From an uncultured virus (IMG/VR IMGVR_UViG_3300031787_000058) (Duplodnaviria; Heunggongvirae; Uroviricota; Caudoviricetes): DNA of 64,000 nt. The position numbers and the translations under genes were made by a program. The stretch lies in the IMG/VR virus record IMGVR_UViG_3300031787_000058, one strand, 5' to 3'. Below the pieces are notes generated by a model. It searched no databases. It was given only the letters and a program-made list of their open reading frames with translations, and was not told where the DNA came from. Positions 1-64,000 of this stretch are shown piece by piece; positions within the stretch are counted from its first letter, which is position 1, and every line of letters starts with the position of its first letter.

Positions 1-62
1 GCTTATGGCTACGTTTGCTCGCGTTCAGATTGCCCGATACGGGTTACCTGTGGAGGTGCCGC

Positions 63-293
63 ATGACAACCCTACGCGAAGCCGCCCAGCAGGCGTTGGA
101 GGCGTTGCTTGACGACCCAAACAAACTGGTGCAAATCAGCGAGCATCACTGGGAAAGCAAGCGCGACCTAGCGGTAATCGCCCTCCACGCTGCGCTGGCA
201 GAGCCGGTGGGTGAAACGACGCTAGATGTCAGCGGCGCAACTTGTTTTTCTGCTACGCCAGCAAAGTGGCCAGTGAAGGAGGAGTCACGATGA
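63..293 (+). CDS. Small phage hypothetical protein (LREAAQQALEAL-type cassette family)
   Basis: GGAGGT SD before ATG63; ATGA overlap with next gene. Confidence 0.65.
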   Translation: MTTLREAAQQALEALLDDPNKLVQISEHHWESKRDLAVIALHAALAEPVGETTLDVSGATCFSATPAKWPVKEESR

Positions 294-592
294 CCTACGA
301 ATACACCGCATACGTTAGTAGCGGAAATGTTAATAGCGGAGAGGAAGTCCTGCGCGTTACCGCAGAAGGCGAATTCATTTGGAACGAAAACGCCGACGAG
401 ATGATTGCGTCTGGAGATTACAGCCAGTACCCGGCGCTGCGGCACGTCCTCAAGGCATTGCACGAGGAAAACGAACGGCTGCGGGATGCTGTAGCCGCCG
501 AGCGGGAGGCGTGTGCGAAGGTGTGTGATGGGTGGATGCACGCCAATGGAAATGATTGTGCCGAAGCGATTCGGGCGAGGGGTGAGACATGA
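290..592 (+). CDS. Phage hypothetical protein, AEREACAKVC...AIRARG family
   Basis: GGAG SD, ATGA coupling; C-terminus shares exact nucleotide blocks with 31299..31676. Confidence 0.75.
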   Translation: MTYEYTAYVSSGNVNSGEEVLRVTAEGEFIWNENADEMIASGDYSQYPALRHVLKALHEENERLRDAVAAEREACAKVCDGWMHANGNDCAEAIRARGET

Positions 593-768
593 AGCCTGAC
601 ACTTACCGGATCTTGCAGATGGCCGTGCGTGATGGGGCTGCGATTGGCTACCGCCGCGCTTTCAAACACAACGATGACCCGGATGACGAGCAGGTGATCG
701 ACGCCATTGAGCAGGCGGTCATGGCTCAGGTGTGTGAGTGGTTTCGGTTTGAGGGGATTAACGAATGA
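589..768 (+). CDS. Phage hypothetical protein (59 aa, MKPDTYRILQMAVRDG...)
   Basis: Translated by hand; ATGA overlaps at both ends; below the ORF-track cutoff. Confidence 0.7.
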   Translation: MKPDTYRILQMAVRDGAAIGYRRAFKHNDDPDDEQVIDAIEQAVMAQVCEWFRFEGINE

Positions 769-998
769 ATAACATGGACAAAATCAGCAAAGCAATAACC
801 CCAGATCATTACCAGGGAGAAGTAGAGTGTATTGATGCTCTACGAGTTTGCCTAAGTGCAGAAGAGTTCCAAGGGTATTGCAAAGGTAGTGCCATAGCTT
901 ATTTATGGCGACATGGAAAGAAAGATGACCCAGTTCAAGAAGCTGGAAAAGCCAGTTGGTACGTACAGTGGCTACGAAACATAGACCCTAGAGACTAA
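765..998 (+). CDS. DUF3310-like phage protein
   Basis: PDHY..ECID..F.GYCKG.AI.YLWR.GKK..KA.WY motif. Confidence 0.85.
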   Translation: MNNMDKISKAITPDHYQGEVECIDALRVCLSAEEFQGYCKGSAIAYLWRHGKKDDPVQEAGKASWYVQWLRNIDPRD

Positions 999-1001
999 TA
1001 A

Positions 1002-1313
1002 CTACTCCATAGACACGAGCATGTGGTGGAGGAGGTGGGACACCCTATCCACCAATGCCTCGTCTGCTGATAGCTGATAGTAACCAGCGACATCTAAAAC
1101 TGCATGTACGGCTTCATGCATGAAGACCTGTTGACGGTTAGTACCTTTCAAAGACGATAACAGTTCAATCCGATACCTGTCTGGCAACCACATACCGACA
1201 GTATTTGCCCCGTGCTTCCACTTACTCTTCGGGATATTTACTACTGTAATAGTATGACCGGCCAGGTTAAACTGCTTTGGAACTCCGTCCCCAACCCTAA
1301 TCTTCTCGGGCAT
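1002..1313 (-). CDS. Small HExxH zincin-like protein
   Basis: FMHEAVHA motif with a downstream acidic residue (DEALV); AGGAGG SD. Confidence 0.7.
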   Translation of the reverse strand: MPEKIRVGDGVPKQFNLAGHTITVVNIPKSKWKHGANTVGMWLPDRYRIELLSSLKGTNRQQVFMHEAVHAVLDVAGYYQLSADEALVDRVSHLLHHMLVSME

Positions 1314-1321
1314 ACAGCCTC

Positions 1322-1492
1322 CTAGGCGTCTTTTTTTAGCTCTTTAGGGTAGCGTGCCTTAACGTCCATGACACGCTGGCGCATCTCTTCAAGCGCTACG
1401 TCCCCTTTCCACAAAGCATCCAGTTGTTCCCGGATATCTGGGTACTCGTTCCTACGCAATTCTGCGTAATTTTGTTTAACTTGCAGCTTCAC
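1322..1492 (-). CDS. Tail-fibre-associated small protein (56 aa; YAELRRNEYPDIREQLDALW...VKARYPK)
   Basis: GTG start, translated by hand; homologous to the C-terminus of 58993..59316 (RRMAYPRIGDQLDALW...KDANPK). Confidence 0.7.
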   Translation of the reverse strand: MKLQVKQNYAELRRNEYPDIREQLDALWKGDVALEEMRQRVMDVKARYPKELKKDA

Positions 1493-1844
1493 AGGGCACC
1501 CGTACGGTCATGTTTAATAGCCTAACATGGGTAAGCACTACAGATACTAGTTCACTGTAGTCAACTTCTAGTTCTAACGAACCGTCGTTGACTTCTACCC
1601 ACTCCCCCTTAACAAGCGCTTTAGTTCCAACTGGCAAGTTGCTAACGAGGTTAGCAGAGATAGTAGGAATAAAGTGACGGCGGTACCCCATCCTATTGTT
1701 TTCAAAATCATACCAAACCGAATCGGGGTTTACATGCCCACTAATACGAACAACAGCTGGATATTCAGCCAGTTGTTCGTTGGCAATGTCTCCTTCAATG
1801 GCCATCGTACAGCGGCCAGTAGTATCGAATACTAAAACCGTCAT
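1476..1844 (-). CDS. Tail-associated hypothetical protein
   Basis: Coupled to the upstream fibre gene by ATGA overlap. Confidence 0.7.
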   Translation of the reverse strand: MTVLVFDTTGRCTMAIEGDIANEQLAEYPAVVRISGHVNPDSVWYDFENNRMGYRRHFIPTISANLVSNLPVGTKALVKGEWVEVNDGSLELEVDYSELVSVVLTHVRLLNMTVRVPCEAAS

Positions 1845-4800
1845 CTCTTAACCCCCATCACCGAGAGCGTAATATTTCTCAGATACGAAGAGTTACTACC
1901 TTGCCCTGGATTGCCGTCAACTAACCGAGTGCCAGAAACTACTTTAATCCGCACGTTCTGTAACGCCGTACCGGTGTACGTCATTGTAATGGGAAGAATA
2001 GCCTTAGTGTCACCACTATAAGTTCTAGTGCCAACACGTTGCTCGCCAATAAGCAGATACCCATTGCCGTCATACTTGTTCATCATCATAAACAGATGTT
2101 GGCCACAATCTAACGTGTGAGCGGCATCCATGGTTGCATAAAACACAAACTGACATGCGGCTGTAGTATCAACGCCGATGTTAATCTGCGGCGTTTCCAT
2201 AACCAACGTATCACCAGTAAACGTAGGCGTAGTATTTGTTTCCGTACGAGTATAGTCACCGTTGTTAGCGCCTACAAAGAAGTAGTCCTGAATACCAAAC
2301 CACGGATCGTAAACAAAAACGTAATCACCGTTACCAGTGCCAACGTAGTTATACGTGTACGACGGACCACCCCCAGTCATAACAATAGCGCTAGACACTA
2401 GTATGTCACCTGAGGTGTAGACCTGAGGAACTGTTATAGCTGCCCCAGCAATCTTCAACGTACTAACGGCTAAGTTATCGATCTTGGCGGTTTTTACCCC
2501 AAGGTCCGGAATATAAAGCCGATTGCGCCCAATAGAGCCATCGTAGTAACTATCAAGACTGACGTTGTCTACAGTGATCCTAGCAGCATCCAGCGACCCA
2601 GCAGTAATCTTTGCGGCATTTAGACTTGCAATTCTAGCGTCATCGATCTGGGCTAACCCGATCTTAGCGGTAGTAATAGTACCGTTTCGAATAACAGCAT
2701 CCGTTATATAGACACCAGGGTCTACAGGAACCCCGTTGATAGTAGTAGGGCTCGTCTGCACTATAAACGGAATAATCGTCGTCTGACCTGGCGACGCAAT
2801 TGAGAACCGATCAGCGCGAACAATAAACTCAGAACTTGGCGTCGCGTTATTAACAGTCGAAGCAAGGCCAAAGCCAGACACATACCCGTTCAGATCAACC
2901 TTTACGGTGTACTGCCCAAACAAAGTACCGTCAGCATTTGCACGCGCCGTAGCTTCAGCTTGAATGGCCGCTGTATTAGTGCCAACCGCAGCGTTAACTT
3001 GGTCGATGTACGAAGCTTGGGCTGTACCGTTAGGGAATATCTCGGTGGTTAACAAACTAACAGCGTTAGCTGTAGCCACAACACCCGTCGTAGGATTATT
3101 TACAGTACTCTGAAGAGCTGTAATTGAGTTACCTTGGGCTGTTATAGTCCCCTCAGCACTAGTCACACGAGTGTCTAACGCACTCAAAGCCGTCGACGAA
3201 GCCCTAGTAGCAAGACCCGTACTAGGGTCGTTAATTGTATTAGTAAGATTAGTAATCGACGACCCTTGAGACGTTATCGTGCCTTCAGCAGTAGACACAC
3301 GGCTATCTAAAGCACTTAAAGCCGCCGACGAAGCCCTAGTAGCAAGTCCAGTAGTAGGGTGGTTAATTGTATTAGTAAGACTAGTAATCGACGACCCTTG
3401 AGACGTTATCGTACTTTCAGCGGTAGTTACACGACTGTCTAAAGCACTTAATGCAGAAGATGAAGCCCTAGTAGCAAGTCCAGTAGTAGGGTCGTTAATT
3501 GTATTAGTAAGACTAGTAATCGACGCCCCTTGAGACGTTATAGTCCCCTCGGCACTAGTCACACGACTGTCTAAAGCACTTAATGCAGAAGATGAAGCCC
3601 TAGTAGCAAGTCCAGTCGTAGGGTGGTTAATTGTATTAGTAAGACTAGTAATCGACGTCCCTTGAGACGTTATAGTCCCCTCGGCACTAGTCACACGACT
3701 GTCTAAAGCAGTCAGGGCCGCCGACGAAGCCTTAGTAGCAAGACCCGTACTAGGATCGTTAATTGTATTAGTAAGACTAGTAATCGACGACCCTTGAGAC
3801 GTTATCGTACTTTCAGCGGTAGTTACACGACTGTCTAAAGCAGTCAGGGCCGCCGACGAAGCCCTAGTAGCAAGTCCAGTAGTAGGGTGGTCAATAGTGT
3901 TCTGCAGTGACGTGATAGACGTCGACTGCGAAGTGTTTACTCCCTCCGCTGCTGTTACACGGCTATCCAAAGCGCTTAATGCAGAAGACGAAGCCCTGGT
4001 AGAAAGACCGGTAGTAGGGTGATTTACAACATCGCTCAACGAAGTAATTGCTGAGCTATTTGATACTATGTTTCCTTCTGCAGTTGAAACTCTAGTAGTT
4101 AACGCTCCAAGCGCAGTAGAAGTAGCAACTACTCCAGTCGTTGGGTTCTCTACGGTACTCTTTAACCCCACAATTGCTTGCGCTGCTGCAGAAGTACTAT
4201 CCGATGTAATCGTGTTGATCTCAACGATTTTAGAACCGTTGTTTTTTACGATATCACCAACGTTTGTATACGTACCTAAAAACGTCCAAAACGTAGTGTT
4301 TGTCGGCAAGTTACCGGTAGTCGAACTTTTAGCCTCGTACAGGTTTCCGTTGTAGACAACAATCCCGCCTTTCTTGTAGGCAGTAGAGTTGTTGTACTCC
4401 ATGACGTCATCGAGTGAAGCAATAGAAGCCGAAATAGCTGCGGCTCTAGCAGTTGCTTCATTGTTTATTGCAGTCGCACGAGCAGAAGCTTCATTGCTTA
4501 TTGCAGTCGCACGAGCAGAAGCTTCTTGCGCTACACGCCATGCAACGGAGTTCGTTACTGCAGCACTAGCATCAATAAGGTCGATTCTATTTTTTAAATT
4601 ACTATACAACTGACTCTCAGTTATGGCGCCGGTAAGCACCGCTAACAAAGCGTCAACATCTACAGCAGTAACCGCTTGATCGCCATTTGCGGCTTGAAAC
4701 GGCCCTTGGATATCGTAAAGGGATACGTGCCGAGCCCAGTAGTAGTACGTCTTACCGCCACCTACAGGGTCTATGAACGAAATACCGGAGCTAATGCCAA

Positions 4801-5206
4801 CCAGCTGGGCATCACCAATAACGTCGGCCGTATGCCGCCAGATTTCTGTATGAGAATGAGGGCCGTAGTTAGGGTAGTCCCAGAAACACGTAATGATTGA
4901 GTAGCCGCCATTAGCCGAAAAATTAGTCGGCGCAGTGGGGGTACCATTTGCTGGCGGAGGCGGTGGAGGTGGCGGAGGAGCAGCGCTAACGTTAAACGGA
5001 TTGTTACCCAGCTCAACAGCTAGCCCAGAGTCAATCAGCTCGCGCAGCGTAATCGCCCTGTCCCTAGCGTCTCCACGCCTACCCAGACGGATATCTAAGG
5101 CTTCCGTTATGCTTTCAAGATAACGCCGAAGCGCTGGCGAAATATCTGCAGGCGGCTTAGAGAACCCAGGGACTTCTGTAGGGTTGTTAGTGCGTGCTTT
5201 ACTCAT
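1841..5206 (-). CDS. Tail fibre / host-specificity protein, GpJ/DUF1983-like, with 44-aa coiled-coil repeats
   Basis: FN3-like YYYWARHV segment; YTVKVD.NGYVSGFGL..SEFIVRADRF motif; I..AKI..L.A.KITAG segment. Confidence 0.85.
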   Translation of the reverse strand: MSKARTNNPTEVPGFSKPPADISPALRRYLESITEALDIRLGRRGDARDRAITLRELIDSGLAVELGNNPFNVSAAPPPPPPPPPANGTPTAPTNFSANGGYSIITCFWDYPNYGPHSHTEIWRHTADVIGDAQLVGISSGISFIDPVGGGKTYYYWARHVSLYDIQGPFQAANGDQAVTAVDVDALLAVLTGAITESQLYSNLKNRIDLIDASAAVTNSVAWRVAQEASARATAISNEASARATAINNEATARAAAISASIASLDDVMEYNNSTAYKKGGIVVYNGNLYEAKSSTTGNLPTNTTFWTFLGTYTNVGDIVKNNGSKIVEINTITSDSTSAAAQAIVGLKSTVENPTTGVVATSTALGALTTRVSTAEGNIVSNSSAITSLSDVVNHPTTGLSTRASSSALSALDSRVTAAEGVNTSQSTSITSLQNTIDHPTTGLATRASSAALTALDSRVTTAESTITSQGSSITSLTNTINDPSTGLATKASSAALTALDSRVTSAEGTITSQGTSITSLTNTINHPTTGLATRASSSALSALDSRVTSAEGTITSQGASITSLTNTINDPTTGLATRASSSALSALDSRVTTAESTITSQGSSITSLTNTINHPTTGLATRASSAALSALDSRVSTAEGTITSQGSSITNLTNTINDPSTGLATRASSTALSALDTRVTSAEGTITAQGNSITALQSTVNNPTTGVVATANAVSLLTTEIFPNGTAQASYIDQVNAAVGTNTAAIQAEATARANADGTLFGQYTVKVDLNGYVSGFGLASTVNNATPSSEFIVRADRFSIASPGQTTIIPFIVQTSPTTINGVPVDPGVYITDAVIRNGTITTAKIGLAQIDDARIASLNAAKITAGSLDAARITVDNVSLDSYYDGSIGRNRLYIPDLGVKTAKIDNLAVSTLKIAGAAITVPQVYTSGDILVSSAIVMTGGGPSYTYNYVGTGNGDYVFVYDPWFGIQDYFFVGANNGDYTRTETNTTPTFTGDTLVMETPQINIGVDTTAACQFVFYATMDAAHTLDCGQHLFMMMNKYDGNGYLLIGEQRVGTRTYSGDTKAILPITMTYTGTALQNVRIKVVSGTRLVDGNPGQGSNSSYLRNITLSVMGVKR
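3080..4150 (-). repeat. In-frame 132-bp (44-aa) tandem repeat, about 7 close copies plus degenerate flanks
   Basis: GCC(C/T)T(A/G)G core recurs at 3201, 3333, 3465, 3597, 3729, 3861, 3993; unit TINDPSTGLATRASSAALTALDSRVTSAEGTITSQGTSITSLTN. Confidence 0.95.
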
Positions 5207-6921
5207 GTGGCAGAAATCTCGTCCATGCTCTGAGCAAGGCAGACTTCATCGATATCAACCTCGCCAGAGACTTGTACTTCCCACACTTGGGCAACTTTCG
5301 CTGGAAGCCGCATCACAGGCTCACGTAATGATCCTGCTGAAACGCCGCTTGGCACAGTAACAGTCTGTGTATACACGTTAGCGGCAAACGACAGTGTATA
5401 GTGGGCCACCAAAGTACCATCGGCCCAGACTTTAACCTCTACCGGATAAGCCTGAGCCTTTACCGATACCCACCCCATGCTAAGAGGCTTCGGTAGGACC
5501 AGCTGCTTAGACTTCCACGTAAGCGTGCGCTTAGAGGTACCGCCGCGGTACTTCTGAATCTTGTTAGCTACAATCAGGTACAACTCACCGTCTTTAGGGT
5601 TCATGTACCCGCCACGCACTTCACCAACCGAAGTGATGTTGGAGATGGCGGCTTCTTCAGCTCGAGGGTCGAATACAAACCCTTTGTGGACCCCGCCAAC
5701 TGACCAGAACGCTACGTACGTGTTCTCGTACCGGAAGGCCCTAAACCCAGTAGGGTTAAAGTCCGCATTCCACTGTTTAGCGGTTATAAGCCCCTCGGTT
5801 ACAACGCGGCCTTCGCTACCACTTACGGCGCACAGACCGTCCGGCCCGGCATAAAGCAGGTAAGAACCCATATCGACAACGCTGTTGGTGTTAACACATG
5901 CCTGTGGCAGGTCGACACGAATAGCGGTCATTGCACTAGGATCAGTACCAGTGACAAAGTACGGAGTGCCATTGGTCAACGCTATAATGCCGTTGGCCAC
6001 TGCGCCTATGGCTACAATCGTTTCCTCGAGCGTTATGCGATAGTCAACCGGCCAAGCGTGAGGTAGAAACGGTTCACTGAGACATAACCGTTTGCCAGTG
6101 AACCCTGCAAACACACCGTTGGCCACGGCTATCAGACCCTTCATAGGGCCATCCGGGTAGAGGCTAGCGTTATCGTCTGGCGGGCCAATCCAAGATGCGC
6201 TTGGCAGGACTTCACCAAGACCCGCTGAAGGAGTTGTGTCCGAGTACGTAGTGGTAGCAATAGCCACCTGAGCCAGGAACTGAAACGCGCTGCTATTGGA
6301 ACCAGTGTTAGACCGATAGATACGCTTGTACGCACCGGTACCAAAGTTGTAGTTGCCGGTTGGCAGGTCGCCGCTAGGCATAGTTATGACTACAGTTTCG
6401 GTATCCGTACGCTCAAACTGCGTGCTAGGCGGGCTAGGCGGACCTTCTTCGCCAAACGCAGTAACGAACGTGTACACATAGGACACGTCATCTGGCGTTT
6501 GATCGGGGTTCACTGTACCGCTTTTAGAGGTCGTAGGAGCGTTAGCCGGAGCCGGTACACCCAGCCTATAGCTGTTTGCGGGGTAGCCCGCTCCGCCAGC
6601 CACGATCGTACTAACAGTACCCATGCGTGGATAGTTCTGACCAGTCCAGTACAACCTCGCTAGGGTGTCACCTGGAATTGGACCCGGAACAGCTTTTACA
6701 CCGTCCTGATCCCACTCAAGCCAGTTAGTGTCACGATAGAAATAAATAGACCGCCTAAGGCCGCTTTGCAGCGTAAAGGTGTCTACGTCGGTAGTGATAG
6801 GCGTAAGCCTACCGGAAGAAAAGTCTACGTTTTCGGCGATCTGTGCGAACTGATCCGCTAACAGACGAGGGGATACGCCGGGAGCTATGCCACTGAACCG
6901 ATCCCGCTTGAAGTAGGCCAT
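5203..6921 (-). CDS. Podovirus tail hub / stabilisation (nozzle-like) protein
   Basis: F.GI.P..S..LL..AQ.A.N N-terminus; YVYTFV..GEEGPPSP; SEPFLPHAWP; W.SK; homologous to 61757..63709. Confidence 0.8.
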   Translation of the reverse strand: MAYFKRDRFSGIAPGVSPRLLADQFAQIAENVDFSSGRLTPITTDVDTFTLQSGLRRSIYFYRDTNWLEWDQDGVKAVPGPIPGDTLARLYWTGQNYPRMGTVSTIVAGGAGYPANSYRLGVPAPANAPTTSKSGTVNPDQTPDDVSYVYTFVTAFGEEGPPSPPSTQFERTDTETVVITMPSGDLPTGNYNFGTGAYKRIYRSNTGSNSSAFQFLAQVAIATTTYSDTTPSAGLGEVLPSASWIGPPDDNASLYPDGPMKGLIAVANGVFAGFTGKRLCLSEPFLPHAWPVDYRITLEETIVAIGAVANGIIALTNGTPYFVTGTDPSAMTAIRVDLPQACVNTNSVVDMGSYLLYAGPDGLCAVSGSEGRVVTEGLITAKQWNADFNPTGFRAFRYENTYVAFWSVGGVHKGFVFDPRAEEAAISNITSVGEVRGGYMNPKDGELYLIVANKIQKYRGGTSKRTLTWKSKQLVLPKPLSMGWVSVKAQAYPVEVKVWADGTLVAHYTLSFAANVYTQTVTVPSGVSAGSLREPVMRLPAKVAQVWEVQVSGEVDIDEVCLAQSMDEISAT

Positions 6922-6928
6922 AGATACC

Positions 6929-7150
6929 TCACTTGAGCAGCAAGGTAACCAGAATCCCTGCCATGCTACAAATCAATGTGAAACCAATCAACAGGCCCCA
7001 GTTATTGATCTTCTCCACCCCCTCCTCGATCTTATTAAGCCTATCAAAGATGCCTTTAGATCTTTCTTCGCACATTACTTCGTGGGCGTTTAGCTTTGAA
7101 GCAATCTCCCAGTACCGCTCATCGGTAGAGGTGTATGTATCGGGGGCCAT
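6929..7150 (-). CDS. Small membrane protein (XhlA/holin-like)
   Basis: HE..C.ER coiled coil followed by one C-terminal TM helix. Confidence 0.6.
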   Translation of the reverse strand: MAPDTYTSTDERYWEIASKLNAHEVMCEERSKGIFDRLNKIEEGVEKINNWGLLIGFTLICSMAGILVTLLLK

Positions 7151-7214
7151 ATCTACTTACCCTGGTTAAGTGTGGAACCAGGGCCCCGCCGGGTGGCCAG
7201 CGGGGCCACCATAG

Positions 7215-7376
7215 TTACTCCGGATCTTTAGACGGGGCAGACGGGCTAAGCTGCTCCATTGCCTGCATCTGCAGTTTCTGGATAAGGCCCGCCACCGCTT
7301 CAAACGGCTGTTTGGCAAGCGCCCCAATGAGCAGATTAGCCTCAGCCTCGGTGATCTTAAAAGTTAAATCCTTCAT
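7215..7376 (-). CDS. Small conserved phage protein (53 aa, MKDLTFKITEAEANLLIGALAKQPF...)
   Basis: TAAGGAG SD; homologous to 63774..63965 and more weakly to 37481..37699. Confidence 0.8.
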   Translation of the reverse strand: MKDLTFKITEAEANLLIGALAKQPFEAVAGLIQKLQMQAMEQLSPSAPSKDPE

Positions 7377-7430
7377 TGCCAACTCCTTAGGAAAGACCCT
7401 GCATATACTATCACTGTAAAAGGCGCTGGG

Positions 7431-8015
7431 CTACGGCGCGGAGTCAATCTCAAATGTAATGGTGGCGGAGTCCAAAACACTGCCGGTCGAGGCCAGCCTG
7501 ATTTGTATGTCAAGCAGCCGGTGGGCGTATGCGTCCGTCACCGTAAGCCCCCAATCCCGGGTTGTTCCAAGATTCAACCAAGAGCCTGTCGAGCCGAGTT
7601 CCGTTCCAACGGTGCCGTACGGATTGCTGAACGTCGCGTAAACGTCAAACAAGGAGGCTGATCCAGACACCAGCCACTCCCCACTTATGTCTGTCAACAC
7701 TCCATTGCCGGTTAAACCATTTGTTTTCCTTGCGACCCCGGTAGATAACAGCTGGTAATAACCGGTGGCATTACCGCCGCCAACACCAGAATAAAGAAAG
7801 TTCAGCACGCTCTGGTTAGAAATGGCGACGCTTCCCACTGGCGTAGCTCGCTTAGAGTAAAACTCGTTAAACGAAATAGCGCCAGAGGAAAACGTTCCAG
7901 ACCCGCCTGCGTCGGTATACCAAGCGGTCCCACGGTACGCATTCAAGTTATTGCCGCGGCCAAACTCAGCGTTGATCTGCGACATACTGATTGCGCCAGA
8001 GGACTGTAAAGTCAT
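7431..8015 (-). CDS. Tail-fibre tip adhesin-like protein (gp38-type N-terminus)
   Basis: MTLQSSGAIS.SQI..EFG...AISF..FY N-terminal motif, downstream of a tail fibre. Confidence 0.65.
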   Translation of the reverse strand: MTLQSSGAISMSQINAEFGRGNNLNAYRGTAWYTDAGGSGTFSSGAISFNEFYSKRATPVGSVAISNQSVLNFLYSGVGGGNATGYYQLLSTGVARKTNGLTGNGVLTDISGEWLVSGSASLFDVYATFSNPYGTVGTELGSTGSWLNLGTTRDWGLTVTDAYAHRLLDIQIRLASTGSVLDSATITFEIDSAP

Positions 8016-8026
8016 TTAACCTTACC

Positions 8027-8407
8027 TCAGGCCGTAGGAGGAGGTACAGAGGCAACCGGATCGGGAGCCGGTACCCACGGAAGCGGCTTCTGCTCCATAG
8101 CAAGCCTCTCGGCTTCCTTGGCGACCACGTAGGCAATGTGAGCCTTTACGCCATCAAGAGTGGTCGGCATACCTTCGGCTACGGGCTCACCCTCAACCCA
8201 CGAAACAAGCTGCTCTTCGGTCAGGTTCGCAAAAGCAGTAAAGTTCTCAGGGTCTACACCGCTTAACTTAATGACAGTCGGGAGCGAGAACGTAGCCGCG
8301 CCGTCAGCTCCGGTAACCGTAACATCAATTTCTTTAACCACATCGACCAAACTACCTTCGCTCTTAACGCGAACGGCATTGATCTTGTACGAGTACGCAA
8401 TAGCCAT
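8027..8407 (-). CDS. Tail fibre chaperone-like conserved phage protein
   Basis: F..F..LTEEQ...WV...PLPW motif; position after the fibre. Confidence 0.65.
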   Translation of the reverse strand: MAIAYSYKINAVRVKSEGSLVDVVKEIDVTVTGADGAATFSLPTVIKLSGVDPENFTAFANLTEEQLVSWVEGEPVAEGMPTTLDGVKAHIAYVVAKEAERLAMEQKPLPWVPAPDPVASVPPPTA

Positions 8408-8417
8408 ATCAATCTCC

Positions 8418-11400
8418 TTAGTGAAGTTTAGCTTTCAACGCCTCAAGCTCACGCTTGATGGCAACGATCTCTTTGGCAAGTTCAACGGCCGACGCCATCG
8501 CGGCGTTGCCGTACGAGACGGAGAGCGTGCCCATCTCATCTTTGGCTTTAGTAATCGCTTCCGGCAGAAGCTTTTGGAATGACTGCGCGCCAATACCAAC
8601 TTGCGTGATCTGTTCGCCGTCGATTCGGTCGTAGATGCCGACCTTGACCTGGGCCAGACGCTCGACAAAGTTCTCCGGCATCGGGCGCCAGTTGGTCTTG
8701 AGTCGCTCGTCAGAGTATGCAGTGACGTTGCCGGCCGCGACGATCGAGTACGACATACACGATCCGAAGCCGCCGTTGATCAGGACAAGCATTCCGTGGC
8801 TATCAAGGTTGCCAGCGACACCGCCAGCGCTCGGATATGACCACGCGATACCATACAGGTTGCCGGCGCTCGTGCCATCTGCAGGGAGCTTGTACGAGTC
8901 GCCCATAGCGAACACGCCTTGATAGCGCGTTGAGGCGTATGCCCCGACGATGCCGCAGCCGTAGTTGTCGTCGATGTAAAAGTTGCCGTTGGCGCGTGTG
9001 GCGCGAGCAGCCGTAATGTTCCAACTTCCCGACGCGTTGCCGCCGGTGAGGGTTGGTGAGTAACTGTTGTAGTTGCTGCTGTCGAGGGCGGTCGCCATGT
9101 TGCCGCCGTACGCATTCTTTGCGATGTAAAAAACGCCATTAGCCCATTGGAATTGCCACCCGTAACTTTGGTTGTGGAACCCCGTGCTGTTTGAATCGGA
9201 CGCGGTCATTAGATTGACAATGCCAGCGCTTCCGTTTCCGAAGGCAATGCCGCCCCAGCCGTTGTTTGATCCGTCGATGCGCCATGCGCCGTAGGTAGCA
9301 TTGCTTGGATAAAAATGCGCGCCCGCAACGCCATTCGACGAGAAAAGGCCAGAGCCACTGCCAATACCAATCCATGTCGGCGTGTACAGATAGCCGTTGC
9401 TTCCGTCGTAGAACGCAAGGTTTCCTGCGCTGCCGCCGGGCGATCTGCTGCCTACTGATCCAGCGTTTCCGGTGATGTTGATGCCCCAAGTTCCGCTTGC
9501 GCCGCTGCCAGTGAGGGTTGGCGAGTAGGAGTTGTAATTCTGGTTAGTAAGAACCCTGTTCCACGTTTGCCAACTGCCCGCAGCCCAGCCGCCACGGAAG
9601 CAAAGATCATTGCCGGCGTGGCTTACATAGAACTGGGCCTGCCCCGGATATGAGTAGAAGCTGATGGTTGTGCCGTAGTTGTAAGCGTACGCCGTTGGCT
9701 TGTTTGGGCTGCCTTCGATGTAGCCAGAGACTACGTTTGAGTTGTAGTTGCCGTAGGTGTTGAAGTCGATGTTATCGACGTTCCCACGGTGCATGAGCGT
9801 GTAATCGTTGTAGTTTCCGCTATGGAGCGACTGGCGAATGTTCGCTGACAAGCCAACCTCTTTGGCACTGGTTGGCTTGCCTGTGCCGCTGATAGAGGTG
9901 ACGCGGTTGCGTGGATAGGTTGCGTAGGGGGCATACACGCGCACGTAATAGCCGTGCCAGTACGACTGGCTTGGAAACCAAAAGCAAAGATTTCCGTTGT
10001 AGTTGATGGCTACCAACCCGGAAATGTTGGTTCCGTTTGAATAGCCGCCGTGATTGATGATCGTGTCGTAGTAAATGTAGCCCTGATATTGAATATCGAA
10101 TGGGATAGCGCTGCCGTATGAGTTGCCGCGAATTTCGAGAATGAACGGATCGCCGCTACTGACGGCGTAGTTGATGTCTGTCTGGATCAGTGTGCCACTT
10201 GGGAAATCGCGCTCAGAGTGAACCCAAGCGTCTGCGAGAAACTTCCCGCCCCCCAAAACATAACCGGATGTGGTGGCTTCAAGAATGTTGCCGCCGCCGT
10301 ATCCGGAGCGGTTCACCGTAAATGTGTTAACGCTATGTACTTCGTTGCCTCCGCTTGAGGACATCAGCGATGACCACGAGTTCACGTTGCCAACGGTGCC
10401 GCCGAAGTAGATTGTTCCAGTAAGGTGCGAGGTGCCCTGAATGCCGAGGGTGGCGTCGGTGTTGGTTGAGCCGCCGGCAGTTAGGCTTGGAACGCGAAGC
10501 GCTCCTGATGGCTGCATTTGCGCCACCACGCCGTTATTGAAGCGGAACTGCAGCACATCGTCTGAGTCATCGCCCCAAGCAATCACGGCGTTGTAATCGT
10601 TGCTGCCAGCGCCGCGACTTATCAGCCCAAAGAATGCCGCATCGGACGCGTTGGTTACATGAAGGCCAAAAGCATCGCCCGGCAGATAGTTTGGAAACGC
10701 GCCGGCCGTATACCTTGCGTCGTATCTGCCCCAGTGGATCTGCCGATGCCAAGCCTCGCCGGAGCCGCTCGTTTCAAGCCTGTACGTGAGCGGGCCGGTC
10801 ATGATTCCGCCAGTTAGCGGAAGCGCGTAGCTGCCGTAGTTGGTGCTATCGAGAAACTTGCGCCAAGTTTGCCATGAGTAGTCGCGGCGCTGGCGGAACC
10901 ACAAGCCGGGATCGCCTGATGTCGGGCTGTAGAACTGCGCGATCCACTGCCCATTATTCAGATGGTCATAGTCCCAACGATGCCCGTAGTAACCCTCGGG
11001 CAATCCAGTCGCGTTACTGGCCACGTGCCAATACCCCTCGACTGGCGAATTCATATCCGCATTTGGATAAGTGCCGTCAGTGCGGAAATAGTTAGCTGCC
11101 GCGACGCCTCCAAGCTGCGCCGCAGATCCGCTGATGTTAATGCCCCACGTTCCGCTGGCGTTGCCGCCTGTCAGGGTGGGTGAGTAACTGTTGTAGTTTC
11201 CGCTTGTAATCACATCAACGTAGCTTGAATACGCGGTTGCAGAGCCAAAGGACTGCTGCCATATCCGCATACCAATGGCGTCCTTGCGAAACATCACAAG
11301 GTTGTCGTTTCCGCCGCTGCTATCGGAGTAGCTTCGCAGGTGGATGTAGTCCGCATAGGGCGAGGTGTTGTTGTTGGCCCAGCTCGTGAAGCCTGTTCCG

Positions 11401-13607
11401 ATCCGGCTTGCGGTTTGCGCCGATGGCGAAATCGTTCTCAGGTCATACGAGCCGAGAAGCGTTGCGGTTGCCGCGTTTCCAGTAACGCTGATTCCCCAAC
11501 TGCCAGACGCGCCGGTTCCGGTAAGCGTTGGTGCGTAGCTGTTGTAATTCCCCGTGTTCAGGACGAGATGCTGGCTTGTGGTCGCATACATCTGCCCGGC
11601 CGTGTACCAGTTGCCCGATACGTCGAGGCGAGCATTGCCGTTTCCTGTGTAGGTAACAGTGCGGCCAGCCGCGCCCGTCCCAGAGCCAAAGAAGAAAAAG
11701 CCGCCGCCTTGAAACCGCAAATACGAAGTCGTATCTGGGCTAGGCGCAATGTGCTCTTCAGAGGTTGCCGTATGGCGCACGTTGAAACCAATGCCGCCAT
11801 ACGCGCCGCCGCTGTACCCGGCAACAAGCCCGCGCCCTTCAGAGCCGCCGCTGCCAAGGTTTACGTTGAACGCGCCCGCGCCATCGCGGAAGTTCGGCGC
11901 AGAGAGCGCTCCGGTCAGCGTTCCGCCTGTAAGCGGCAAGGCGTAGCTGCTGTAGTTGCCAGCGTCCAGCGCAACGTACGCCGTGCCATTGCGCGCAACG
12001 TTCAGCCCTGTTGCGCTTGTAACCCAAAGGCCGCCAGTGCCAATGAGCGGATCGGTAGTGCCGACGCCCCGTGAGGTGCCGGTGATGCTGATGCCCCACG
12101 TTCCGCTAGGCGTCACCGTAGAGGCAGCTGTGGCTCTTCCCTTAGCGTCAAAGGTGATCGACGGAATGCTGTTGTTGCCGCCATAAGTACCCGCAGCCAC
12201 GCCGCTGTTGGCAAGCGTCGTTGCGAACGATCCCGTGCCAGATCCGGTCACGTCGCCCGTCAGGGTAATGGTCTGATCGCCCGTGTTCGTGCCGGAAACG
12301 GTGGCTGCGGCAGAGACGGTGAGGTTTCCAGACAGGGAGATTGTGCGATCCGCGTCGTTGACGTTCAGATTCAGAACGCGACCCAGAGTCAGGTTGGCGC
12401 TGTTGGTGATCTGCAGATAGTGAGACGGCGTGCTGTCGTCGTACAAGAAGATGTCGCCGAAGTAGCCGCTTTGCGTCGATGTCGCGCTGCTGGACAGTGC
12501 GTCGGTAATTCCGTAACCGGAAAGGTTGGTCGGGTTAGTTCCGCCAGTTACCCGTCCCTTTGCATCGACAGTGACCTTGGTGTAGGTGCCGGCGGTGACG
12601 CCGGAATTTGCAAGCGTTGTGGCGAATGACAGGTTCGCGGAGCCGTTAAATGTTCCGCTTGTGCCCGTTACATCGCCGGTCAGTGCAATCGTGCGCCCAG
12701 TCTCCCAAGTGGTCGCGGTCGCGGCATTCCCAGTAATCGAGATCCCCCACGTACCACTCGCACCTGTTCCGGTAACAGTCGGAGCATCAGTAATTCCATA
12801 CCCAGAAAGCGTGGTTGGCTTGCTGAGGATATCGCTGAATGCACCGGTATTAGCGACCGTTGCTAGTGAACGGTTTTTCCACAGCCCGCTAGCGCTTTCA
12901 TAGCTAAGTACTTGGTTGTTAGCGATAGACGTTAGTAATACGTCGTGTAACTCCGCTACTTCGTACCCGTTGGCAATATGAATGTAAAGCGCGCCAACAC
13001 TGGCGTGGCTTTTTACGCACCAACCTATAAGGACAGCATGATCAGGCGGAGACGGACGAGTAGACGTAAGCCCACCAGCAACAGTCGCGGACAGCCAGAC
13101 AGCACCACCTTCAGTAAGCGTTGAAGTATCAAGGCCAGAAACAATTCCGTTTGTGGCTACAAATCCAGTCTGTGCGTTAGCAATAGTCTCGGCAGTTATG
13201 CCAAGCGTTTTGCTAGAAGTACCTTCGCTATTCGCTTGTGAAAGGACAACGTTTACATGGCTACCAGTGGAACCAGTGATGTAAACAACAGAGCCCTTTG
13301 GGATAGCGCTGCCAGTGGAATTTGTTACTCGGAGAAATAACTCTTCTCCGATCTGCATTGTTACGTTGCCACCTTTAAGGCCAAGGTCCAACGTACCGGC
13401 TGTATCGTTCCAAGTTAAAGTGGCAACACCCGGCTGACCGCCGCTACCGCTAAGCGTAACCGACGGAACGGTTATGCCGCCCGTTAAAGTTCCGCCGGTA
13501 GCAGAAAGCTTTGTACCGAGTTCGGTGTTTATGTTGCTAAAGTTAGCGTCAACTTCAGCGTTTGTAAGCGGAGAGCCCTTTACCGAACGAAGCGTAATTG
13601 TTGCCAT
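8418..13607 (-). CDS. Long modular tail fibre with C-terminal intramolecular chaperone (peptidase S74-like)
   Basis: R..KGSPLT..EVD.NF N-terminus; TVDAKGRVT repeats; YSDERLK chaperone motif; terminal coiled coil. Confidence 0.9.
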   Translation of the reverse strand: MATITLRSVKGSPLTNAEVDANFSNINTELGTKLSATGGTLTGGITVPSVTLSGSGGQPGVATLTWNDTAGTLDLGLKGGNVTMQIGEELFLRVTNSTGSAIPKGSVVYITGSTGSHVNVVLSQANSEGTSSKTLGITAETIANAQTGFVATNGIVSGLDTSTLTEGGAVWLSATVAGGLTSTRPSPPDHAVLIGWCVKSHASVGALYIHIANGYEVAELHDVLLTSIANNQVLSYESASGLWKNRSLATVANTGAFSDILSKPTTLSGYGITDAPTVTGTGASGTWGISITGNAATATTWETGRTIALTGDVTGTSGTFNGSANLSFATTLANSGVTAGTYTKVTVDAKGRVTGGTNPTNLSGYGITDALSSSATSTQSGYFGDIFLYDDSTPSHYLQITNSANLTLGRVLNLNVNDADRTISLSGNLTVSAAATVSGTNTGDQTITLTGDVTGSGTGSFATTLANSGVAAGTYGGNNSIPSITFDAKGRATAASTVTPSGTWGISITGTSRGVGTTDPLIGTGGLWVTSATGLNVARNGTAYVALDAGNYSSYALPLTGGTLTGALSAPNFRDGAGAFNVNLGSGGSEGRGLVAGYSGGAYGGIGFNVRHTATSEEHIAPSPDTTSYLRFQGGGFFFFGSGTGAAGRTVTYTGNGNARLDVSGNWYTAGQMYATTSQHLVLNTGNYNSYAPTLTGTGASGSWGISVTGNAATATLLGSYDLRTISPSAQTASRIGTGFTSWANNNTSPYADYIHLRSYSDSSGGNDNLVMFRKDAIGMRIWQQSFGSATAYSSYVDVITSGNYNSYSPTLTGGNASGTWGINISGSAAQLGGVAAANYFRTDGTYPNADMNSPVEGYWHVASNATGLPEGYYGHRWDYDHLNNGQWIAQFYSPTSGDPGLWFRQRRDYSWQTWRKFLDSTNYGSYALPLTGGIMTGPLTYRLETSGSGEAWHRQIHWGRYDARYTAGAFPNYLPGDAFGLHVTNASDAAFFGLISRGAGSNDYNAVIAWGDDSDDVLQFRFNNGVVAQMQPSGALRVPSLTAGGSTNTDATLGIQGTSHLTGTIYFGGTVGNVNSWSSLMSSSGGNEVHSVNTFTVNRSGYGGGNILEATTSGYVLGGGKFLADAWVHSERDFPSGTLIQTDINYAVSSGDPFILEIRGNSYGSAIPFDIQYQGYIYYDTIINHGGYSNGTNISGLVAINYNGNLCFWFPSQSYWHGYYVRVYAPYATYPRNRVTSISGTGKPTSAKEVGLSANIRQSLHSGNYNDYTLMHRGNVDNIDFNTYGNYNSNVVSGYIEGSPNKPTAYAYNYGTTISFYSYPGQAQFYVSHAGNDLCFRGGWAAGSWQTWNRVLTNQNYNSYSPTLTGSGASGTWGINITGNAGSVGSRSPGGSAGNLAFYDGSNGYLYTPTWIGIGSGSGLFSSNGVAGAHFYPSNATYGAWRIDGSNNGWGGIAFGNGSAGIVNLMTASDSNSTGFHNQSYGWQFQWANGVFYIAKNAYGGNMATALDSSNYNSYSPTLTGGNASGSWNITAARATRANGNFYIDDNYGCGIVGAYASTRYQGVFAMGDSYKLPADGTSAGNLYGIAWSYPSAGGVAGNLDSHGMLVLINGGFGSCMSYSIVAAGNVTAYSDERLKTNWRPMPENFVERLAQVKVGIYDRIDGEQITQVGIGAQSFQKLLPEAITKAKDEMGTLSVSYGNAAMASAVELAKEIVAIKRELEALKAKLH

Positions 13608-13639
13608 TCTGTGCCCCTAATTAGCCGAAAGTAGAAACC

Positions 13640-13665
13640 GTGGGGGAGTATCGCTACTCCCCCAC
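13640..13665 (-). terminator. Strong hairpin, probable intrinsic terminator
   Basis: GTGGGGGAGTA-TCGC-TACTCCCCCAC perfect 11-bp stem; weak U-rich tail on the minus strand. Confidence 0.6.
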
Positions 13666-13671
13666 TGTTTG

Positions 13672-14133
13672 TTACACGGCCGAGAGGGTGATGGTCCAGG
13701 ATACAGTCATAGAGTCGTCTGCTCCCTTGTTGACCACCGGAAACACAGTACGGCAAAGCATATCGCCAGCCGTAGCGGCGTTAAAAATGCCCGCCTCAGT
13801 TACAGCACCAGTCGCGTCGCCAGCCTCAAACGAGGCGACATACGTGACCTTTTCGTTGTTGGTGCCGCTGATTGTGGTCGAGTCAATCGCTTCACGAACA
13901 CCTAGGACGCTGACCAAGTCAGTCTGCGCCGCAGCGGCTGCAGTAGTAGACGAGCCCAACGCCATGTGGGACATAACAACTTTAGCCGTGCCAACCATGC
14001 GGCTGACAATGTAGCCAAGACCAGTGTTAACCACGAGGTTGTCCACTTCGCGCTCGTCTTTAATCGCGCCATCCTTACCACGGAGAACGATCTTCAGCCG
14101 GCCCTTAACCTTAAGATTTTCCAAGGAGTTCAT
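13672..14133 (-). CDS. Virion structural / tail protein
   Basis: NLVV.TG...MALG...A.TEAGIFNA..G.ML.R..F.V.NK motif common in phage tail regions. Confidence 0.75.
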   Translation of the reverse strand: MNSLENLKVKGRLKIVLRGKDGAIKDEREVDNLVVNTGLGYIVSRMVGTAKVVMSHMALGSSTTAAAAAQTDLVSVLGVREAIDSTTISGTNNEKVTYVASFEAGDATGAVTEAGIFNAATAGDMLCRTVFPVVNKGADDSMTVSWTITLSAV

Positions 14134-14143
14134 CTACAGTACC

Positions 14144-16462
14144 TCAAGAGAAGTTACGGGAATCGCCAACGTAGTCCTCTGCAAAGTATGAGGCCTCACA
14201 ATAACCTTGCGAGCGTAGGGTTCCCGAACTACCAACGCCCACACTATCAAAATGACCCTTACCCGAGGTATTGGTAACGATATCCGTCACCTGGGCAGAG
14301 TCCCCATAAGTCCGATTGTACCCAATTTGACGGTTGAAGGTTGAAATGATAAACGCTGAGTCGCTGACGCTCTTGGAAAAGACCATTTCCTGGTCATCTT
14401 CTAAGGACAGAGCGCCGTCAAAGTCGTCGGTCGCGCCAACAACGTCGAAGAAGTTCTTACCCCGGATAACCGTAATAGCGTCCAGCGCCCGGGCTCCGTC
14501 CAAAAGGGGCCTGGTTACTGCGTTAACGGCTTTTTCAAAAACTGCAGCCGAATCAGATAGCTTCTTAGACACCGCCTTACCAGCTAAATCCAACGCCCGA
14601 GGGGTGTCGGATAGCGACTTCGCTGTCTGATACACGACGGTTTCAGTGGTCTTAGCTGAGTCTAAAAGTGCCTTACCGGTCACTAAAGACGCGGTATCCG
14701 AGCTACGGGCAGCATCACTAACTGGCCGCACAAACGACTTAGCAGCGGTATCCGCCGCTAACGAGGTATCAACCAACACCTTTGCTACTGCTCGGTTAGC
14801 CGCATCAGAAGCACGCGCCCCGTCGGCGGCGGCCTTAAACAGGCCTACCGTTATGGCCTCAATAGCCCTAGCAGCGTCAAAGAGCTGCTTGACCGTACTG
14901 CGGTTAGCGGCATCAGAGCTACGGGCAGCGTCTGCTAGCGCCTTGGCGACGCTTGAGCTACGGGTATCCGAGGCGGCAGCTGTGTCAGTAAGCGCCTTGC
15001 CAGAGCCACGGCTGATGGAGTCTAAAACCTTAGCGGCGTCCGCCAGTGCCTTATAGATATCCGCTCGCAAAGCGTCCCTGGCCGCTGGTACGTCGTTCAG
15101 CTCCTTTACGACGCTTAGCACTTCGGAATCGATAGCCTGGAAAGCGTCTTCGCCTAGTTGCTTCCCCAAATGTACTGCGTGTTGCGAAAAAGCAACAAAA
15201 CCATCTTGCAAGGGGCGGTTAAGCCCAAACAAGAGCTGATCAATGGCCGAAACGGCGTCACTAGCTCCCTTGCCAATATCAAACCCAGTTATAGCGTCAG
15301 ACAGCTGCGCATTTTCGTCAAGGAAGGCAAACTTAAGGAACACGCCGATCTTGTACGTAAGCGCCAGTAACTGCGCCTGAACGTCCATGCGCGCCTGTAC
15401 GGCTGCGACATTGGCAGAGATAACCGCCGCATATGGGTTCAGCTTGATCTGCTGGGCGACCGGGTTTAGGTCAATCTCTACAGTAGATACGTCGAGTTTG
15501 ATCCGCCGGGTTACGACCTCCGACTTGATCTTGTTCCAGTACCCAAACCGGAGCAAGTCGATAGCAAAGAAGGAATCGTCGCCGGTTTCTTGGGCCGATT
15601 GCGCGCCTTTAACTATTAGCTTGGCGGTACCGCTGAATTGATCCGGCTGTTCGATGCCAACGATCGTTCCGCGAACAAGCAGCTTGGCAAACCCGCTCAG
15701 CTGGTCGGTAGCGGTTTCCGTAGCAGCAGCAACACCAACAACCGGCACCCAGAACGCGGTACCAGACGCCGCAAATACGTCTTGCCCAGTTTCGCCAACG
15801 GCCAGCGCACCAGAGACAAGGGTCAAGCCTGTGGCCGACAACGTGTCAGCGCCAAACTCAACGCCAGCTAAAGCTCCGGTTGTTACTACTAACCCGGCAG
15901 CTGCAAGCTGATCAGCTCCCGTCTCGGTAGTGGCAAAGACGCCGAGATTAGCCACAGACCCGACTGCAGACAAAGAATCCGCACCAACTTCTGTAACTGC
16001 CCACGATCCGGTGACAAGCACCAAGCCAGCAGCAGCCAGACTATCGGTTTGATCTGTTGCGGCAATAGATCCAGTGACAAGTACTGAACCAAGCGAAGCA
16101 AGCGCGTCTTGGCCTACTTCAGTAGCTCCGAAGCTACCAAACGTTAGTACGTTACCGAACGAAGCAAAAGAGTCGTCACCGAGCTCAATGCCATTGAATG
16201 TGCCGGATATCCCGGCCCCTGTACCACCGTTTGCTGCAAATATATCTGCAGCTTCGATAGCGGCTAAATTACCTGTGCGAGAGCCAGCTGGTACGCCGGA
16301 GTCTAGTAAGTGCTGCCCAGCGGTGCCGGTCAGCAGAGCAGACCGGGAAAGCAGCATCTGTCCGGCGGTTACCCCGGACTGTTTAATTGCTAATAGGTGC
16401 TGGGCAGCAGTCCCGCTTGGCAGGCCGGACAGAAAGACTAGCCGCTGGCCTGACGTACTCAT
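14144..16462 (-). CDS. Repeat-rich virion protein (two repeat types)
   Basis: N-half has ~22-aa G..A.TE.G.D repeats; C-half has ~19-aa K.L.D.A...D repeats; ends Y..YFAEDYVG. Confidence 0.75.
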   Translation of the reverse strand: MSTSGQRLVFLSGLPSGTAAQHLLAIKQSGVTAGQMLLSRSALLTGTAGQHLLDSGVPAGSRTGNLAAIEAADIFAANGGTGAGISGTFNGIELGDDSFASFGNVLTFGSFGATEVGQDALASLGSVLVTGSIAATDQTDSLAAAGLVLVTGSWAVTEVGADSLSAVGSVANLGVFATTETGADQLAAAGLVVTTGALAGVEFGADTLSATGLTLVSGALAVGETGQDVFAASGTAFWVPVVGVAAATETATDQLSGFAKLLVRGTIVGIEQPDQFSGTAKLIVKGAQSAQETGDDSFFAIDLLRFGYWNKIKSEVVTRRIKLDVSTVEIDLNPVAQQIKLNPYAAVISANVAAVQARMDVQAQLLALTYKIGVFLKFAFLDENAQLSDAITGFDIGKGASDAVSAIDQLLFGLNRPLQDGFVAFSQHAVHLGKQLGEDAFQAIDSEVLSVVKELNDVPAARDALRADIYKALADAAKVLDSISRGSGKALTDTAAASDTRSSSVAKALADAARSSDAANRSTVKQLFDAARAIEAITVGLFKAAADGARASDAANRAVAKVLVDTSLAADTAAKSFVRPVSDAARSSDTASLVTGKALLDSAKTTETVVYQTAKSLSDTPRALDLAGKAVSKKLSDSAAVFEKAVNAVTRPLLDGARALDAITVIRGKNFFDVVGATDDFDGALSLEDDQEMVFSKSVSDSAFIISTFNRQIGYNRTYGDSAQVTDIVTNTSGKGHFDSVGVGSSGTLRSQGYCEASYFAEDYVGDSRNFS

Positions 16463-16471
16463 GGGCGGCCC

Positions 16472-16891
16472 TTAGGGAAGCGTCTTATTCCAAACCGCGT
16501 CGGCGATCTCGTTAGCTGTTGCTTGCCCCGTGTTAACTACGATTGTGGCAGAAATCAGCCCATACATACTTCCGGCCGCGGTTAATGAGGCTGCAGCCGT
16601 AATGCTAGAAGATATGTTCTGCTGGGTCTGTACTGCGACACCAGTTGCGGACAACGTCGCAGTTCCTTCCGAGTCATTGCGGCTGCTCATGCCTCCCGCT
16701 TTGGGAGGCAGGCTCCACGAGCCACCGGCCAGATTTCCGACCGGCAGCCCGCTGGTAGGCAGAATCCCACCCAGGCCCGCCCCCTGATTGCGCAGGGACG
16801 TGCGTCCGAACATCGTCCGGTCTTGCGCGTTACCCCCGCCGATCATCCGGCGAGGGTATTGCGCGTTCAGGGTGAGGTTCTGCTTGAGCAT
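16472..16891 (-). CDS. Virion-associated hypothetical protein
   Basis: P.G.....W.LP.K.GGMSS motif and IADAVW ending. Confidence 0.7.
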   Translation of the reverse strand: MLKQNLTLNAQYPRRMIGGGNAQDRTMFGRTSLRNQGAGLGGILPTSGLPVGNLAGGSWSLPPKAGGMSSRNDSEGTATLSATGVAVQTQQNISSSITAAASLTAAGSMYGLISATIVVNTGQATANEIADAVWNKTLP

Positions 16892-16894
16892 GGA

Positions 16895-17800
16895 TCAGCC
16901 CCAACCGAACTCGAGCGAGCCGTAGAAGTTGGTCGAAGCGCCAGTAGCAGCACCAGCGAAGTACAGCCAGTTGAGCGCAGCGCCGTCACGGATCTGCGGC
17001 AGGCTCGGCAGCTGGTTCACGAGATCACGCTCGGCAGCGACCGAGACGGTCGTGAGCGGGATAAACGCCAGCGGCTTGCAGATCACGAGGGCCGCAAGAA
17101 TGCTGGTGCCGGTGTGCGCCGTTGTGAACTGGACCGTCTGCACCGAGCGAATGCCGGCATCGCCGCCAGCCAGCGGCAGGAACGGGCCGTAGTTGTTGGC
17201 AGCCACGCCAGAGTGAGCGATCTTTGGAATGATCGTCAGCGCCGCAGAACCCGCCGAGAAGTTCGTAACCGCGCCAAGCGAGCGGCCCGTGTCCGTGCCG
17301 CCCGTGTCCTCGCGCGTGTAACTCATCGTCAGCACCGGAGTCGCTGCCGGTGTGCCTGAGACTGTCGTGTACGGCATAAATGCGCGCAGGCCCTTGCCGT
17401 CGGTGTACCGCGTCAGCGCGTTGGTGTTGACAAGCGTCTGCGCGGTCGTGACGCGGGTATCAATGCCCGGGTAATACAAGCAGTAATCAACAAGCATCAG
17501 CGCGCTTGGCACGCCCGTCGCCACCGCGGTCATGGCTGCCATGTTGAGCAGATGCTTCGTGTCGCTTGACACGTTGCCGCCGTGGTACAGCGTCCAGCCG
17601 AGCGTTTCGTCCGGCACTTGCGCATTGAGCGCGGTGCCCGAGTACGTGTTGGCAACCGGCAAGCCGGCGATCTGGGAAAGGTCGTACCAGTGGCCTGCCG
17701 TGTAGGCGGCGGCACCGGTCGTCTTCATCCAGTCGGCTCGATAGAACTTGCCGTTGTTTGTGATCTCGTTAACGAGATCGTCCATACTGCTAAAGCCCAT
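16895..17800 (-). CDS. Virion-associated protein, paralogue of 17804..18670
   Basis: Shared motifs W.DLS, DY.LYYP.ID, PFLPL.GGD.GIRSV, LP.I.DGA.LN. Confidence 0.75.
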   Translation of the reverse strand: MGFSSMDDLVNEITNNGKFYRADWMKTTGAAAYTAGHWYDLSQIAGLPVANTYSGTALNAQVPDETLGWTLYHGGNVSSDTKHLLNMAAMTAVATGVPSALMLVDYCLYYPGIDTRVTTAQTLVNTNALTRYTDGKGLRAFMPYTTVSGTPAATPVLTMSYTREDTGGTDTGRSLGAVTNFSAGSAALTIIPKIAHSGVAANNYGPFLPLAGGDAGIRSVQTVQFTTAHTGTSILAALVICKPLAFIPLTTVSVAAERDLVNQLPSLPQIRDGAALNWLYFAGAATGASTNFYGSLEFGWG

Positions 17801-17803
17801 GTT

Positions 17804-18670
17804 TCATCTCCATGTGAATTCCAATGCTGCACGCAGCGGGATCGCCGTACCGCCTTGCCCCGTGTTGTAGATCATGTTCAGATAGGCGCCGTTCTCAATC
17901 TTTGGCAACACGCCACCGCGTTGCGTGAACTGATCCATCTCGCAAGCGACGCCGGCCTCGCGCAACTGGATCTGTGCGACTCGCTTCATCAGCACAAACG
18001 ACATGAAGCCGCCCGTTGCCGCATCAAACGTGACTGAATCAATCGAGCGGATACCGTAGTCGGAACCCTGCATCGGAATAAATGGAGAAACGCCGCCTGC
18101 TGTAAGTAAGTTGTTGCCGGCGTTAACCAAGACCCCTACCGCGCCCGCGGCAATCAGTGAGAAGGTCGATGTGCGGTTCGGCACGCCATCCTGGTTTGTG
18201 TACTTGACGGTCACGTTGGCGTTTGCCGCCATTGGCGCCGTACACACAACCATGCACTCGACGCCTTTGCCGTTGCTGCGCGGCAGCGTCTCGGTGTTGT
18301 CCATTACTTGCTCGGCAGACTCGTCGCCGTCGATGAACGGGTATTGCAGCAGGTAGTCGCACAGCAAGAAGTACGCTGGAACCAGATTCACGCTGCCGCT
18401 TTGGATGAAGAAATTAGTCAGGTGCTTTGTCTGCCCCGCGGGCGGCGTTGGCCCGCAGTAAATCCCGTCGTTGCCTGCGCCCACAAACGGCGTTGCAGTA
18501 AGCGGAGCGCCGCCATAGGCATTGAACTTCGGCGTGCCCGCGCCCATGGACAAGTCCATCCAACGGCCGGTCGTGGAGGTCGGCCCCGTGGTCTTGTGTA
18601 CCCATGAAAGCCAGCTCTGCCCATCGTTGTCGATGGACTGAGCAAGCTGGCGGACATTCTTAAAGCCCAT
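17804..18670 (-). CDS. Virion-associated protein, paralogue of 16895..17800
   Basis: Shared motifs W.DLS, DYLLQYPFID, PFIPMQGSDYGIRSI, LPKIENGAYLN. Confidence 0.75.
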   Translation of the reverse strand: MGFKNVRQLAQSIDNDGQSWLSWVHKTTGPTSTTGRWMDLSMGAGTPKFNAYGGAPLTATPFVGAGNDGIYCGPTPPAGQTKHLTNFFIQSGSVNLVPAYFLLCDYLLQYPFIDGDESAEQVMDNTETLPRSNGKGVECMVVCTAPMAANANVTVKYTNQDGVPNRTSTFSLIAAGAVGVLVNAGNNLLTAGGVSPFIPMQGSDYGIRSIDSVTFDAATGGFMSFVLMKRVAQIQLREAGVACEMDQFTQRGGVLPKIENGAYLNMIYNTGQGGTAIPLRAALEFTWR

Positions 18671-18776
18671 CTGTTTCTTCGTCCTCTTGGTTCAAATGGA
18701 CTGGAATCGCGTCTGGGTGGTCCGGGCAATGCTCACCGTCCTCAAGCAGACGAAGGCAGTGCTGGCATTGCTGCAC
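18660..18776 (-). CDS. 38-aa CxxC/CxxH peptide
   Basis: GGAGG SD then GTG; MQQCQHC...HCPDHP; fills the gap between two genes. Confidence 0.5.
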   Translation of the reverse strand: MQQCQHCLRLLEDGEHCPDHPDAIPVHLNQEDEETDGL

Positions 18777-18780
18777 GACA

Positions 18781-19212
18781 TCAGTCCTCCGAGATATCCA
18801 GCGCGCCAGCAGAGAAGAGCGGCTGAATACCAAGGGAAATAGACAGCGGCGAAGCAAGCGCGCCCTTGTAGAGCACCTTTCCTGCACCTGTAGAGTCCGT
18901 ACCAACAGCCACATGAGACGCCGTTGCTGTACCGCCGGTGCATTGCGGGAAAGTAATGGTCGACGCGTTCGTTACGTCAGAACCAGTGACTGTCCAGCCA
19001 CCGTTGGTGCGCGCGACAGCGACTCGAGCGTAACCAGTGTACACCACTTCGCTAGACGTCTGGTCTGCGGCTTCGCCAGGATCGGCGCTATGCAGGCTGA
19101 CGTAGAGGTTCGTGACCGGGCTCGACGCAGCGTTATCAGCAAGATTAGCAATCGCCGTTGCGTTGAAGATCAGCTTGAGCAGATCGTTTTCAAATGTGTT
19201 TGCCTTTGACAT
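18781..19212 (-). CDS. Virion structural protein
   Basis: FEN.LL..IF...LYV.LH.ADPG...E..Y.GYARV...ITFP motif. Confidence 0.75.
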   Translation of the reverse strand: MSKANTFENDLLKLIFNATAIANLADNAASSPVTNLYVSLHSADPGEAADQTSSEVVYTGYARVAVARTNGGWTVTGSDVTNASTITFPQCTGGTATASHVAVGTDSTGAGKVLYKGALASPLSISLGIQPLFSAGALDISED

Positions 19213-19221
19213 ATCCGTGCC

Positions 19222-19593
19222 TCAAGCGTGGGTGATGGTGGCGGAGTTGATCGTCACCGACTGCCCGGCCGTGATGCTTACGCTATCGAGCACGATGTCG
19301 GTACCCGACGTGCCAACGGTCAGGCCCGTGATGACATCTGTTCCGCCAGAAGCGGTGCGAATGCGCGCGGCGGCTGCGGTGCCAGAGGCATCGGCCGACG
19401 AGTCAGTGCGCGGGAAGCCGGAGAACGTCAGCACGCCGCCAGCCGATGTGCCGGCAGGGTTGCCAAGAGCGATCGTGGCAAGCACGCTGGCCATGCCCGC
19501 CGTTCCGATTTCGAGAACGCCGGCTGATCCAATGGCAGTGACAACGGCATCGAGCCGGGCGTTCTTGACTGCCGTGGTGTAGTTGACTGCCAT
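19222..19593 (-). CDS. Virion structural protein
   Basis: Y....KNARLDA...GTA..AR...G.V....I..GQ.V.I motif. Confidence 0.75.
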   Translation of the reverse strand: MAVNYTTAVKNARLDAVVTAIGSAGVLEIGTAGMASVLATIALGNPAGTSAGGVLTFSGFPRTDSSADASGTAAAARIRTASGGTDVITGLTVGTSGTDIVLDSVSITAGQSVTINSATITHA

Positions 19594-19599
19594 CTCGTG

Positions 19600-22170
19600 T
19601 TACTCCTCGTCACTCGGTTGGGTTACAGCGCCAATCGCGCGTCCGTCTTTGTCCTCGATAATCTTCGTCTTCTTCGGCGTGCTCATGACCTTGGCAAGCG
19701 CCGCCTGAGTCTGGGCGAGCGTGGCAAGAACCTGCGCCATGGCGGGGTCTTCCTTCTCTTCCTTTTCTGCAGGTTCGGGCTTCTCTTCGGCCGTCTTGCG
19801 CACCATCTCCACTTCTGAACGAAGCACCTGCAGTTCTGCCTTGTGCTCGGTGTTCAGTTGGTCGATCGCCGCCTTGTGCTCGACGCTCATCTGCTGGATC
19901 TGGCCAACAAGCGCCTGGATCTGGTCGGCAAACGGCTTGAGCGCGTCCATGCTGGCAGCCTTCGCGCGCTCGGCTTCGATCTTGGCGGCCGCATCGATGT
20001 TGGCCTTCTCGATGTCGGACTGGTACTTAGTCTGGATCTCGCGCTCGCGGTTGGCGAGCTGAGTCTTGAGCAACGTGATCTGCTCGTAGAGCGGCCTCAT
20101 CTGCTGCTCGAACATGGACTGCATCTCGGCGGCTTCGCCACCGGCAGCCAGTCCGCCTTGGATCTGCTGCGCCTCGGCCATGAGCTTCTGCGCCTTGGCC
20201 GCGGTCTCTTGCATCTTGACCTGGCGCTCCTGGCGCAGCATCGCCATCTCTTCCTGCTGCATCTGGGCCTGCGCTTGCGCGGCGGCCTCTTGCTGCTCGG
20301 GAGACTGGATGCCGATGGCAGACCGGAGGCGGTCGGCAATCTGGTGGCGCTTCGGCAGATCCGTGGCTTCCACCACAAAGTCGATGACCTGTGCCTGAAG
20401 TTCGGGCGGCAGGGACTTCGTGACTTCGGTCAGCATCATGAACTGCTGCGTGCGGTAGGTCGGCGTGCTCGGGATGTCATCGAGGACAACCTTGGCGCGC
20501 ACCTTCGACACGTCGTTGAGGATCGTCTGCTGGCCCGTCTCTTCGTCAACGGCCGGCGTGTTAAGCGGAATCACCTTGCGCTGCTTGCCCTGGCCAATGA
20601 CCACGCGGGCCGGGCCCTGGGCAAGGTTCTGACGCACCAGGTCGAACAGCATTTCGCCGACGATGCGGCGGCTGTAGCGGTAGTTGTCGTTGATCTCGGC
20701 CAGCGTGTTGAGGCCCTGCTCGACCAGCGAGTTGATGGCGAGACCCGAGGTCGCGCCCGATTGCTGGCCCTGCATCGACTTGTGGATGCCCGAAGACTCG
20801 GCGATCTCGAGCTTGGCTTCCTGCATGACCTGGAACTGCTGCGCCACAAGTTCGGAGCCCGGTTCGACCTTGAACTGGCTCTGCGGTTTGCGGTTCGGGT
20901 TCAGGATGATGTAGGCATCCGGACGCGCCACTTCCTCGGCCGCCTTGCCGTGATCGACGATCGCATCGGCATCGACGATGACGCGGCGACTGTTGAGCGA
21001 CCACAACATCTTCGACTTGCGCGCGTTGATCTCGTCCTGCGGAGAGATCATCGAGCGGACCAAGCCGTATGGGACGTTGGTCAGGTCTTCCCGGTAGCCG
21101 AAGAACGGAACGTACGGGAACATGCCGTGCTGATACGGGCTCGGCACGTCATAGAGGAAGTGGGGGCCGGTGTACCAGGCGAGGCGGACCTTTTGAAAGG
21201 TGGCCGAACGCACGGTCGCGTAACCGGAAACGATCGCCTCGGCATGACGGGGGTTGTCGAAATCGGGTTCGATGCGACGACCGTTGGGGAGGGTCATCAG
21301 GTATCCGCGCACCCACTTCCGATACCAGATCTCGTATAAACAGATCCGCTCGCGCTGGATGTCGCGCCAGTCGGCCGCCGAAAGACGGGTGTCGCGCTCG
21401 ATTTCCCAGGACTGCACCAGTCGGGTGTCCTGCTCGAGCAGCGGATCGAAGTTGGCCCACCCGGAGGTGGTCATGCGGAAGAGGTCCGCGTACTGGGGCA
21501 TCAGAGCAATCGCGTGCTCGAGGTCCACCCATCGGCGCCGGATCAGATACCGGGCGTCGGAAAGGTCGGGCTGTTCGGCCCGCCAGTCCCAGAAGATTTC
21601 CCGTCGGTGGATGTACTTCACCCGGTACGGGCAGCGAAACGGATCGTGTTCCTTGGCAACTTCGACCCATCCCAGGCCGGCCTTCAGCTGCGCGCCGTAG
21701 GCATCGGAGACGGCCCGATCGGCCCGGCTCTCGATCTCGGCGTGCTTCAGCTTGATCGACAGGGCCTCGGCCAGGTCGTCATCGCACACTTCGTCGTCTT
21801 CGGGCCGTACGCGCCAGTCGGTGCGCGTCTTGGCCTCCATGCCGAGAACGGTGTCGATCGTCGGCTTGATCAGGTTCGTGACGAGCGGCGGCTGCCCGCG
21901 CTCTTGCAGCGTGGTAACGGTCTCGTCGTTGAGTTGGTTGCCGTCGTAGTAATCAGCGGCACGATCGGCCTCACGGCGCCAGTGCGGCTGGTTCTTGATC
22001 TCCATGAGGAACATCTCGACATGCCGACGCTCAAGCGCGGTGTCTTTGAGTTCTTCCGGCAGATCGCGGTTTGTGGGCTCTTCGCTCACGACGACACCAC
22101 GACGGGGCCGCACAGCGGGCGTTTCGTCCTCTATCGCGGCGCTGGTCAGTTGGATGTCGGCTACAGCCAT
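19600..22170 (-). CDS. P22-like portal protein with long C-terminal coiled coil
   Basis: YYDG.Q, N.I.P.I..VLG.E, G.GW, PYVPF.G, G.VR.M.SPQ.EIN.R.S, SG.AI motifs; follows terL. Confidence 0.9.
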   Translation of the reverse strand: MAVADIQLTSAAIEDETPAVRPRRGVVVSEEPTNRDLPEELKDTALERRHVEMFLMEIKNQPHWRREADRAADYYDGNQLNDETVTTLQERGQPPLVTNLIKPTIDTVLGMEAKTRTDWRVRPEDDEVCDDDLAEALSIKLKHAEIESRADRAVSDAYGAQLKAGLGWVEVAKEHDPFRCPYRVKYIHRREIFWDWRAEQPDLSDARYLIRRRWVDLEHAIALMPQYADLFRMTTSGWANFDPLLEQDTRLVQSWEIERDTRLSAADWRDIQRERICLYEIWYRKWVRGYLMTLPNGRRIEPDFDNPRHAEAIVSGYATVRSATFQKVRLAWYTGPHFLYDVPSPYQHGMFPYVPFFGYREDLTNVPYGLVRSMISPQDEINARKSKMLWSLNSRRVIVDADAIVDHGKAAEEVARPDAYIILNPNRKPQSQFKVEPGSELVAQQFQVMQEAKLEIAESSGIHKSMQGQQSGATSGLAINSLVEQGLNTLAEINDNYRYSRRIVGEMLFDLVRQNLAQGPARVVIGQGKQRKVIPLNTPAVDEETGQQTILNDVSKVRAKVVLDDIPSTPTYRTQQFMMLTEVTKSLPPELQAQVIDFVVEATDLPKRHQIADRLRSAIGIQSPEQQEAAAQAQAQMQQEEMAMLRQERQVKMQETAAKAQKLMAEAQQIQGGLAAGGEAAEMQSMFEQQMRPLYEQITLLKTQLANREREIQTKYQSDIEKANIDAAAKIEAERAKAASMDALKPFADQIQALVGQIQQMSVEHKAAIDQLNTEHKAELQVLRSEVEMVRKTAEEKPEPAEKEEKEDPAMAQVLATLAQTQAALAKVMSTPKKTKIIEDKDGRAIGAVTQPSDEE

Positions 22171-22221
22171 GGCCTGTCCACTATGGTTTGGGTCATTCTG
22201 GTATCGAGATCCCTATTCGAC

Positions 22222-23700
22222 TCACCCCGCGCGCCAATCAAACGAGCGACGCGGGTTGAGCATCGATTTGGAGGGATCTGGCGGCGTGATCGCAGCGCGG
22301 CGCATCGAGTAGGCGTAGCGCACGGCCGAGATCAAGTCGTCGCCGTCCTTCACGATCTTTCCGTCCTTGCGGTGGTAGAGACGAAACTCGTCCCACCAGT
22401 CGTTTAGGTGCGAGAAGACTTTGAACTTGCCGGCCTGCATGGCCGTGAGCATGGCCATCACGCCCGCCTCGACCGAGAAGCGCGACTGTTGAATGCCGCC
22501 CTCGGCCCCGGTCTCAGGCATCGAGGCTTTCTCGTGCAGCATGTTGACCCCGTGCTGGCGGTACAGCTCTGCGAGTTGAATGCCCGAGCCCTTTTCGGTT
22601 TGCAGACCGTCGTGCGGCCATGCAACGGGCAACCAGGCGCCGCGGGTAATGATCATCGGCGCGATGTCGCGCGGCGTACTTTCCCGGCGTTTGATCGCGT
22701 CGTAGACGTAGGTCGTGTCGGTCTCACGATCCCAGGCAAGCCAGGCGCAGGCGGTCGGGTGATCCCAACCGAAGTCGATTCCGACGATCTGCGGCCAGAA
22801 GTCCGGGATCGGGAACGGTTCGACGCGCAGTTCCGACTCGGCGATCGGAAACACTCGGCCCGAGCCCAGGATCGGAATACCCTTCGCGCGCGCCTCGCGT
22901 TCGTGCGCCGGGTAACTGGCGATGATCTTGGCCCGTTCCTCCGGCGTGTAGTGATCCACGTCGTCGATGGTCATGTTGATGTCGGCGCGTTCCGGGGTTG
23001 CGTCCTGCAGGAACATGCGAACGACATCCGACATGCCAAGCAACGGGGTGAAGGTGATCCAGACGATCCCCTTCGTTGCGTTGGTGCGCGTCAGAACTTC
23101 GGTGTAGATGTCAGCGGGCGGCTCTTCGTCGAGCGCAGCGAAGTCGATCGTCTCGCCCTGCAGTTTCGAGCGCCCCTTCTCGTAACTCTTGAAGTACAGG
23201 CGCGACAAGCCGCCCGAGACGTGCTTGACAGTCACCATGTCGATGCTGTCGGCAATGCCCTGGGCTCGTTTCGGATCGCCGACCATGGTCCGTTTCGGAA
23301 TGGTCCCCGTACCCCACTCCCCGGGGCGTCCCATGACCAGGCGTTGCAGGGTGTCGCGGGTCGATTCCATCGACTCGCCAAGCGCCCATCCGGTTACGGC
23401 GCGGTTCCAGCGTTTGCCTTCCCACCACTCAGGATAGAGGCCCGTCAGGTGGTAGGCCGTCTCGTACGCCGAGCTCCAGGTCTTCCCAAGCTGGTTCCCC
23501 GCTCGGAACAATCTCTCCCGATGCGTCATCCCCTTCGAGTGAAACAACTTCTGCTTCTCGTAGGGCTTGTATCTCGAGAGTTTGTCCTGCTCCTGCCGCT
23601 TGTTGATCTCTTGCAATACGCGCAAGTACGCCTGTCTTGGCGGCAAGCTCTTCAGCGATTCGGGCAAGGTCGTCGTCGGAGAGGTGTTCATAGGCATCAT
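22222..23700 (-). CDS. terL: Terminase large subunit, P22 gp2-like
   Basis: RERLFRAGNQLGKT Walker A; DEEPP Walker B; TFTP; IDFGWDHP nuclease; DD..SA.RYA. Start codon uncertain (23718, 23700 or 23691). Confidence 0.95.
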   Translation of the reverse strand: MMPMNTSPTTTLPESLKSLPPRQAYLRVLQEINKRQEQDKLSRYKPYEKQKLFHSKGMTHRERLFRAGNQLGKTWSSAYETAYHLTGLYPEWWEGKRWNRAVTGWALGESMESTRDTLQRLVMGRPGEWGTGTIPKRTMVGDPKRAQGIADSIDMVTVKHVSGGLSRLYFKSYEKGRSKLQGETIDFAALDEEPPADIYTEVLTRTNATKGIVWITFTPLLGMSDVVRMFLQDATPERADINMTIDDVDHYTPEERAKIIASYPAHEREARAKGIPILGSGRVFPIAESELRVEPFPIPDFWPQIVGIDFGWDHPTACAWLAWDRETDTTYVYDAIKRRESTPRDIAPMIITRGAWLPVAWPHDGLQTEKGSGIQLAELYRQHGVNMLHEKASMPETGAEGGIQQSRFSVEAGVMAMLTAMQAGKFKVFSHLNDWWDEFRLYHRKDGKIVKDGDDLISAVRYAYSMRRAAITPPDPSKSMLNPRRSFDWRAG

Positions 23701-24142
23701 CCAGCGCGTTCTTTCCACCGTCGAACATGTTTAGCGTCTTGCCGAGCAGTTCGAGCGCGCGTGTCGCGCCTATCGAGTCGAACTTGTACTCTCCGGTAGG
23801 AGTTCCCTTCTTGTCAGTGACTTCCTCGGCTTGCATACACCGGTCGGCCACCGTCATCAGGCGTGATATGACCCATTGACGGTCCAATCCGGTCTTCAGA
23901 ATGGCGTTTTTGGACGCCATCTTGGAGAGTTCTTGAATGCGCGCGCTGATTTGCGGGTTCTCGCGCTCCCATCGTTTCAAGGTCTTCTCGGAGACCTCCG
24001 ATCCGCACGCGGTTCGGGCCTCGCGCATGGTCATTCCCATGGCCCGCGCGCGGCAATACGCCTCCTGAGTGAGCGTCAGCCCCTCCTCAGTGAAGGTGGC
24101 GATGTCTCGGTGCTGTGGTTGGCCCTTTTGCGGGTTCGTCAT
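23429..24142 (-). CDS. terS: Terminase small subunit
   Basis: LT..QEAY HTH-like N-terminus; GA.RALELLGK..MF motif; directly upstream of terL. Confidence 0.85.
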   Translation of the reverse strand: MTNPQKGQPQHRDIATFTEEGLTLTQEAYCRARAMGMTMREARTACGSEVSEKTLKRWERENPQISARIQELSKMASKNAILKTGLDRQWVISRLMTVADRCMQAEEVTDKKGTPTGEYKFDSIGATRALELLGKTLNMFDGGKNALDDAYEHLSDDDLARIAEELAAKTGVLARIARDQQAAGAGQTLEIQALREAEVVSLEGDDASGEIVPSGEPAWEDLELGVRDGLPPDGPLS

Positions 24143-24441
24143 TTGGTGATCAAGGCAAATACGGCGATCGCAACCAAGCCGACGATGCCGACAACTGCCG
24201 TGATCACCCAGTTCTTGACGATTTTCAGGACCGGCATCTCGAGTTCGACGTGCTTGAGGCGCATATCCACCTTCTCGATGGTGTCGAAGGCTCGATCGAG
24301 CGATTCTCGGGTGTCGATGTGGCGCTGCTCGAGTGTCGTCAGACGTTGTAGGTTCTCGGACACGACACGCAACGTCTCTTCAATCATAGTGAGGCGGTAA
24401 TGCGTCAGATCATGGCCGCTTTCTTTCGTTTCGATGCTCAT
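24139..24441 (-). CDS. Coiled-coil protein with C-terminal TM helix (holin/XhlA-like)
   Basis: Hydrophobic C-terminal helix; lies in the lysis cluster. Confidence 0.6.
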   Translation of the reverse strand: MSIETKESGHDLTHYRLTMIEETLRVVSENLQRLTTLEQRHIDTRESLDRAFDTIEKVDMRLKHVELEMPVLKIVKNWVITAVVGIVGLVAIAVFALITK

Positions 24442-24722
24442 TTCCGGGAACCTCTGTGCTGCTCCAACTCACCCGCCAACTGCTGACGAGCCTTTACGGC
24501 TTCGATGAGTGCGTCAAAGCGCGCCTTGCACGCTCGACCCCACTCGACAGAATCAACAAGAGCACGCGCCAGGTCGTACTGATCAGCTTGGACGAGGCGA
24601 GCAGCCACTCTTTCAGGGCACTTTTCAAGGTATTCATCGGGCACCTTCGGGGTCGAGACTACGATTGATGGCGTCGCGCAGCCCGTCAGGCAGGCGACAG
24701 TCAGGAGAAGCAGGGCGCGCAT
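24438..24722 (-). CDS. Rz1: o-spanin lipoprotein (Rz1-like)
   Basis: Lipobox LTGC after a hydrophobic signal; partly overlaps the i-spanin in another frame. Confidence 0.75.
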   Translation of the reverse strand: MRALLLLTVACLTGCATPSIVVSTPKVPDEYLEKCPERVAARLVQADQYDLARALVDSVEWGRACKARFDALIEAVKARQQLAGELEQHRGSRK

Positions 24723-24996
24723 TGCGAAGTTCCTCGATTTGGGCTTGGAGGCTGGCCTTGTCGGCCTTCAACTTGGTGACGGTCGCTTGCAGACGGTTCG
24801 TTGTCGCCGAGTCCGAAGCATTGGCGGCAGCCTGCGAGCCAGTGGAGATGGCCGTTGTCGTGGCCTCCCGTTTGGCTTCCGCAATCTTGCAAGCGGTTGA
24901 AGCGCGTCGATGACCCTCGAGGTAGCCAAGACCTGCCGATGCCAAAATGGCCATGGCAAGGATCAGCCAAACACGAGGGTCGAGGGCGGCGAGCAT
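24634..24996 (-). CDS. Rz: i-spanin (Rz-like)
   Basis: N-terminal TM helix, periplasmic coiled coil, C-terminal Cys. Confidence 0.75.
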   Translation of the reverse strand: MLAALDPRVWLILAMAILASAGLGYLEGHRRASTACKIAEAKREATTTAISTGSQAAANASDSATTNRLQATVTKLKADKASLQAQIEELRNARPASPDCRLPDGLRDAINRSLDPEGAR

Positions 24997-25020
24997 GGAT
25001 GTTGGCCTTTCGCGTGGTTG

Positions 25021-25248
25021 TTACTTGTGGGGAATAGGCGTCGTGGTGATGGCGCGCAGCGCCAGGTTGGCCACACTGCCCACGAGCAAAATCGCCGCGG
25101 CGACTTCTTGGCCCCAGAGCGCCGTCATGTGCCCGCCCATCAGCTCGAGCCCGCCCAAAATGGCGAGCAAGACGTTCCAGTAAACCGTCTTCGATTTGGC
25201 GGCTCCGCGGAGCCAGTCACGGAACGTAATCGGGGATTCGTGCGTCAT
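25021..25248 (-). CDS. Holin
   Basis: KSKT.W.N...two TM helices...LR..TT.PI motif. Confidence 0.7.
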   Translation of the reverse strand: MTHESPITFRDWLRGAAKSKTVYWNVLLAILGGLELMGGHMTALWGQEVAAAILLVGSVANLALRAITTTPIPHK

Positions 25249-25756
25249 CGGTGTATCTCCGGAGGGTGTGAGCGAGCGCGACACAGCAGGCCATCCGGTA
25301 CATCTGAATGTCCTCGGCGTGGTAGATGAACTCGGGCTCGATGATCAGCGACGTACAAGCCGTCGCCTTGAGGAAATGCAGCGGGCCCTTGGACGGGTCC
25401 GCCTGGTAGAAGCCCGGTTTCACACCGCGGCTTGGACGGAAGAACTTGGCGAGCTCGTCCTGGATGTGATACGCGATCGTCTGACCGCGGGTTGAGCCTG
25501 GGAAGAACAGCGTTTCAGATCCGCGCGCGGTCGGTGTCGCGGCGTTGAAGTGGATCTCAATGGCGAGGTCTTGGTGTTTGGCGGTCTGGTTGATCCACGC
25601 CACTTTGCGATTCAGGTCGCCGGTCGGAACCACTTTGGCTGATGGCAACATTGCCGAGAGCAGTCGGACCCATTCCTTCGCTTCGGTGTGTTCGACAAAG
25701 CCCTTCCAAGCCGCACCGGGTGCGGCGGGATGGTGGCCTGCGGATAGGTAGAGCAC
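25217..25756 (-). CDS. Endolysin, N-acetylmuramoyl-L-alanine amidase (Amidase_3)
   Basis: SAGH, E, IEIHFNA, G.E, IIEPEFI zinc-amidase motifs. Confidence 0.9.
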   Translation of the reverse strand: MLYLSAGHHPAAPGAAWKGFVEHTEAKEWVRLLSAMLPSAKVVPTGDLNRKVAWINQTAKHQDLAIEIHFNAATPTARGSETLFFPGSTRGQTIAYHIQDELAKFFRPSRGVKPGFYQADPSKGPLHFLKATACTSLIIEPEFIYHAEDIQMYRMACCVALAHTLRRYTDDARIPDYVP

Positions 25757-25942
25757 TTAGAAGCCCCTCTCGCTGGCCCGATGCGGCTTGTTTGTCGGTT
25801 GGTTCATGGGCGGATTGTTTGTTGGGCCGCGTTATTCGACTGGGGTCGCCTCGCGCGAACGCGCGGGGGGATGGGCCTAAAAAATATGCCGCCCCCACCC
25901 GCCGATCTCGATGCCCCCCCCTGACCCCCGGCCCCCACCGCG

Positions 25943-26227
25943 TCACCAGTCCCCACCCCGCCCCCTGACTCGCCTGCGCTCGGCCTCGTCGGCCTCCTCG
26001 CGCGTCTGTCTGCGCCAGGTCGCACCCGACTTGCGTCCGATCCGGGTCACACGCTCCATCAGGTAGAGCGCATTGAGCGCGTCGGCGATCTGTTTGCGGG
26101 TGAGACCGTGCAGATAGCCGGCCAGTTGGCGTCCGGATTGTGGCTCATCGGTCAATGCGTGCAGCACGCGGGCACGGATGCCCTCGCCCTCGAAGAACGG
26201 ATCGAACCCAAGGTCAGGCAGTTGCAT
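25943..26227 (-). CDS. Winged-HTH DNA-binding protein
   Basis: TGATG coupling to VRR-NUC; QLA..L.GLTRKQI..AL..L...V.R pattern. Confidence 0.6.
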   Translation of the reverse strand: MQLPDLGFDPFFEGEGIRARVLHALTDEPQSGRQLAGYLHGLTRKQIADALNALYLMERVTRIGRKSGATWRRQTREEADEAERRRVRGRGGDW

Positions 26228-26607
26228 CACTCCACCTCCGGCAGAGCGCCCTCTGCCACGCCAAAGAACCGCAGCACCTCCGATCGCGCCTCGCTGGCCG
26301 ACCGGCACACGACGCACGTCCAGCCGCACGCCTCGAACCGGGCAAGCCATTCGGATTGCTCGTCGGACACGCGGCCCACGTCGGACTTCATCTCGATGGC
26401 GAGCCCGCCGTTGGGCATGGGAATCACCAGATCCGGCCAGCCACGCTTGACGCCAAGCGCGGTCATCTGCGCTCCGGTGAAGGCGGATCGCTGGCCGCCG
26501 TTGGGTGAGTGGTGCATCCAGCGAAGGTCTGGCATGACTGCCCGCACCTCGCGCTTGTGCGTCCACTTCACGAACCGTGCTTGCTCCCGTTCTTCTGACC
26601 GCTGCAT
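26227..26607 (-). CDS. VRR-NUC domain nuclease (resolvase-like)
   Basis: H.PNGG.R...GV..G.PDL...IEMK...S..Q..W motif. Confidence 0.9.
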   Translation of the reverse strand: MQRSEEREQARFVKWTHKREVRAVMPDLRWMHHSPNGGQRSAFTGAQMTALGVKRGWPDLVIPMPNGGLAIEMKSDVGRVSDEQSEWLARFEACGWTCVVCRSASEARSEVLRFFGVAEGALPEVE

Positions 26608-26749
26608 GGACGTCGAATTTAGCGCCGCTCAACTCTGAGCGCAAGGTTGATCCGTGAGCATGTGAGGACATGGGAGGAAGGGGACAGCGACCACGGCCCA
26701 CTTCCGGGCCCTCAGCCCACTGATCTAGTCCACCCAATCACCCCGATTC

Positions 26750-27070
26750 GACCCGTTTCCCAAAATTCCCAACACTTCCCAAGCCTTGGGAATCACTTTT
26801 CGACCCTCTTTTTCCTTGCCGCTCAGACACTTACCTGTCAATTCGACCGTCGATTCCCCAAATTCCCAACTTCCCGGGTTCCCGAGGTTAAGAGGGGTGA
26901 GGTTGTGGATAAGTCTAGGAAAGGGGGGAGGGCTGGGAACTTGGGAAATGAGAGAGAAAAGATATAAAAAATAATAATACTTATATATATATATCAACTA
27001 CTTACATACACACAGGATAGTCGAATAGTGATTCCCAACGTTTGGGAACTTTTGGGAACTTGGGGAACTG
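26750..27070. repeat. Putative replication origin: clustered TTCCCAA/TTGGGAA repeats around an AT-rich core
   Basis: About 14 exact or near copies; (TA)n tract at ~26980-26995; non-coding, between divergent operons. Confidence 0.6.
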
Positions 27071-27203
27071 GTGGCCGGCACTATCCGCCTCGTGGTCGAG
27101 CACGAAGAAAGTGTTTGACGCCCGTTGACCGGTAGAAAAAGATCGCCACCGGATCGAGCGTTGCTCGATACCGACCGACCGACCCAACCAAGAGGAACCG
27201 ACC

Positions 27204-27482
27204 ATGACCGACCAACCGATCATCGCCTTCAACACCGGACGCCACTACACCGACCGAGGCCAGCGCATCGCCGCGACACGGCTCGCCTCTGGCCGCGTCC
27301 TGTTCGTCGATTACGACCGCGACCTTGATTACGTCACGGTCGAGCCAGTGCCACTGACTCGACAGGCCGTCATGTGCTGCTACGACGCCAACGACACCGA
27401 ATCCAGTTACAGCGCGATCCCGGACTACGCGGAGCGCACTCGCCTGATCGAGACCCTTGAGCGCGTCGCCGCTGCCCTCTGA
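27204..27482 (+). CDS. Early hypothetical protein (FNTGR.YT..GQRI motif)
   Basis: GAGGA SD with A/C-rich leader. Confidence 0.75.
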
Positions 27483-27516
27483 CCGACCGAACCAACCGCA
27501 ACACAGGAAGTACCGC

Positions 27517-28035
27517 ATGACCCGCAAGACCCGATCCGTCCGATCCGAAGCCCCGGCCCTCTACGCCGTCCAGCCCACCACCCGGCCCGCCGCCATCGAC
27601 GAGGACGCCACCATCGCCCTCGCCAAGCAGTACCTCTGGGCCCGCCTCAAGCAACCGGGCACGGCCTTGACCAGCCCGCAAGCCCTCCGCGATTACGTCA
27701 ACCTCACGCTGGCCGACAGACCGCACGAAGTGTTCTGCATCGCTTACCTCGACAACCGCCACCGCGTCATCGCCTTCGACGAACTGTTCCGCGGCACCAT
27801 CGACGGCGCGAGCGTGCATCCTCGAGAGGTTGTGAAGGCAACGCTGGCCCACAACGCCGCCGCAATCGTGCTGGTTCACAACCATCCGAGCGGAGTGCCC
27901 GAGCCAAGCCGCGCCGACGAATTCATCACCAGCCGACTCAAAGACGCGCTGGCCCTGATCGATGTTCGTGTGCTTGACCACCTGATAGTCGCGGGACGCG
28001 AAACCGTTTCCTTTGCCGTACGCGGTCTGATCTGA
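27517..28035 (+). CDS. radC: RadC-like JAB/MPN domain protein
   Basis: E.F..YLD, GT...VHPREV, HNHPSG..PS..D...T, VLDH.I motifs. Confidence 0.92.
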
Positions 28036-28073
28036 TCGCAACCGACCCTCAACAAACCACAGGAACGAACGAC

Positions 28074-28346
28074 ATGACTACCAAACAACTGAACCTCAAA
28101 GACCCCGCGCAGCGCACCGAATACTGGGAGGAAGTTGCTGCCGCTCAACTGGTGAACCGCAAGATCACCGCCGTGCGCTACATGACGCAGGAGGAAGCCG
28201 ACAACATGGGCTTCATCTCACGCTCCGTGGTAATCCAGTTGGATGACGGCAATCTTGTGTTCCCGGTCGCCGATGACGAAGGCAACGACGCTGGCGCCCT
28301 GTTCACGATGGACGCGAAGCACAACGTCCTGCCTGTCCTGTACTGA
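28074..28346 (+). CDS. Early hypothetical protein
   Basis: AGGA SD; I..VRYM...DDEGN..GALFT motif. Confidence 0.75.
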   Translation: MTTKQLNLKDPAQRTEYWEEVAAAQLVNRKITAVRYMTQEEADNMGFISRSVVIQLDDGNLVFPVADDEGNDAGALFTMDAKHNVLPVLY

Positions 28347-28389
28347 CACCAACACCAACGATGGGGGCGCAAGCCCCCGGGAGACTCCA

Positions 28390-28551
28390 ATGACCAACCG
28401 ACCGACGCTCACGAACGACGAACTGATAACCGAACTGGCCGAAGCCCTCGAATGGGCGCTCAACCAGATCGAAGATGACCTTGACCCCGACCATCAGGCC
28501 GCTATGAAAGCCGCCCGTTGGACGCTGGCCCAAGCGGAGGCTCGCTCATGA
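28390..28551 (+). CDS. Early hypothetical protein
   Basis: GGAGA SD; ATGA coupling. Confidence 0.6.
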   Translation: MTNRPTLTNDELITELAEALEWALNQIEDDLDPDHQAAMKAARWTLAQAEARS

Positions 28552-28859
28552 CCGCCACCAACCGACTGGTCACGACCGAATACGACTACGACCCCGCGAC
28601 CGACTGCATGGTGATTACCGATCACTGGTTCGAGGACGGCGGTCGCACCGAACGATCCGAGACCCGCCGCGAGCCAGTGGCCGAAGCCGACGAGGACGAC
28701 CTGCGGGACGCCATCGAGATGCTCGACTACGACCTGTTCGAGGCCATCGACGAGGACGACACAGCCGACGACCTCCGCATCTTCTTCCGATCCATGTTTG
28801 TTGAACTGATCGGCCAAGCATGGCTTGGTCACACCGAATCGCAGGAGACCGACCGATGA
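28548..28859 (+). CDS. Acidic early hypothetical protein
   Basis: GGAGG SD; ATGA coupling; D/E-rich. Confidence 0.65.
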   Translation: MTATNRLVTTEYDYDPATDCMVITDHWFEDGGRTERSETRREPVAEADEDDLRDAIEMLDYDLFEAIDEDDTADDLRIFFRSMFVELIGQAWLGHTESQETDR

Positions 28860-29242
28860 ACCAGATGAACCTGAGCGCCCTGCGCGTAACCGTTTGCTTC
28901 GAGTTTGCGGGCGTGACAGATCCCGACTGCGACGCCGTGAGCGAGACGCTGGAACTGCTGAACGAGGACATTGAACTGGTGCGCCGCACCCACGACGCCG
29001 ACGCCGCATGGATCGACGACGTGTCCATCGTGGCTGGCGGGCACGAGGTGGAGGCCCGCACCGCCGACTCCGACCTGAAGAAGGCCCTCGAACTGGCCCT
29101 GTACACGCTCAACATGAAGCCGCGATTCAACGTGCCCGGAGCGCCGAACGGGTTGCGTGACAGTTATCAGGTCTGCGCGGCAATCGAGCGTGTGCTGCGC
29201 GCCGAAAGCGGCAAGGCCACGCCAGCGGAGGTGATGCCGTGA
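28856..29242 (+). CDS. Early hypothetical protein
   Basis: AGGAG SD; ATGA coupling. Confidence 0.65.
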   Translation: MNQMNLSALRVTVCFEFAGVTDPDCDAVSETLELLNEDIELVRRTHDADAAWIDDVSIVAGGHEVEARTADSDLKKALELALYTLNMKPRFNVPGAPNGLRDSYQVCAAIERVLRAESGKATPAEVMP

Positions 29243-29538
29243 GCCAGCAACACACACCCGCCCCGTGGACGGCCGATGGCTACCACAACGAATACTACGC
29301 ATCTATTTCGGTCAAGGCCGGAGGCCGCGGCGTATGCGCCATCAGTAGCGCCATCAAACGCCCCGGCGCGGAGAGCGCCGCCAACGCCCGCTTGATCGCA
29401 GCAGCTCCCGATCTTTTGGCTGCGCTTGAGGAATTGCTACCGGCGGCCGCCCGTAGCATTCAAGGCACAACCGACGGTGAGCCAATTTTGCAAGCCGCCC
29501 GCGCCGCCCTCGCCAAAGCCACAGGAGACAAGCCATGA
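29239..29538 (+). CDS. HTPxPW...ANARLIAAAPDLL family phage protein
   Basis: Widespread phage motif pair present; GGAGGT SD. Confidence 0.8.
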   Translation: MSQQHTPAPWTADGYHNEYYASISVKAGGRGVCAISSAIKRPGAESAANARLIAAAPDLLAALEELLPAAARSIQGTTDGEPILQAARAALAKATGDKP

Positions 29539-29732
29539 CCAACTACGGCTGCGGTCGCTACATCGACGTGTATGCGACCAACAAGGACTCGCACACCTAC
29601 TCGGTTTACCGGCTGCGCTGCGGGGCCACCGGCCCGGACGGCGCCATCGAGCAGTGCATCGAGTGTGAGCAGGATCGCCCGATCCCCGAGCACGGCCACC
29701 CGCGCGCAAAGGCCGAAGGAGGTAGCCCATGA
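29535..29732 (+). CDS. Cys-containing hypothetical protein
   Basis: C...CG...CxxC; coupled at both ends. Confidence 0.6.
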   Translation: MTNYGCGRYIDVYATNKDSHTYSVYRLRCGATGPDGAIEQCIECEQDRPIPEHGHPRAKAEGGSP

Positions 29733-29974
29733 GCGGCTTCCTGATCATCGGCCCGAACCGCTGGCCCGCAGATTCGTTCGCAACCGCCTCGAAACTGTAC
29801 GAGACGCTGCGCGACGAGTACCACGAGGCCACGGCAGACGTTCGAGCGGCCCCACCCTTCACCTCGGCCACCCTCACCCTCTACGGTCGCCACTACAGGC
29901 TCTACGGCAACGGCAGAGTGTGGGATGGCGACCGTCTTGTTTACGATCCACCACAGATGGAGTTATTCGCATGA
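29729..29974 (+). CDS. Early hypothetical protein
   Basis: GGAGGT SD; YNGRVW-like motif (YGNGRVW). Confidence 0.65.
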   Translation: MSGFLIIGPNRWPADSFATASKLYETLRDEYHEATADVRAAPPFTSATLTLYGRHYRLYGNGRVWDGDRLVYDPPQMELFA

Positions 29975-30213
29975 GTCAGACAGATTTGATTCCCCTTCCC
30001 CACGGCCGCGAGGACGGCGCTCGCCCTCGATGGGAGTGCCCGGAGTGCGGCAGTACCAACGTGCAGATCGCGAAAGCCACTTGGTATCGGGAGACCGCCA
30101 ATGGGCTGACGTTAGTGGATGCGGACACCGTATCGCAGCCGCTCTTCTGGTACTGCGACGACTGCCGCAGCATGGACGGCCGCCCCATCGACCGCTTTGC
30201 GGAGGGCGCATGA
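29971..30213 (+). CDS. Zinc-ribbon protein
   Basis: CPECGS...YCDDC. Confidence 0.7.
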   Translation: MSQTDLIPLPHGREDGARPRWECPECGSTNVQIAKATWYRETANGLTLVDADTVSQPLFWYCDDCRSMDGRPIDRFAEGA

Positions 30214-30446
30214 CCGAGGCCATCCTCACCGCCCTCGCAGCCATCGCGTCCGTGGCCGTGCCGATCGCCTTCTGGCGTCGGCCGCGCGGGCCGCGCGTCA
30301 CCACCAGGGCGAGTTTCAAACCCACCGAGCGCGAGGCGGATTACCTCGAAACCAAGCGCCGCGAGGCAATCGACGCAGCCGGCGAGAAGTGGCTGCTGCA
30401 CCCGAGTAACGAAGTCAAAAAGAAGGAGGGCCGCCGTGGCCGCTAA
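30210..30446 (+). CDS. Small protein with N-terminal TM helix
   Basis: GGAGG SD; G.KWLLHP.N motif. Confidence 0.6.
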   Translation: MTEAILTALAAIASVAVPIAFWRRPRGPRVTTRASFKPTEREADYLETKRREAIDAAGEKWLLHPSNEVKKKEGRRGR

Positions 30447-30621
30447 CAGTCTGGTTCTGATCGAAGCGAATGGATCGACGTTTTCACTTGACGAGTACGC
30501 CACCGTTGAGGAGGCTGTACTCAAGTTCTGCGAGGCCCTGACGGCTGCCGGGTACGAGGAAGCGAACCTCGATCCCTACGTCAGGCTCGCGCGGAACATC
30601 GGTTCGTATGCCGGAAATTGA
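30436..30621 (+). CDS. Hypothetical protein
   Basis: GGAGG SD and GTG start. Confidence 0.6.
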   Translation: MAANSLVLIEANGSTFSLDEYATVEEAVLKFCEALTAAGYEEANLDPYVRLARNIGSYAGN

Positions 30622-30790
30622 CCGGTTGTGCGTGGTCTGCGACACGGAACACCCCGGTCGGTGCTACCACCTTCGCAAGAGGGTGTCCGACCGGGAGTGG
30701 CCCGAGTTCAGATCCCGCGCGCTGGTGAGTTGGTGGATTCGAGAGTTGTCACACGCGGTTGATACCGCGAGGAGGAAGTTGCATGAGTAG
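30608..30790 (+). CDS. Hypothetical protein (CxxC..H...C)
   Basis: Fills the coupled gene chain. Confidence 0.5.
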   Translation: MPEIDRLCVVCDTEHPGRCYHLRKRVSDREWPEFRSRALVSWWIRELSHAVDTARRKLHE

Positions 30791-30998
30791 CATTATCGAC
30801 GCGATTGATTCCGGGATCGGAGAGATCCTGTCCAACATTCCATGGGACGGGGTGATGATTCTGTTCGGGCTCTGGCTGGCCTACAAGTGGGGCGCCCAGA
30901 ACGAGCGGATGAACTGGACGCTCAACATGAAGCGCGAGATCGAGCGCGAGAAGGAGATCCAGTCCGAGTGGACGAAGCAGCATCGGTGGCGCGTATGA
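30783..30998 (+). CDS. Small membrane protein
   Basis: GGAGG SD; one hydrophobic segment. Confidence 0.55.
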   Translation: MSSIIDAIDSGIGEILSNIPWDGVMILFGLWLAYKWGAQNERMNWTLNMKREIEREKEIQSEWTKQHRWRV

Positions 30999-31129
30999 GC
31001 GTCGGAGGAATGCCGCCGCCGACGCTGCGGCAATTGTTGTTCGTGTTGCTACTGTTGGCCGGTGTGATTGGAGTGCCGGTCGGCTTGATCATTTGGTTGG
31101 CCGTGACGGTTATGGAATGGCTGCGATGA
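30995..31129 (+). CDS. Small hydrophobic peptide
   Basis: ATGA coupling; long hydrophobic stretch. Confidence 0.5.
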   Translation: MSVGGMPPPTLRQLLFVLLLLAGVIGVPVGLIIWLAVTVMEWLR

Positions 31130-31302
31130 AACTCTATGACGTACCGCGCAACAGCCGCGTCGAACTCGTGTCCGGCAAGCAGCTGAACTTCGAGCGCATC
31201 GACGGGATGTATTCGTACTGCACCGACGACGAGGGCAAAGTCTGGCACATTCCCGCGACGACTGAGGTGTTGTTGCTGCCCAAGCAGGAGCAGCCGCGAT
31301 GA
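31126..31302 (+). CDS. Conserved small phage protein (MKLYDVPRNS..IDGMYSYC)
   Basis: ATGA coupling; recognisable small phage family. Confidence 0.7.
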   Translation: MKLYDVPRNSRVELVSGKQLNFERIDGMYSYCTDDEGKVWHIPATTEVLLLPKQEQPR

Positions 31303-31676
31303 CCCGCGATGACATTATCCGAATGGCGCGAGAGGCTGGATTTGTGTGTTCACGCAGTGAATCGGTGTTGGGGGAGATGCTTGCCAACTTCGCCGCCCTC
31401 GTTGCCGCAGCAGAGCAGAGGCCCATCAGCGATGTGACAGAAGCCGTGACCAAGACGGTGATCGAAGTCGAGAAGTTGCTGTGTGAAAAGATTGGCAGGC
31501 AGTGGCAACCATCGGGCATGTCGATTCAGACGCTGGTGGACGAGTTAGCCGCCCTCGTTGCCGCAGCAGAGCGGGAGGCGTGTGCGAAGGTGTGTGATGA
31601 ATTACGCGACGAAGATGGATTTGAGCCGTATGGAACTGAATGCGCCGCCGCGATTCGGGCGAGGGGTGAGGCATGA
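31299..31676 (+). CDS. DDII.MAREAG..FAALVAAAERE..AIRARG family protein
   Basis: AGGAG SD; internal duplication of the AALVAAAE block. Confidence 0.75.
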   Translation: MTRDDIIRMAREAGFVCSRSESVLGEMLANFAALVAAAEQRPISDVTEAVTKTVIEVEKLLCEKIGRQWQPSGMSIQTLVDELAALVAAAEREACAKVCDELRDEDGFEPYGTECAAAIRARGEA

Positions 31677-31969
31677 CCAACGACGACATCATCAAACTGG
31701 CGCTAGAGGCAGGATTTTGCAAAGACTCTAACGGCATATATTTTCGCCACGCCGTCACGCCAGATAGCGATTTGCTTCCTTCGCTTGAACGCTTCGCCGC
31801 CCTCGTTGCCGCAGCAGAGCGAGAGAAATTTATTGATTACCCTAAAGGTGAAGTTTGTGGCCCGTGTATTTGCGGAAGTTGGCCGGGAGGCGATTGTTTA
31901 CGTTGCCCGCCTACGGAAGAGTATTTAGCCGCGATTCGGGCGAGGGGTGAACAGGAGCAACCGCGATGA
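31673..31969 (+). CDS. Second DDII..A.EAG..FAALVAAAERE..AIRARG family protein
   Basis: Paralogue of the preceding gene with different inserts. Confidence 0.75.
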   Translation: MTNDDIIKLALEAGFCKDSNGIYFRHAVTPDSDLLPSLERFAALVAAAEREKFIDYPKGEVCGPCICGSWPGGDCLRCPPTEEYLAAIRARGEQEQPR

Positions 31970-31972
31970 CCC

Positions 31973-32001
31973 TTGCGCGCGCCCACCCCGCGCGCTAGGA
32001 T
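31973..32001 (+). promoter_or_regulatory. Sigma70-type promoter
   Basis: TTGCGC (31973-78), 17-nt spacer, TAGGAT (31996-32001). Confidence 0.55.
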
Positions 32002-32007
32002 TGACTC

Positions 32008-32069
32008 GATCTCTGACGACCTCTATCCCCCCATAGAGACTTGGCCCGGGCAACCCCCGGGCCTTTTTT
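32008..32069 (+). ncRNA. Candidate ~62-nt small RNA
   Basis: Between promoter and terminator; hairpin CTCTAT-CCCCCC-ATAGAG; no ORF. Confidence 0.45.
32043..32069 (+). terminator. Rho-independent terminator
   Basis: GGCCCGGG-CAACC-CCCGGGCC-TTTTTT. Confidence 0.85.
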
Positions 32070-34482
32070 ATTCCTCCCCGGCGTAGTACACGTCGCCCGC
32101 GAAGTGCAGATGAGCGCCCGGCGACTTGAGCACGAGCCCGGACTCGACCAGGGTGTTCATGAGTTCGGTGAACTCGCGCGATTTCATGTGCATCTTCTTG
32201 AGCAGCATGGAGTGAGGCATTGCCCCCGTCGCCAACACGGCTGCGAGCCGAGGGTTCTTCTGCTCCGCAGCGAACGCCCGCGCCGAGCGGATGTAGTCAA
32301 TGACCTTCTTCGAGTCGGCGTCCGTCTGGCTGCGAACGCGGTTCTTGCGTACCGATCGAACCAGTGCCATGTCGTAGTGCCGCACGTAGTTGATCGCCCA
32401 CTCGAGATCCTGCACACCGACCTGAGACGAGTTCGGATCGCGCGCCTTTGCGGCGATCATCGAGAGGCGCAGCGCCTTCTCGAAGGTGCGTCCGAGCAGA
32501 ACATCGAGCCCCTCGGGCTCAAACTGATCCTTGAGCGTGTTCAGCTCAGACTCGAACGCGCGCATCAGATCCTCGCAAGAGGAGCCGATCTCCATGGCGA
32601 TCGTCACCGGCTGCAACTCGGCAAGCGACTTGGCGGCCAGATCCCCTGTTCGTGAGGCCGGCGCGTTCACGGTCTTGCACCACTCGACGATACGGGCCGG
32701 TGGCTCGGTCTGATCGACGAAGCGCGCGAGCTGACGCGGCTGGCCCGACTCGACGACGATCAAGCGACCAAGGAAGCCATCCTGCACCAGATCATCGGTC
32801 AGCGATCCCCAGAAGGTTGCCGGCGTGGTCGCGCCGAGCAGTGAGATTGCCGGGTTGTGAACGACTCGATCGGCGTTCATGGCGGCCGCTTGGGCGGCGC
32901 TCATGGTCATCGTCGAGTACACGGGCGGGCGCATGACACCGTTCAACTTGCCGAACGCCTCCACCAACTTGTCGATTGCGGCCTCGGAGTTCGCGTTGCC
33001 CTTTGCGCGCGAGAGTTTCAGCAACTTGCCGATCTCGTCGATGATGGCAATGTGCGCCGGCTGGCGCAGGAGCGCCGAGAACACAGCGCCGCTCGAGGTG
33101 TATCCCGAGCCCGCGACCAAGCCTTCGAGCCCGGCCGCTGTCAGCACACGCTCGACGCACGACTGAGGGTGTTCCTTGCCTTCGGTGGACTTGGCCACCA
33201 TGATCAGGTACAGACTCGTGAAGTTCGACAGGTTGCTGCGGTAGATCCGCTGCGTGACGGCAGCGCCCAAGGAAACTGCGGCAGCGAGCGAGAGCTCAGG
33301 CTGCTGCTTCGGTGCGGTGGCCGTGATCCAGCGCGCCACGTCGCCCAAGATGCCGGGCGGGTCGGTGATGAAGTTCGGGATGGCCTTGGCCGGCGCCTCC
33401 GAGGTCGTGGCGGGAAGGATGATGGCCGGAGGTGGCGCAACCGCTGCAGCCGGCTTTTGCCATGGAAGGACTGGCTTGGAGGTAACGCTTTTGGCCGGTT
33501 CCTTGGCCGGCTGCGCCATGCCCTCAAGCGTGATGACTTCGGTTTCTTTGATGGCGAGGCAGCCACGAAGGATCTCGGTGGCTTTCTGGAAAGTCAGGCC
33601 GTTGGCGTACATGACCAGATCAATCGGCGTCATGCCGTAGTCGCCCTTGAAGTCGCGGATGCCCTTCGGCGTGATGCCGACGTTCGGGTTTGTGCCGCCG
33701 CGCCATGTTGCAACGCACCGGTATCCGTCGCCTTGACGCTTGGCGGTCGGAATCAACTGGCTGACCCACTCATCGAGACGATTCAGCGCCTCGCGGTTCA
33801 GATCGCGGAAGTATTCAGCTTGGATCGACAGCGCCGTGTCGATCTTGTTCGTGTCCTCGATCGGCGCCAGCACCTTCTTCTGGTACTTGCGATCGTCCTC
33901 GGTTTGGTACGGCGCGAGGAGATCTTCGACTTGCTTGAGGAAGTCGTCCGGCAACTTCGGCAGATCGGTCGAGTTCGTGATGTTGTCGAGCGTATCGACC
34001 GTGATCCACACGTAACTGCAGCCGCTTGGATGCTGTGATGGCGGAATCACTGTCTGCCGACCATCGGAGAGCACGTCGAGGACGCGGTTCTTCTGTACGT
34101 TGAACGAGCACGACCGCTCGCCGTTGAAGCGATAGAACTTCGTCCAGCCCTTCTCGCCCTTCTTCGCAACCGGCGAGAACGGAATCAGTTTGTCGAGCGC
34201 GTCACTCGCACCTGGTACGTCGTAATCACGATCGAGCCCGATGACACCGGAGAGTTCGCCGAGCACGACACCAATGCCGGCGTCGGGCCAGGTCTCCCAC
34301 AGCGCGAGTTCGATCTCTGTCGGAAAACGCTTGGCGAAGCGCGTCCAGTCGCCCATTCCTTCCCAACCACGCTCCCGACTCCACTGCCCGGGTTTCTTTG
34401 TTCCGGGTGCGATGGGGACGACGGAGATCCCGCGCTCGATGAGTTGCCTCGCGTAGCGCGCGAAAACGGATTCTTCTGCCAT
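32068..34482 (-). CDS. Prim-Pol primase fused to a DUF3987-like helicase domain
   Basis: G.SVVPI..K.P, GIG..G..GLD.D, V.PPS.HP.G..Y.W; C-terminal A.S..GK, IDEIG, G.TTP, DGFLGR. Confidence 0.85.
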   Translation of the reverse strand: MAEESVFARYARQLIERGISVVPIAPGTKKPGQWSRERGWEGMGDWTRFAKRFPTEIELALWETWPDAGIGVVLGELSGVIGLDRDYDVPGASDALDKLIPFSPVAKKGEKGWTKFYRFNGERSCSFNVQKNRVLDVLSDGRQTVIPPSQHPSGCSYVWITVDTLDNITNSTDLPKLPDDFLKQVEDLLAPYQTEDDRKYQKKVLAPIEDTNKIDTALSIQAEYFRDLNREALNRLDEWVSQLIPTAKRQGDGYRCVATWRGGTNPNVGITPKGIRDFKGDYGMTPIDLVMYANGLTFQKATEILRGCLAIKETEVITLEGMAQPAKEPAKSVTSKPVLPWQKPAAAVAPPPAIILPATTSEAPAKAIPNFITDPPGILGDVARWITATAPKQQPELSLAAAVSLGAAVTQRIYRSNLSNFTSLYLIMVAKSTEGKEHPQSCVERVLTAAGLEGLVAGSGYTSSGAVFSALLRQPAHIAIIDEIGKLLKLSRAKGNANSEAAIDKLVEAFGKLNGVMRPPVYSTMTMSAAQAAAMNADRVVHNPAISLLGATTPATFWGSLTDDLVQDGFLGRLIVVESGQPRQLARFVDQTEPPARIVEWCKTVNAPASRTGDLAAKSLAELQPVTIAMEIGSSCEDLMRAFESELNTLKDQFEPEGLDVLLGRTFEKALRLSMIAAKARDPNSSQVGVQDLEWAINYVRHYDMALVRSVRKNRVRSQTDADSKKVIDYIRSARAFAAEQKNPRLAAVLATGAMPHSMLLKKMHMKSREFTELMNTLVESGLVLKSPGAHLHFAGDVYYAGEE

Positions 34483-34487
34483 GGGTG

Positions 34488-34742
34488 TTACTCAGCGTAA
34501 TCTTTGACGGTCTCTCTGACGAGATCGGGACGAACGATGGCGAGCGGCAGCCCGGCCATGATCGCCACCGAGCGAGCGTGAGGGCCAGGAATTCGCCTGC
34601 CCCACTTCGCCACGCTCTGCACCGATACCCCCAGACGGCGGGCCACTTCGCCCCGCCCACCGGCCAGCGCCAGCACCCCTTCGACCGTATATCCGATAGG
34701 TTCGTCGCCTATTCGGCGTGTTTTCCGTTTGATTTCAGCCAC
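34488..34742 (-). CDS. cro: Cro-like (YdaS-type) HTH regulator
   Basis: AGG..VAR.LGVS..SV.KW..IP...RPD motif; divergent from the repressor. Confidence 0.8.
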   Translation of the reverse strand: MAEIKRKTRRIGDEPIGYTVEGVLALAGGRGEVARRLGVSVQSVAKWGRRIPGPHARSVAIMAGLPLAIVRPDLVRETVKDYAE

Positions 34743-34757
34743 TTGTTTGCATCCTGT

Positions 34758-34814
34758 TTAGAAAAACTCAAGCACAGTATCGCTCAAGGTACTTGGCGCG
34801 GTTGAGTTTTTCAA
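34758..34814. promoter_or_regulatory. Operator pair and leftward promoter of the cro/cI switch
   Basis: TTGAGTTTTTC(T/A)A at 34758-71 (minus) and 34802-14; minus-strand TTGAAA-N17-TACCTT. Confidence 0.6.
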
Positions 34815-34864
34815 GATACAGTTGCTCCCGTACCCTGCGGGGACACTCGACCGACCGACCGAAA

Positions 34865-35485
34865 ATGACGACTACTCTGGGCAAGCGCATCCGCGCCGCG
34901 CGCCAAGCCATGCACCCTTCTGTCACCCATCGCGACTTGGCGAAGAAACTGAACCTCTCCCCTTCCGCCGTGAACCTATGGGAAGCCGGACGCACCGAAC
35001 CCGACGCGGATTCGCTCGTCAAGATCTCGGAGATGTTCAGCGTCAGTGTGGACTGGCTGCTTGGTCTCGAGACATCCAAGCCCGTCCGAGGAAGTCCAAA
35101 ACCGCCCGTCTACGTCGTGCCTGTAGTGCCGCCAAGTGCCTTAATTCGCTGGCATTGGGACGCGGTGGCCGAGTTTCTGCAAACCGCTGTCGCCTATCCG
35201 CCGAACACGGCGGCCGCCATGCTCGTTGCATCGGACGCACTCACATCGAGTTGTCCCGCTGGCGCGTATGCGGTCATCAACAAGGCCGCGCACATTGCGC
35301 CTGGTGCTGTCGTGCTCGCGCACCTGGGCAGGGCCAGCGACCCGGTGTTGCGCAGGCTGATCCGTGAAGGCCGCGAGGACTTGCTGATCGCCGACGACAC
35401 GCGATACCCGACGTACAAGCTGACAGACGGCGCCAAGATCATCGGGAAGGTGTCCGAGGTCACGGTGCGGCGCCTCCTTACCTGA
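34865..35485 (+). CDS. CI-like XRE repressor with degenerate S24-like C-terminal domain
   Basis: LG.RIR..R...LA..L..S.SAV..WE.G..EP...VSVDWLLG; C-terminal IIG.V; catalytic Ser/Lys positions appear replaced. Confidence 0.85.
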   Translation: MTTTLGKRIRAARQAMHPSVTHRDLAKKLNLSPSAVNLWEAGRTEPDADSLVKISEMFSVSVDWLLGLETSKPVRGSPKPPVYVVPVVPPSALIRWHWDAVAEFLQTAVAYPPNTAAAMLVASDALTSSCPAGAYAVINKAAHIAPGAVVLAHLGRASDPVLRRLIREGREDLLIADDTRYPTYKLTDGAKIIGKVSEVTVRRLLT

Positions 35486-35528
35486 AAGAAACGCGAAAGT
35501 CAAAGTTCATCTTTTTTCGTCCTGGTAG

Positions 35529-35568
35529 TTGAGTTTTTCTAATTTGCTGTTCTATGCTTGAGCGGTAC
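35529..35568 (+). promoter_or_regulatory. Operator-overlapped promoter for the recombination/replication operon
   Basis: TTGAGTTTTTCTAA is an exact match to the switch operator; TTGAGT-N18-TATGCT. Confidence 0.6.
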
Positions 35569-35591
35569 CGAACCACACAAGGAGCAACTGA

Positions 35592-35966
35592 ATGAGCAAG
35601 ACACTCGAGCAACTGTCCGAAGAATGGCTGGCGGCCAAGGACAAGGAACGCCAAGCCACCGACGACCGCATCGCGGTCGAGGAAGCAATCATCGCGCTGA
35701 CGGGCAAGAAGGACGAAGGCTCTCAGACGATCAAGGCCGACGGCTTCAGCATCGAAGTCAAGGGCGTCGTCAATCGCAAGATGGACTGGAAGAAGTGGGA
35801 CGACGTGTGCGGCCAGATCCCGCCCGCGCTGCGCCCGGTGAAACTCAAGCCTGAGCTTGACGTTGCCGGCGTCCGCTACCTTCAACTGAACGAGCCTGAC
35901 GTCTACGCTCTGTTGCCGATCACTGTCACCCCCGGGAAGACCGGCATCACCGTAACGAGGAAGTAA
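35592..35966 (+). CDS. Conserved phage protein upstream of Sak4
   Basis: AAGGAG SD; W..AK..E...R..E...KPELD..G motif. Confidence 0.8.
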   Translation: MSKTLEQLSEEWLAAKDKERQATDDRIAVEEAIIALTGKKDEGSQTIKADGFSIEVKGVVNRKMDWKKWDDVCGQIPPALRPVKLKPELDVAGVRYLQLNEPDVYALLPITVTPGKTGITVTRK

Positions 35967-36187
35967 TGGCTATTTGCACCATCACATTGACCGACGACGA
36001 GGGGAGAGTTCTCGTCGATTACAACTTTGGCGAGAAACTCGACGAGACGAGCCTTGCACACGGCATGGGCGTCACGCTCTTGAAGAGCGTCCTGGCCTCC
36101 GCGCCCAACTACAAGACGCTCGAGGACACCGCCCCCGAGGTCGAGGTCGAGCCGAACAAGATCATCACAAACGAAGGAGTCAACTGA
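35966..36187 (+). CDS. Hypothetical protein
   Basis: TAATG coupling. Confidence 0.65.
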   Translation: MAICTITLTDDEGRVLVDYNFGEKLDETSLAHGMGVTLLKSVLASAPNYKTLEDTAPEVEVEPNKIITNEGVN

Positions 36188-36189
36188 AC

Positions 36190-36942
36190 ATGGCATTTGA
36201 TTTGTCCAGCATCACCCGCGGCAAGAGACTGCGGGCCCCCAAGATCGTGATTTACGGCCCGCCCAAGGTCGGCAAGTCCACCTTCGCGGCGAGCGCGCCG
36301 AAGCCCATCGGCATCATCACCGAGGAAGGGCTCGACAATCTCGACGTGGACGCCTTCCCGAAGGCAGGCAAGTACGAGGACGTGATGAGCGCCCTCGCCT
36401 CCCTGTACACGAGCGAGCACGAGTACCAGACGGTGTTCGTTGATTCGCTCGACTGGCTCGAGCCGCTGGTTCTTGCCAAGGTGTGCGAGACGCACCGCGT
36501 CAAGAACATCGAGGACATCGGCTACGGCAAGGGCTACATCATGGCCGACGACCTGTGGCGCGAATTCTTTGGGGGCCTCGACGCCCTGCGCAACGACAAG
36601 CAGATGACGGTCATCTGCATCGCGCACGAACAGGTGAACAAGGTCAAGAACCCGACCTTGGCCGACGACTACGACGCTTACAGCCTCAAGCTGAACAAGC
36701 GCGCCGTTGGCATCATCAACGAGTGGGCCGACATCATCGGTTTCGCGCAGCACGAAGTGTTGACGCGATCGACGGATGCCGGCTTCAACCAGAAAGAAGT
36801 GAAGGCGATCTCGACGGGCAAGCGCGTCCTGCATCTGAACCCGCACCCGGCCTATGTGGCCGGCAATCGGTACGGAATGCCGGACGTGTCCCTGTCTTGG
36901 GAGTCTTTTCAGGCTGCCTTGACCGCAGCCATGACCAAGTGA
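36190..36942 (+). CDS. AAA_24 / Sak4-like ATPase recombinase
   Basis: YGPPKVGKST Walker A; VDSLDWLE; GYGKGY; IAH; EWAD. Confidence 0.9.
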   Translation: MAFDLSSITRGKRLRAPKIVIYGPPKVGKSTFAASAPKPIGIITEEGLDNLDVDAFPKAGKYEDVMSALASLYTSEHEYQTVFVDSLDWLEPLVLAKVCETHRVKNIEDIGYGKGYIMADDLWREFFGGLDALRNDKQMTVICIAHEQVNKVKNPTLADDYDAYSLKLNKRAVGIINEWADIIGFAQHEVLTRSTDAGFNQKEVKAISTGKRVLHLNPHPAYVAGNRYGMPDVSLSWESFQAALTAAMTK

Positions 36943-36979
36943 TCGATTATTTCTCAACTAACCGACGGAGATTGATTCT

Positions 36980-37471
36980 ATGAGTGCAGATTTGACAGGC
37001 TTCGACGCGAGCACGATCCCAGAGCAGCAGGAGTTCACCGCGCTGCCCGAGGGCCAGTACGTGATGATCGCAACCGGCTCGGAGTGGAAAGTCACCAAGG
37101 CCGGTACCGGCCAGTACCTTCAGTTCGTGTTCGAGGTCTTGGACGGCCCATTCAAGGGGCGCAAGGTCTGGGCGCGGCTGAACCTTCAGAACCCGAACCA
37201 GACGGCGGTGGACATCGCGCAGCGTGAACTCGCGGCGTTCTGCCGCGCCGTTGGCGTGATCAAGCCCGCCAACTCGGCCGAACTTCACAACAAGCCCTTC
37301 ATGGCGACTATCGGCATCGAGGTCGATGACCGCAAGCGCGAGAGCAACAGTGTGAAGAAGTACGAGGCCGTCGGCGGCGTCGCCCAGGCCCCGGCGTTCG
37401 CGCCCGCTGCAAGCGCGCCGCAGGCTGCGCCGAAGCCCGCTGGCGCTGTCTCACCGCCCTGGAAGAAGTGA
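36980..37471 (+). CDS. DUF669-like ssDNA-binding protein
   Basis: LP.G.Y...K.G.G.YL...F....GRK.W..LNL; PPW tail. Confidence 0.85.
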   Translation: MSADLTGFDASTIPEQQEFTALPEGQYVMIATGSEWKVTKAGTGQYLQFVFEVLDGPFKGRKVWARLNLQNPNQTAVDIAQRELAAFCRAVGVIKPANSAELHNKPFMATIGIEVDDRKRESNSVKKYEAVGGVAQAPAFAPAASAPQAAPKPAGAVSPPWKK

Positions 37472-37480
37472 GATCGAACC

Positions 37481-37699
37481 ATGAGCCAGTTCGATCCGAA
37501 CAGCGTGAATATCGTCTTCACGCTGAACTTTGCCCAGGTGAACCTGATCCTCGAGGGCCTTGGGGAGTTGCCGGTCAAGCGGGCCGGTGACTTCCATGCG
37601 GCCCTGCGGTCTGCGGCCCTGCAGCAGATCCAAGCGGCCGAGGCGAAGGCTAACGAGCCCGCCTTGCCCGAGGTTGTCCACGAAGCACAGCCGGACTGA
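37481..37699 (+). CDS. Small protein resembling the tail-region 53/63-aa family
   Basis: FTL...QVNLIL.GL.ELP......A.QQ pattern. Confidence 0.65.
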   Translation: MSQFDPNSVNIVFTLNFAQVNLILEGLGELPVKRAGDFHAALRSAALQQIQAAEAKANEPALPEVVHEAQPD

Positions 37700-37787
37700 C
37701 TCCCCGGTTGATCGCCCCGAACGCGGGGGTGTGCTGAAAGCGTGACGGCCCGGAGAGACGGGCATCTTCACTACAGGAGCGACCGAC

Positions 37788-38093
37788 GTGAAATACCACG
37801 AGACAGTACGGCAGATGCTCGATCACTACGCGCAGAGCCCAAACAGCCAGAACGAGGATCTTGCCGAAATCGTTGACGCCCTTGGTCGCGGTTTGGCAGC
37901 AGTTCTTGGCAGCCTGAAAACCAAGAGAGACGTGAACATTGCCCTCGAGGCCGTGTTTATCGCCATTCGTCAATCCGCCATCGCGGCGCATTCCATCAGC
38001 GAAGTGATCACGCGCCTTGAGCCGAATGCGCAAGTCATGACCGCGGAGGATTTCCTGCGCGATCATTTCAAACCGGAGAAGCCGAATGGCTGA
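37788..38093 (+). CDS. Hypothetical protein
   Basis: AGGAG SD and GTG start. Confidence 0.6.
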   Translation: MKYHETVRQMLDHYAQSPNSQNEDLAEIVDALGRGLAAVLGSLKTKRDVNIALEAVFIAIRQSAIAAHSISEVITRLEPNAQVMTAEDFLRDHFKPEKPNG

Positions 38094-39171
38094 CATCAGC
38101 GCGCACATAGATCCGATCGTCGCCTCGATCTACGAGCAGTACGAAAAGCGCGGCGGCAGCGAGAAGGCTCGCAATTACCTGGGCGCGTCCGTGATCGGGC
38201 GCGAGTGCAAGCGCGCCTTGTGGTACGGATTCCGTTGGGCAGACAAGGAGCGGTTCGATGGCCGCACCCTGCGCCTGTTCCAGACCGGGCACATGGCCGA
38301 GCCGAGATTCACTGCGGATCTGCGCGCGATCGGCGTCAAGGTTCACGACGTGGACCCGGCCACCGGCAAGCAGTTCGGCTTCGAGAGTCATGGCGGCCAC
38401 ATGAAGGGCCACATGGACGGCTGCGCAACCAACATTCCGCAGGGCGGCCACAAGTGGCACGTCCTCGAGTTCAAGACCCACGGCACCAAGTCGTTCACGG
38501 AGCTGAAGAAGAACGGCGTTCGCAAAGCGAAGCCCGAACACTTCATCCAGATGAACTGGTACATGGGCAAGAGCGGTATGGACCGCGCCTTGTACCTGGC
38601 GGTCAACAAGGACGACGAGAGCCTGTACTCCGAGCGCGTCGAGTTTGACCAGGTTGAATTTGAGCGCACCGAAGCCAAGGCTGAGTCGATCATCTTCGGG
38701 CCCCTGCCCCCGCCCAAGATCAGCGAAGATCCAAAGTATTACCTGTGCAACTGGTGTCCGTTCAATGCGGTGTGCCACGGCCACAAGGGTTTCGCCAAGT
38801 CGTGCCGGTCGTGCGTTCATGCCACACCGGAGCGTGAGGGCAATGCCAGATGGTCGTGCGCCTTCTACCGCGCCGAGGAGATCCCCCTCGAGGCGCAGCG
38901 GGCCGGGTGTGAGAACCACCTGACGCTGCCGTTCCTAGTCACGTACGCCGAGCCGATGGATGCCGGCGACGGATGGGTTCTCTTCAAGCGCAAGGACACG
39001 GGCGACGAGTTCGTGGTGGCGTCCGAGGTTACGGCGCCGCCCGGAGACCTTCCGGCCACGACGCCGATCTTCCGTAGCACGGAGATCGCGGCCGCGGTCG
39101 ATCACCGATCCGTCTGCAACCCCGAAGTGGAGGCGTTTCGTAACAAGTTCGGAGCGAAGGTAGTCGGATGA
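38086..39171 (+). CDS. PD-(D/E)xK exonuclease, Cas4/YqaJ-like
   Basis: YLGAS.IG..C.R.LWY; GH.DG; LEFKT; Q...YM; C.WC....C; CRSC.H. Confidence 0.88.
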   Translation: MADISAHIDPIVASIYEQYEKRGGSEKARNYLGASVIGRECKRALWYGFRWADKERFDGRTLRLFQTGHMAEPRFTADLRAIGVKVHDVDPATGKQFGFESHGGHMKGHMDGCATNIPQGGHKWHVLEFKTHGTKSFTELKKNGVRKAKPEHFIQMNWYMGKSGMDRALYLAVNKDDESLYSERVEFDQVEFERTEAKAESIIFGPLPPPKISEDPKYYLCNWCPFNAVCHGHKGFAKSCRSCVHATPEREGNARWSCAFYRAEEIPLEAQRAGCENHLTLPFLVTYAEPMDAGDGWVLFKRKDTGDEFVVASEVTAPPGDLPATTPIFRSTEIAAAVDHRSVCNPEVEAFRNKFGAKVVG

Positions 39172-40811
39172 TCGAGTTGCGCCAATACCAGAAGGAGGCC
39201 GTTCAGGCGATCTATGACTACTTCGAGCACGAGACGGGAAACCCCTTGATCGTGCTGCCGACGGGCGCTGGCAAATCTTTGACGATGGCCGCGTTCATCA
39301 AGGATGCCTTCGATCGCTACGGCGACGTTCGCATCATCCTGCTGACGCACGTCAAGGAGCTGATCGACCAGGACGCCAAGGCGATCGTGCGCTACTGGCC
39401 CGAGGCGCCAATCGGGATCTGGTCGGCTGGCCTCAATCAGAAAGCCAAAGACTTGATCACGGTCGCGGGCATCCAGTCGATCCACCGACTGCCAGCCACG
39501 TTTGCCGGCACCGAGCTAGTGATCATCGACGAGGCTCATCTGCTCTCGAAGAAGAGTGACACCATGTACGGCCGCTTCCTGAAGGGGCTGCGCGCCTACA
39601 ACCCGGCACTGAAGGTGATCGGGCTCACGGCTACTCCATTTCGGATGGATTCCGGCGTATTGACCGACGGCGCCGACCGGGTATTCACCGACATCGCCTA
39701 CGAGGCCAACGTCGGCGATCTCATCAAGCAGGGCTATCTCTGCCCGCTTACCGCCAAGGGCGGCGTGACGAAGGCCGACCTGTCGCGGGTGGCTACTCGA
39801 GGCGGCGAGTTCGTGGCGTCTGATCTTCAGTCGGCCATGGACCGCGCCGACCTGATACACGGCGCGCTCGATGAGATCACCCAATACGCGCACGACCGCA
39901 AGCACATCCTTGGCTTCTGCGCTGGCGTCGATCATGCCAGACACGCGGCAGAGATTGCCCAAGGCCGCGGCTGGTCGGCAGACTACGTGACCGGTGACAT
40001 GGCGGCCGGCGAGCGTGACGCCAAGATCAAGGACTTCAAGGACGGCAAGACCCGGATGCTGTTCAACGCGATGTTGCTTACGACTGGGTTCGACGCTCCC
40101 CACATCGACTGCATCGTGATGCTGCGCCCGACGAAGAGCACGGGCCTGTACGTGCAGATCATGGGCCGCGGGCTGCGCCTGCACCCTAACAAGCAGAACA
40201 CGCTGGTCCTCGACTTTGCCGGCAACATCGAGCGGCACGGGCCGATCGACCAGATCCGCGTCAAGGGCTCGAAGGGCGGCGGCGAGGGCGTGAGTGTAGC
40301 GCCGGCCAAAGAGTGCCCGTCCTGCCACGAGCTGATCTTCGCCTCGATCATGACGTGCCCGGCCTGCGGCTACGAGTGGCCCGTCAAGCCCAAGCACGGC
40401 ACCGAGGCCGCCGACGGCGTGATCGTGGCCGCGCTCGCCGAGCCCAAGTGGTACACGGTCGATCGTGTCGAGTACCGGCGACACCAGAAGGCCATGCGCC
40501 CGGACTCGCTGCGCGTGACGTACTGGTGCGGGCCCACGTCGTTCGATGAGTGGATCCCGATTGAGGACGAGCGATCGGGCGTGAAGAAGCACGCGGTCTC
40601 GTGGTTCTGGGCGCGTGGCGCCATGTGCCCGGCGACCGTCACCGAGGCCCTGGCCGTCCTCGAGGAGAAGAAGATCCCGGCGCCAGACCGCATCCGCGTC
40701 ATGCGCGACGGGAAGTATTGGCGCGTGATCCAGACCGAGATGGGATCACGTCGTCTCGACGTGTCCGAGGTTGTCCATCCGATTGATCTAAGGCTGCTGC
40801 AAACCGCATGA
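39168..40811 (+). CDS. SF2 DEAH helicase (RadD/YejH-like) with zinc finger
   Basis: LR.YQ; PTGAGKS; DEAH; TATP; TGFDAP; Q..GRGLR; CPSC/CPAC. Confidence 0.92.
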   Translation: MIELRQYQKEAVQAIYDYFEHETGNPLIVLPTGAGKSLTMAAFIKDAFDRYGDVRIILLTHVKELIDQDAKAIVRYWPEAPIGIWSAGLNQKAKDLITVAGIQSIHRLPATFAGTELVIIDEAHLLSKKSDTMYGRFLKGLRAYNPALKVIGLTATPFRMDSGVLTDGADRVFTDIAYEANVGDLIKQGYLCPLTAKGGVTKADLSRVATRGGEFVASDLQSAMDRADLIHGALDEITQYAHDRKHILGFCAGVDHARHAAEIAQGRGWSADYVTGDMAAGERDAKIKDFKDGKTRMLFNAMLLTTGFDAPHIDCIVMLRPTKSTGLYVQIMGRGLRLHPNKQNTLVLDFAGNIERHGPIDQIRVKGSKGGGEGVSVAPAKECPSCHELIFASIMTCPACGYEWPVKPKHGTEAADGVIVAALAEPKWYTVDRVEYRRHQKAMRPDSLRVTYWCGPTSFDEWIPIEDERSGVKKHAVSWFWARGAMCPATVTEALAVLEEKKIPAPDRIRVMRDGKYWRVIQTEMGSRRLDVSEVVHPIDLRLLQTA

Positions 40812-41023
40812 GCAAGGTCTACATGAGAACGAAAGCTGAAATCGCCGCGCGCATCGAGCACCTGAAGGCCGAGATCCGTTTTCTCGAGACGATGGATACC
40901 GGCTGCCGGACGTGCGTCCACTTCCACAGCGGCGGCTGCATCCTCGCCAACGGCCAGGAGCCGCCCGTCGAGGTCATCAAGACCGGCTGCGACTCGTACG
41001 AGTACGACGACATTCCGTTCTGA
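40808..41023 (+). CDS. Small Cys-rich protein
   Basis: C.TC.HF...C...GC...DDIPF. Confidence 0.75.
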   Translation: MSKVYMRTKAEIAARIEHLKAEIRFLETMDTGCRTCVHFHSGGCILANGQEPPVEVIKTGCDSYEYDDIPF

Positions 41024-41024
41024 C

Positions 41025-41447
41025 GTGATCCTGCCGCGACTGATCCGCTTCCGGGACGCGCCCGCGTACCTGGGGATGGATCGCAACCGCTTCAACGCCG
41101 AGGTCAGGCCGCTCGTCCGAGAAGTCCCCATGGGCGTGCAGGGCGTGGCCTTCGATCGCCTTGACCTTGACGCTTGGGCCGACGAATATGTGAACCGGAA
41201 TGGTCGTGCCCCGATCCAGTTTCGCCGCGGTCTCCGCGCAGAATCAGTCCGTTGCCGAATCCCTGCGTGCGCTTTTGGCGCAGGCAGAGCAGAAGTGGCT
41301 GGCGTGTATTGGCGGGGTTTACGCGGACGTAGACCCTCTGCTCACGACGGCTCTCGTCCTTTGATCCGCGCCTCGATGTCGTTGGCGTACGACGACACGC
41401 GCTTGCCGTTGCCGTCTCGGAAGTCACGCTTCCACGGCTCGCCTTGA
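41025..41447 (+). CDS. Excisionase-like DNA-binding protein with a probably non-native C-terminal extension
   Basis: PR.IR.RDAP.YLGM....F..EVRP...G..GV.FDRLDLDAW; tail overlaps the 3' end of the giant gene. Confidence 0.65.
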   Translation: MILPRLIRFRDAPAYLGMDRNRFNAEVRPLVREVPMGVQGVAFDRLDLDAWADEYVNRNGRAPIQFRRGLRAESVRCRIPACAFGAGRAEVAGVYWRGLRGRRPSAHDGSRPLIRASMSLAYDDTRLPLPSRKSRFHGSP

Positions 41448-44400
41448 CCGCGGTTCACGTTGCCCTCGCCCGAGAAGTAGCCGACCGCGATCTTTGCCGG
41501 GTCGTTGCCGAATTTGTCGGCGAGGTCTTTGATGTACCGCGCTCCCACCCGGATGTTGTCGGCCGGGTTGTCGATCCGCTCACCCGGCTTGGCATACGCC
41601 CGGAACGTGCTCGGGATCAGCTGCATACTGCCCTGCGCGCCGTCGGTGCTCGTCCGGGTGTCGCGCCCGCCGCTCGACTCCTGGTCGCGGATCGCCTTGA
41701 TGACCGGGAGTAGGTGCGCCGCGCCTTCCTCGGCCACCAATTGGGCCAGCGCCGTGCCCAGACCCGCCTCGGTCGGCGGCTTCCGGCCAGCGGGCACGCT
41801 GTCGAGGCCCGCGGAGGGGCGCACGGAGGGCCGCGCAGGGGCGTTCTGGGTCGTGGGGGCGGCCTTAGCAGGGGCCGCTTCCTCGAGGCCCTGACGAACG
41901 CGCTCGCGCATCTCCCGGGGCGCCTGCTTGATCATGCGGCCGTCGCGCTCGGCGGCCATGCCACGGGCCCGATCCCGGATCTGGTTCGGGGTAATGACGA
42001 TCGGGGTGTCCGTGTTCTTGGCGTTCCACGAGTCGAGTTTTGCAGACGCCTCGGCGATCGCCGCCTGGTCGCCGTCCAGCACGCCGCGGGCCCACTTGTC
42101 CACGATGCTCGACTCGACGCGCTTCTGTAGAGCGATGTCCTGGTAGACCGGGCCGACCTTGCGCTGCTGGCGGGCGACGGCAGTCGGCTGGAATCCGATC
42201 GCCTTCGAGGCGACATCCAACCCATCCACATCCGTGATCTTGCGGCCGCGGGTGTCGGTGGCGTATCCCTTGGCGCCCCACTCGGCGGCCGTGGCGATGT
42301 CCTTGGCGAACTTGGGCAGCGCGTTTTGCACCGCCTTGCCACCCTTGCCCTCGAACCCTGCATCGATGGCGTCCGCGATCTGGGTCGCGGCGCCCGCGCT
42401 CGGTCCAAGGATCTCCGCGAACTCGCGGGTGCGCATGTTTTCGTTCGACGGCTTGAGCAAACCGGTGCCCGGGATGAGGTTGCCGAGCCCAAGGCGCCCG
42501 TGCCAGTCCATCGGAAGCATCGAGGACAGCCCGTAGAGCATGAAGTCGCCGAGCTGCTCGCCGAAGATCTCGTAGGCCGCCCGGCGCTTGGCTCGAACCA
42601 TGTTGGTGTCGAAGCCGAGCATCTGGCCAAGCGTGTCGATGAGGTCGTTGAGATCCTGCGCGAACGGCAGGCCCTCTTCGCCAGCGAGCAACATCAAGAT
42701 TCCGAGCATGAAGAGAGCCGCGCGCTTACCTTCCGGCCCGCCCTTCTTCACCATGCGGGCGAACATCTCCATGTACATGATGGAGAACTGCTTGAAGGTC
42801 AGGATCACGCGACCAGCCGGGTTGCGCGCCCAGTTCGGGCGGTTGGCCTTGCTGTAGATACCCTGCGTCTCGTTGACCGCGCGCACCGCGAAGGCGTACG
42901 GGTTCTGGCCGCCGCTTTCGCGGGCGATCTCGTAGGCTGCGACGAAGGCAACCTTGCGGTTGAACTTCTCGGCCAGCGAGAACATGGACCCGAGCAGGGT
43001 CAGAAAGCCGTTCATCCTCACGCGAGCCTGCTCGCCCGCGCCGACAATGTTTCCGAGCCTGGTAGCGACACCCTGCGCACCGACGCTGTACAGGTGGAAG
43101 ATCTCCTGCGCGTCCACGATGCCTTCCTGGCTCGCGCGCTTGAGGGCCGCGCGAAGGTCGGGGTCCGGCTCACGCTTGCCGAGCGAAACGGACATAGCCT
43201 TCGAGAAAGCCTTGGCGGCATCGCTACCGGAGGCGAACTGCGACAGGTACGGAACCGTTGTGGTGACGGTCTGGGTCGTGTTGACCGCGGCCGCCGCGAC
43301 CGAGCCCGTGAGGAACCAGGTGAACATCAGCGACGAGATTTCGGCGCCACCGTCCGACGGGTTCATGACGAACTGCTTGAGCTTGATCGCCTCGTCGCGC
43401 ACGTCGCCCTTCTCCTTCTTGGAGATGCGGGAGATCGCGCGATCCAGTTCCTTCATGAAGTAACGCTGCGAGGCGTAGCGGGCGTTCGAGGTGATGAAGT
43501 TGGACAGCACGCGCGGCAGTTCCCGGCTGTATCCCGGGGTGCCCTTGCGCTCGAGGCGGCGCTTGAGGGCCGACCGCTCGCTCATCACGTTCTCGATGTA
43601 GTTCTTCATCGCCGCTTCCTCGCCGATCGTCTCGGCGAAAATGGCGATCGTCTCCGGCGAGATACCGGAGTACATCTCGTGCGACTTCTCAGAGACCGGC
43701 GCGGCCGTGATCTCGATGTCCGACTGGCCCGCATACTGCCGCTCGAGTTCGGCGCGCATGGCCTTGGCCTCGCTCTCCGACTCGTACCGGCCGAAGAACA
43801 GGGTGGAATCGCCGTCGTCGCCACGATCCGGCAGGCCCGTCACCGGGTCGATACGGGTCACGGTCACGGCGAACTTGCCGAAGCGCATCAGCGGCGCGTA
43901 GCCGGCCTCCTTCAGGCGCTTGGCAATGCCAAACACCTTCAGCACCTTCTCGCGGGTGTCCTCGAGGGACTTGATCTCGGCCTTGATCTCTTCCTGCGCC
44001 GCGTCGTTCTGCGCCAGCATCGCTTGGGAGAGCGTCTGGTTCAGCACGCGCAGGCGCCGGTCGATCGCGCCGAAGATGGTCGGCCGTGCCCGGCTCACAT
44101 CGTCAAGAATTTGACGCCTGGCTTCCCGCGGCATCATGTCCTGGGCTACCGCGTACGCCTCGGCGGCCGCGAGCTCGTCGATGCTGGCATCGATCGCCGC
44201 GCGGGCCTGCTGATACAGGGCCCAGGCCGCTTGGCTCGCGCCCTCGCGCGCCATGAACTCGGCCTCTGTCCAAACCGTGCCGTCCATGACGGTATCGCCC
44301 GCCAGGGTGCCGGCGAAGATCGCATCGGCGGCCGCCTTGATGTCGCGCTGCGACTGGCCCGGGCCGAATGCCGTGGCGAATGCGGAGCGCACGTCCTCGG

Positions 44401-47400
44401 CCTTGGGCAGGATGCCAGGCGCCAACTCGGCCGGGCGGATCGAGGTCAGCGACACCGCGTTCAGGATGGCGTTCGTCAGTGCGAACACCTTACCGAAGTC
44501 ACCGTCCTTGAGTGCCTTGTGGTACTGGGTTGCCAGCGACTTGTCGTAGGCGTTGAAGTTCTTGATCGTGCCACGGCGGTTGGCCCAGAACTGAACGATG
44601 TTGTTGCGGACGCGCCGCATGTTCTCGACCGACGTGGGCCGCTCACCGGCCGCGGTTGGTGCGCCCAGGTTGGCGCCCGCGATCTCTTCGCTGATGGCGA
44701 CGCTATCCGGGCCGTTCTGAAGCAGCTGCATACCGGGCACGAACTTGCCGTCGCCCTTGATGACCGCCTTCAGGCCCTTGATGACCGGGGCATCGGAGCG
44801 CAGGCCGAAAGCGCCCTTGGCGCGCTCGATGAACTCCTTGAGCCACTGAATCGCCCGCTTGACCCACGACTGATCGGCCATGAACCGATCGTCCATGATG
44901 CGGGCGCCGTTGACCGCCCAGAACTCCGACGGGCTGTAGAACGCATAGTCGGTGCCGAACTCGAGCACACGATTCTGGAACGCCTTGACGACGCGCTGCT
45001 TGGCCTCGGCATCGCCCATGCTGGCCTTCAGCATGTCGGCCATGGCCTGCTTGCGCTCCGGGCTGGCCGCGCGGAAGGCGGCAAGCCACTGCTTCTCCCA
45101 CTCCTTGCGAATGCCCATCTGAACATCGAGCGGCATCATGCGTTCGGTGTGGTGCAGAATCTCGTGAACGGCGCTGTCGCCCTCGGTCTCGCCCTTGAAC
45201 AGGGTGAAGACCTTTTCCGCGGGGTTGTAGTTGGCCGCGGCAGTCCCGTTCGCGGCGGTTGTGCGGACGCTGATTCCAAGCTGCTCGGCAACGGCCGGGT
45301 TCTGGTCGATCAGCCACTCGGCGAAATCGGCTTCCTTGGCCGGGATCACCCCGTCCGCGACCGCTTTGCGCATCCGGGACTTGATCCAGTCCCCGCCGCG
45401 GCGCCGTGCCGACATCACATCCCGGTAGGCGCGCTCGTCGCGCTGATCGCGCATACTGGCGATCACTTCCTTGACGGCCAACTGGAACTCGGCGTCCGTG
45501 ATCTTGCCTTCGTCGAGACGGGCTTGCGCCTTCTCGAGGCGGCGCAGACCGTCGGCGCGGACCTTGGGTGCAACGTCGGCGAACGCCCCAGCAGGCGAGC
45601 GCGAGACGTTCTCGAGCAGGCTGCGCGACATGTTCTCTACCGGGCCCGTGGCCTTCGGTGCGAGCAGCTTGCGCGCCTGGTCGAGGTAGTTCTGGACCGT
45701 GAGCGTCACGTCATCCTTGGCCAGCACGACATCGAGAACCTTGCGCAGCCTGTCGTTGCTGTCGCCGAACTGGACAGACATCTGGGCGCCGCTCTTGAAG
45801 AAGTCGCCCGTGACCTTGGTGATGTTCTGGTCGAGGAAGTAGTAGCCGCCCGTCTTCTTTGAACTCGGTACCACGATCGAGTAGTAACCGTTGCCCTTGT
45901 TGATGATGCGGAAGTTGCCGTCCGTCGAGGTAATGGCAGCGTTGCGGCCGATCTCGGTGAGGAACCGGATCGCGTTATCGGTCGTGTTAATCCGAACCGG
46001 GGCTTCCTTCTGCTCCTTCTCGAAGTCGAACTGGCGGTTCATCAGCACGCCTTGGCTGGTCGTGCCGTCCTTCTTCGTGTACTGGATGATCTGCCCGCGC
46101 CAGTTGGCGTAGCCGGCCAGGATGTTGCCGGTCACGATCCACCGCTTCTCGCGGCGCGCGGTCGAGCCCTTGTCGAACACGTCGTAGACCGTGCCGTACT
46201 CAGCCTTGCCGGTGTCGGTGTTGAAGTAGTTGATGCGGTTGACGTTCTGCAGCTCGTACGCGCTCCCGATCTGGGAGAAACTCAGCGTCAGCGACTTCGC
46301 ATCGCCGTTGGCGAGCGCAACTTGCATCTTCCAGTTCGACCCCGCGGCCGGGTTCTGGGTGCGGCCCGTGCTCAGGATGTCCGTGATCACGCCATACAGA
46401 AGCACGCCGTCCTTGTTCTTCACCTGGATCGAGTTGCCGATCTGGTAGGTGTCGAGCACGGTCATCGCGTGGTTCAGGATCGCGCCCAGGTTGTCCTTCT
46501 GCTGCTGCCGACGAACCGGGTCGGCCTCGGCGTCCTCGAGGCGCTTGTCGTTGGCGTCGATGAACGCCTGCCCGTCCTTGCGCAGATTGGTGATCTGCGC
46601 GCGGGAGATTTGCGCCGGGAGATTTGCGCCGTCCATGCCGCTGTCCTCGAGGCGCTTCATCACAAGCGCGCGAACTTCCTCGCTCGTGAACGGCTTTACA
46701 GTCCGCTTGACATCGACCTGTTCCATGTTGGCCTCGCGGGCGAACACGGAATTCTCTTCCTTGGCGTCGGTGATCGGCGTGACGGAGAGCGTCTCGGCGT
46801 CGAGATCGACGGCCTTGGCCTCGAGCTTGTTCGTGCCGAGGCTGTTCTCGCGCTCGATCAGGTCGTTGTAGCGGGCGATCAGTTCCTCGTAGATCGCTTC
46901 CTGCTGCTTGATCGGCAGGATCGGGACATAGCCCGTGAACTTGCGGATGTCGTCCTCGTTCGCATCCTCGGCCGGGTCATCGACCAGCGTGACGATCTTG
47001 TTGCCGCCGATCGACAGGTGAATCTCCGGGTTGTCGCGCAGGAATTCCTGCACGACCTGGCCGCCGTAGTCGTTCATGAAGTCCACGACGCCTTCGGCTG
47101 TGACGGCCGACTTGCGGGAGGCCGTGGTGTTGGCGTTGAGGGACGCCATCTTCTTCAGCAGGACCGCGGCCGGACGCTGCTCGGCCGGGATGTCGGCCAT
47201 CATCTGCGAGTACGCTGGCGCGACCACCTGGCCGGTGCGATGCACGCGGCCAAGCATCTGCATGTGCGTGTCGATGTTCTTCTCGGGCTGCACAATGATC
47301 ATGTGCCGCTTGCGCTGATCTTTGACCTTGCTCGAGGCGTGCAGCGACAGGCCCGTGGAGCCCGCCTGGTTCAGGATGAGAACATCGACCGCGCCGTTGT

Positions 47401-50400
47401 TGAACGACCGCACCGCGTTGACGCGCTGCTTGATGTCGCTCGAGCGGCTGGACAGTTTCGGCGTGCCCGACGAGTAGTTCAGGGCGATCGTGCGGCCGGT
47501 GATCTCGTCGGTCTTGTAGCCCGCCTTGCGAAGCTCGGCGTGCATGAAGTCGATCGGCGAGATCGGCGCCGAGCCGAAGCCAGAACCGCGGATCTGCTCC
47601 AGGATGGAGTTATAGCGCGCGGTCAGCGTCGGGCCGAGGTCTTTGTCGGTCAGTCGGTACTTGGTCTTCTGGCCGTTCGGCGCCTTGATCGTTACCATCC
47701 GCTGCTTCTCGAGGTAGCGGATGTAGAGATCGGCGAACGACAGCGACACCGGGTCGCCGACGTTCAGTTCCATCTCTTCGGCGTAGTCCTTCAGGAACGA
47801 GCCCATGGTGTTCGAGACGGTCATCACGACCTTCTCGCCCGCTTTCAGGCGCTCGATGGCGTGGCGCAGAGAGTCCTGCACCTTGAGCGACAAGAGCATC
47901 TGGTCGATCAGGTTGTGCATGATCGAGCCGAAGTTGGCGCCTTGCACGGTGGTCTTTTCACCCGTGACGCCCATCATCTTGCCTTCTTTGTCGAGCTCCT
48001 TCTGCATCGCCTTGACGGCGGCTTCCTTGGAGCGCGAGAAGCCCAGGATCGAGCGCATGGAGTTCGCCATGTTCTCGGCTGTCTCTTTGTCCACGGCCGT
48101 CTCTTGGGTGTCGTAGGACACGCCGGCGAACGTGCGCTCACGGCGGATGTACTGTCCGTCCTGCGTGAGCATCGTCGCCACGATCTGCTGCATCGGCACA
48201 CCGCCGCGCTTGATGGCTTCGGCGAGTTCGCTGATCTTGTTGACCGCCAGTTTCATGTTCGTGCTGGCGTAGAGGTCCATCACGTCCGGGCGCTTGGCGT
48301 AGGTCGCCGACGAGAAGAACGTGCCAAAGGCGTTCGTGACAAGGCTGCGGACAAATGCCGCGCGCCCGGTGGCCAGTGACCCGCCTTCCTTCTGCGCTTC
48401 CCGCTGGCCCTTGGTGCGGGCCTGCGTCTCGCCGGAGCCGCCTGCGTTGTGGCTCTCGTCGAAGATCATGAAGTTGTCGCGGCCGAAGTGCTGCACGAAC
48501 CGCTGCCGCTCGGTCGGCTGCCCCTTGACGGTCTGCAGCTGGCTGTAGGTCGTGAAGATGACCCGGTAATCGCCGAGCGTGTTTGCGGCGATCATGTCCT
48601 TCATCATCTTGGACAACTGCTCGCCACGCTTCGCCGGCTTCAGGTTCAGGTTCGTCTCGGTGATGTCCTCGCCCTTCATGCGGACGATGCTGTACGGAAC
48701 CGTGGCATCGCTGTTGGTCATGAAGATGCGCGGCTTCTCACCGGTCAGGCCGAGTTCCTCGTCCATGCCGATGTCGTCCAGGTCTCGGATCATGTCCGAG
48801 TACAGGTTCGGCTTTTCGGTCACGAAGATCGGGATGCGGCCCTTGCGCAGCGCGTAGCGGATCATGCCGGCAACGACGCGGCCCTTACCGATGCCCGTCT
48901 GGTCGCCGATGATGAAGCCCTTGCCCTGCTCGGCGTTGTAGATGCCGAGTGCCAGAGCGTCGATCTGTTCTGCGGAGAAGTTGGCGCGGGCCGTCTCGAG
49001 ATCCATCTCGAGGGCCTTGGCCACGTACTCGTCGAGGCTGCCGACGTTATCTTCGATGCGCTGCAGTGACTCTTGGATCGAGTCGCGCATCGCGGCCGGC
49101 ACGAGCGTGCCGACGGAAGCCGCTTCAGATCGCGGCGTGTAGGCGACCTGGGAGCCGGTCTCCTGTTCCTGCCCGCGGCGGTCGGTTAATCCAGACTCGA
49201 GGCGCTGACCATCGAGGCCGCCAGATCGACCCACGTCGCCAGATCGGTCTCCTTGATCGCCTGCGCGGCTTCCTCGCTTGGCGTTACCTTCGCCGGAAAC
49301 GGACTGTTGTCCATCGCCAGTGTTAGGTGCGTTCTCAGATTGAGATTGCCCATCACGAGATACTGACCCGCCTCGGCCGGATCGTCCGTTTCCGGTACGC
49401 CCAGAGCCCGACATGCCTCGACCGTCGCCTCCGGGGGTTCCTTGCTGGCCATCTCCGTCACCCGGTCGGCGAGTCTCTCCACCCACTCCCGCTCCGTCAC
49501 GCTGCCCGTCGGCACCTTCGCCGCCAGCAGTTCGATTGGAGCCGAGATTTCCTTCGGCGCCCACGCTACCAATGCCATTCAGCTTCTCCTTCAGTTGCTC
49601 GAACGAGTCGATGATCACCGGAAGATCGGAGGCCGGCAGCGCGCGAGGGGACTCGGTGCCACGGCCACGGATCACGATGACATCGACCGGATAGCTGGCG
49701 CCCTGCTTTGAGTAGAGGCTGCCGGCCACCGTGAAGTGGTCAACGACATTGTATTCGTTGTACAGCTTGAAATAGAACGCCCGCTTGGCAGCGCCGCGGT
49801 AATCCTGGCGCCGGGGCTCGTCCTCTTTGGCCATCGACCCGCCCACGATCAGGACGGCGGTGCCGTCGTCCTTCATGGCTTTCAGGGCATTGAAGGCGAT
49901 CGCGTGATCGATCTCGTTGGTGGTGTAGTCGGGCGTAACCGTGAAACTAATCGTGTTGCCGTCGGCGTCCTTGACCGCGCCGAACGGCGGGTTGGCGATG
50001 ACGGCATCGACGCGGGCGCCGAACTGGGTCGTCGCAGCGTTTTCGGTCGTGACGTTGAAGCCCATCTGCCGCAGCGCAGCAGCGCGGTTGGCGTTGAGCT
50101 CGTTCGCCTGCACCGACGCCGGGTTGGCGCCGATCAGCAGCATCCCATTACCGGCCGTGGGCTCGAGGACGCGGGTCTGGGCCGTGATACCGGCGAGTTC
50201 CGAGGCGAGGAACGCCAGCGGGACCGGGGTCGAGTACGCCTGCTCGCGCACGCTCGTTGACGAACGCACGCCGAGGTTCGGCTGACGGTTGTAGAGTGCA
50301 ACCAACCGGTCGTAGATGTCGGCCGACGACAGTTTCAGGCGTCGTCCAGCGGCGACAATCTCGCGCCCGGCCATGACGACAGCCGCTTCCACGGTCTCGT

Positions 50401-53400
50401 CGGCGAGTTTGGCGGCTTCCGTGCCGGCCTTGATCGGGGTGCCCGTGATCTCGGCGATCTTGGCGCGGGCGTCGTTGATCGTGGCAAAGGACTGGCCACC
50501 GGCCAGCATCACGAACAGTTGCCGCGCAATCTCGTGGCGGCCTTCCGGGTTTTCCAGCGTCGGCGCCGCCTCTTGCGGCTCGGTGTCGAACTCGATCTTG
50601 CCCGCCTGGACGTCGCTGATGAACCGCACGATGTACGGCTTCATGTTCTCGACGGCCACCTGGCCGAACTTGTCGAGGACCATGCGAATGATTGCTCGCA
50701 TGGCTTCCCGGATGTCCTGGCCCGCCTGCACGAAGTTCTTGGCCGCCGCGATGAAGAGCGGCTTCGCCTTGGCGTAGGTCTCCTCGTCGAATGTGAAGCC
50801 GGAGTTCAGCTTGCCGTTGCCGCCGAAGAGTTTACCGAGTCCGTCGATTGCATTACCGAGCCCTTCGGCCGTGTTCTTGCCGGCGCTCTGGATCGAGGTG
50901 AGCGGGCCGCGGTCGGACTGGCCCTGACGCTCGCGCATCTCGCGCTCGGTCTTCGGCTTGTCCTTGGCCAGTTCCTCGCGCATCAGGTCGTCGAACATGT
51001 TGCCGAGGTCGATGTCCGGCTCTGCGGCCGGAGGCTCTTCCTGCGCAGGCGGCTTGGCGTAGATCGTCCCCTCGCCAGGCTGCCAAGAGGCAGAGGCGAC
51101 GGTCATGCCGAATTCCTTGAGCTCTTCGACGGCCAGCGGGAACGGATACCCGACGAGTTTGCCGCTCGCGGATACCGCCGACGGCTGCCCTGGCTGCCCC
51201 TTCGACTTGGACTCGCTCAGTTGGTACCAGTACAGGCCGTCGTTCTTCTTCTCGCCATCGAGGCGCTTCTGGAATGCCTCGCGCACAGCCTGGTCAACTT
51301 CGGTGGCGCGACCCTCGGTCGGCGACACGTAGTCGTCCTTGACCTTCGGGCCCTCGTCCGACCACTCGATGTTCTTGACGAGATCGCGGAACAGGTCGTT
51401 GAACCCGGCGCGCTCTACGCCAGAGGCGTACGGCGTCCCCTTGTATCCGGTGTCCATGCTGGTCGCGCCCTCGCCAACCCAACCGGTGACGAGGTACGGG
51501 CTCTTGCGCGTGCCGAGTTCGTCGAACACAAACGCCTCGAAGGCGCGCGCCCACATCTCGACGGGCGTTCCCCAGTAGTCCTTGCCGAGCCTGTCGGCTT
51601 CGTTCTTGAAGTTCGTGGCGCGGCGGATGTTCCACCCTTCGAGCTTCCAATACTTGTTCTCGACGTAGGCGCGGGCGGTCTCGATCGGGCCGAGGCGCTT
51701 GTTGTTGCGTAGGTGCGATTGACCGGCGAGCAGGCGGTCAAGCGTCTTGACCGCGTAATCGATGTCGTACTTCTCGAGCAGCGCCTTCTTCAGTGAGTTG
51801 ACCGCCTTCTTGCTCGAGGCGCTGGCGGTCGATCCGGCCTTAAAGCCCTGCATCTCACCGGTCAGGAAGTGATCGAGCGCATGACCCCACTCGTGGGCCA
51901 CGGTGCCGTCGCCCTTGGTCTTCGTGAGGTTAATGACGTTGGTGTTGGGCTCGTAGTGCGCCGCCGCACGGCCGCCACGGCCACGGGAACCGAACGCGAG
52001 GCCCATTCGGCCGCCGAACGAGATCGCCTTGGCCGGCATGTTGAGCGCGTCGGCCAGATCCCAAAGCGCGTCGTAGGCGTGGTTGATGTTCGCCTGGCGC
52101 TCGGCCGCGTTCACCCACTCGCCGAACTCGACGCCACGGAAGCCGAACGCCTGCATGAAGTCGTCGCCGTTCACGTCCTTGCCGTTGCGGCGATCGGGCA
52201 GGTTCTCGCGGACGATGTTCTCGAGCGGCGGGCGACGATCGACGCCCTTGGAAATCGACGAGTCTTCCTTCGTGCGGCGGGCATAGTCGTTGAGGTCCGA
52301 GACGATGAGCCGGGCGTACTTGGTGGCGATCTCACCGAACTCGGTCAGGTTGGTCTTGGGCTTGGAGAAGCCTCTGTCGTCGCGCTCGTACTCGATCGTG
52401 CCGATGAGCTTGTCCAGCGCCGCCTTCGCTTCCGCAATGCTCATGGCGTTGCGGGTCGCTTCGCGCATCTGCTCCATCGTGGCGATGTAGTCGGCCGCTT
52501 CCTCGATCAGGAAGTCGATGCCCTCGTCTTTGGCCTTGCGCTTGGTCGCCTCTGAGAAACTTTCCTCGTAGCGGCCGCGCCCACCGCCTGCGTTGGAGCC
52601 GACGTACTCGAGAAGCGACGGAAATCGGTTGCGCACTTCGGTCAGGAAGACGACCGTACCAGTGCTGGCGCCTTCCGGCTGGACAATGTTCCAGACGCGG
52701 GTCTTCGAGGCGCTGTCCAGAACCTTCTGGATGTCTTTGTCGAGATCCCCGGTCTTGCCCTCGCCGAGTCGCTTCTTGGCCAGGTCTTTGCGGCTGCCCC
52801 ACAGCTTCTCGCCGACGTTCTGAAGTTTGTCCTTCTTCTCGTCCTTGGGCGGCAGCGCCTCCCTCTCGCCCGTCAGATACTCACGGGCCATGAGGAACAG
52901 CGTGTTGATCTCATCGAGCGCCTTCGGGACGGCGTTGAAGTTCGCCAGCGCGCGATCGACAACTTCCTTGGCGTTGACGACCGACTGCGCGCTGCCCGCG
53001 GCGTAGAGCTCGGGGTTGAGCTCGACCAGTTTGCGGAACGCTTCCTGGTACATGCCCTCGAGCGCCTTGTTGAACGAGGCGAGGCGCGCGTCGAGGCTCT
53101 TGCCCGACGTGCCCGGGGTGTTGTCCAGGAATTCTTGGAATGCGAAGCGAGCGTTGGTGGTCAGTTCCTTCTTCAGGACATCCGCACCACCGGCCGGGAT
53201 CTTCCAGCCCTTCTGCTTGAAGTTACCGAGCAGGCGCTCGACCCGCTCGTGCAGTTTGGTGACAGCCGCGGCCTTTGCGCCCCACGCCTCGAGGGCCGTG
53301 GGCTCGGCGGCCGGCTGGCTTACTTGCTCTTGGCTGCCTGCTTCGCCTTCATCCGCCTGACTGCCTCGAGCATCGCCGCTTTCACCTTGGGGTTGCTCTC

Positions 53401-56400
53401 GATCCGGCGTACCAGTCTCTCCAGCCCCGTCTGCGGGCGGCTGGTTGCCGGCGCCGAGGAGGTCGCCTTGGGTTTCGCCTTGTCGGTTGGCAGCATCGTT
53501 CTTCCCTCTCAGGTTTCGCAGGGTGTCGAGCTTCGTCGGGAGTTCCATGGCCCCGAACAGGCCGTCTCCCGCGTTCTCGACAGATTGAACTATGGCGGCG
53601 TATTCCTGCAAGTATTCCGTGATCGCTCGCGCGCTACGGATGTTGTCGTTCATGAACTGCAGGATTTCTTTGGCTTCGGCGCTGATGGTGTCGCCGAACA
53701 TGCCAATTTGCGACAGGAAGTCCTCGATGCTGCGCCCCTCGGCGCGCAGTTGAGACAGGGTTTCGACAGCCTCGGTGATGTCCTGGCTGATGTCGTACCC
53801 ATCAACGGTGCGGGCCTGCGCCAGTTGCGCGGCCGCGCGCACAAGCGACGTGCCGACGTTCTTCAGGTCGGCGTTGGGCGACTCGATCAACCGGGCCAGC
53901 GTCTCGCTCTTGCCGTACGCTTTGTACAGGATGGCATTGCGGATGCGGCGCTTGCCGGATTGGGCGATCGTGCCGTCTGCGGCCACGAACCCGGCGAGTT
54001 CGTTCGTCGTGTAGCCCTTCAGCGCGCCCTTGATCGCCTGAATGTTGTTGGCCGTCATCGGGATGTCGCCCGAGTCGTCCACCTGGATTTGGTCGAGCGC
54101 GGTCATGCGCTCGGCATCGACCGCCGCCTGCTCCATGTCGGACATCTGCAGGCCGGCCGCTTGGTTCGACTGGATCGCCAGGCGCCGGGTGTCGGCGTCC
54201 TGCGTCACGCGGCGCACCAGTACCGGCTTCTTCATGCCGCGGATCGCGCCCGGATCGAGACCGAAGCGCGCGGCGTTCGCCTCGAGCTGCTTGCGGTACT
54301 CGCCGGCCATGTTGTTCTCGTAGGCGAGGCTCACGCCCTCGAAGCGGCCGTTGCCGCCCACGATCACACCGTCCGATGTGAGCGTCGGCGAACCGTAGTC
54401 CATCGTCTTCGACGTGTCGGACAGGCGCTCGAAGTCCGGGTTACGCGAGATCTCGGCCACCTGAATGTTCGAGGCGGCGCGCGTGCGATCGCGCGGCTGG
54501 TTGACGCCTTCCTTCATCGAGGCTTTCACCTCGTCGGCATCGACCACCGCCCATTCGGCGTCGAGCTTCTCGTTGCCCGCAATGACGGTCGTCTTGCGGC
54601 GCTGGTCGAGCATCTCGCGCTCGTTGCGCGGCGGCTCGGCGGGCGTCTCGTCGGGCGCCTGTCCCGTTGCCGCCCCGGCCTGCTCACCGCCGAACAGCGC
54701 GCCGAGCCCGTCGATCGGGTCTTGTGCCTGCCCTACTTCTGCCGCTGGCGATCCCGGTTCTTGTCCTTGCGGCGCTGCTTGCTCGGCTTCAGGGGCTTGT
54801 GTGCCATCGACGGGTTCCTCTGCAGTTGGGGGATTCTGTTGCGCGCCGAACAACTGGCGCAGCTTGGTCAGGTCGCCGTTGGCATCCTGCAGCGCGGCGA
54901 CTTCTTGCCGTTCGCGTTCGGTCAGCGGGGTCGGCGGGAACTCCTGCTCGATCTCGCCCTGATCGGTGAAGATGGTGCGGAAGCCGCCCTCGGCCTTCGA
55001 GACCAACTGCTCGAGGCGCGTCTCCGCGTAATCGAGTAGCGCCTGGTCGTCCTCCGAGACGGGCTCTGCGGCCGCGGGAGGCGGCGTATCAGCGGGCGGC
55101 GGCGTTGGCGCTGCCTCGGCCTGCGGAGGCTCTGCGGGCGGCTCTACGCCCGGGATGGGGCCGATCGTGGGCTCTATGCGCTCCTGATTCGGTGCGTTCG
55201 GCGGCGCGACGGGCGCCTGCGGTCCCCCGCCCAACACCAGGTTGACGCCACCGCCCATGATGCCGCCCAAGGTGCCGGCAAATGCCGTCCGTTTGGCAGC
55301 GTTGGGGGCAGACGGGAGCTCGCGCCGGCCGACGGCCTCGCCCGCGATGTTGCCGGCCTCTTCGCCCGCTTCCTGCGCGCCTTCCCTGAAGACGGCAGAC
55401 AGGAAACTCTTGACGCGCTCGAGCCCGATCCGGCCTGCGGACAGGTCGCCAGCCAAACGGCGCGCGATCTCGCCTTCGGCGCCGCCGCCCGTGGCGATAC
55501 TGGCCAGCACCGATACCGCCGCCGACGTGGCGGCTGCTTGGTACCGGTTGGCAAGCGGTTGGTCCTCGAGGGACGTGAACGTGTCGGCCGCATTCTGGGC
55601 CGCGATCGTCGCCACGCTCGTCGCCACCGCGGCCTTGGTCGTGGCCGCTTGGCCGAGCCCGCGCGCGCTGGCCACCATGGCCGCGCCCTTCGCGGCGCCT
55701 GCCGGGAGGAACATCGAACCGATAGTGGTAATCGACTGATCGACGAGAACCGACGGGTTGTCGAGCAGGTACGAGAACATGTCGCCGACACCCTTGGTGT
55801 CGTCCTGCAGAACTTTGGCGAAGCCGCGCTGCTGTTCGTTGAACTGCTTGGTTCCAACCAGTTCGTCGATCGACTCCATGCCGCGCTTCATAGCGTCGGA
55901 GGTGTCTTTGCCGACATTACCGCCCGTGGCCATCTGCGCGATGTCGGCGACGCCCTTGACCGCGGTCGGGCCGATCTTGAGCGCGCTGGCCGTGAGGTTG
56001 CGGGCAGTCCCGGTAATCGGGTTCTGCTCTTCGACTGGCGTACCAACTTCCGGCAGCTTGAGACCGGATCGCTGGTTCATCTCGCGCGCGATGGATGCCA
56101 TGGCGCGCTTCTCGAGCGGCGCGGACATACCAGGGTCCGTGCTCATCTCGATCTTGATGTCGTTCGGCGCAGCACGGTACTGCGCCTCGAGCACCTTGCG
56201 CATTGCGGACGGGATCTGTTCGTTGGGCAGATAGCCCGTGCCGGGCTCGATCAGATTGGCGATCCCGCCAACCACGGAGTCGAGCGCGCGTTGGAACATG
56301 CCCGGCTCTTCTGACTTCTGGGCGGGCGCAGCGGCCGGCTTCGGAGGCGCCAAGAATCGATCGCGGAGGCTAGCGGCGTCCGAGCCCGCGTTCGGCGCGA

Positions 56401-56704
56401 CCCAGTAATCGAAGTAGCGCGCCTTGGCGCCTGCTTTTTCTTCGGGCGAGAGCGCCTGGTACTCCGGCTTGGCTTCAATGTCGGCCCACTTCGGGGCCTT
56501 GCCGAGATCCGGTGTGGTCGGTGCAGTGCTCGCGCGCGGGGGCGCCTTCGGCGGCTCGGCCTTGGGAGGCGTCGGGGCGCTGTTGAATGCGCCGTAGAGA
56601 TCTTCGTTGAGGGTATCGAGCCCAGTGCTCGGCGGTTTGGGGTCGCCTCGAGAACCTGTGCTTGGTGAATCAAAAAGCCCGAGTAGGTTCTCGTTGATGT
56701 CCAT
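41342..56704 (-). CDS. 5120-aa large polyvalent / DarB-like internal virion (ejection) protein
   Basis: N to C: ddrB-ParB-like (QPRDR, GNGR), LPD5/LPD1-like (GEKL.G.RKD, FRGVEFG, AHEW.HALD, EM.ARAFE), N6-MTase (EPTAGNG, NPPF), Strawberry-notch SF2 helicase (GDQTG.GKGR, DESH, SATY), HEILH zincin, PLxRFG (PLMRFG), lytic transglycosylase (QES.G, G.MQ). Confidence 0.92.
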   Translation of the reverse strand: MDINENLLGLFDSPSTGSRGDPKPPSTGLDTLNEDLYGAFNSAPTPPKAEPPKAPPRASTAPTTPDLGKAPKWADIEAKPEYQALSPEEKAGAKARYFDYWVAPNAGSDAASLRDRFLAPPKPAAAPAQKSEEPGMFQRALDSVVGGIANLIEPGTGYLPNEQIPSAMRKVLEAQYRAAPNDIKIEMSTDPGMSAPLEKRAMASIAREMNQRSGLKLPEVGTPVEEQNPITGTARNLTASALKIGPTAVKGVADIAQMATGGNVGKDTSDAMKRGMESIDELVGTKQFNEQQRGFAKVLQDDTKGVGDMFSYLLDNPSVLVDQSITTIGSMFLPAGAAKGAAMVASARGLGQAATTKAAVATSVATIAAQNAADTFTSLEDQPLANRYQAAATSAAVSVLASIATGGGAEGEIARRLAGDLSAGRIGLERVKSFLSAVFREGAQEAGEEAGNIAGEAVGRRELPSAPNAAKRTAFAGTLGGIMGGGVNLVLGGGPQAPVAPPNAPNQERIEPTIGPIPGVEPPAEPPQAEAAPTPPPADTPPPAAAEPVSEDDQALLDYAETRLEQLVSKAEGGFRTIFTDQGEIEQEFPPTPLTERERQEVAALQDANGDLTKLRQLFGAQQNPPTAEEPVDGTQAPEAEQAAPQGQEPGSPAAEVGQAQDPIDGLGALFGGEQAGAATGQAPDETPAEPPRNEREMLDQRRKTTVIAGNEKLDAEWAVVDADEVKASMKEGVNQPRDRTRAASNIQVAEISRNPDFERLSDTSKTMDYGSPTLTSDGVIVGGNGRFEGVSLAYENNMAGEYRKQLEANAARFGLDPGAIRGMKKPVLVRRVTQDADTRRLAIQSNQAAGLQMSDMEQAAVDAERMTALDQIQVDDSGDIPMTANNIQAIKGALKGYTTNELAGFVAADGTIAQSGKRRIRNAILYKAYGKSETLARLIESPNADLKNVGTSLVRAAAQLAQARTVDGYDISQDITEAVETLSQLRAEGRSIEDFLSQIGMFGDTISAEAKEILQFMNDNIRSARAITEYLQEYAAIVQSVENAGDGLFGAMELPTKLDTLRNLRGKNDAANRQGETQGDLLGAGNQPPADGAGETGTPDREQPQGESGDARGSQADEGEAGSQEQVSQPAAEPTALEAWGAKAAAVTKLHERVERLLGNFKQKGWKIPAGGADVLKKELTTNARFAFQEFLDNTPGTSGKSLDARLASFNKALEGMYQEAFRKLVELNPELYAAGSAQSVVNAKEVVDRALANFNAVPKALDEINTLFLMAREYLTGEREALPPKDEKKDKLQNVGEKLWGSRKDLAKKRLGEGKTGDLDKDIQKVLDSASKTRVWNIVQPEGASTGTVVFLTEVRNRFPSLLEYVGSNAGGGRGRYEESFSEATKRKAKDEGIDFLIEEAADYIATMEQMREATRNAMSIAEAKAALDKLIGTIEYERDDRGFSKPKTNLTEFGEIATKYARLIVSDLNDYARRTKEDSSISKGVDRRPPLENIVRENLPDRRNGKDVNGDDFMQAFGFRGVEFGEWVNAAERQANINHAYDALWDLADALNMPAKAISFGGRMGLAFGSRGRGGRAAAHYEPNTNVINLTKTKGDGTVAHEWGHALDHFLTGEMQGFKAGSTASASSKKAVNSLKKALLEKYDIDYAVKTLDRLLAGQSHLRNNKRLGPIETARAYVENKYWKLEGWNIRRATNFKNEADRLGKDYWGTPVEMWARAFEAFVFDELGTRKSPYLVTGWVGEGATSMDTGYKGTPYASGVERAGFNDLFRDLVKNIEWSDEGPKVKDDYVSPTEGRATEVDQAVREAFQKRLDGEKKNDGLYWYQLSESKSKGQPGQPSAVSASGKLVGYPFPLAVEELKEFGMTVASASWQPGEGTIYAKPPAQEEPPAAEPDIDLGNMFDDLMREELAKDKPKTEREMRERQGQSDRGPLTSIQSAGKNTAEGLGNAIDGLGKLFGGNGKLNSGFTFDEETYAKAKPLFIAAAKNFVQAGQDIREAMRAIIRMVLDKFGQVAVENMKPYIVRFISDVQAGKIEFDTEPQEAAPTLENPEGRHEIARQLFVMLAGGQSFATINDARAKIAEITGTPIKAGTEAAKLADETVEAAVVMAGREIVAAGRRLKLSSADIYDRLVALYNRQPNLGVRSSTSVREQAYSTPVPLAFLASELAGITAQTRVLEPTAGNGMLLIGANPASVQANELNANRAAALRQMGFNVTTENAATTQFGARVDAVIANPPFGAVKDADGNTISFTVTPDYTTNEIDHAIAFNALKAMKDDGTAVLIVGGSMAKEDEPRRQDYRGAAKRAFYFKLYNEYNVVDHFTVAGSLYSKQGASYPVDVIVIRGRGTESPRALPASDLPVIIDSFEQLKEKLNGIGSVGAEGNLGSNRTAGGEGADGQRDGAGVGGETRRPGDGDGQQGTPGGDGRGMSGSGRTGNGRSGRGGSVSRDGQSQSENAPNTGDGQQSVSGEGNAKRGSRAGDQGDRSGDVGRSGGLDGQRLESGLTDRRGQEQETGSQVAYTPRSEAASVGTLVPAAMRDSIQESLQRIEDNVGSLDEYVAKALEMDLETARANFSAEQIDALALGIYNAEQGKGFIIGDQTGIGKGRVVAGMIRYALRKGRIPIFVTEKPNLYSDMIRDLDDIGMDEELGLTGEKPRIFMTNSDATVPYSIVRMKGEDITETNLNLKPAKRGEQLSKMMKDMIAANTLGDYRVIFTTYSQLQTVKGQPTERQRFVQHFGRDNFMIFDESHNAGGSGETQARTKGQREAQKEGGSLATGRAAFVRSLVTNAFGTFFSSATYAKRPDVMDLYASTNMKLAVNKISELAEAIKRGGVPMQQIVATMLTQDGQYIRRERTFAGVSYDTQETAVDKETAENMANSMRSILGFSRSKEAAVKAMQKELDKEGKMMGVTGEKTTVQGANFGSIMHNLIDQMLLSLKVQDSLRHAIERLKAGEKVVMTVSNTMGSFLKDYAEEMELNVGDPVSLSFADLYIRYLEKQRMVTIKAPNGQKTKYRLTDKDLGPTLTARYNSILEQIRGSGFGSAPISPIDFMHAELRKAGYKTDEITGRTIALNYSSGTPKLSSRSSDIKQRVNAVRSFNNGAVDVLILNQAGSTGLSLHASSKVKDQRKRHMIIVQPEKNIDTHMQMLGRVHRTGQVVAPAYSQMMADIPAEQRPAAVLLKKMASLNANTTASRKSAVTAEGVVDFMNDYGGQVVQEFLRDNPEIHLSIGGNKIVTLVDDPAEDANEDDIRKFTGYVPILPIKQQEAIYEELIARYNDLIERENSLGTNKLEAKAVDLDAETLSVTPITDAKEENSVFAREANMEQVDVKRTVKPFTSEEVRALVMKRLEDSGMDGANLPAQISRAQITNLRKDGQAFIDANDKRLEDAEADPVRRQQQKDNLGAILNHAMTVLDTYQIGNSIQVKNKDGVLLYGVITDILSTGRTQNPAAGSNWKMQVALANGDAKSLTLSFSQIGSAYELQNVNRINYFNTDTGKAEYGTVYDVFDKGSTARREKRWIVTGNILAGYANWRGQIIQYTKKDGTTSQGVLMNRQFDFEKEQKEAPVRINTTDNAIRFLTEIGRNAAITSTDGNFRIINKGNGYYSIVVPSSKKTGGYYFLDQNITKVTGDFFKSGAQMSVQFGDSNDRLRKVLDVVLAKDDVTLTVQNYLDQARKLLAPKATGPVENMSRSLLENVSRSPAGAFADVAPKVRADGLRRLEKAQARLDEGKITDAEFQLAVKEVIASMRDQRDERAYRDVMSARRRGGDWIKSRMRKAVADGVIPAKEADFAEWLIDQNPAVAEQLGISVRTTAANGTAAANYNPAEKVFTLFKGETEGDSAVHEILHHTERMMPLDVQMGIRKEWEKQWLAAFRAASPERKQAMADMLKASMGDAEAKQRVVKAFQNRVLEFGTDYAFYSPSEFWAVNGARIMDDRFMADQSWVKRAIQWLKEFIERAKGAFGLRSDAPVIKGLKAVIKGDGKFVPGMQLLQNGPDSVAISEEIAGANLGAPTAAGERPTSVENMRRVRNNIVQFWANRRGTIKNFNAYDKSLATQYHKALKDGDFGKVFALTNAILNAVSLTSIRPAELAPGILPKAEDVRSAFATAFGPGQSQRDIKAAADAIFAGTLAGDTVMDGTVWTEAEFMAREGASQAAWALYQQARAAIDASIDELAAAEAYAVAQDMMPREARRQILDDVSRARPTIFGAIDRRLRVLNQTLSQAMLAQNDAAQEEIKAEIKSLEDTREKVLKVFGIAKRLKEAGYAPLMRFGKFAVTVTRIDPVTGLPDRGDDGDSTLFFGRYESESEAKAMRAELERQYAGQSDIEITAAPVSEKSHEMYSGISPETIAIFAETIGEEAAMKNYIENVMSERSALKRRLERKGTPGYSRELPRVLSNFITSNARYASQRYFMKELDRAISRISKKEKGDVRDEAIKLKQFVMNPSDGGAEISSLMFTWFLTGSVAAAAVNTTQTVTTTVPYLSQFASGSDAAKAFSKAMSVSLGKREPDPDLRAALKRASQEGIVDAQEIFHLYSVGAQGVATRLGNIVGAGEQARVRMNGFLTLLGSMFSLAEKFNRKVAFVAAYEIARESGGQNPYAFAVRAVNETQGIYSKANRPNWARNPAGRVILTFKQFSIMYMEMFARMVKKGGPEGKRAALFMLGILMLLAGEEGLPFAQDLNDLIDTLGQMLGFDTNMVRAKRRAAYEIFGEQLGDFMLYGLSSMLPMDWHGRLGLGNLIPGTGLLKPSNENMRTREFAEILGPSAGAATQIADAIDAGFEGKGGKAVQNALPKFAKDIATAAEWGAKGYATDTRGRKITDVDGLDVASKAIGFQPTAVARQQRKVGPVYQDIALQKRVESSIVDKWARGVLDGDQAAIAEASAKLDSWNAKNTDTPIVITPNQIRDRARGMAAERDGRMIKQAPREMRERVRQGLEEAAPAKAAPTTQNAPARPSVRPSAGLDSVPAGRKPPTEAGLGTALAQLVAEEGAAHLLPVIKAIRDQESSGGRDTRTSTDGAQGSMQLIPSTFRAYAKPGERIDNPADNIRVGARYIKDLADKFGNDPAKIAVGYFSGEGNVNRGQGEPWKRDFRDGNGKRVSSYANDIEARIKGREPS
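49186..49578 (-). CDS. Nested +1-frame gene inside the giant gene (130 aa)
   Basis: AAGGAG 7 nt before ATG; 39 of the first 46 codons end in G/C; host frame here is G/R/S junk using CGA, GGA, ACT, TTA. Confidence 0.7.
   Translation of the reverse strand: MALVAWAPKEISAPIELLAAKVPTGSVTEREWVERLADRVTEMASKEPPEATVEACRALGVPETDDPAEAGQYLVMGNLNLRTHLTLAMDNSPFPAKVTPSEEAAQAIKETDLATWVDLAASMVSASSLD
53320..53496 (-). CDS. Nested +1-frame gene inside the giant gene (58 aa)
   Basis: GAGAGGGAAG before ATG; 50 of 58 codons end in G/C; MLPTDKAKPK...GLERLVRRIESNPKVKAAMLEAVRRMKAKQAAKSK. Confidence 0.55.
   Translation of the reverse strand: MLPTDKAKPKATSSAPATSRPQTGLERLVRRIESNPKVKAAMLEAVRRMKAKQAAKSK
54733..54807 (-). 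CDS. Nested +1-frame basic peptide inside the giant gene (24 aa)
   Basis: GAGGA 8 nt before ATG; MAHKPLKPSKQRRKDKNRDRQRQK; 22 of 24 codons end in G/C. Confidence 0.4.
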   Translation of the reverse strand: MAHKPLKPSKQRRKDKNRDRQRQK

Positions 56705-56718
56705 GAGGCGCCTTAGTG

Positions 56719-57813
56719 TTAAGGGATGCCGAGAAGGCCGTCGATACGAGGATCCTTTTTACCGGGTGCCGAGTTATTCGATCCCGCGCCCAAGCCCGGA
56801 TTTGCCGGGATTGCGCTTGCGGAATCGTAGAGCGTGCCGAAGTTGGCGATGTCGTCTTGCGTCGCTGTCTTGCCGATCGCGGTCAGGTTTTCGATGCCCT
56901 TGAGAATGAACTGCTGGCGCGTCATCGACTTCGCCGAGTTCAGGTATTGGAGGGCCTGCTGCTGGCCCATGCCGTGCGCGTCCATGAGGTACGTCACGTC
57001 GCGCTCGAGCGGCCCCATCTTCTCTAATCGGCCGCTGCGGGTTTCGGGAGCGGTGTACGAAGGCTTGTACGTGCCGTCTGGGGAGAGCATTCCCACGGTC
57101 TCACCCGGCTTGACGATAACCTTCTCTCCCGGCTGCTTGACCATGTTCTTGAGTGAATCGAGCGGGATCTGAAATACCGAAGCCCCTGCTGCATCCTGCG
57201 CCACGAACACATTGCGACCGCCCACGTTGATCGTGCCTACACGGACGATCTCCGGGCCTCCGCCTCCGCTGGCCTTGGCCATGTCGTTCATGTACTTGAT
57301 CACGCCAGCGTTGTCGCCACGGCCAAGAAGCGTGGCAAGACCGCCGAGGACTGCCGTCTGCACTTGCTCGCCTTGCAGTACGCCAGCGCGTCGGGCGTCG
57401 GCGACTGCTCGCGGCAGATCTTCGACCTTGACGTTGGACAGCGCGCTGTTGACCTTTGCGTTGTTCGTGTTCGTTTGGGCGTTGAGGTCGTTCGCTTCCT
57501 CGACCGTGCCCTGGCGCGCTGCTGCACGCTCAAGTGAGACCGACTCAATGCCTTGGCGCGCGATCGCGTTCTCGGTTTCGCCCGGGCGGGTGCGCAACTG
57601 CGATCGATTCGCGTCGGCAGTATTCATAGCGCCCGTGACCGCGGCCTCGGTCGCATACGGACGAGTCGTGTCGGCCGCATCGAGCCCGGCCTCCTCGCTT
57701 GTCCACCGCCGAGCCTCGCGCTCTTCGCGGATCTTTTTGTCGCGCTTCTTGTCCTGGTCGTCGAAGAAAGTATTGGCGGCGCGAGTGGCCAAGCCGAGTC
57801 CCATGACGCTCAT
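56719..57813 (-). CDS. Ejection / DNA-transfer protein (P22 gp20-like position)
   Basis: TAAGGAG SD; helical, A/Q/R-rich; second of three genes ending in the giant protein. Confidence 0.7.
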   Translation of the reverse strand: MSVMGLGLATRAANTFFDDQDKKRDKKIREEREARRWTSEEAGLDAADTTRPYATEAAVTGAMNTADANRSQLRTRPGETENAIARQGIESVSLERAAARQGTVEEANDLNAQTNTNNAKVNSALSNVKVEDLPRAVADARRAGVLQGEQVQTAVLGGLATLLGRGDNAGVIKYMNDMAKASGGGGPEIVRVGTINVGGRNVFVAQDAAGASVFQIPLDSLKNMVKQPGEKVIVKPGETVGMLSPDGTYKPSYTAPETRSGRLEKMGPLERDVTYLMDAHGMGQQQALQYLNSAKSMTRQQFILKGIENLTAIGKTATQDDIANFGTLYDSASAIPANPGLGAGSNNSAPGKKDPRIDGLLGIP

Positions 57814-57824
57814 TGCATTTCTCC

Positions 57825-58451
57825 TTACGGCCCGCCGGGCGTAGTCGTCGCGGGCTTGCGGTTCTGCCAAGCATTGATCAGGTTGCTCGTCAGCGTGCCA
57901 AGGCCCGCCGCGGCGTCCGACGCTTGGCCGTACTGGGCTGCGGCCAAACTGGAAAGCGAATTGGCGGATCGACCGGCGCCGGATGCCGCCGTCTGATCGA
58001 GGCCCTTGCCGAGGGCAAGCGCCGTACGCTTGCGGTCGTACGCCGTGTCTCGCACGCCAAGCCGAGCGCGGTTCTGCATTGTGGCGTCTGTCGCGGCCTG
58101 GCTCAGGTCGAGGTTGACCATGGAGGCTTGATAGGCCGGCGAGGACGGGTCAAGGCCAGGCGTGCGGTTGAGTCGCTGCCGCATCTTGCCAAACTGCGTC
58201 GAAACGTCCGCAGACGCTTCGCCAGCGGCCAGCGCGTAATTCTGCGGGGAGTCGTAAGCAAAGGACTCCGCCACGAACTGCTCTTCCAGCGGGGCGTAGA
58301 CTTCCTTGTATCGCTCCCACTGATCGCGGGCAATCTCGGCCTCGAGGTTCGCCGCGTTCGCGGCCGCGTCTTGGGCCTTGTTACCCTTTCGGCTCATGAG
58401 CGCGCCGCCGACAGTGGTGATTGCTGCGCCCGCTACGACTGCCCATGCCAT
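57825..58451 (-). CDS. Ejection / DNA-transfer protein (P22 gp7-like position)
   Basis: G/A-rich hydrophobic N-terminus; A..QW..Y...Y.P.E; G.DPSS. Confidence 0.7.
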   Translation of the reverse strand: MAWAVVAGAAITTVGGALMSRKGNKAQDAAANAANLEAEIARDQWERYKEVYAPLEEQFVAESFAYDSPQNYALAAGEASADVSTQFGKMRQRLNRTPGLDPSSPAYQASMVNLDLSQAATDATMQNRARLGVRDTAYDRKRTALALGKGLDQTAASGAGRSANSLSSLAAAQYGQASDAAAGLGTLTSNLINAWQNRKPATTTPGGP

Positions 58452-58456
58452 GTTGA

Positions 58457-58969
58457 TTACTCCCGGTGCGTCAACGCCGCCGTAAAGCGGTCGTAGTCTT
58501 CAAACGATGCCGCAATCAACTCGTCCTCGAGTGCGTCGAGATCGGTCTCATGCGTGCCGTGGATCGTCGTCCAGATCGTATCTTCGTGAGCGTAACCCGC
58601 ACGCTTGATACCCGGCCCGGACACTAACGTAAACGGGGCTTGCACGCGCTTCACCCCGCTCTCGGTCAGTACCGAGATGTCGCCCTGCGACACAATGTTG
58701 ATCTGGCTGTGCTTGTGGATCTTCCCGACTAGGACCGTACCCTTCGGGATGAACAACTCACGCGCATACACGCCGCGCGAGAAGTGGTGCCGTACCGGCA
58801 ACTCCATCGTCTCGCCGGCCTGCAGCGCCCTCTCAAGGTTCGCCAATTTCTCCCGGATGTCGCGTCCGGGGATCTCGAGTACGGGCCTATTCTCGACAAC
58901 AGTCGGCAGCTGCGCGGCATGGAGCAGCGCGCTTGGGACATCGACAGGCACACGAACGTCGATTTTCAT
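58457..58969 (-). CDS. Cupin-fold phage protein
   Basis: H.F..GVYAR...IP.G...GKIH...G.KR.GYA.ED..W.T.H. Confidence 0.8.
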   Translation of the reverse strand: MKIDVRVPVDVPSALLHAAQLPTVVENRPVLEIPGRDIREKLANLERALQAGETMELPVRHHFSRGVYARELFIPKGTVLVGKIHKHSQINIVSQGDISVLTESGVKRVQAPFTLVSGPGIKRAGYAHEDTIWTTIHGTHETDLDALEDELIAASFEDYDRFTAALTHRE

Positions 58970-58992
58970 GGCCCGATTCTGCCCACCTGTCC

Positions 58993-59316
58993 TCAATTCG
59001 ACGGCTTCGGGTTGGCGTCCTTGACCGCCTTGATGTCCGAGTAGAAAGGCTCGGCCTTGGGCAGCGTGCCCTGATCCATGGCGTGCCAAAGCGCGTCCAG
59101 TTGGTCGCCGATCCGGGGGTAGGCCATGCGCCGCCTGGTCGTGTAAGGCAGGGCAACCGGCACGAGCTCGTCGTTCTCGTTGAACCGCATGTTGACAACA
59201 TCGACACGCTCTTGCGTCGTACGGATCAGCCTCGTGCCGTCTGGGCATTGCGGCGGAAGCGGATGCGTCAGCAGTTCTGGAACGCCATTCGGCAAACGAT
59301 AGAGGTAGTACGTCAT
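58993..59316 (-). CDS. Tail-fibre-associated protein
   Basis: ATGA coupling; YP.I.DQLDALW..K..NPK motif. Confidence 0.7.
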   Translation of the reverse strand: MTYYLYRLPNGVPELLTHPLPPQCPDGTRLIRTTQERVDVVNMRFNENDELVPVALPYTTRRRMAYPRIGDQLDALWHAMDQGTLPKAEPFYSDIKAVKDANPKPSN

Positions 59317-61757
59317 AGGTTTGAGGCTACCAGCGTAACGGACGAGTCGATGTAGACAGTCGCACTTGTGTTGATCGGGAACCAGTTGTCCGGGTTCGAC
59401 CACGTTTCAGGCGGACCGGATGGAGAGTTTGCGCCGTAGTTGTATGCGGTCGGAGCGATCGTGAACTCGATGTACTGATCGTCGTTCAAGTGGAACGGTA
59501 CATTTACCGATATGGTGATCGGCCCGTTGGACGGCCGCGGCTCAGTCACCCATGAGAAGTACGGGAACCAGTCCTTGTAGACAATGTTCGGGAAGTTGGC
59601 TGCCGTGTATGCGGGCCAATCGTTCGCCGTGATGTACGAGCGGATTCGATACCAGACCGACAGGAAGTAATCCACAACAGACGTTGCGATGATCGTGACG
59701 CGGAGCTCTTCGCCCGGATTCATGTGCCTGACGCGCTGGTTGATCGGGACCATGTGATGCCAGTCCGGCGCGTACAGCCGCAGGTTCGTCGTGAAAGCCT
59801 CGACGTAGTTGGTGGCCGCACTTGGACTCCAGGCGCCGTATCCCATAACAGTGATACCGGGCGTAGCAAGCACCGGGTACTTGCTCACGATGTCGATGTA
59901 CTGGCTGCCGGTGTAGATCTTCCCGGCCTCGAGCATTCCCGCGTAGATGTAGACGCCGCTCAACTCCTTGACGTAGGCCGAGCCCATGTACACGCCAACC
60001 GGGATCGTCGATCCGTCCGGGTTTGTGCTCGGCGTGGTCTTGACGACAAACGGCACGGCCGGCGTGATGCCAGGGCCGCTCGGGCTGCCGACGGCGAACG
60101 AGTCAGCGCGCACAATGAACGTCGAGCTTGGCGCGGCATTGTTGGCCGTACTCATCAGGCCGAAGCCTGAGACGTATCCGTTCTGGTCGATCTTGACCGA
60201 ATACTTTGCGTACAGGTCGTTGTCCGCGTTGGCGCGGGTCGTGGCCTCGGTCTGGATCGCAGACGTGTTGGCACCGACCGTTGCTTGAAGCGTGGTGACG
60301 GTCGATGACAGGGACGCGACGCTATTGGTAATCGTCGTGTCTGCCTGCTGCAGCGCGGCGATGTTGTTGTTGACCGTCGAGAACTGCGTTGTAACGCTAT
60401 TCGTTATAGCGTTGTCGCCGTTGATGCGCGCCGTTGTCTCGGTTGTGATCGCGGCCGCGTTTGCCGCGATTCGCGCGTCCGACGACTCGGCCCAAGACGA
60501 CCCGTTCCACCGGTACAGCCTGTTGTTGTCGTCGCTGTCGAGCCACATGTCGTTGACTGCGAGTTGGTACCCGTTGTCAACGGACGTAGGCGCGGACGCC
60601 TGATAGAAGACCTTGGCCTTGTTGTTGGCCGTCGCCGACACGATGTTCAGCTGCGTGGCCTGGTTGGCAGTCGTCGTCTGCAGCGTGCCGATGTTGGTCT
60701 CGGCCGTGCCGACTCGCGTCGTCAGCGAAGTCAGGTTTGTCGCCGTTGTAGCGGTCGTCGATTGCAGCGTCGTAATGTTCGACTCGGCCGTAGTCAACCG
60801 CCCGCCTTGCGAGCTGATGTTGCTCTCGGCGCCATCCATCCGGGTTGTCAGGCTCGTGATCGAGGTTGCCTGATTGCCCGTCGTCGTCTGCAGGGTCGTG
60901 ATGTTCGACTCTGCCGTGTTTACGCGCGTGGTTAGAGAGGTGATCAACGTGGCCTGAGTGGCCGTCGTTTGCTGCAGCGTCGTTATGCTTGACTCCGCGG
61001 TGTCTACCCGCGAGGTCAGGTTCGTCAGCGCCGTGGCCTGAGTGGCCGTCGTCTGTTGCAGCGTGACGATCGAGTTTTCGGCGTTGGTCGTCCGCGTTGT
61101 CAGGCCAGTAATCTGGGTGGCCTGCGTGGCCGTCGTCTGCTGCAGGGTGACGATCGTGTTCTCGGCCGCCGTCGTCCTGGTCTGCAGGCCGGTAATCTGG
61201 GTCGCTTGCGTGGCGGTTGTCTGCTGCAGGGTAAGGATCTGCGATCCCGCCGTGTTGTCGAAGTTCAGGCGCGCCGTGGCCTCGTCTACGAGGTCGGCTG
61301 CAACTTCCGCAATGTCCGCGGCCAGTTGGTTTGCGGAGGCAATCCGAGCGTTAGCCTCGGCCTGCACGGCCGCGATGCGCGCCTGCTGTTCGGCGACGAT
61401 CGCCAGGTCGATGTTGTCGATCCGGGTGCCGAGTTCCTGCCAGAGCAGGGACTCCATGATCTGCCCCTGCACGTCGTTGATCAGGCGGTTGATCTCTGAG
61501 GCGCGCAGCGTTTGGCGCTGTTCGTCCTCGATCGCTGTCACCTTCCCGCGCAGACCAACGACAAGGTTCTCGACGCTTCCGAGTTCGTTCAGCGTGATGA
61601 AGCGGTTTTCCGGCTTGCCCGCGTTTCCGTTGCGGACGTTCCATCCGTCAACGATGGCGCGCACGACAATGCGTGTGTTCTCGTCCTCGATGGCATCGAG
61701 CGCCGCTAGTGGGACGCCAGGTACACCGGCAAGTGATGTTGCCTTCTTGGTGCTCAT
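59313..61757 (-). CDS. Tail fibre / host-specificity protein, DUF1983-like, with 28-aa heptad repeats
   Basis: YSVKID.NGYVSGFGL..FIVRAD.F motif; D.W.D.DD.N..YRW.G..W module. Confidence 0.85.
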   Translation of the reverse strand: MSTKKATSLAGVPGVPLAALDAIEDENTRIVVRAIVDGWNVRNGNAGKPENRFITLNELGSVENLVVGLRGKVTAIEDEQRQTLRASEINRLINDVQGQIMESLLWQELGTRIDNIDLAIVAEQQARIAAVQAEANARIASANQLAADIAEVAADLVDEATARLNFDNTAGSQILTLQQTTATQATQITGLQTRTTAAENTIVTLQQTTATQATQITGLTTRTTNAENSIVTLQQTTATQATALTNLTSRVDTAESSITTLQQTTATQATLITSLTTRVNTAESNITTLQTTTGNQATSITSLTTRMDGAESNISSQGGRLTTAESNITTLQSTTATTATNLTSLTTRVGTAETNIGTLQTTTANQATQLNIVSATANNKAKVFYQASAPTSVDNGYQLAVNDMWLDSDDNNRLYRWNGSSWAESSDARIAANAAAITTETTARINGDNAITNSVTTQFSTVNNNIAALQQADTTITNSVASLSSTVTTLQATVGANTSAIQTEATTRANADNDLYAKYSVKIDQNGYVSGFGLMSTANNAAPSSTFIVRADSFAVGSPSGPGITPAVPFVVKTTPSTNPDGSTIPVGVYMGSAYVKELSGVYIYAGMLEAGKIYTGSQYIDIVSKYPVLATPGITVMGYGAWSPSAATNYVEAFTTNLRLYAPDWHHMVPINQRVRHMNPGEELRVTIIATSVVDYFLSVWYRIRSYITANDWPAYTAANFPNIVYKDWFPYFSWVTEPRPSNGPITISVNVPFHLNDDQYIEFTIAPTAYNYGANSPSGPPETWSNPDNWFPINTSATVYIDSSVTLVASNL
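60640..61240 (-). repeat. In-frame 84-bp (28-aa) tandem repeat, about 7 copies
   Basis: Unit TLQQTTATQATQITGLTTRTTNAENSIV. Confidence 0.9.
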
Positions 61758-63709
61758 CAGAGCGTCGCCAGTTCTCGCGCGGTCTGGGCGACGCGCAACT
61801 CACGAAAGCGCCCCGTGCCGCTGATCTTGATGCGATACCGGTCGGACTCGTACCCCGACGGAAGGCGGAAGGTCGAGATGCCTTGCGGGATGGACTGCGT
61901 GTGCCGCAGCGAGTACGTGCCGTTGACGAGCGCCCAGAGCTCGAGCGTCCAGGTGCCCTGCGTAACAGCCTGGCCAATTCCAAAGTTCAGCGGGCGATCG
62001 AGCACGATCTCGCGCGACTGCCAGACGGCGCTTTGATCTGTTCCACCGTTGAACTGGTACAGCATGGCCCCTGTGGCGTAGTACATCTGGTCGGCCATCG
62101 GGCTCACGAACGATGTCTGCGCCACGAAAGACGGCAGATCGGTCATTGCGCCCTCGGCTTCATCCAGCCGGATCATGGCCGGCGTGAAGGCGTTGCTGCT
62201 CGAGAAGATGACGAGGCGCCCGTCCCACACCGCAAGCCGCATTGAGGACAGGCCGGCGCCGAATCGTGCGCGCCAGACTTCGCGCGTGAAGAACTTGCTG
62301 CTGGCATCGAGCGAGGCCCGGCCGCCCACGAGTTCAACGAGCCCGTCGTTGCTGGCGTAGACGACCGATCCGTTGGCGACCGCGATCGACCACTTCGAGA
62401 CGCCCGCCTGATCGACGTTGAGCCTCTGGGTGGTCATGGAGTCCGAGGTAACGCCAGACACCAGGTAGGGGCTGGTCGTCGTCGTGACGACAGCGCCCGA
62501 GCCATAGGAGATGCCGCCTACTATGGAGTTCGGCAGCACCTTCACATAGGACGGCGGCCACGACCAGGGCTTGTACGCTTCGGAGAAGTGCAACTCGTTG
62601 CCCTTGTACGCGCACAAGATTCCGTTCGGCAGCGCCATCAGGCCGCGCAGGGCCGTGTTCGGCGCATACGCCTCCGTCGAGGACAGTTCCTCGTTCAGGA
62701 GTTCCGGGCGAACGTCGTCGAGGAAATTGTAGTTACCGGCAGGCTGGCCCTGCACGGCGATCGACCCGGCGTAGTAGTACGTGGCGTTGTCTGATCCCGT
62801 GGGGGTGCGGTAGATGCGAATTTCCTTGATCGGCGCGTACGACCCGTCTGCGATCTTGTTCGTCGTGACCGTGACGTTGACACCGGTTCCGGTGCTGATC
62901 GCCGCCACGGGGCTTGGCGGCCCTTCCTCGTTGTAGGTGTTGACGTAGGTGTACACGTACACCCGCGCCTCCTTCTCCTTCTCCGGGATGGTTCCGGTGA
63001 GCTTGATCGTGTAGGTCGCCTGCCCGGAGTCGTCGGCCATCGACAGGCTGTAATAGCCGGCTGTGCTCGTGAACGACGAGTTGTTGGTGTAGATGTCGAA
63101 GATCTGCGAGTTGTCAACAAGCCAGTTGGCGACCAGGCGCACGACCGGGAAGGCGCCCTCCGGGGTATCGACCGCCTTGGCTACCGGGGTGAAGCTGTAC
63201 TGATCATTGCCGAGCGAGGTCGGCGTGATGGTCGCCTCTTGGTACTTCACGCCGCCGTACTCGTAGTGGAAGGTCCACACGAGCGTTGCGGTCGTTGCGT
63301 TTACGGGCTTGATCCCAGACACAACAAGCGTCGGGGCGGCCGTTGGCCGCTGCACCCCGACCTGATACGAAGATGCGGGCACGCCGCCCGTGAGCTGCTG
63401 GCCAAGCCGGTTGGTGACGAAAAGGCCGCCAGTCGTCGAGAAGTAGAGCCGGTTAAACGTGTCGCTGACGAGCGGCGATCGGACGGCATCGGTATCGGTC
63501 GGCCAGGTGTAGAACACCGCGCCGTCGTCGGTGTAGATCGAGGCCGGGGTGTTCTGCATAGTGCCGAACAGGAACCCGCCTTTGGTGTTGCGCAACTCGC
63601 CATAGGCGAAGTCGCAGTTCTGCGCGATGGTGGCCGTGCCTTCTGGGAGCAACGACTCCGGGAGCCTCGGCACAATTCCCTTGAAGATCTCTGCCTTGAA
63701 CCCGGCCAT
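61757..63709 (-). CDS. Podovirus tail hub / stabilisation protein
   Basis: F.GI.PR...LL..A.NC; YVYTYV..EEGPPSP; SEAYKPWSWP; homologous to 5203..6921. Confidence 0.8.
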   Translation of the reverse strand: MAGFKAEIFKGIVPRLPESLLPEGTATIAQNCDFAYGELRNTKGGFLFGTMQNTPASIYTDDGAVFYTWPTDTDAVRSPLVSDTFNRLYFSTTGGLFVTNRLGQQLTGGVPASSYQVGVQRPTAAPTLVVSGIKPVNATTATLVWTFHYEYGGVKYQEATITPTSLGNDQYSFTPVAKAVDTPEGAFPVVRLVANWLVDNSQIFDIYTNNSSFTSTAGYYSLSMADDSGQATYTIKLTGTIPEKEKEARVYVYTYVNTYNEEGPPSPVAAISTGTGVNVTVTTNKIADGSYAPIKEIRIYRTPTGSDNATYYYAGSIAVQGQPAGNYNFLDDVRPELLNEELSSTEAYAPNTALRGLMALPNGILCAYKGNELHFSEAYKPWSWPPSYVKVLPNSIVGGISYGSGAVVTTTTSPYLVSGVTSDSMTTQRLNVDQAGVSKWSIAVANGSVVYASNDGLVELVGGRASLDASSKFFTREVWRARFGAGLSSMRLAVWDGRLVIFSSSNAFTPAMIRLDEAEGAMTDLPSFVAQTSFVSPMADQMYYATGAMLYQFNGGTDQSAVWQSREIVLDRPLNFGIGQAVTQGTWTLELWALVNGTYSLRHTQSIPQGISTFRLPSGYESDRYRIKISGTGRFRELRVAQTARELATL

Positions 63710-63773
63710 AAACTACCCTCACTGTCTCAGACGGTCAGGGAGCGCCCCAGTCGCCCGGGGCGCCCCCGTGCCA

Positions 63774-63965
63774 TCACTTGCCCTCGGCGGGAGCCGGCGC
63801 GGGCTGCTCACCCTCGCTCTTGGGCGCGTTTGCCGCGTTGATCTGGCTCTGCGCCTGGAAGCGCAGCTTGTCGATCACGCCAGCCGTCATCTCGTACGGC
63901 TGCTTGGCCAGGGATGTCAACACGACGTTGGCCTCTTGCTCTTCGAGCTCGAAGTTGAACTTCAT
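63774..63965 (-). CDS. Small conserved phage protein
   Basis: EAN.....LAKQP......I.KL..QA..Q; homologous to 7215..7376. Confidence 0.8.
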   Translation of the reverse strand: MKFNFELEEQEANVVLTSLAKQPYEMTAGVIDKLRFQAQSQINAANAPKSEGEQPAPAPAEGK

Positions 63966-64000
63966 GCGTCACCCTTACTCGGTCACGGGCAGCGGAAGGC

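Follow-up and report, generated by a model that had tools for sequence, protein, structure and literature searches.

Three linkers of a giant viral gene are very probably dual-coding DNA, each harboring a small gene that is complete in the +1 frame, from a dedicated ribosome-binding site to start and stop codons. The same DNA would encode two proteins, the second of which is overlooked by standard annotation. The gene lies in a window of 64,000 nucleotides from an uncultured virus (IMG/VR IMGVR_UViG_3300031787_000058), and the hidden genes, proposed in an initial annotation of this stretch, find comparative support that is very strong for ORF3 (hereafter X), strong in the case of ORF1 and reasonable in that of ORF2. 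As judged from sequence comparison between relatives, selection maintains both frames, with most of the amino-acid constraint falling on the nested one.

The host gene (41342..56704, minus strand, defined by its open reading frame and Pfam domains) encodes a polyvalent virion or ejection protein of 5120 aa assembled from a ddrB-ParB domain, an LPD1 domain, an NPPF-type adenine methylase, a Strawberry-notch-like helicase and a C-terminal SLT lytic transglycosylase. More than 1000 homologues were found, ranging from 2816 to 8960 aa. Internal virion, DNA-ejection-like and tail genes neighbor the giant ORF, and the window also encodes portal, terminase, and internal virion and tail genes. The presence of ddrB-ParB, LPD1, AAA_34/Helicase_C_4 and SLT in one polypeptide within this virion and packaging context places the product among the large polyvalent proteins. 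The ddrB-like ParB domain (54206..54574, minus strand; Pfam PF18763, E=3.6e-27) is positioned between ORF1 and ORF2, while X is bounded immediately upstream by the C-terminal part of the methylase, recognized in translation with its NPPFG motif (49580..50257, minus strand), and downstream by the Pfam-defined core of the Strawberry-notch-like SF2 helicase (AAA_34, Helicase_C_4; 46829..48931, minus strand). The methylase of the window's giant protein has no Pfam match at E<=0.01; its C-terminal part is a conserved block in the alignment of homologues, some of which carry PF02384, and one phage match is annotated 'N-6 DNA Methylase'. On the evidence of NPPFG, the PF02384 of homologues and the Pfam helicase, an N6-adenine methylase lies N-terminal to an SF2/Strawberry-notch helicase, the arrangement of the DarB-type dyad.

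All three nested ORFs proved complete, on the same strand as the host and initiated by ATG at the coordinates first reported, with offsets from the host start (1897, 3208 and 7126) that are each 1 mod 3. ORF1 (54733..54807, minus strand) encodes a very basic peptide of 24 aa (pI 11.9; MAHKPLKPSKQRRKDK...) and ORF2 (53320..53496, minus strand) a basic product of 58 aa (pI 11.5), whereas X (49186..49578, minus strand) encodes an acidic protein of 130 aa (pI 4.4). As had been claimed, purine-rich motifs resembling Shine-Dalgarno (SD) sequences are found upstream of each ATG, as GAGGA for ORF1 (54816..54820, minus strand), GAGAGGG for ORF2 (53504..53510, minus strand) and, for X, AAGGAG (49586..49591, minus strand) at a distance of 7 nt from the start codon, which a +1-frame TGA (49579-49581, minus strand) also abuts. 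In the host frame, the X region is read as a G/R/D/S/Q-rich spacer connecting methylase to helicase (49184..49579, minus strand; aa 2376-2507), the length of which is 143-160 aa among the matches listed (45 homologues).

The described shift in host codon use over the linkers is evident from GC content at codon positions 1/2/3, which is 0.64/0.45/0.85 for the whole giant gene and 0.92/0.62/0.39, 0.85/0.57/0.53 and 0.76/0.66/0.49 over the ORF1, ORF2 and ORF3 spans, respectively. In a sliding scan (40 codons) along the 15.4-kb gene, five segments emerged in which position 3 is not the GC-richest; the strong cases, three in number, coincide exactly with these linkers, and the weak pair (aa 501-560 and 4911-4950) keeps a GC3 of 0.76-0.82. 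Host GC3 falls below GC1 in only three of the 12 tabulated +1 ATG ORFs of the giant gene, and these are ORF1-3. Two longer +1 ORFs (143 and 139 codons) show normal host phase and junk-like peptides.

Judged from the window alone, the nested ORFs are compatible with chance. When the host protein was held fixed and its synonymous codons were permuted (2000 shuffles, window only), 100%, 98.5% and 42% of the shuffled sequences left the +1 frame free of stops across the ORF1, ORF2 and ORF3 spans, and an ATG-ORF of at least the observed length arose in 40%, 72% and 28.5%, respectively. Shuffled +1 frames are often open because +1 stops need T at host position 2, which is missing from hydrophilic linkers. 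Comparable ORFs in shuffled linkers had been named at the outset as evidence that would count against hidden genes. ORF presence alone is within chance, and the comparative data decide. The ORFs could be by-products of composition, with a position 2 devoid of T that precludes +1 stops and with ATG and purine runs supplied by Asp/Asn-Gly and Lys/Glu codons, as suggested both by the ease with which shuffling reproduces stop-free spans and equally long ATG-ORFs and by the two longer, evidently junk, +1 ORFs. Composition does not, however, account for a collapse of host GC3 at these spans only, nor for the retention of ORF, ATG and SD in phages of GC 0.36-0.68, the purifying selection in the +1 frame, the fold predicted for X at pLDDT 95 or the homologues that occur as domains of non-nested proteins. 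The comparative data contradict it for ORF3 and ORF1, and we give it next to no credence.

A search of 1.84 billion representatives recovered 81 X homologues at E<=1e-3 and 56 at E<=1e-10, and P8, R39, N78 and W116 are invariant in an alignment of 34. The methylase-helicase junction was compared across a set of 80 viral loci, made up of the window's own record and relatives that share 42-63% identity with it. The X HMM matched at 70 of the 80, in every case (70/70) in the giant ORF's +1 frame. Nine further loci carry at the same place a +1 ORF of 92-100 aa, a short form homologous to the helical core of X (hhalign probability 86%, E=4.7e-6), and at the last locus the sequence ends inside the X C-terminus, such that X or its short form occupies the +1 frame of the spacer in 80/80 loci. 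The start signals, conservation of which among orthologs had been proposed as a check, are kept almost without exception in the full-length copies (ATG in 64/64, AAGGAG in 62/64), and a +1 stop adjoins the ATG in 54/64. Both frames are open across the shared DNA in the three spans of the window and in 64/64 full-length X relatives.

Divergence among 51 distinct DNAs is 0.367, 0.293 and 0.451 at X codon positions 1, 2 and 3; position 2 of X is the least diverged, and host position 3 is therefore the least variable. Across the same DNAs, amino-acid identity is 0.508 for X versus 0.377 for the host frame. The suggested dN/dS test likewise favored the nested gene, with median NG86 values of 0.47 for X against 1.47 for the host reading, although these are pairwise comparisons among related loci that ignore kinship; the frames constrain each other, and the ratios have to be taken as apparent. 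In the flanks, the median is 0.13-0.18 for the host frame and 1.2-2.2 for the off-frames, and synonymous divergence in the X frame is damped relative to these flanks (pS 0.51 vs 0.76). With the X peptide fixed and its synonymous codons redrawn, the host frame was open in 0/400 trials at 37/51 loci; the probability of an open host frame has a median of <0.0025 and a value of 0.12 for the window itself, and these probabilities are not to be multiplied since the loci are related. With the host protein fixed, the +1 frame stays open with a median probability of 0.14 (59 loci).

X also co-diverges with its two flanks (Spearman 0.71 and 0.47; Mantel r=0.56, a value reached by 0/999 permutations), tracking them at least as well as they track each other. 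As recorded in these distances, X has been inherited jointly with the flanking methylase and helicase. This bears directly on the possibility that the nested genes are selfish insertions that the host reads through and that persist by spreading, for which ShiLan-type elements in phage methylase genes offer a precedent (PMC11855218). Such mobility would suit the ORF1-like elements, whose sites differ from one giant gene to another and whose sequences hardly vary between phages ranging in GC from 0.39 to 0.67, and it would suit a bacterial X homologue that is fused to a GIY-YIG nuclease. Against it stand the presence of X or the short form in all 80 loci, the co-divergence just described, the lack of a nuclease match (Pfam for all three products; PHROGs and NCBIfam for X and ORF2), and the strong SD sequence here, whereas the ShiLan authors report no ribosome-binding site. 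Unlike a homing insertion, X is not sporadic and matches no nuclease family in these databases, and for the nested genes as a group we consider mobile insertion quite improbable.

Isoforms made by frameshifting are common in phage structural genes, and SD-like sequences are able to promote +1 shifting, prfB being an example. By these precedents, programmed frameshifting from the giant ORF could generate truncated isoforms with alternative C-termini. However, a ribosome already in the +1 frame would terminate before X at the +1 stop that abuts its ATG in 54/64 loci, the SD-to-start spacing of 6-9 nt is typical of initiation, the start-codon behavior of ORF1 (below) points to initiation as well, and X homologues start at the same Met in proteins of 130-135 aa. 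Frameshifting is accordingly a highly improbable source of these products, and X, on the strength of its conservation across loci, is a real gene.

The much shorter ORF1 was followed with a degenerate pattern for KPLKPSKQ[KR]RK over viral contigs, which yielded at least 120 matching stretches. Nesting in the +1 frame of an ORF that stays open for at least 500 aa applies to 68 of the 71 distinct copies, and the median peptide is 24 aa. Conservation of the core is by construction, because the search pattern was written in the +1 frame, and the independent evidence consists of the flanks and the start column only. Entropy in the downstream flank is 1.28/0.77/0.79 at host positions 1/2/3, and relatives have AAGGAG, GGAGG or AAGGAA at the place of the SD. 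The start column of 69 copies comprises 31 GTG, 24 ATG, 12 TTG, no CTG and two other codons. The element might instead act as a nucleotide or host-peptide feature, such as a site of recombination for the shuffling of cassettes, a functional RNA or a motif at which the giant protein is processed, a reading favored by its location at junctions of different domain pairs, its very short length and its non-ATG starts in 45/69 copies. Yet the variation between copies falls on +1 third positions, altering host residues (E/Q/K, T/A/P) and sparing the +1 peptide; the start column is NTG in 67/69 copies without a single CTG, whereas the next Leu column uses CTN for 56/65 Leu codons; an SD-like motif lies 6-9 nt upstream of the start; and no Rfam family matched in 48800-55200. 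We therefore regard a purely nucleotide or host-peptide role as unlikely and favor a translated ORF1. The proposal that nested genes form domain-plus-partner cassettes is not supported for ORF1, which precedes the ParB domain rather than standing behind an enzyme and whose relatives, at varied giant-gene positions, are not part of a fixed cassette.

For ORF2, protein searches found no homologues and the DNA comparison provided one relative only (L084), with GAGAGGT at the place of the SD. The C-terminal 31 codons differ at 19 nucleotides, distributed 4/3/12 by +1 codon position, and identity is 25/31 residues in the +1 frame versus 16/30 in the host frame, a bias with P=0.0001 under random placement of the differences between these two DNA sequences. 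The N-terminal 23 codons show no +1 signal against L084 (P=0.64). AlphaFold (AF2) places helices at residues 24-34 and 36-56, within the C-terminal part.

For X, AF2 predicts a structure with pLDDT 95.3 and pTM 0.88; family searches in Pfam, PHROGs and NCBIfam returned no match and fold searches, including the PDB, no clear one. Relatives elsewhere form the C-terminal module of non-nested nuclease, ankyrin and membrane proteins. The view that the nested gene is the older partner and the linker an overprinted frame fits the data, because it is the nested frame that shows a GC phase like the genome's and specifies a folded protein, whereas the host frame is of low complexity, and because the relatives are C-terminal domains of other, non-nested proteins. 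Under this scenario, neighboring genes would have fused across a resident small gene; the giant gene would read through its bases in the other frame to generate a hydrophilic, low-complexity tether, and ribosomes initiating internally on the giant mRNA would make the small proteins. Reading a gene in the -1 frame may come cheaply, because synonymous third positions of the nested gene can avoid host-frame stops. X, an acidic alpha/beta protein, would most plausibly bind to or dock on the DarB-like methylase-helicase machine, at chances we put somewhat below even; the inhibitor, immunity or chaperone role toward the neighboring enzyme that was first suggested would be conjectural. More speculatively, and with appreciably less assurance, the 'disordered linkers' of polyvalent proteins in general might be, rather than evolved spacers, read-through shadows of resident small genes that remain functional in the +1 frame and across which neighboring ORFs were fused as the polyvalent genes grew. 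X, with an unseen fold, would then be a docking module by which effectors encoded elsewhere are brought to the injected DarB-like methylase-helicase.

Among known systems, the lambda Rz/Rz1 spanin genes are the classical +1 nested pair, with products that cooperate, and in phiX174 B-in-A and E-in-D likewise place one gene within another on the same strand, out of frame and under start signals of its own. The present genes share same-strand, shifted-frame nesting and dedicated start signals with both. In contrast, Rz/Rz1 and phiX174 involve small genes in small gene sets, whereas the host here is a 15-kb multi-enzyme gene, what it reads from the shared DNA is no more than a tether, and each of three spacers harbors a different nested gene. 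The giant gene itself resembles the polyvalent proteins and DarB-type methylase-SF2 helicase dyads described by Iyer et al. 2017 (PMC5512222) in that a single polypeptide, encoded among virion genes, combines the dyad with ddrB-ParB, LPD1 and a lytic transglycosylase. It differs in its nested spacer genes, for which a term search of the available text of that study found 'overlapping' absent and 'nested' used for a hairpin fold only. The closest published analogue is the 'ShiLan domain', an insertion in actinophage DNA methylase genes that hides an HNH endonuclease encoded out of frame (Arsenault, Gosselin, Gogarten 2025, PMC11855218), and the initial statement that no such arrangement had been described was thus too strong. 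In both cases a complete out-of-frame gene lies inside a phage gene containing a DNA methylase, the host frame runs across it without stops and yields a loop or spacer, and the nested gene escapes standard annotation. ShiLan is a homing element of disjoint distribution for which its authors detect no ribosome-binding site; the nested genes here, by contrast, have strong SD sequences and match no nuclease family, and where ShiLan is mobile, sporadic and encodes an HNH nuclease, X is fixed in 80/80 loci and co-diverges with its host gene.

The giant open reading frame (ORF) of the window occupies 41342-56704 on the minus strand (5120 codons), and its product belongs to the DarB-type polyvalent proteins as understood by Iyer et al. 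2017. Pfam places a ddrB-like ParB domain at residues 711-833, an LPD1 domain at 1705-1779, a Strawberry-notch-type helicase (AAA_34, Helicase_C_4) at about 2592-3292 and an SLT lytic transglycosylase C-terminally, and translation reveals an NPPFG methylase motif immediately upstream of the third spacer discussed below. Upstream of the giant gene lie genes matching internal virion, tail and DNA-ejection PHROGs, with portal, terminase, primase and lysis genes also present; judged by this gene content, the window is that of a phage whose giant protein is encoded where injected internal proteins are. Its relatives with direct terminal repeats (records G002-G051) are phages of 59.6-67.7 kb in which a giant gene of 12-15 kb makes up roughly a quarter of the genome. 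Each end of the window (1844-6921 and 59316-63709) has a phrog_2589 tail-protein gene and, after it, a phrog_511 internal-virion-protein gene, with a GC content of about 0.50 in the left copies and about 0.62 in the right; the window may cover a pair of related modules or phages, or it may wrap around a genome. Opposite the giant gene, the plus strand is open at 42326-45862 (1178 codons), 46052-48379 (775) and 53135-55039 (634), long antisense ORFs of this kind being typical of GC-rich coding DNA.

Three spacers of the giant gene each contain an ATG-initiated ORF on the same minus strand: ORF1 (54733-54807, 24 aa), ORF2 (53320-53496, 58 aa) and ORF3 (49186-49578, 130 aa), the last encoding a product, X, in the methylase-helicase spacer. 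All three lie in the +1 frame, with offsets from the host start of 1 mod 3, as the initial annotation had described. The codon shift that it reported in these linkers is likewise real and specific, and is borne out by GC content by codon position and by a sliding scan. Host codons have GC of 0.64/0.45/0.85 at positions 1/2/3 over the whole giant gene and of 0.92/0.62/0.39, 0.85/0.57/0.53 and 0.76/0.66/0.49 over the ORF1, ORF2 and ORF3 spans, respectively; read in the +1 frame, the same spans give 0.62/0.39/0.92, 0.57/0.53/0.85 and 0.66/0.49/0.76, the normal pattern of the genome. The scan finds five segments in which host position 3 is not the most GC-rich, and the three strong ones are the ORF1-3 spacers. 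Weak anomalies, with host GC1 slightly above GC3 and GC3 still 0.76-0.82, occur in a Pro/Ala-rich spacer (residues 501-560; window 55025-55204) and an Ala/Pro-rich stretch (residues 4911-4950; window 41855-41974). Among 12 tabulated +1-frame ATG ORFs of the giant gene, only ORF1-3 have host GC3 below GC1, and two longer ones (143 and 139 codons) show normal host phase and translate into junk rich in R, S, P and T.

The initial annotation had also taken the complete ORFs themselves as a sign of hidden genes, and here it fared less well, as their existence does not go beyond chance in the window alone. When the host protein was kept and synonymous codons were permuted gene-wide (2000 shuffles), the +1 frame was stop-free over the ORF1, ORF2 and ORF3 spans in 100%, 98.5% and 42% of shuffles, and an ATG-initiated ORF at least as long arose in 40%, 72% and 28.5%. 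Hydrophilic spacers are automatically open in the +1 frame because a stop there requires a T in the second position of a host codon, and hence a hydrophobic residue. The case for nested genes must thus be made from the phase anomaly and from relatives.

When single proteins were used to scan for relatives of the junction regions, the window's own record alone came back; an alignment of the junction region with 15 giant homologues led to 80 viral-contig loci, comprising relatives 42-63% identical to the window and the window's own record. A profile of X finds it in 70 of the 80, always in the +1 frame of the giant ORF. Nine others (L068, L069, L071-L074, L078, L081 and L082), which include phages of GC 0.36-0.46, carry in the same spacer a +1 ORF of 92-100 aa with a Shine-Dalgarno (SD) site and ATG, and profile-profile comparison relates this shorter version to X's helical core (probability 86%, E=4.7e-6, 65 columns); one locus, L026, starts inside X, leaving its last 21 residues visible. 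Thus, a nested gene stands at the methylase-helicase spacer in 80/80 loci. The +1 start signals are conserved in the orthologous linkers: the start of X is ATG in all 64 full-length copies and AAGGAG lies within 20 nt upstream in 62, the exceptions being L046, which has AAAGGA, and L057, where the start rule picked a far-upstream ATG. The SD site falls in host Lys-Glu codons and stays AAG-GAG even in AT-rich phages, and a +1-frame stop abuts the X ATG in 54 of the 64 copies. Short LGxLFGG-type motifs recur near domain junctions of the giant protein (residues ~660-672 and ~1955-1990; window about 54690-54725 and 50735-50840), and a longer block, LFGG..G.L.SG..FDEETYAKAKP, is common to the giant protein and an extra domain after the nested gene in L071, L072 and L082; this may be a recurring junction or docking motif.

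Selection on X was assessed in 51 distinct DNAs. On average, pairs of them diverge by 0.367/0.293/0.451 at X codon positions 1/2/3, so that host position 3 is the host's least variable, and on the same bases the amino-acid identity of the X frame (0.508) exceeds that of the host frame (0.377). The frame-specific analysis proposed for the nested genes favors X: median Nei-Gojobori dN/dS over the overlap is 0.47 in the X frame, 0.91 in the third frame and 1.47 in the host frame, while in the methylase and helicase flanks it is 0.13-0.18 in the host frame and 1.2-2.2 in the two off-frames. The overlap shows the evolution of a gene read in the X frame, in damped form. Selection also keeps the host frame open across X. 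When the X peptide was kept and synonymous codons were drawn anew according to the usage of the respective locus, the host frame was open in 0/400 trials in 37 of the 51 loci (median probability <0.0025; 0.12 for the window's own copy); with the host protein kept and codons redrawn, the +1 frame stayed open with a median probability of 0.14 (59 loci). The probabilities of the loci cannot be multiplied because both tests ignore relatedness. Frameshifted relic domains and sequencing errors are ruled out, both frames being kept open in all relatives. X is inherited together with the host gene: across pairs of loci, its identity tracks that of the methylase flank (Spearman 0.71) and that of the helicase flank (0.47; flank versus flank, 0.39), and the co-divergence of X and flanks (Mantel r 0.56) was reached by 0/999 permutations.

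The arrangement extends to a cultured phage. In the Bacteroides phage BS-TP4 (L091, PQ571277.1), the giant CDS (5391 codons, annotated 'hypothetical protein') carries an unannotated 119-codon +1 ORF at 2180-2539 in the methylase-helicase spacer; this distant X-like copy was found by position only and shows weak, collinear similarity to the single X sequence (E=0.0017). It has no SD site, which fits Bacteroides, a genus not known to rely on such sites. The more distant Acinetobacter phage MD-2021a (L092; 29% identical, GC 0.34) is a natural negative control, since its acidic methylase-helicase spacer contains many +1 stops and no nested ORF, showing that such an ORF is not a necessity of these spacers. 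From these comparisons of related sequences, we consider it nearly certain that ORF3 is a real nested gene.

X also occurs outside the giant genes. Scanned in full by HMMER with the 130-aa peptide, a set of 1.84 billion representative proteins yielded 81 matches at E<=1e-3, 56 of them at E<=1e-10. Many are 130-135 aa long and match end to end; in others X is a C-terminal domain after unrelated N-terminal parts, which include transmembrane helices with ankyrin repeats (P0129), a conserved 165-aa domain (P0137, P0149 and P0154) and transmembrane segments (P0135 and P0142), and in AT-rich proteins of 330-350 aa (P0143, P0156 and others) X is N-terminal. Fusions of this kind are not explicable as artefacts of reading a methylase gene off-frame. 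The bacterial P0144 (WP_128000194.1; Piscinibacter defluvii according to its source, 287-kb contig) has a T5orf172/GIY-YIG nuclease ahead of a C-terminal X domain, together with transmembrane helices and a zinc-ribbon-like stretch; this protein is a hint that X may serve as a reusable binding module beyond the giant genes of phages. At E<=1e-3, nothing in 50,697 phage records or 72,556 plasmids matched X in a tblastn search, and scans of viral and genome contigs with P0143 for the context of non-nested homologues found nothing.

In an alignment of 34 members, P8, R39, N78 and W116 are invariant and a VSxSSLD C-terminus is conserved. With this alignment AlphaFold2 predicts, at mean pLDDT 95.3 and pTM 0.88, a fold that mixes short strands with seven helices. 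X matches no family in Pfam, PHROGs or NCBIfam, no PDB entry by sequence profile (best E=0.46) and nothing usable in the ESM Atlas; the model has no clear relative by Foldseek (best E=1.0 against PDB, 0.79 against BFVD) or by a wide VIA-align comparison with 48,161 chains (best Z=3.2). The predicted fold thus lacks a known match, an absence that is not proof of a new fold.

The +1 peptide of ORF1 reads MAHKPLKPSKQRRKDKNRDRQRQK in the window and MALKPLKPSKQRRKDKNRERERKK in L084, the one metagenome relative of the N-terminal region. Over 25 host codons the two differ at positions 1/2/3 by 4/3/1, and the adjoining ParB block shows 0.14/0.09/0.32 differences per codon. The element also recurs elsewhere along further giant genes. 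At least 120 stretches of viral contigs match a degenerate pattern for KPLKPSKQ[KR]RK, where our own arithmetic gives a chance expectation of a few matches only. The copies analyzed were 71 distinct ones among 80 loci, out of these at least 120 stretches; 68 of the 71 are in +1 relative to an ORF that stays open for at least 500 aa, the peptide counted from the closest start has 20-51 aa (median 24), and most have AAGGAG, GGAGG or AAGGAA 6-9 nt upstream. Conservation within the pattern is by construction, and positions outside it were therefore examined in 69 copies. Three codons upstream, the column reads GTG in 31, ATG in 24, TTG in 12, CTG in none and other in 2, and the Leu column adjoining the pattern is CTN in 56, TTR in 9 and non-Leu in 4; the former behaves like a start codon rather than a residue, because it is never CTG though CTN dominates the Leu column. 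The main rival is a nucleotide-level or recombination role for the element; against it stand this start-codon usage and host-frame residues that vary (E/Q/K, T/A/P) where the +1 peptide is fixed. Entropy downstream of the pattern is 1.28/0.77/0.79 at host positions 1/2/3, and flat at ~1.5-1.6 far upstream. Rfam returned no family for 48800-55200, with one sub-threshold miRNA match (E=0.31) taken as chance. On balance, ORF1 is likely a translated small gene and a real nested one.

ORF2 is present in just one other DNA sequence, again L084; for a third protein, P0003, compatibility is a matter of back-reasoning alone. Searches of the protein collection at near or longer lengths yielded no homologue, and a degenerate DNA pattern recovered the window's own record and one relative only. 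L084 keeps the ATG and the upstream GAGAGG motif. Over the C-terminal 31 codons, 19 nucleotide differences fall 4/3/12 by +1 position, with 25/31 +1 residues and 16/30 host residues identical (random placement P=0.0001); over the N-terminal 23 codons, 24 differences fall 7/9/8, with 9/23 and 8/22 identical (P=0.64). AlphaFold2 on the two sequences predicts helices at 24-34 and 36-56 (pLDDT about 89-95), which is weak evidence because helices are easy to predict. ORF2, though thinly sampled, is probably a real nested gene.

The spacer DNA is dual-coding, with conserved translation signals and its main amino-acid constraint in the nested frame. The small proteins would be made by internal initiation on the giant mRNA; frameshift entry into X is disfavored because of the +1 stop abutting its ATG. 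The nested frame would be the older and the spacer the overprinted one, a reading we adopt because the nested frame has genome-like codon phase and a folded product also found outside giant genes, and the host frame is low-complexity. The genetic code itself supplies a structural reason for the +1 relation. The host frame corresponds to the nested gene's -1 frame, in which a stop needs a third-position T followed by AA, AG or GA, so synonymous choices in the nested gene can avoid it; the opposite offset would force stops wherever Met precedes an A-initial codon. The Gly/Arg/Asp/Ser/Gln make-up of the host spacer would then be a by-product of X codons. As to function, X may be a binding or docking partner of the methylase-helicase machine, a tentative proposal that we favor because X is the C-terminal module of varied proteins and because, in every relative, it goes together with the methylase-helicase dyad. 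The alternatives are a putative acidic inhibitor of the DNA-mimic type and a putative chaperone. Members of the X family are acidic, with a median pI of 4.43 and, per 131 residues, 20 acidic and 10 basic ones. Complex prediction of X with giant-protein residues 2150-2800 (methylase end, spacer and helicase start) scored 0.00 and gives no verdict on docking.

The spacers of polyvalent proteins, routinely dismissed as disordered linkers, here hide conserved genes, one with a confident predicted fold (X) and one for a very small basic peptide that occurs across at least 120 viral contigs (ORF1). Gene callers that forbid nested same-strand genes overlook a class of phage proteins beside anti-restriction machinery. 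A 'linker' that owes its composition to the codons of another gene matters for how one interprets disorder and low complexity in phage proteins, with a general implication for the linkers of giant ones. The nested genes also suggest a cheap route by which multi-domain genes could grow without losing the intervening genes. Since the same arrangement exists in the cultured phage BS-TP4, the idea is open to bench test.

Nested phage genes are known, lambda Rz/Rz1 being the classical +1 nested pair; what is new here is two protein families. Our literature search turned up no earlier description of polyvalent proteins with nested or overlapping genes, and the accessible portion of Iyer et al. 2017 (PMC5512222) makes no mention of overlapping genes. 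The closest published arrangement, going by the available part of its report, is the ShiLan insertion in actinophage methylase genes, an HNH endonuclease encoded out of frame (PMC11855218), whereas the window's nested genes are not nucleases by any test run. As that part describes it, the ShiLan element is selfish, sporadic and without a detectable ribosome-binding site; in contrast, the nested genes of the window are fixed and SD-led.

Follow-up and report, generated by a model that had tools for sequence, protein, structure and literature searches.

Comparative sequence data confirm that a 130-codon open reading frame (ORF) in the linker between the adenine methyltransferase (MTase) and the Strawberry-notch helicase of a giant phage polyvalent protein is a real, separately selected nested gene. 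The gene was found in the window (the whole 64,000-nucleotide stretch of viral DNA that was analysed), and its coordinates and those of its surroundings are listed in Table 1. The ORF was present where the first-pass annotation had placed it, with the same product. An AAGGAG motif 7 nt ahead of the ATG, also claimed there, was found as described, and the spacer reads AAGCTGA. The last three bases of this spacer form an in-frame TGA directly 5' of the ATG, so the nested ORF begins exactly at that codon. It overlaps host residues 2376-2506, and both frames are open. The nested TAA had been said to force a rare leucine codon on the host frame; it lies under the only TTA of the whole 5120-aa host ORF, in which CTG is used 165 times and CTC 152 times. 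The product contains 21 Asp and Glu residues (16%) versus 10 Lys and Arg residues. No sigma-70 promoter was matched within positions 48500-51000. Assembled RNA-library contigs (4 of 7 runs, depth of ~2-4) each cover part of the nested gene; strand, frame and transcription are not readable from such contigs.

Table 1. Features of the host ORF and of the nested gene in the window
Feature	Position	Strand	Remarks
Host ORF, 5120-aa phage polyvalent protein	41342..56704	minus	ddrB-ParB, LPD1, N6-MTase, Strawberry-notch helicase, SLT lytic transglycosylase
Adenine MTase region of host	49580..50539	minus	QAYSTP, EPTAGNG and NPPF motifs
Shine-Dalgarno AAGGAG	49586..49591	minus	formed by the K-E codons in the final MTase helix (LKEKL)
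Nested gene, 130 aa	49186..49578	minus	+1 frame of host ORF; predicted small alpha/beta plus helical fold
Host-frame linker, Gly/Ser/Arg/Asp-rich	49187..49579	minus	shifted reading of nested gene; host-frame dN/dS 1.61
AAA_34, first lobe of Strawberry-notch-type SWI2/SNF2 helicase	48077..48931	minus	PF13872, E 2.8e-24
Helicase_C_4, second helicase lobe	46829..47506	minus	PF13871, E 2e-27
Second candidate nested +1 ORF, 58 aa, Lys/Arg-rich, after ParB region	53320..53496	minus	codon score 0.35; purine-rich upstream motif

Pfam analysis of the host ORF returned ddrB-ParB, LPD1, AAA_34, Helicase_C_4 and SLT; LPD36 ahead of the MTase was absent from these matches, which were made with the general Pfam profiles. 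The N6_Mtase match on the MTase region (E 0.001) fell just short of the Pfam cut-off. The same region had PHROG and PADLOC MTase matches, its YSTP motif is conserved, and its NPPF motif is invariant in 82 aligned rows. Genes for the terminase, portal, tail and internal virion proteins share the strand of the host ORF, and the virus contig on record measures 81,303 bases. The 58-aa candidate had no Pfam match. The description of the host frame across the linker as filler is in keeping with its composition (42 Gly, 15 Ser and 14 Arg among ~131 residues) and with its dN/dS ratio.

It might be supposed that the ORF is a chance opening in a GC-rich linker that holds no gene. When the host protein and host codon usage were held fixed, the +1 frame was open in 43% of 10,000 randomisations, and because of this, openness alone is not evidence of a gene. 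Selection was compared between the frames in the window and 10 related loci (11 sequences, 55 pairs). This set omitted L016 and L017 (short spurious matches), L011 (rearranged start), L001 (identical to the window) and L013 (the same as L005). Median dN/dS was 0.43 in the nested frame versus 1.61 in the host frame, and differences fell on nested codon positions 1, 2 and 3 at frequencies of 0.28, 0.25 and 0.42. In the linker the nested frame retained 61% identity versus 45% for the host frame, and identity in the flanks was ~80%. The flanks showed ordinary host-frame selection and ~3.4 +1-frame stops per 100 codons. Over six successive windows in the linker, codon usage switched to that of the +1 frame. 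GC3 there was 0.77 for the nested frame and 0.49 for the host frame, compared with 0.85 for the host ORF overall.

A homologue search found 27 of 87 candidates to be homologous, 25 of which, 128-141 aa long, covered at least 90% of the query, and it also yielded 81 homologous cluster representatives. The proposal that the +1 frame should be conserved in relatives was thus upheld, with many homologues and purifying selection on the nested frame; no +1 stops were found in relatives that keep the linker. The Shine-Dalgarno (SD) motif, start, stop and length are all conserved, the product has a confident predicted fold, and free-standing homologues exist that have lost the host frame. These comparative data, together with the relaxed host frame, refute a chance opening, which we regard as almost certainly wrong.

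An AlphaFold2 model of the nested protein, built from 28 rows, reached a pLDDT of 94.4 and a pTM of 0.89. It is compact, with an N-terminal strand region followed by six helices, which agrees with the earlier view of an acidic, globular-looking product and not with a disordered one. Structure searches with the model gave best E values of 0.87 in the PDB (Foldseek) and 1.8 in BFVD. VIA-align over 48,161 chains gave a best Z of 3.1 (rmsd of 3.6 over 75 aligned residues), with several weak winged-helix rows at Z 2.3-3.1. The ESM Atlas held no usable match for the nested protein, and for a fusion partner (see below) only unnamed clusters at 0.77-0.80. The predicted fold thus appears to have no significant match among the structures searched, an absence that does not prove a new fold.

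Library searches were likewise negative. The nested protein had no match in Pfam or PADLOC, and none of 57 members matched PHROGs and none of 82 matched NCBIfam. tblastn of the 130-aa protein against 50,697 phage records and 72,556 plasmids gave no match, and a scan of GTDB genomes with a family pattern gave 0 of 98 stretches. A search for longer forms (0 of 7,996 scored) is a weak negative, since the homologue search did return longer forms. The window protein had no Pfam match to TnpV (PF14198), and no similarity was seen between it and the weakly TnpV-like nested ORF of Burkholderia phage Bcep22. The loci gathered form 115 clusters at 90% identity. Only M1 and P95 were at least 90% conserved in 82 rows; most conserved columns hold Trp, Leu or Pro, and R39 and N78 are also conserved. 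As the alignment lacks a conserved catalytic set, the nested protein is probably a binding module and not an enzyme.

In order to determine how regularly the nested gene accompanies the enzyme, loci were gathered with the MTase as seed: the best 80 of 223 viral loci and 79 genome loci, 159 in all. Among these, 145 encode MTase and helicase in one ORF and 1 has the helicase in another ORF; 13 are without a helicase within the fetched DNA. The 145 one-ORF fusions reduce to 131 distinct ones, of which one is this phage. A +1 gene lies at the MTase-helicase junction in 130 of the 131 distinct fusions (128 with ATG and 2 with GTG starts) in this set drawn from the best 80 of 223 viral loci and the 79 genome loci. 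This near-universal co-occurrence points to the functional tie with the flanking MTase and helicase that the first-pass annotation had suggested. For the ATG scan, a +1 ORF of at least 80 aa had to start between -45 and +60 nt from the MTase end. Such an ORF was present in 128 of the 131 fusions versus 49 of 2,930 control windows in flanking domains, and in none in the +2 frame. A strict SD preceded the nested ATG in 97 of the 128 relatives versus 1 of the 2,930 control windows. Both GTG starts, which account for two of the three fusions missed by the ATG scan, sit behind AAGGAG. The third, L170, has a 52-aa linker and is the sole distinct fusion without the nested gene.

Of the 15 loci returned by an independent, helicase-seeded scan, one is identical to the window; in each of the remaining 14 an ATG-started +1 ORF ends 59-77 nt before the seed, and 11 of the 14 match the first profile. 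Iterated profiles united 105 of the 128 nested products into one family, with no reversed decoy passing; the other 23 may be remote relatives or replacements. The nested start is tightly placed relative to the MTase end (standard deviation, 9.8 nt); part of this anchoring is mechanical, since the codons for the last helix of the MTase contain the SD. The gap between nested stop and helicase exceeds 100 nt in 18 of the 128 and sometimes holds a whole extra domain. Distance correlation slightly favoured the helicase as the partner (partial r of 0.52 versus 0.36 for the MTase). Mutual-information analysis gave no usable contacts, as its signals were artefacts produced by invariant columns. A predicted complex of the nested protein with either the MTase (320 aa) or the first helicase lobe (385 aa), from an 82-row alignment for each domain, scored 0.00 in two runs; the controls of these runs did not fold, and the score speaks neither for nor against binding.

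Further inspection of individual loci revealed how far the association extends. In three cyanobacterial loci the ORF starts at the MTase, without the long virion-type N-terminal part, and a member of the nested family is kept (family match E 1e-9 to 4e-14). One of these ORFs ends in a MutS_I domain and adjoins a type IA topoisomerase gene, in what looks like a plasmid- or ICE-like setting. Its retention in stand-alone MTase-helicase genes suggests that the nested gene follows the enzyme and not capsid packaging. An unannotated +1 ORF of 119 aa (PQ571277.1, 10032-10391) occupies the corresponding position in the cultured gut phage BS-TP4 of Bacteroides salyersiae, though its homology to the family was not significant (hhalign, 5.8%; fifth when ranked among itself and 500 shuffles); the available part of the report of its isolation (PMC12694917) does not mention nested genes. 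The linker of an Acinetobacter MTase-helicase record is acidic and contains no nested ORF, and in P1 darB no nested ORF passed the same scan. These two and L170 indicate that the enzyme does not always need a nested gene there.

Copies of the nested domain were also found outside the overlap. Twenty-seven fusion proteins carry 28 copies, joined to about a dozen classes of partner; the partner parts fall into 13 clusters, one of which is a tandem duplication. We considered whether these partners are upstream +1-frame read-through of MTase DNA, and this was ruled out by the lack of any match to MTase-coding DNA among the 27 partner parts. In a tree built on 134 columns from 28 fused and 43 nested domains, with many forks unresolved, the label switched between nested and fused 10 times; well-supported branches force at least 4 of these switches, and the rows nearest to the window protein are two fusions. 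On this tree, the domain is seen to have escaped from the overlap several times. Among 401 genomes of the order of one escaped locus, there were three matches, two escaped and one nested.

Four escaped loci (L014, L015, L194 and L199) were examined as DNA. L194, from Piscinibacter, is a T5orf172/GIY-YIG fusion. In L194 and L199 the -1 frame across the domain is stop-free (chance, 0.046 and 0.0005, respectively) and runs a few codons into the phage helicase-start motif GERxxxxL(S/T)(D/E)R, a relic which indicates that both derive from nested copies. In L014 the -1 frame contains 7 stops and the protein is intact; the relic is lost, and the domain is thus maintained independently. The free-standing L015 carries a frameshift. 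The satellite setting is clear in one of the four loci, partial in one and not seen in the two short contigs. The clear case, L199/L201, occupies the cargo slot of an element with an integrase, AlpA and a Toprim primase at tRNA-Pro, where its neighbours are an SNF2 helicase and a LEM-3 GIY-YIG gene. Near L194 there is a weak AlpA match (E 0.005), and small accessory genes surround L014 and L015. We also considered whether satellites integrate at the nested start, in the style of HE-PICI, and rejected this because none of the four captured pieces is followed by a helicase. One escaped clade (~330 aa) has a C-terminal YbjN/type III chaperone-like domain (model pLDDT of 78), which matched 8q8o in Foldseek (E 3.9e-4) and AmyR in VIA-align (Z 10.1; rmsd of 3.2 over 122 aligned residues).

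We tentatively favour the notion that the nested protein is a noncatalytic partner of the MTase-helicase and restrains it at the site of production, and that satellites reuse it against phages. Ribosomes would start internally at the AAGGAG/ATG on the mRNA of the giant gene, so that partner and enzyme would be made together and, when domains shuffle, inherited as one block. The partner would bind the MTase-helicase module and keep the enzyme quiet in the producing cell; as the giant protein enters a new cell along with the DNA, the partner would be left behind or diluted. In that cell the freed enzyme would methylate or translocate on incoming DNA, as has been proposed for DarB-type dyads in the part of PMC5512222 available. 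Satellites, which hold anti-phage hotspots (PMC9122126, in part) and capture late genes of their helpers (PMC10111431, in part), and other islands could have captured the gene; a brake expressed in advance would jam or detect the enzyme of an incoming or helper phage. A brake is preferred here to a chaperone, a passenger or a mimic because capture by elements that lack the enzyme is easiest to account for if the protein blocks or detects it, and also because the acidity of the family is neither high nor positionally conserved. Among the roles put forward in the first-pass annotation, a regulator or inhibitor of the flanking enzyme thus stands as a best guess. The present data do not separate a brake from an activator or a chaperone, and the clade fused to the YbjN/chaperone-like domain fits a chaperone equally well.

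A positive partner (a folding chaperone, an assembly factor or a co-delivered subunit, like P1 Ulx for DarB) is possible, if somewhat unlikely. It would account for the same co-occurrence data and for the fusion of one escaped clade to a YbjN/T3SS-chaperone fold. In P1, moreover, which is without the nested ORF, darB is immediately followed by ulx (146 aa), and Ulx is listed as 'Aids DarB localization' in the available part of PMC9024508. No profile similarity to Ulx was detected, however (hhalign probability of 0.2%, E 0.33), and the presence of the nested gene in nonvirion MTase-helicase genes speaks against a role in capsid packaging. A positive partner would also give less reason for repeated capture by elements with no enzyme nearby. 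We consider it quite unlikely that the gene is a passenger, i.e., an independent small gene (for superinfection exclusion, for example) housed in the only tolerant stretch of the giant ORF with no physical tie to the enzyme. Escaped copies do occur in the company of small accessory genes and are maintained where the enzyme is lacking. Other linkers of MTase-helicase ORFs hold 32 unrelated small +1 ORF candidates in 31 of 137 hosts, and Bcep22 gp75 contains two, both unannotated; linkers thus seem to accommodate small genes quite generally. These other ORFs are patchy and fall into many clusters, whereas the gene described here recurs in all but one of the distinct fusions, which include the best 80 of 223 viral loci, and is kept across many phyla and in nonphage elements.

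Slightly less probable again is a DNA mimic or anti-restriction protein that acts on host enzymes and is merely co-expressed with the giant gene. DNA mimics present a very high, positionally conserved acidic surface, and Ocr and ArdA are elongated and far more acidic than the nested protein. Net acidity is indeed the rule, in 124 of 128 nested products (from the set drawn from the best 80 of 223 viral and 79 genome loci), but it is moderate, with a family median of 15% Asp plus Glu and only 3 alignment columns that are at least half acidic. The very acidic, conserved surface expected of mimics was thus not found in the family, and with 21 acidic residues among 130 the first suggestion of a DNA mimic finds little support. 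The compact model is unlike the elongated known mimics, and fold searches gave no significant match to a solved mimic, a result that does not exclude a family absent from the listing. A mimic would also leave the fixed position in one linker unexplained. In its favour, the host gene is of an anti-restriction kind according to the available part of PMC5512222.

Returning to a brake on the enzyme, a broader proposal is that giant MTase-helicases of phages and plasmids carry their own inhibitor in the linker and that host islands and satellites have, time and again, cut this gene out and fused it to nucleases, membrane anchors and chaperone domains, forming an undescribed class of anti-phage defence. 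We regard this as unlikely. If it were true, the phage's own brake would now serve to block or sense anti-restriction enzymes as they are injected, the enzyme-plus-brake cassette would have a new fold, and a defence class would have arisen by overprinting.

Known embedded genes include Rz1 and comS; what is added here is a protein family absent from the libraries searched, together with a history of repeated escape. A real gene missed by annotation can lie behind a 'low-complexity linker' in a polyvalent phage protein, as the unannotated +1 ORFs in the giant genes of BS-TP4 and Bcep22 illustrate. The family is widespread and has no library or fold match, and it may offer a handle on how DarB-type MTase-helicases are controlled before delivery. 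Its escaped copies are a rare readable record of a gene that left an overlap and was reused, possibly in phage-satellite conflict.

We found no published description of a gene nested in an MTase-helicase linker in a literature search that covered mostly open-access main texts, without supplements. The host protein belongs with the polyvalent MTase-helicase dyads, whose archetype is P1 DarB and which PMC5512222, in the part available, describes along with a Strawberry-notch variant (a minor class in Iyer et al. 2017). Like the dyads, it joins a TP- and NPPF-containing adenine MTase to an SWI2/SNF2-type helicase, has ddrB-ParB, LPD1 and SLT domains and lies in a virion gene cluster. Unlike P1, it has a Strawberry-notch helicase and a nested ORF, and Ulx of P1 is a separate, unrelated gene; the label 'DarB-like' given at first therefore applies only loosely. 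In the text of PMC5512222 that was available, a word search disclosed no nested or overlapping gene: 'overlap' does not occur, and 'nested' occurs twice, about a hairpin in the passage shown.

Rz1 inside Rz, annotated in Bcep22, is likewise a whole same-strand, out-of-frame gene within a phage gene, and the available part of PMC9144972 describes both the Bcep22-like DarB and the embedded Rz1. Rz1 lies in a small lysis gene and encodes a lipoprotein of ~54-73 aa, whereas the product described here is a 130-aa protein, predicted to be soluble and of no known family. Its gene fills an interdomain linker of a 5120-aa enzyme, of which the protein is the proposed partner. comS in the Bacillus subtilis srfA operon and GndA in Escherichia coli gnd (PMC11230408, in part) are also small functional out-of-frame genes in long multidomain coding sequences. 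These are short microproteins in chromosomal genes; the nested gene, unlike them, encodes a predicted globular fold conserved across many host phyla and dictates the host-frame sequence over the whole linker. The cargo slots of phage satellites, as portrayed in the available parts of PMC9122126 and PMC10111431, likewise hold defence genes and captured helper genes, and one escaped copy sits in such a slot. Unlike known satellite cargo, the captured gene had been hidden within another, was cut almost exactly at its own ends and was fused to varied partners.

We also noted that the nested gene in the MTase-helicase linker may not be the only one of its kind. The region upstream of the MTase was scanned in 137 related host ORFs (loci L001-L193). 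This revealed 32 more +1 nested candidates with an SD, distributed over 31 loci; in the same scan of 137 host ORFs, no +2 candidate was found upstream of the MTase. The +1 candidates were mostly basic and 40 to 90 aa in length, and they split among many small clusters. They are a putative second class of hidden genes, basic in character. A second candidate in the host ORF of the window encodes a Lys/Arg-rich product and sits in a linker after the ParB region. Host-frame codon usage likewise falls around window positions 54844-54700.

In a single database protein (P0050), the nested domain continues the MTase C terminus in frame; the two may be naturally fused, or a frameshift introduced by sequencing may have joined them. 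At locus L189, the MTase and nested gene are followed by a helical domain and then a stop, and the fetched DNA contains no helicase. L131 has a similar helical domain, placed between nested gene and helicase, and in the window such a domain precedes the MTase. Two MTase-helicase genes were without a nested ORF: that of L170 has a short, Lys-rich linker, and that of an Acinetobacter record (L034) has an in-frame linker rich in Asp/Glu, which might perform the role of the nested protein in cis.

A small Cys-rich domain recurrently adjoins, or is fused to, copies of the nested domain outside the MTase-helicase ORF; a Pfam search with this domain returned no matches. Near each end of the window there is an internal virion protein gene, each followed by a tail-like gene, and this pairing can be read as either a duplicated module or an assembly overlap.

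Coordinates of additional ORFs, domains and genes
Feature	Location	Strand	Remarks
+1 ORFs (two), Bcep22 gp75 (AY349011.3)	L197:17338-17658; L197:15559-15720		Unannotated; strong SD
Additional +1 ORF, BS-TP4 gp3	L033:6504-6668		54 aa; codon score protein-like
Second candidate nested +1 ORF	window 53496-53320	-	58 aa; codon score 0.35
Cys-rich domain	L014:1155-1559; L015:1946-2323; P0091		CxxxW...RxCxxC
Internal virion protein genes (two)	window 5203-6921; window 61757-63709		Both phrog_511

Nested +1 ORFs also were present in two named phages. In the cultured gut phage BS-TP4, the carrier is a 5,391-aa gene. In Burkholderia phage Bcep22, a 107-aa +1 ORF lies immediately upstream of the MTase and gave a weak TnpV match, below the cut-off (E 0.045); the host of both Bcep22 ORFs, gp75, is a DarB-like gene.
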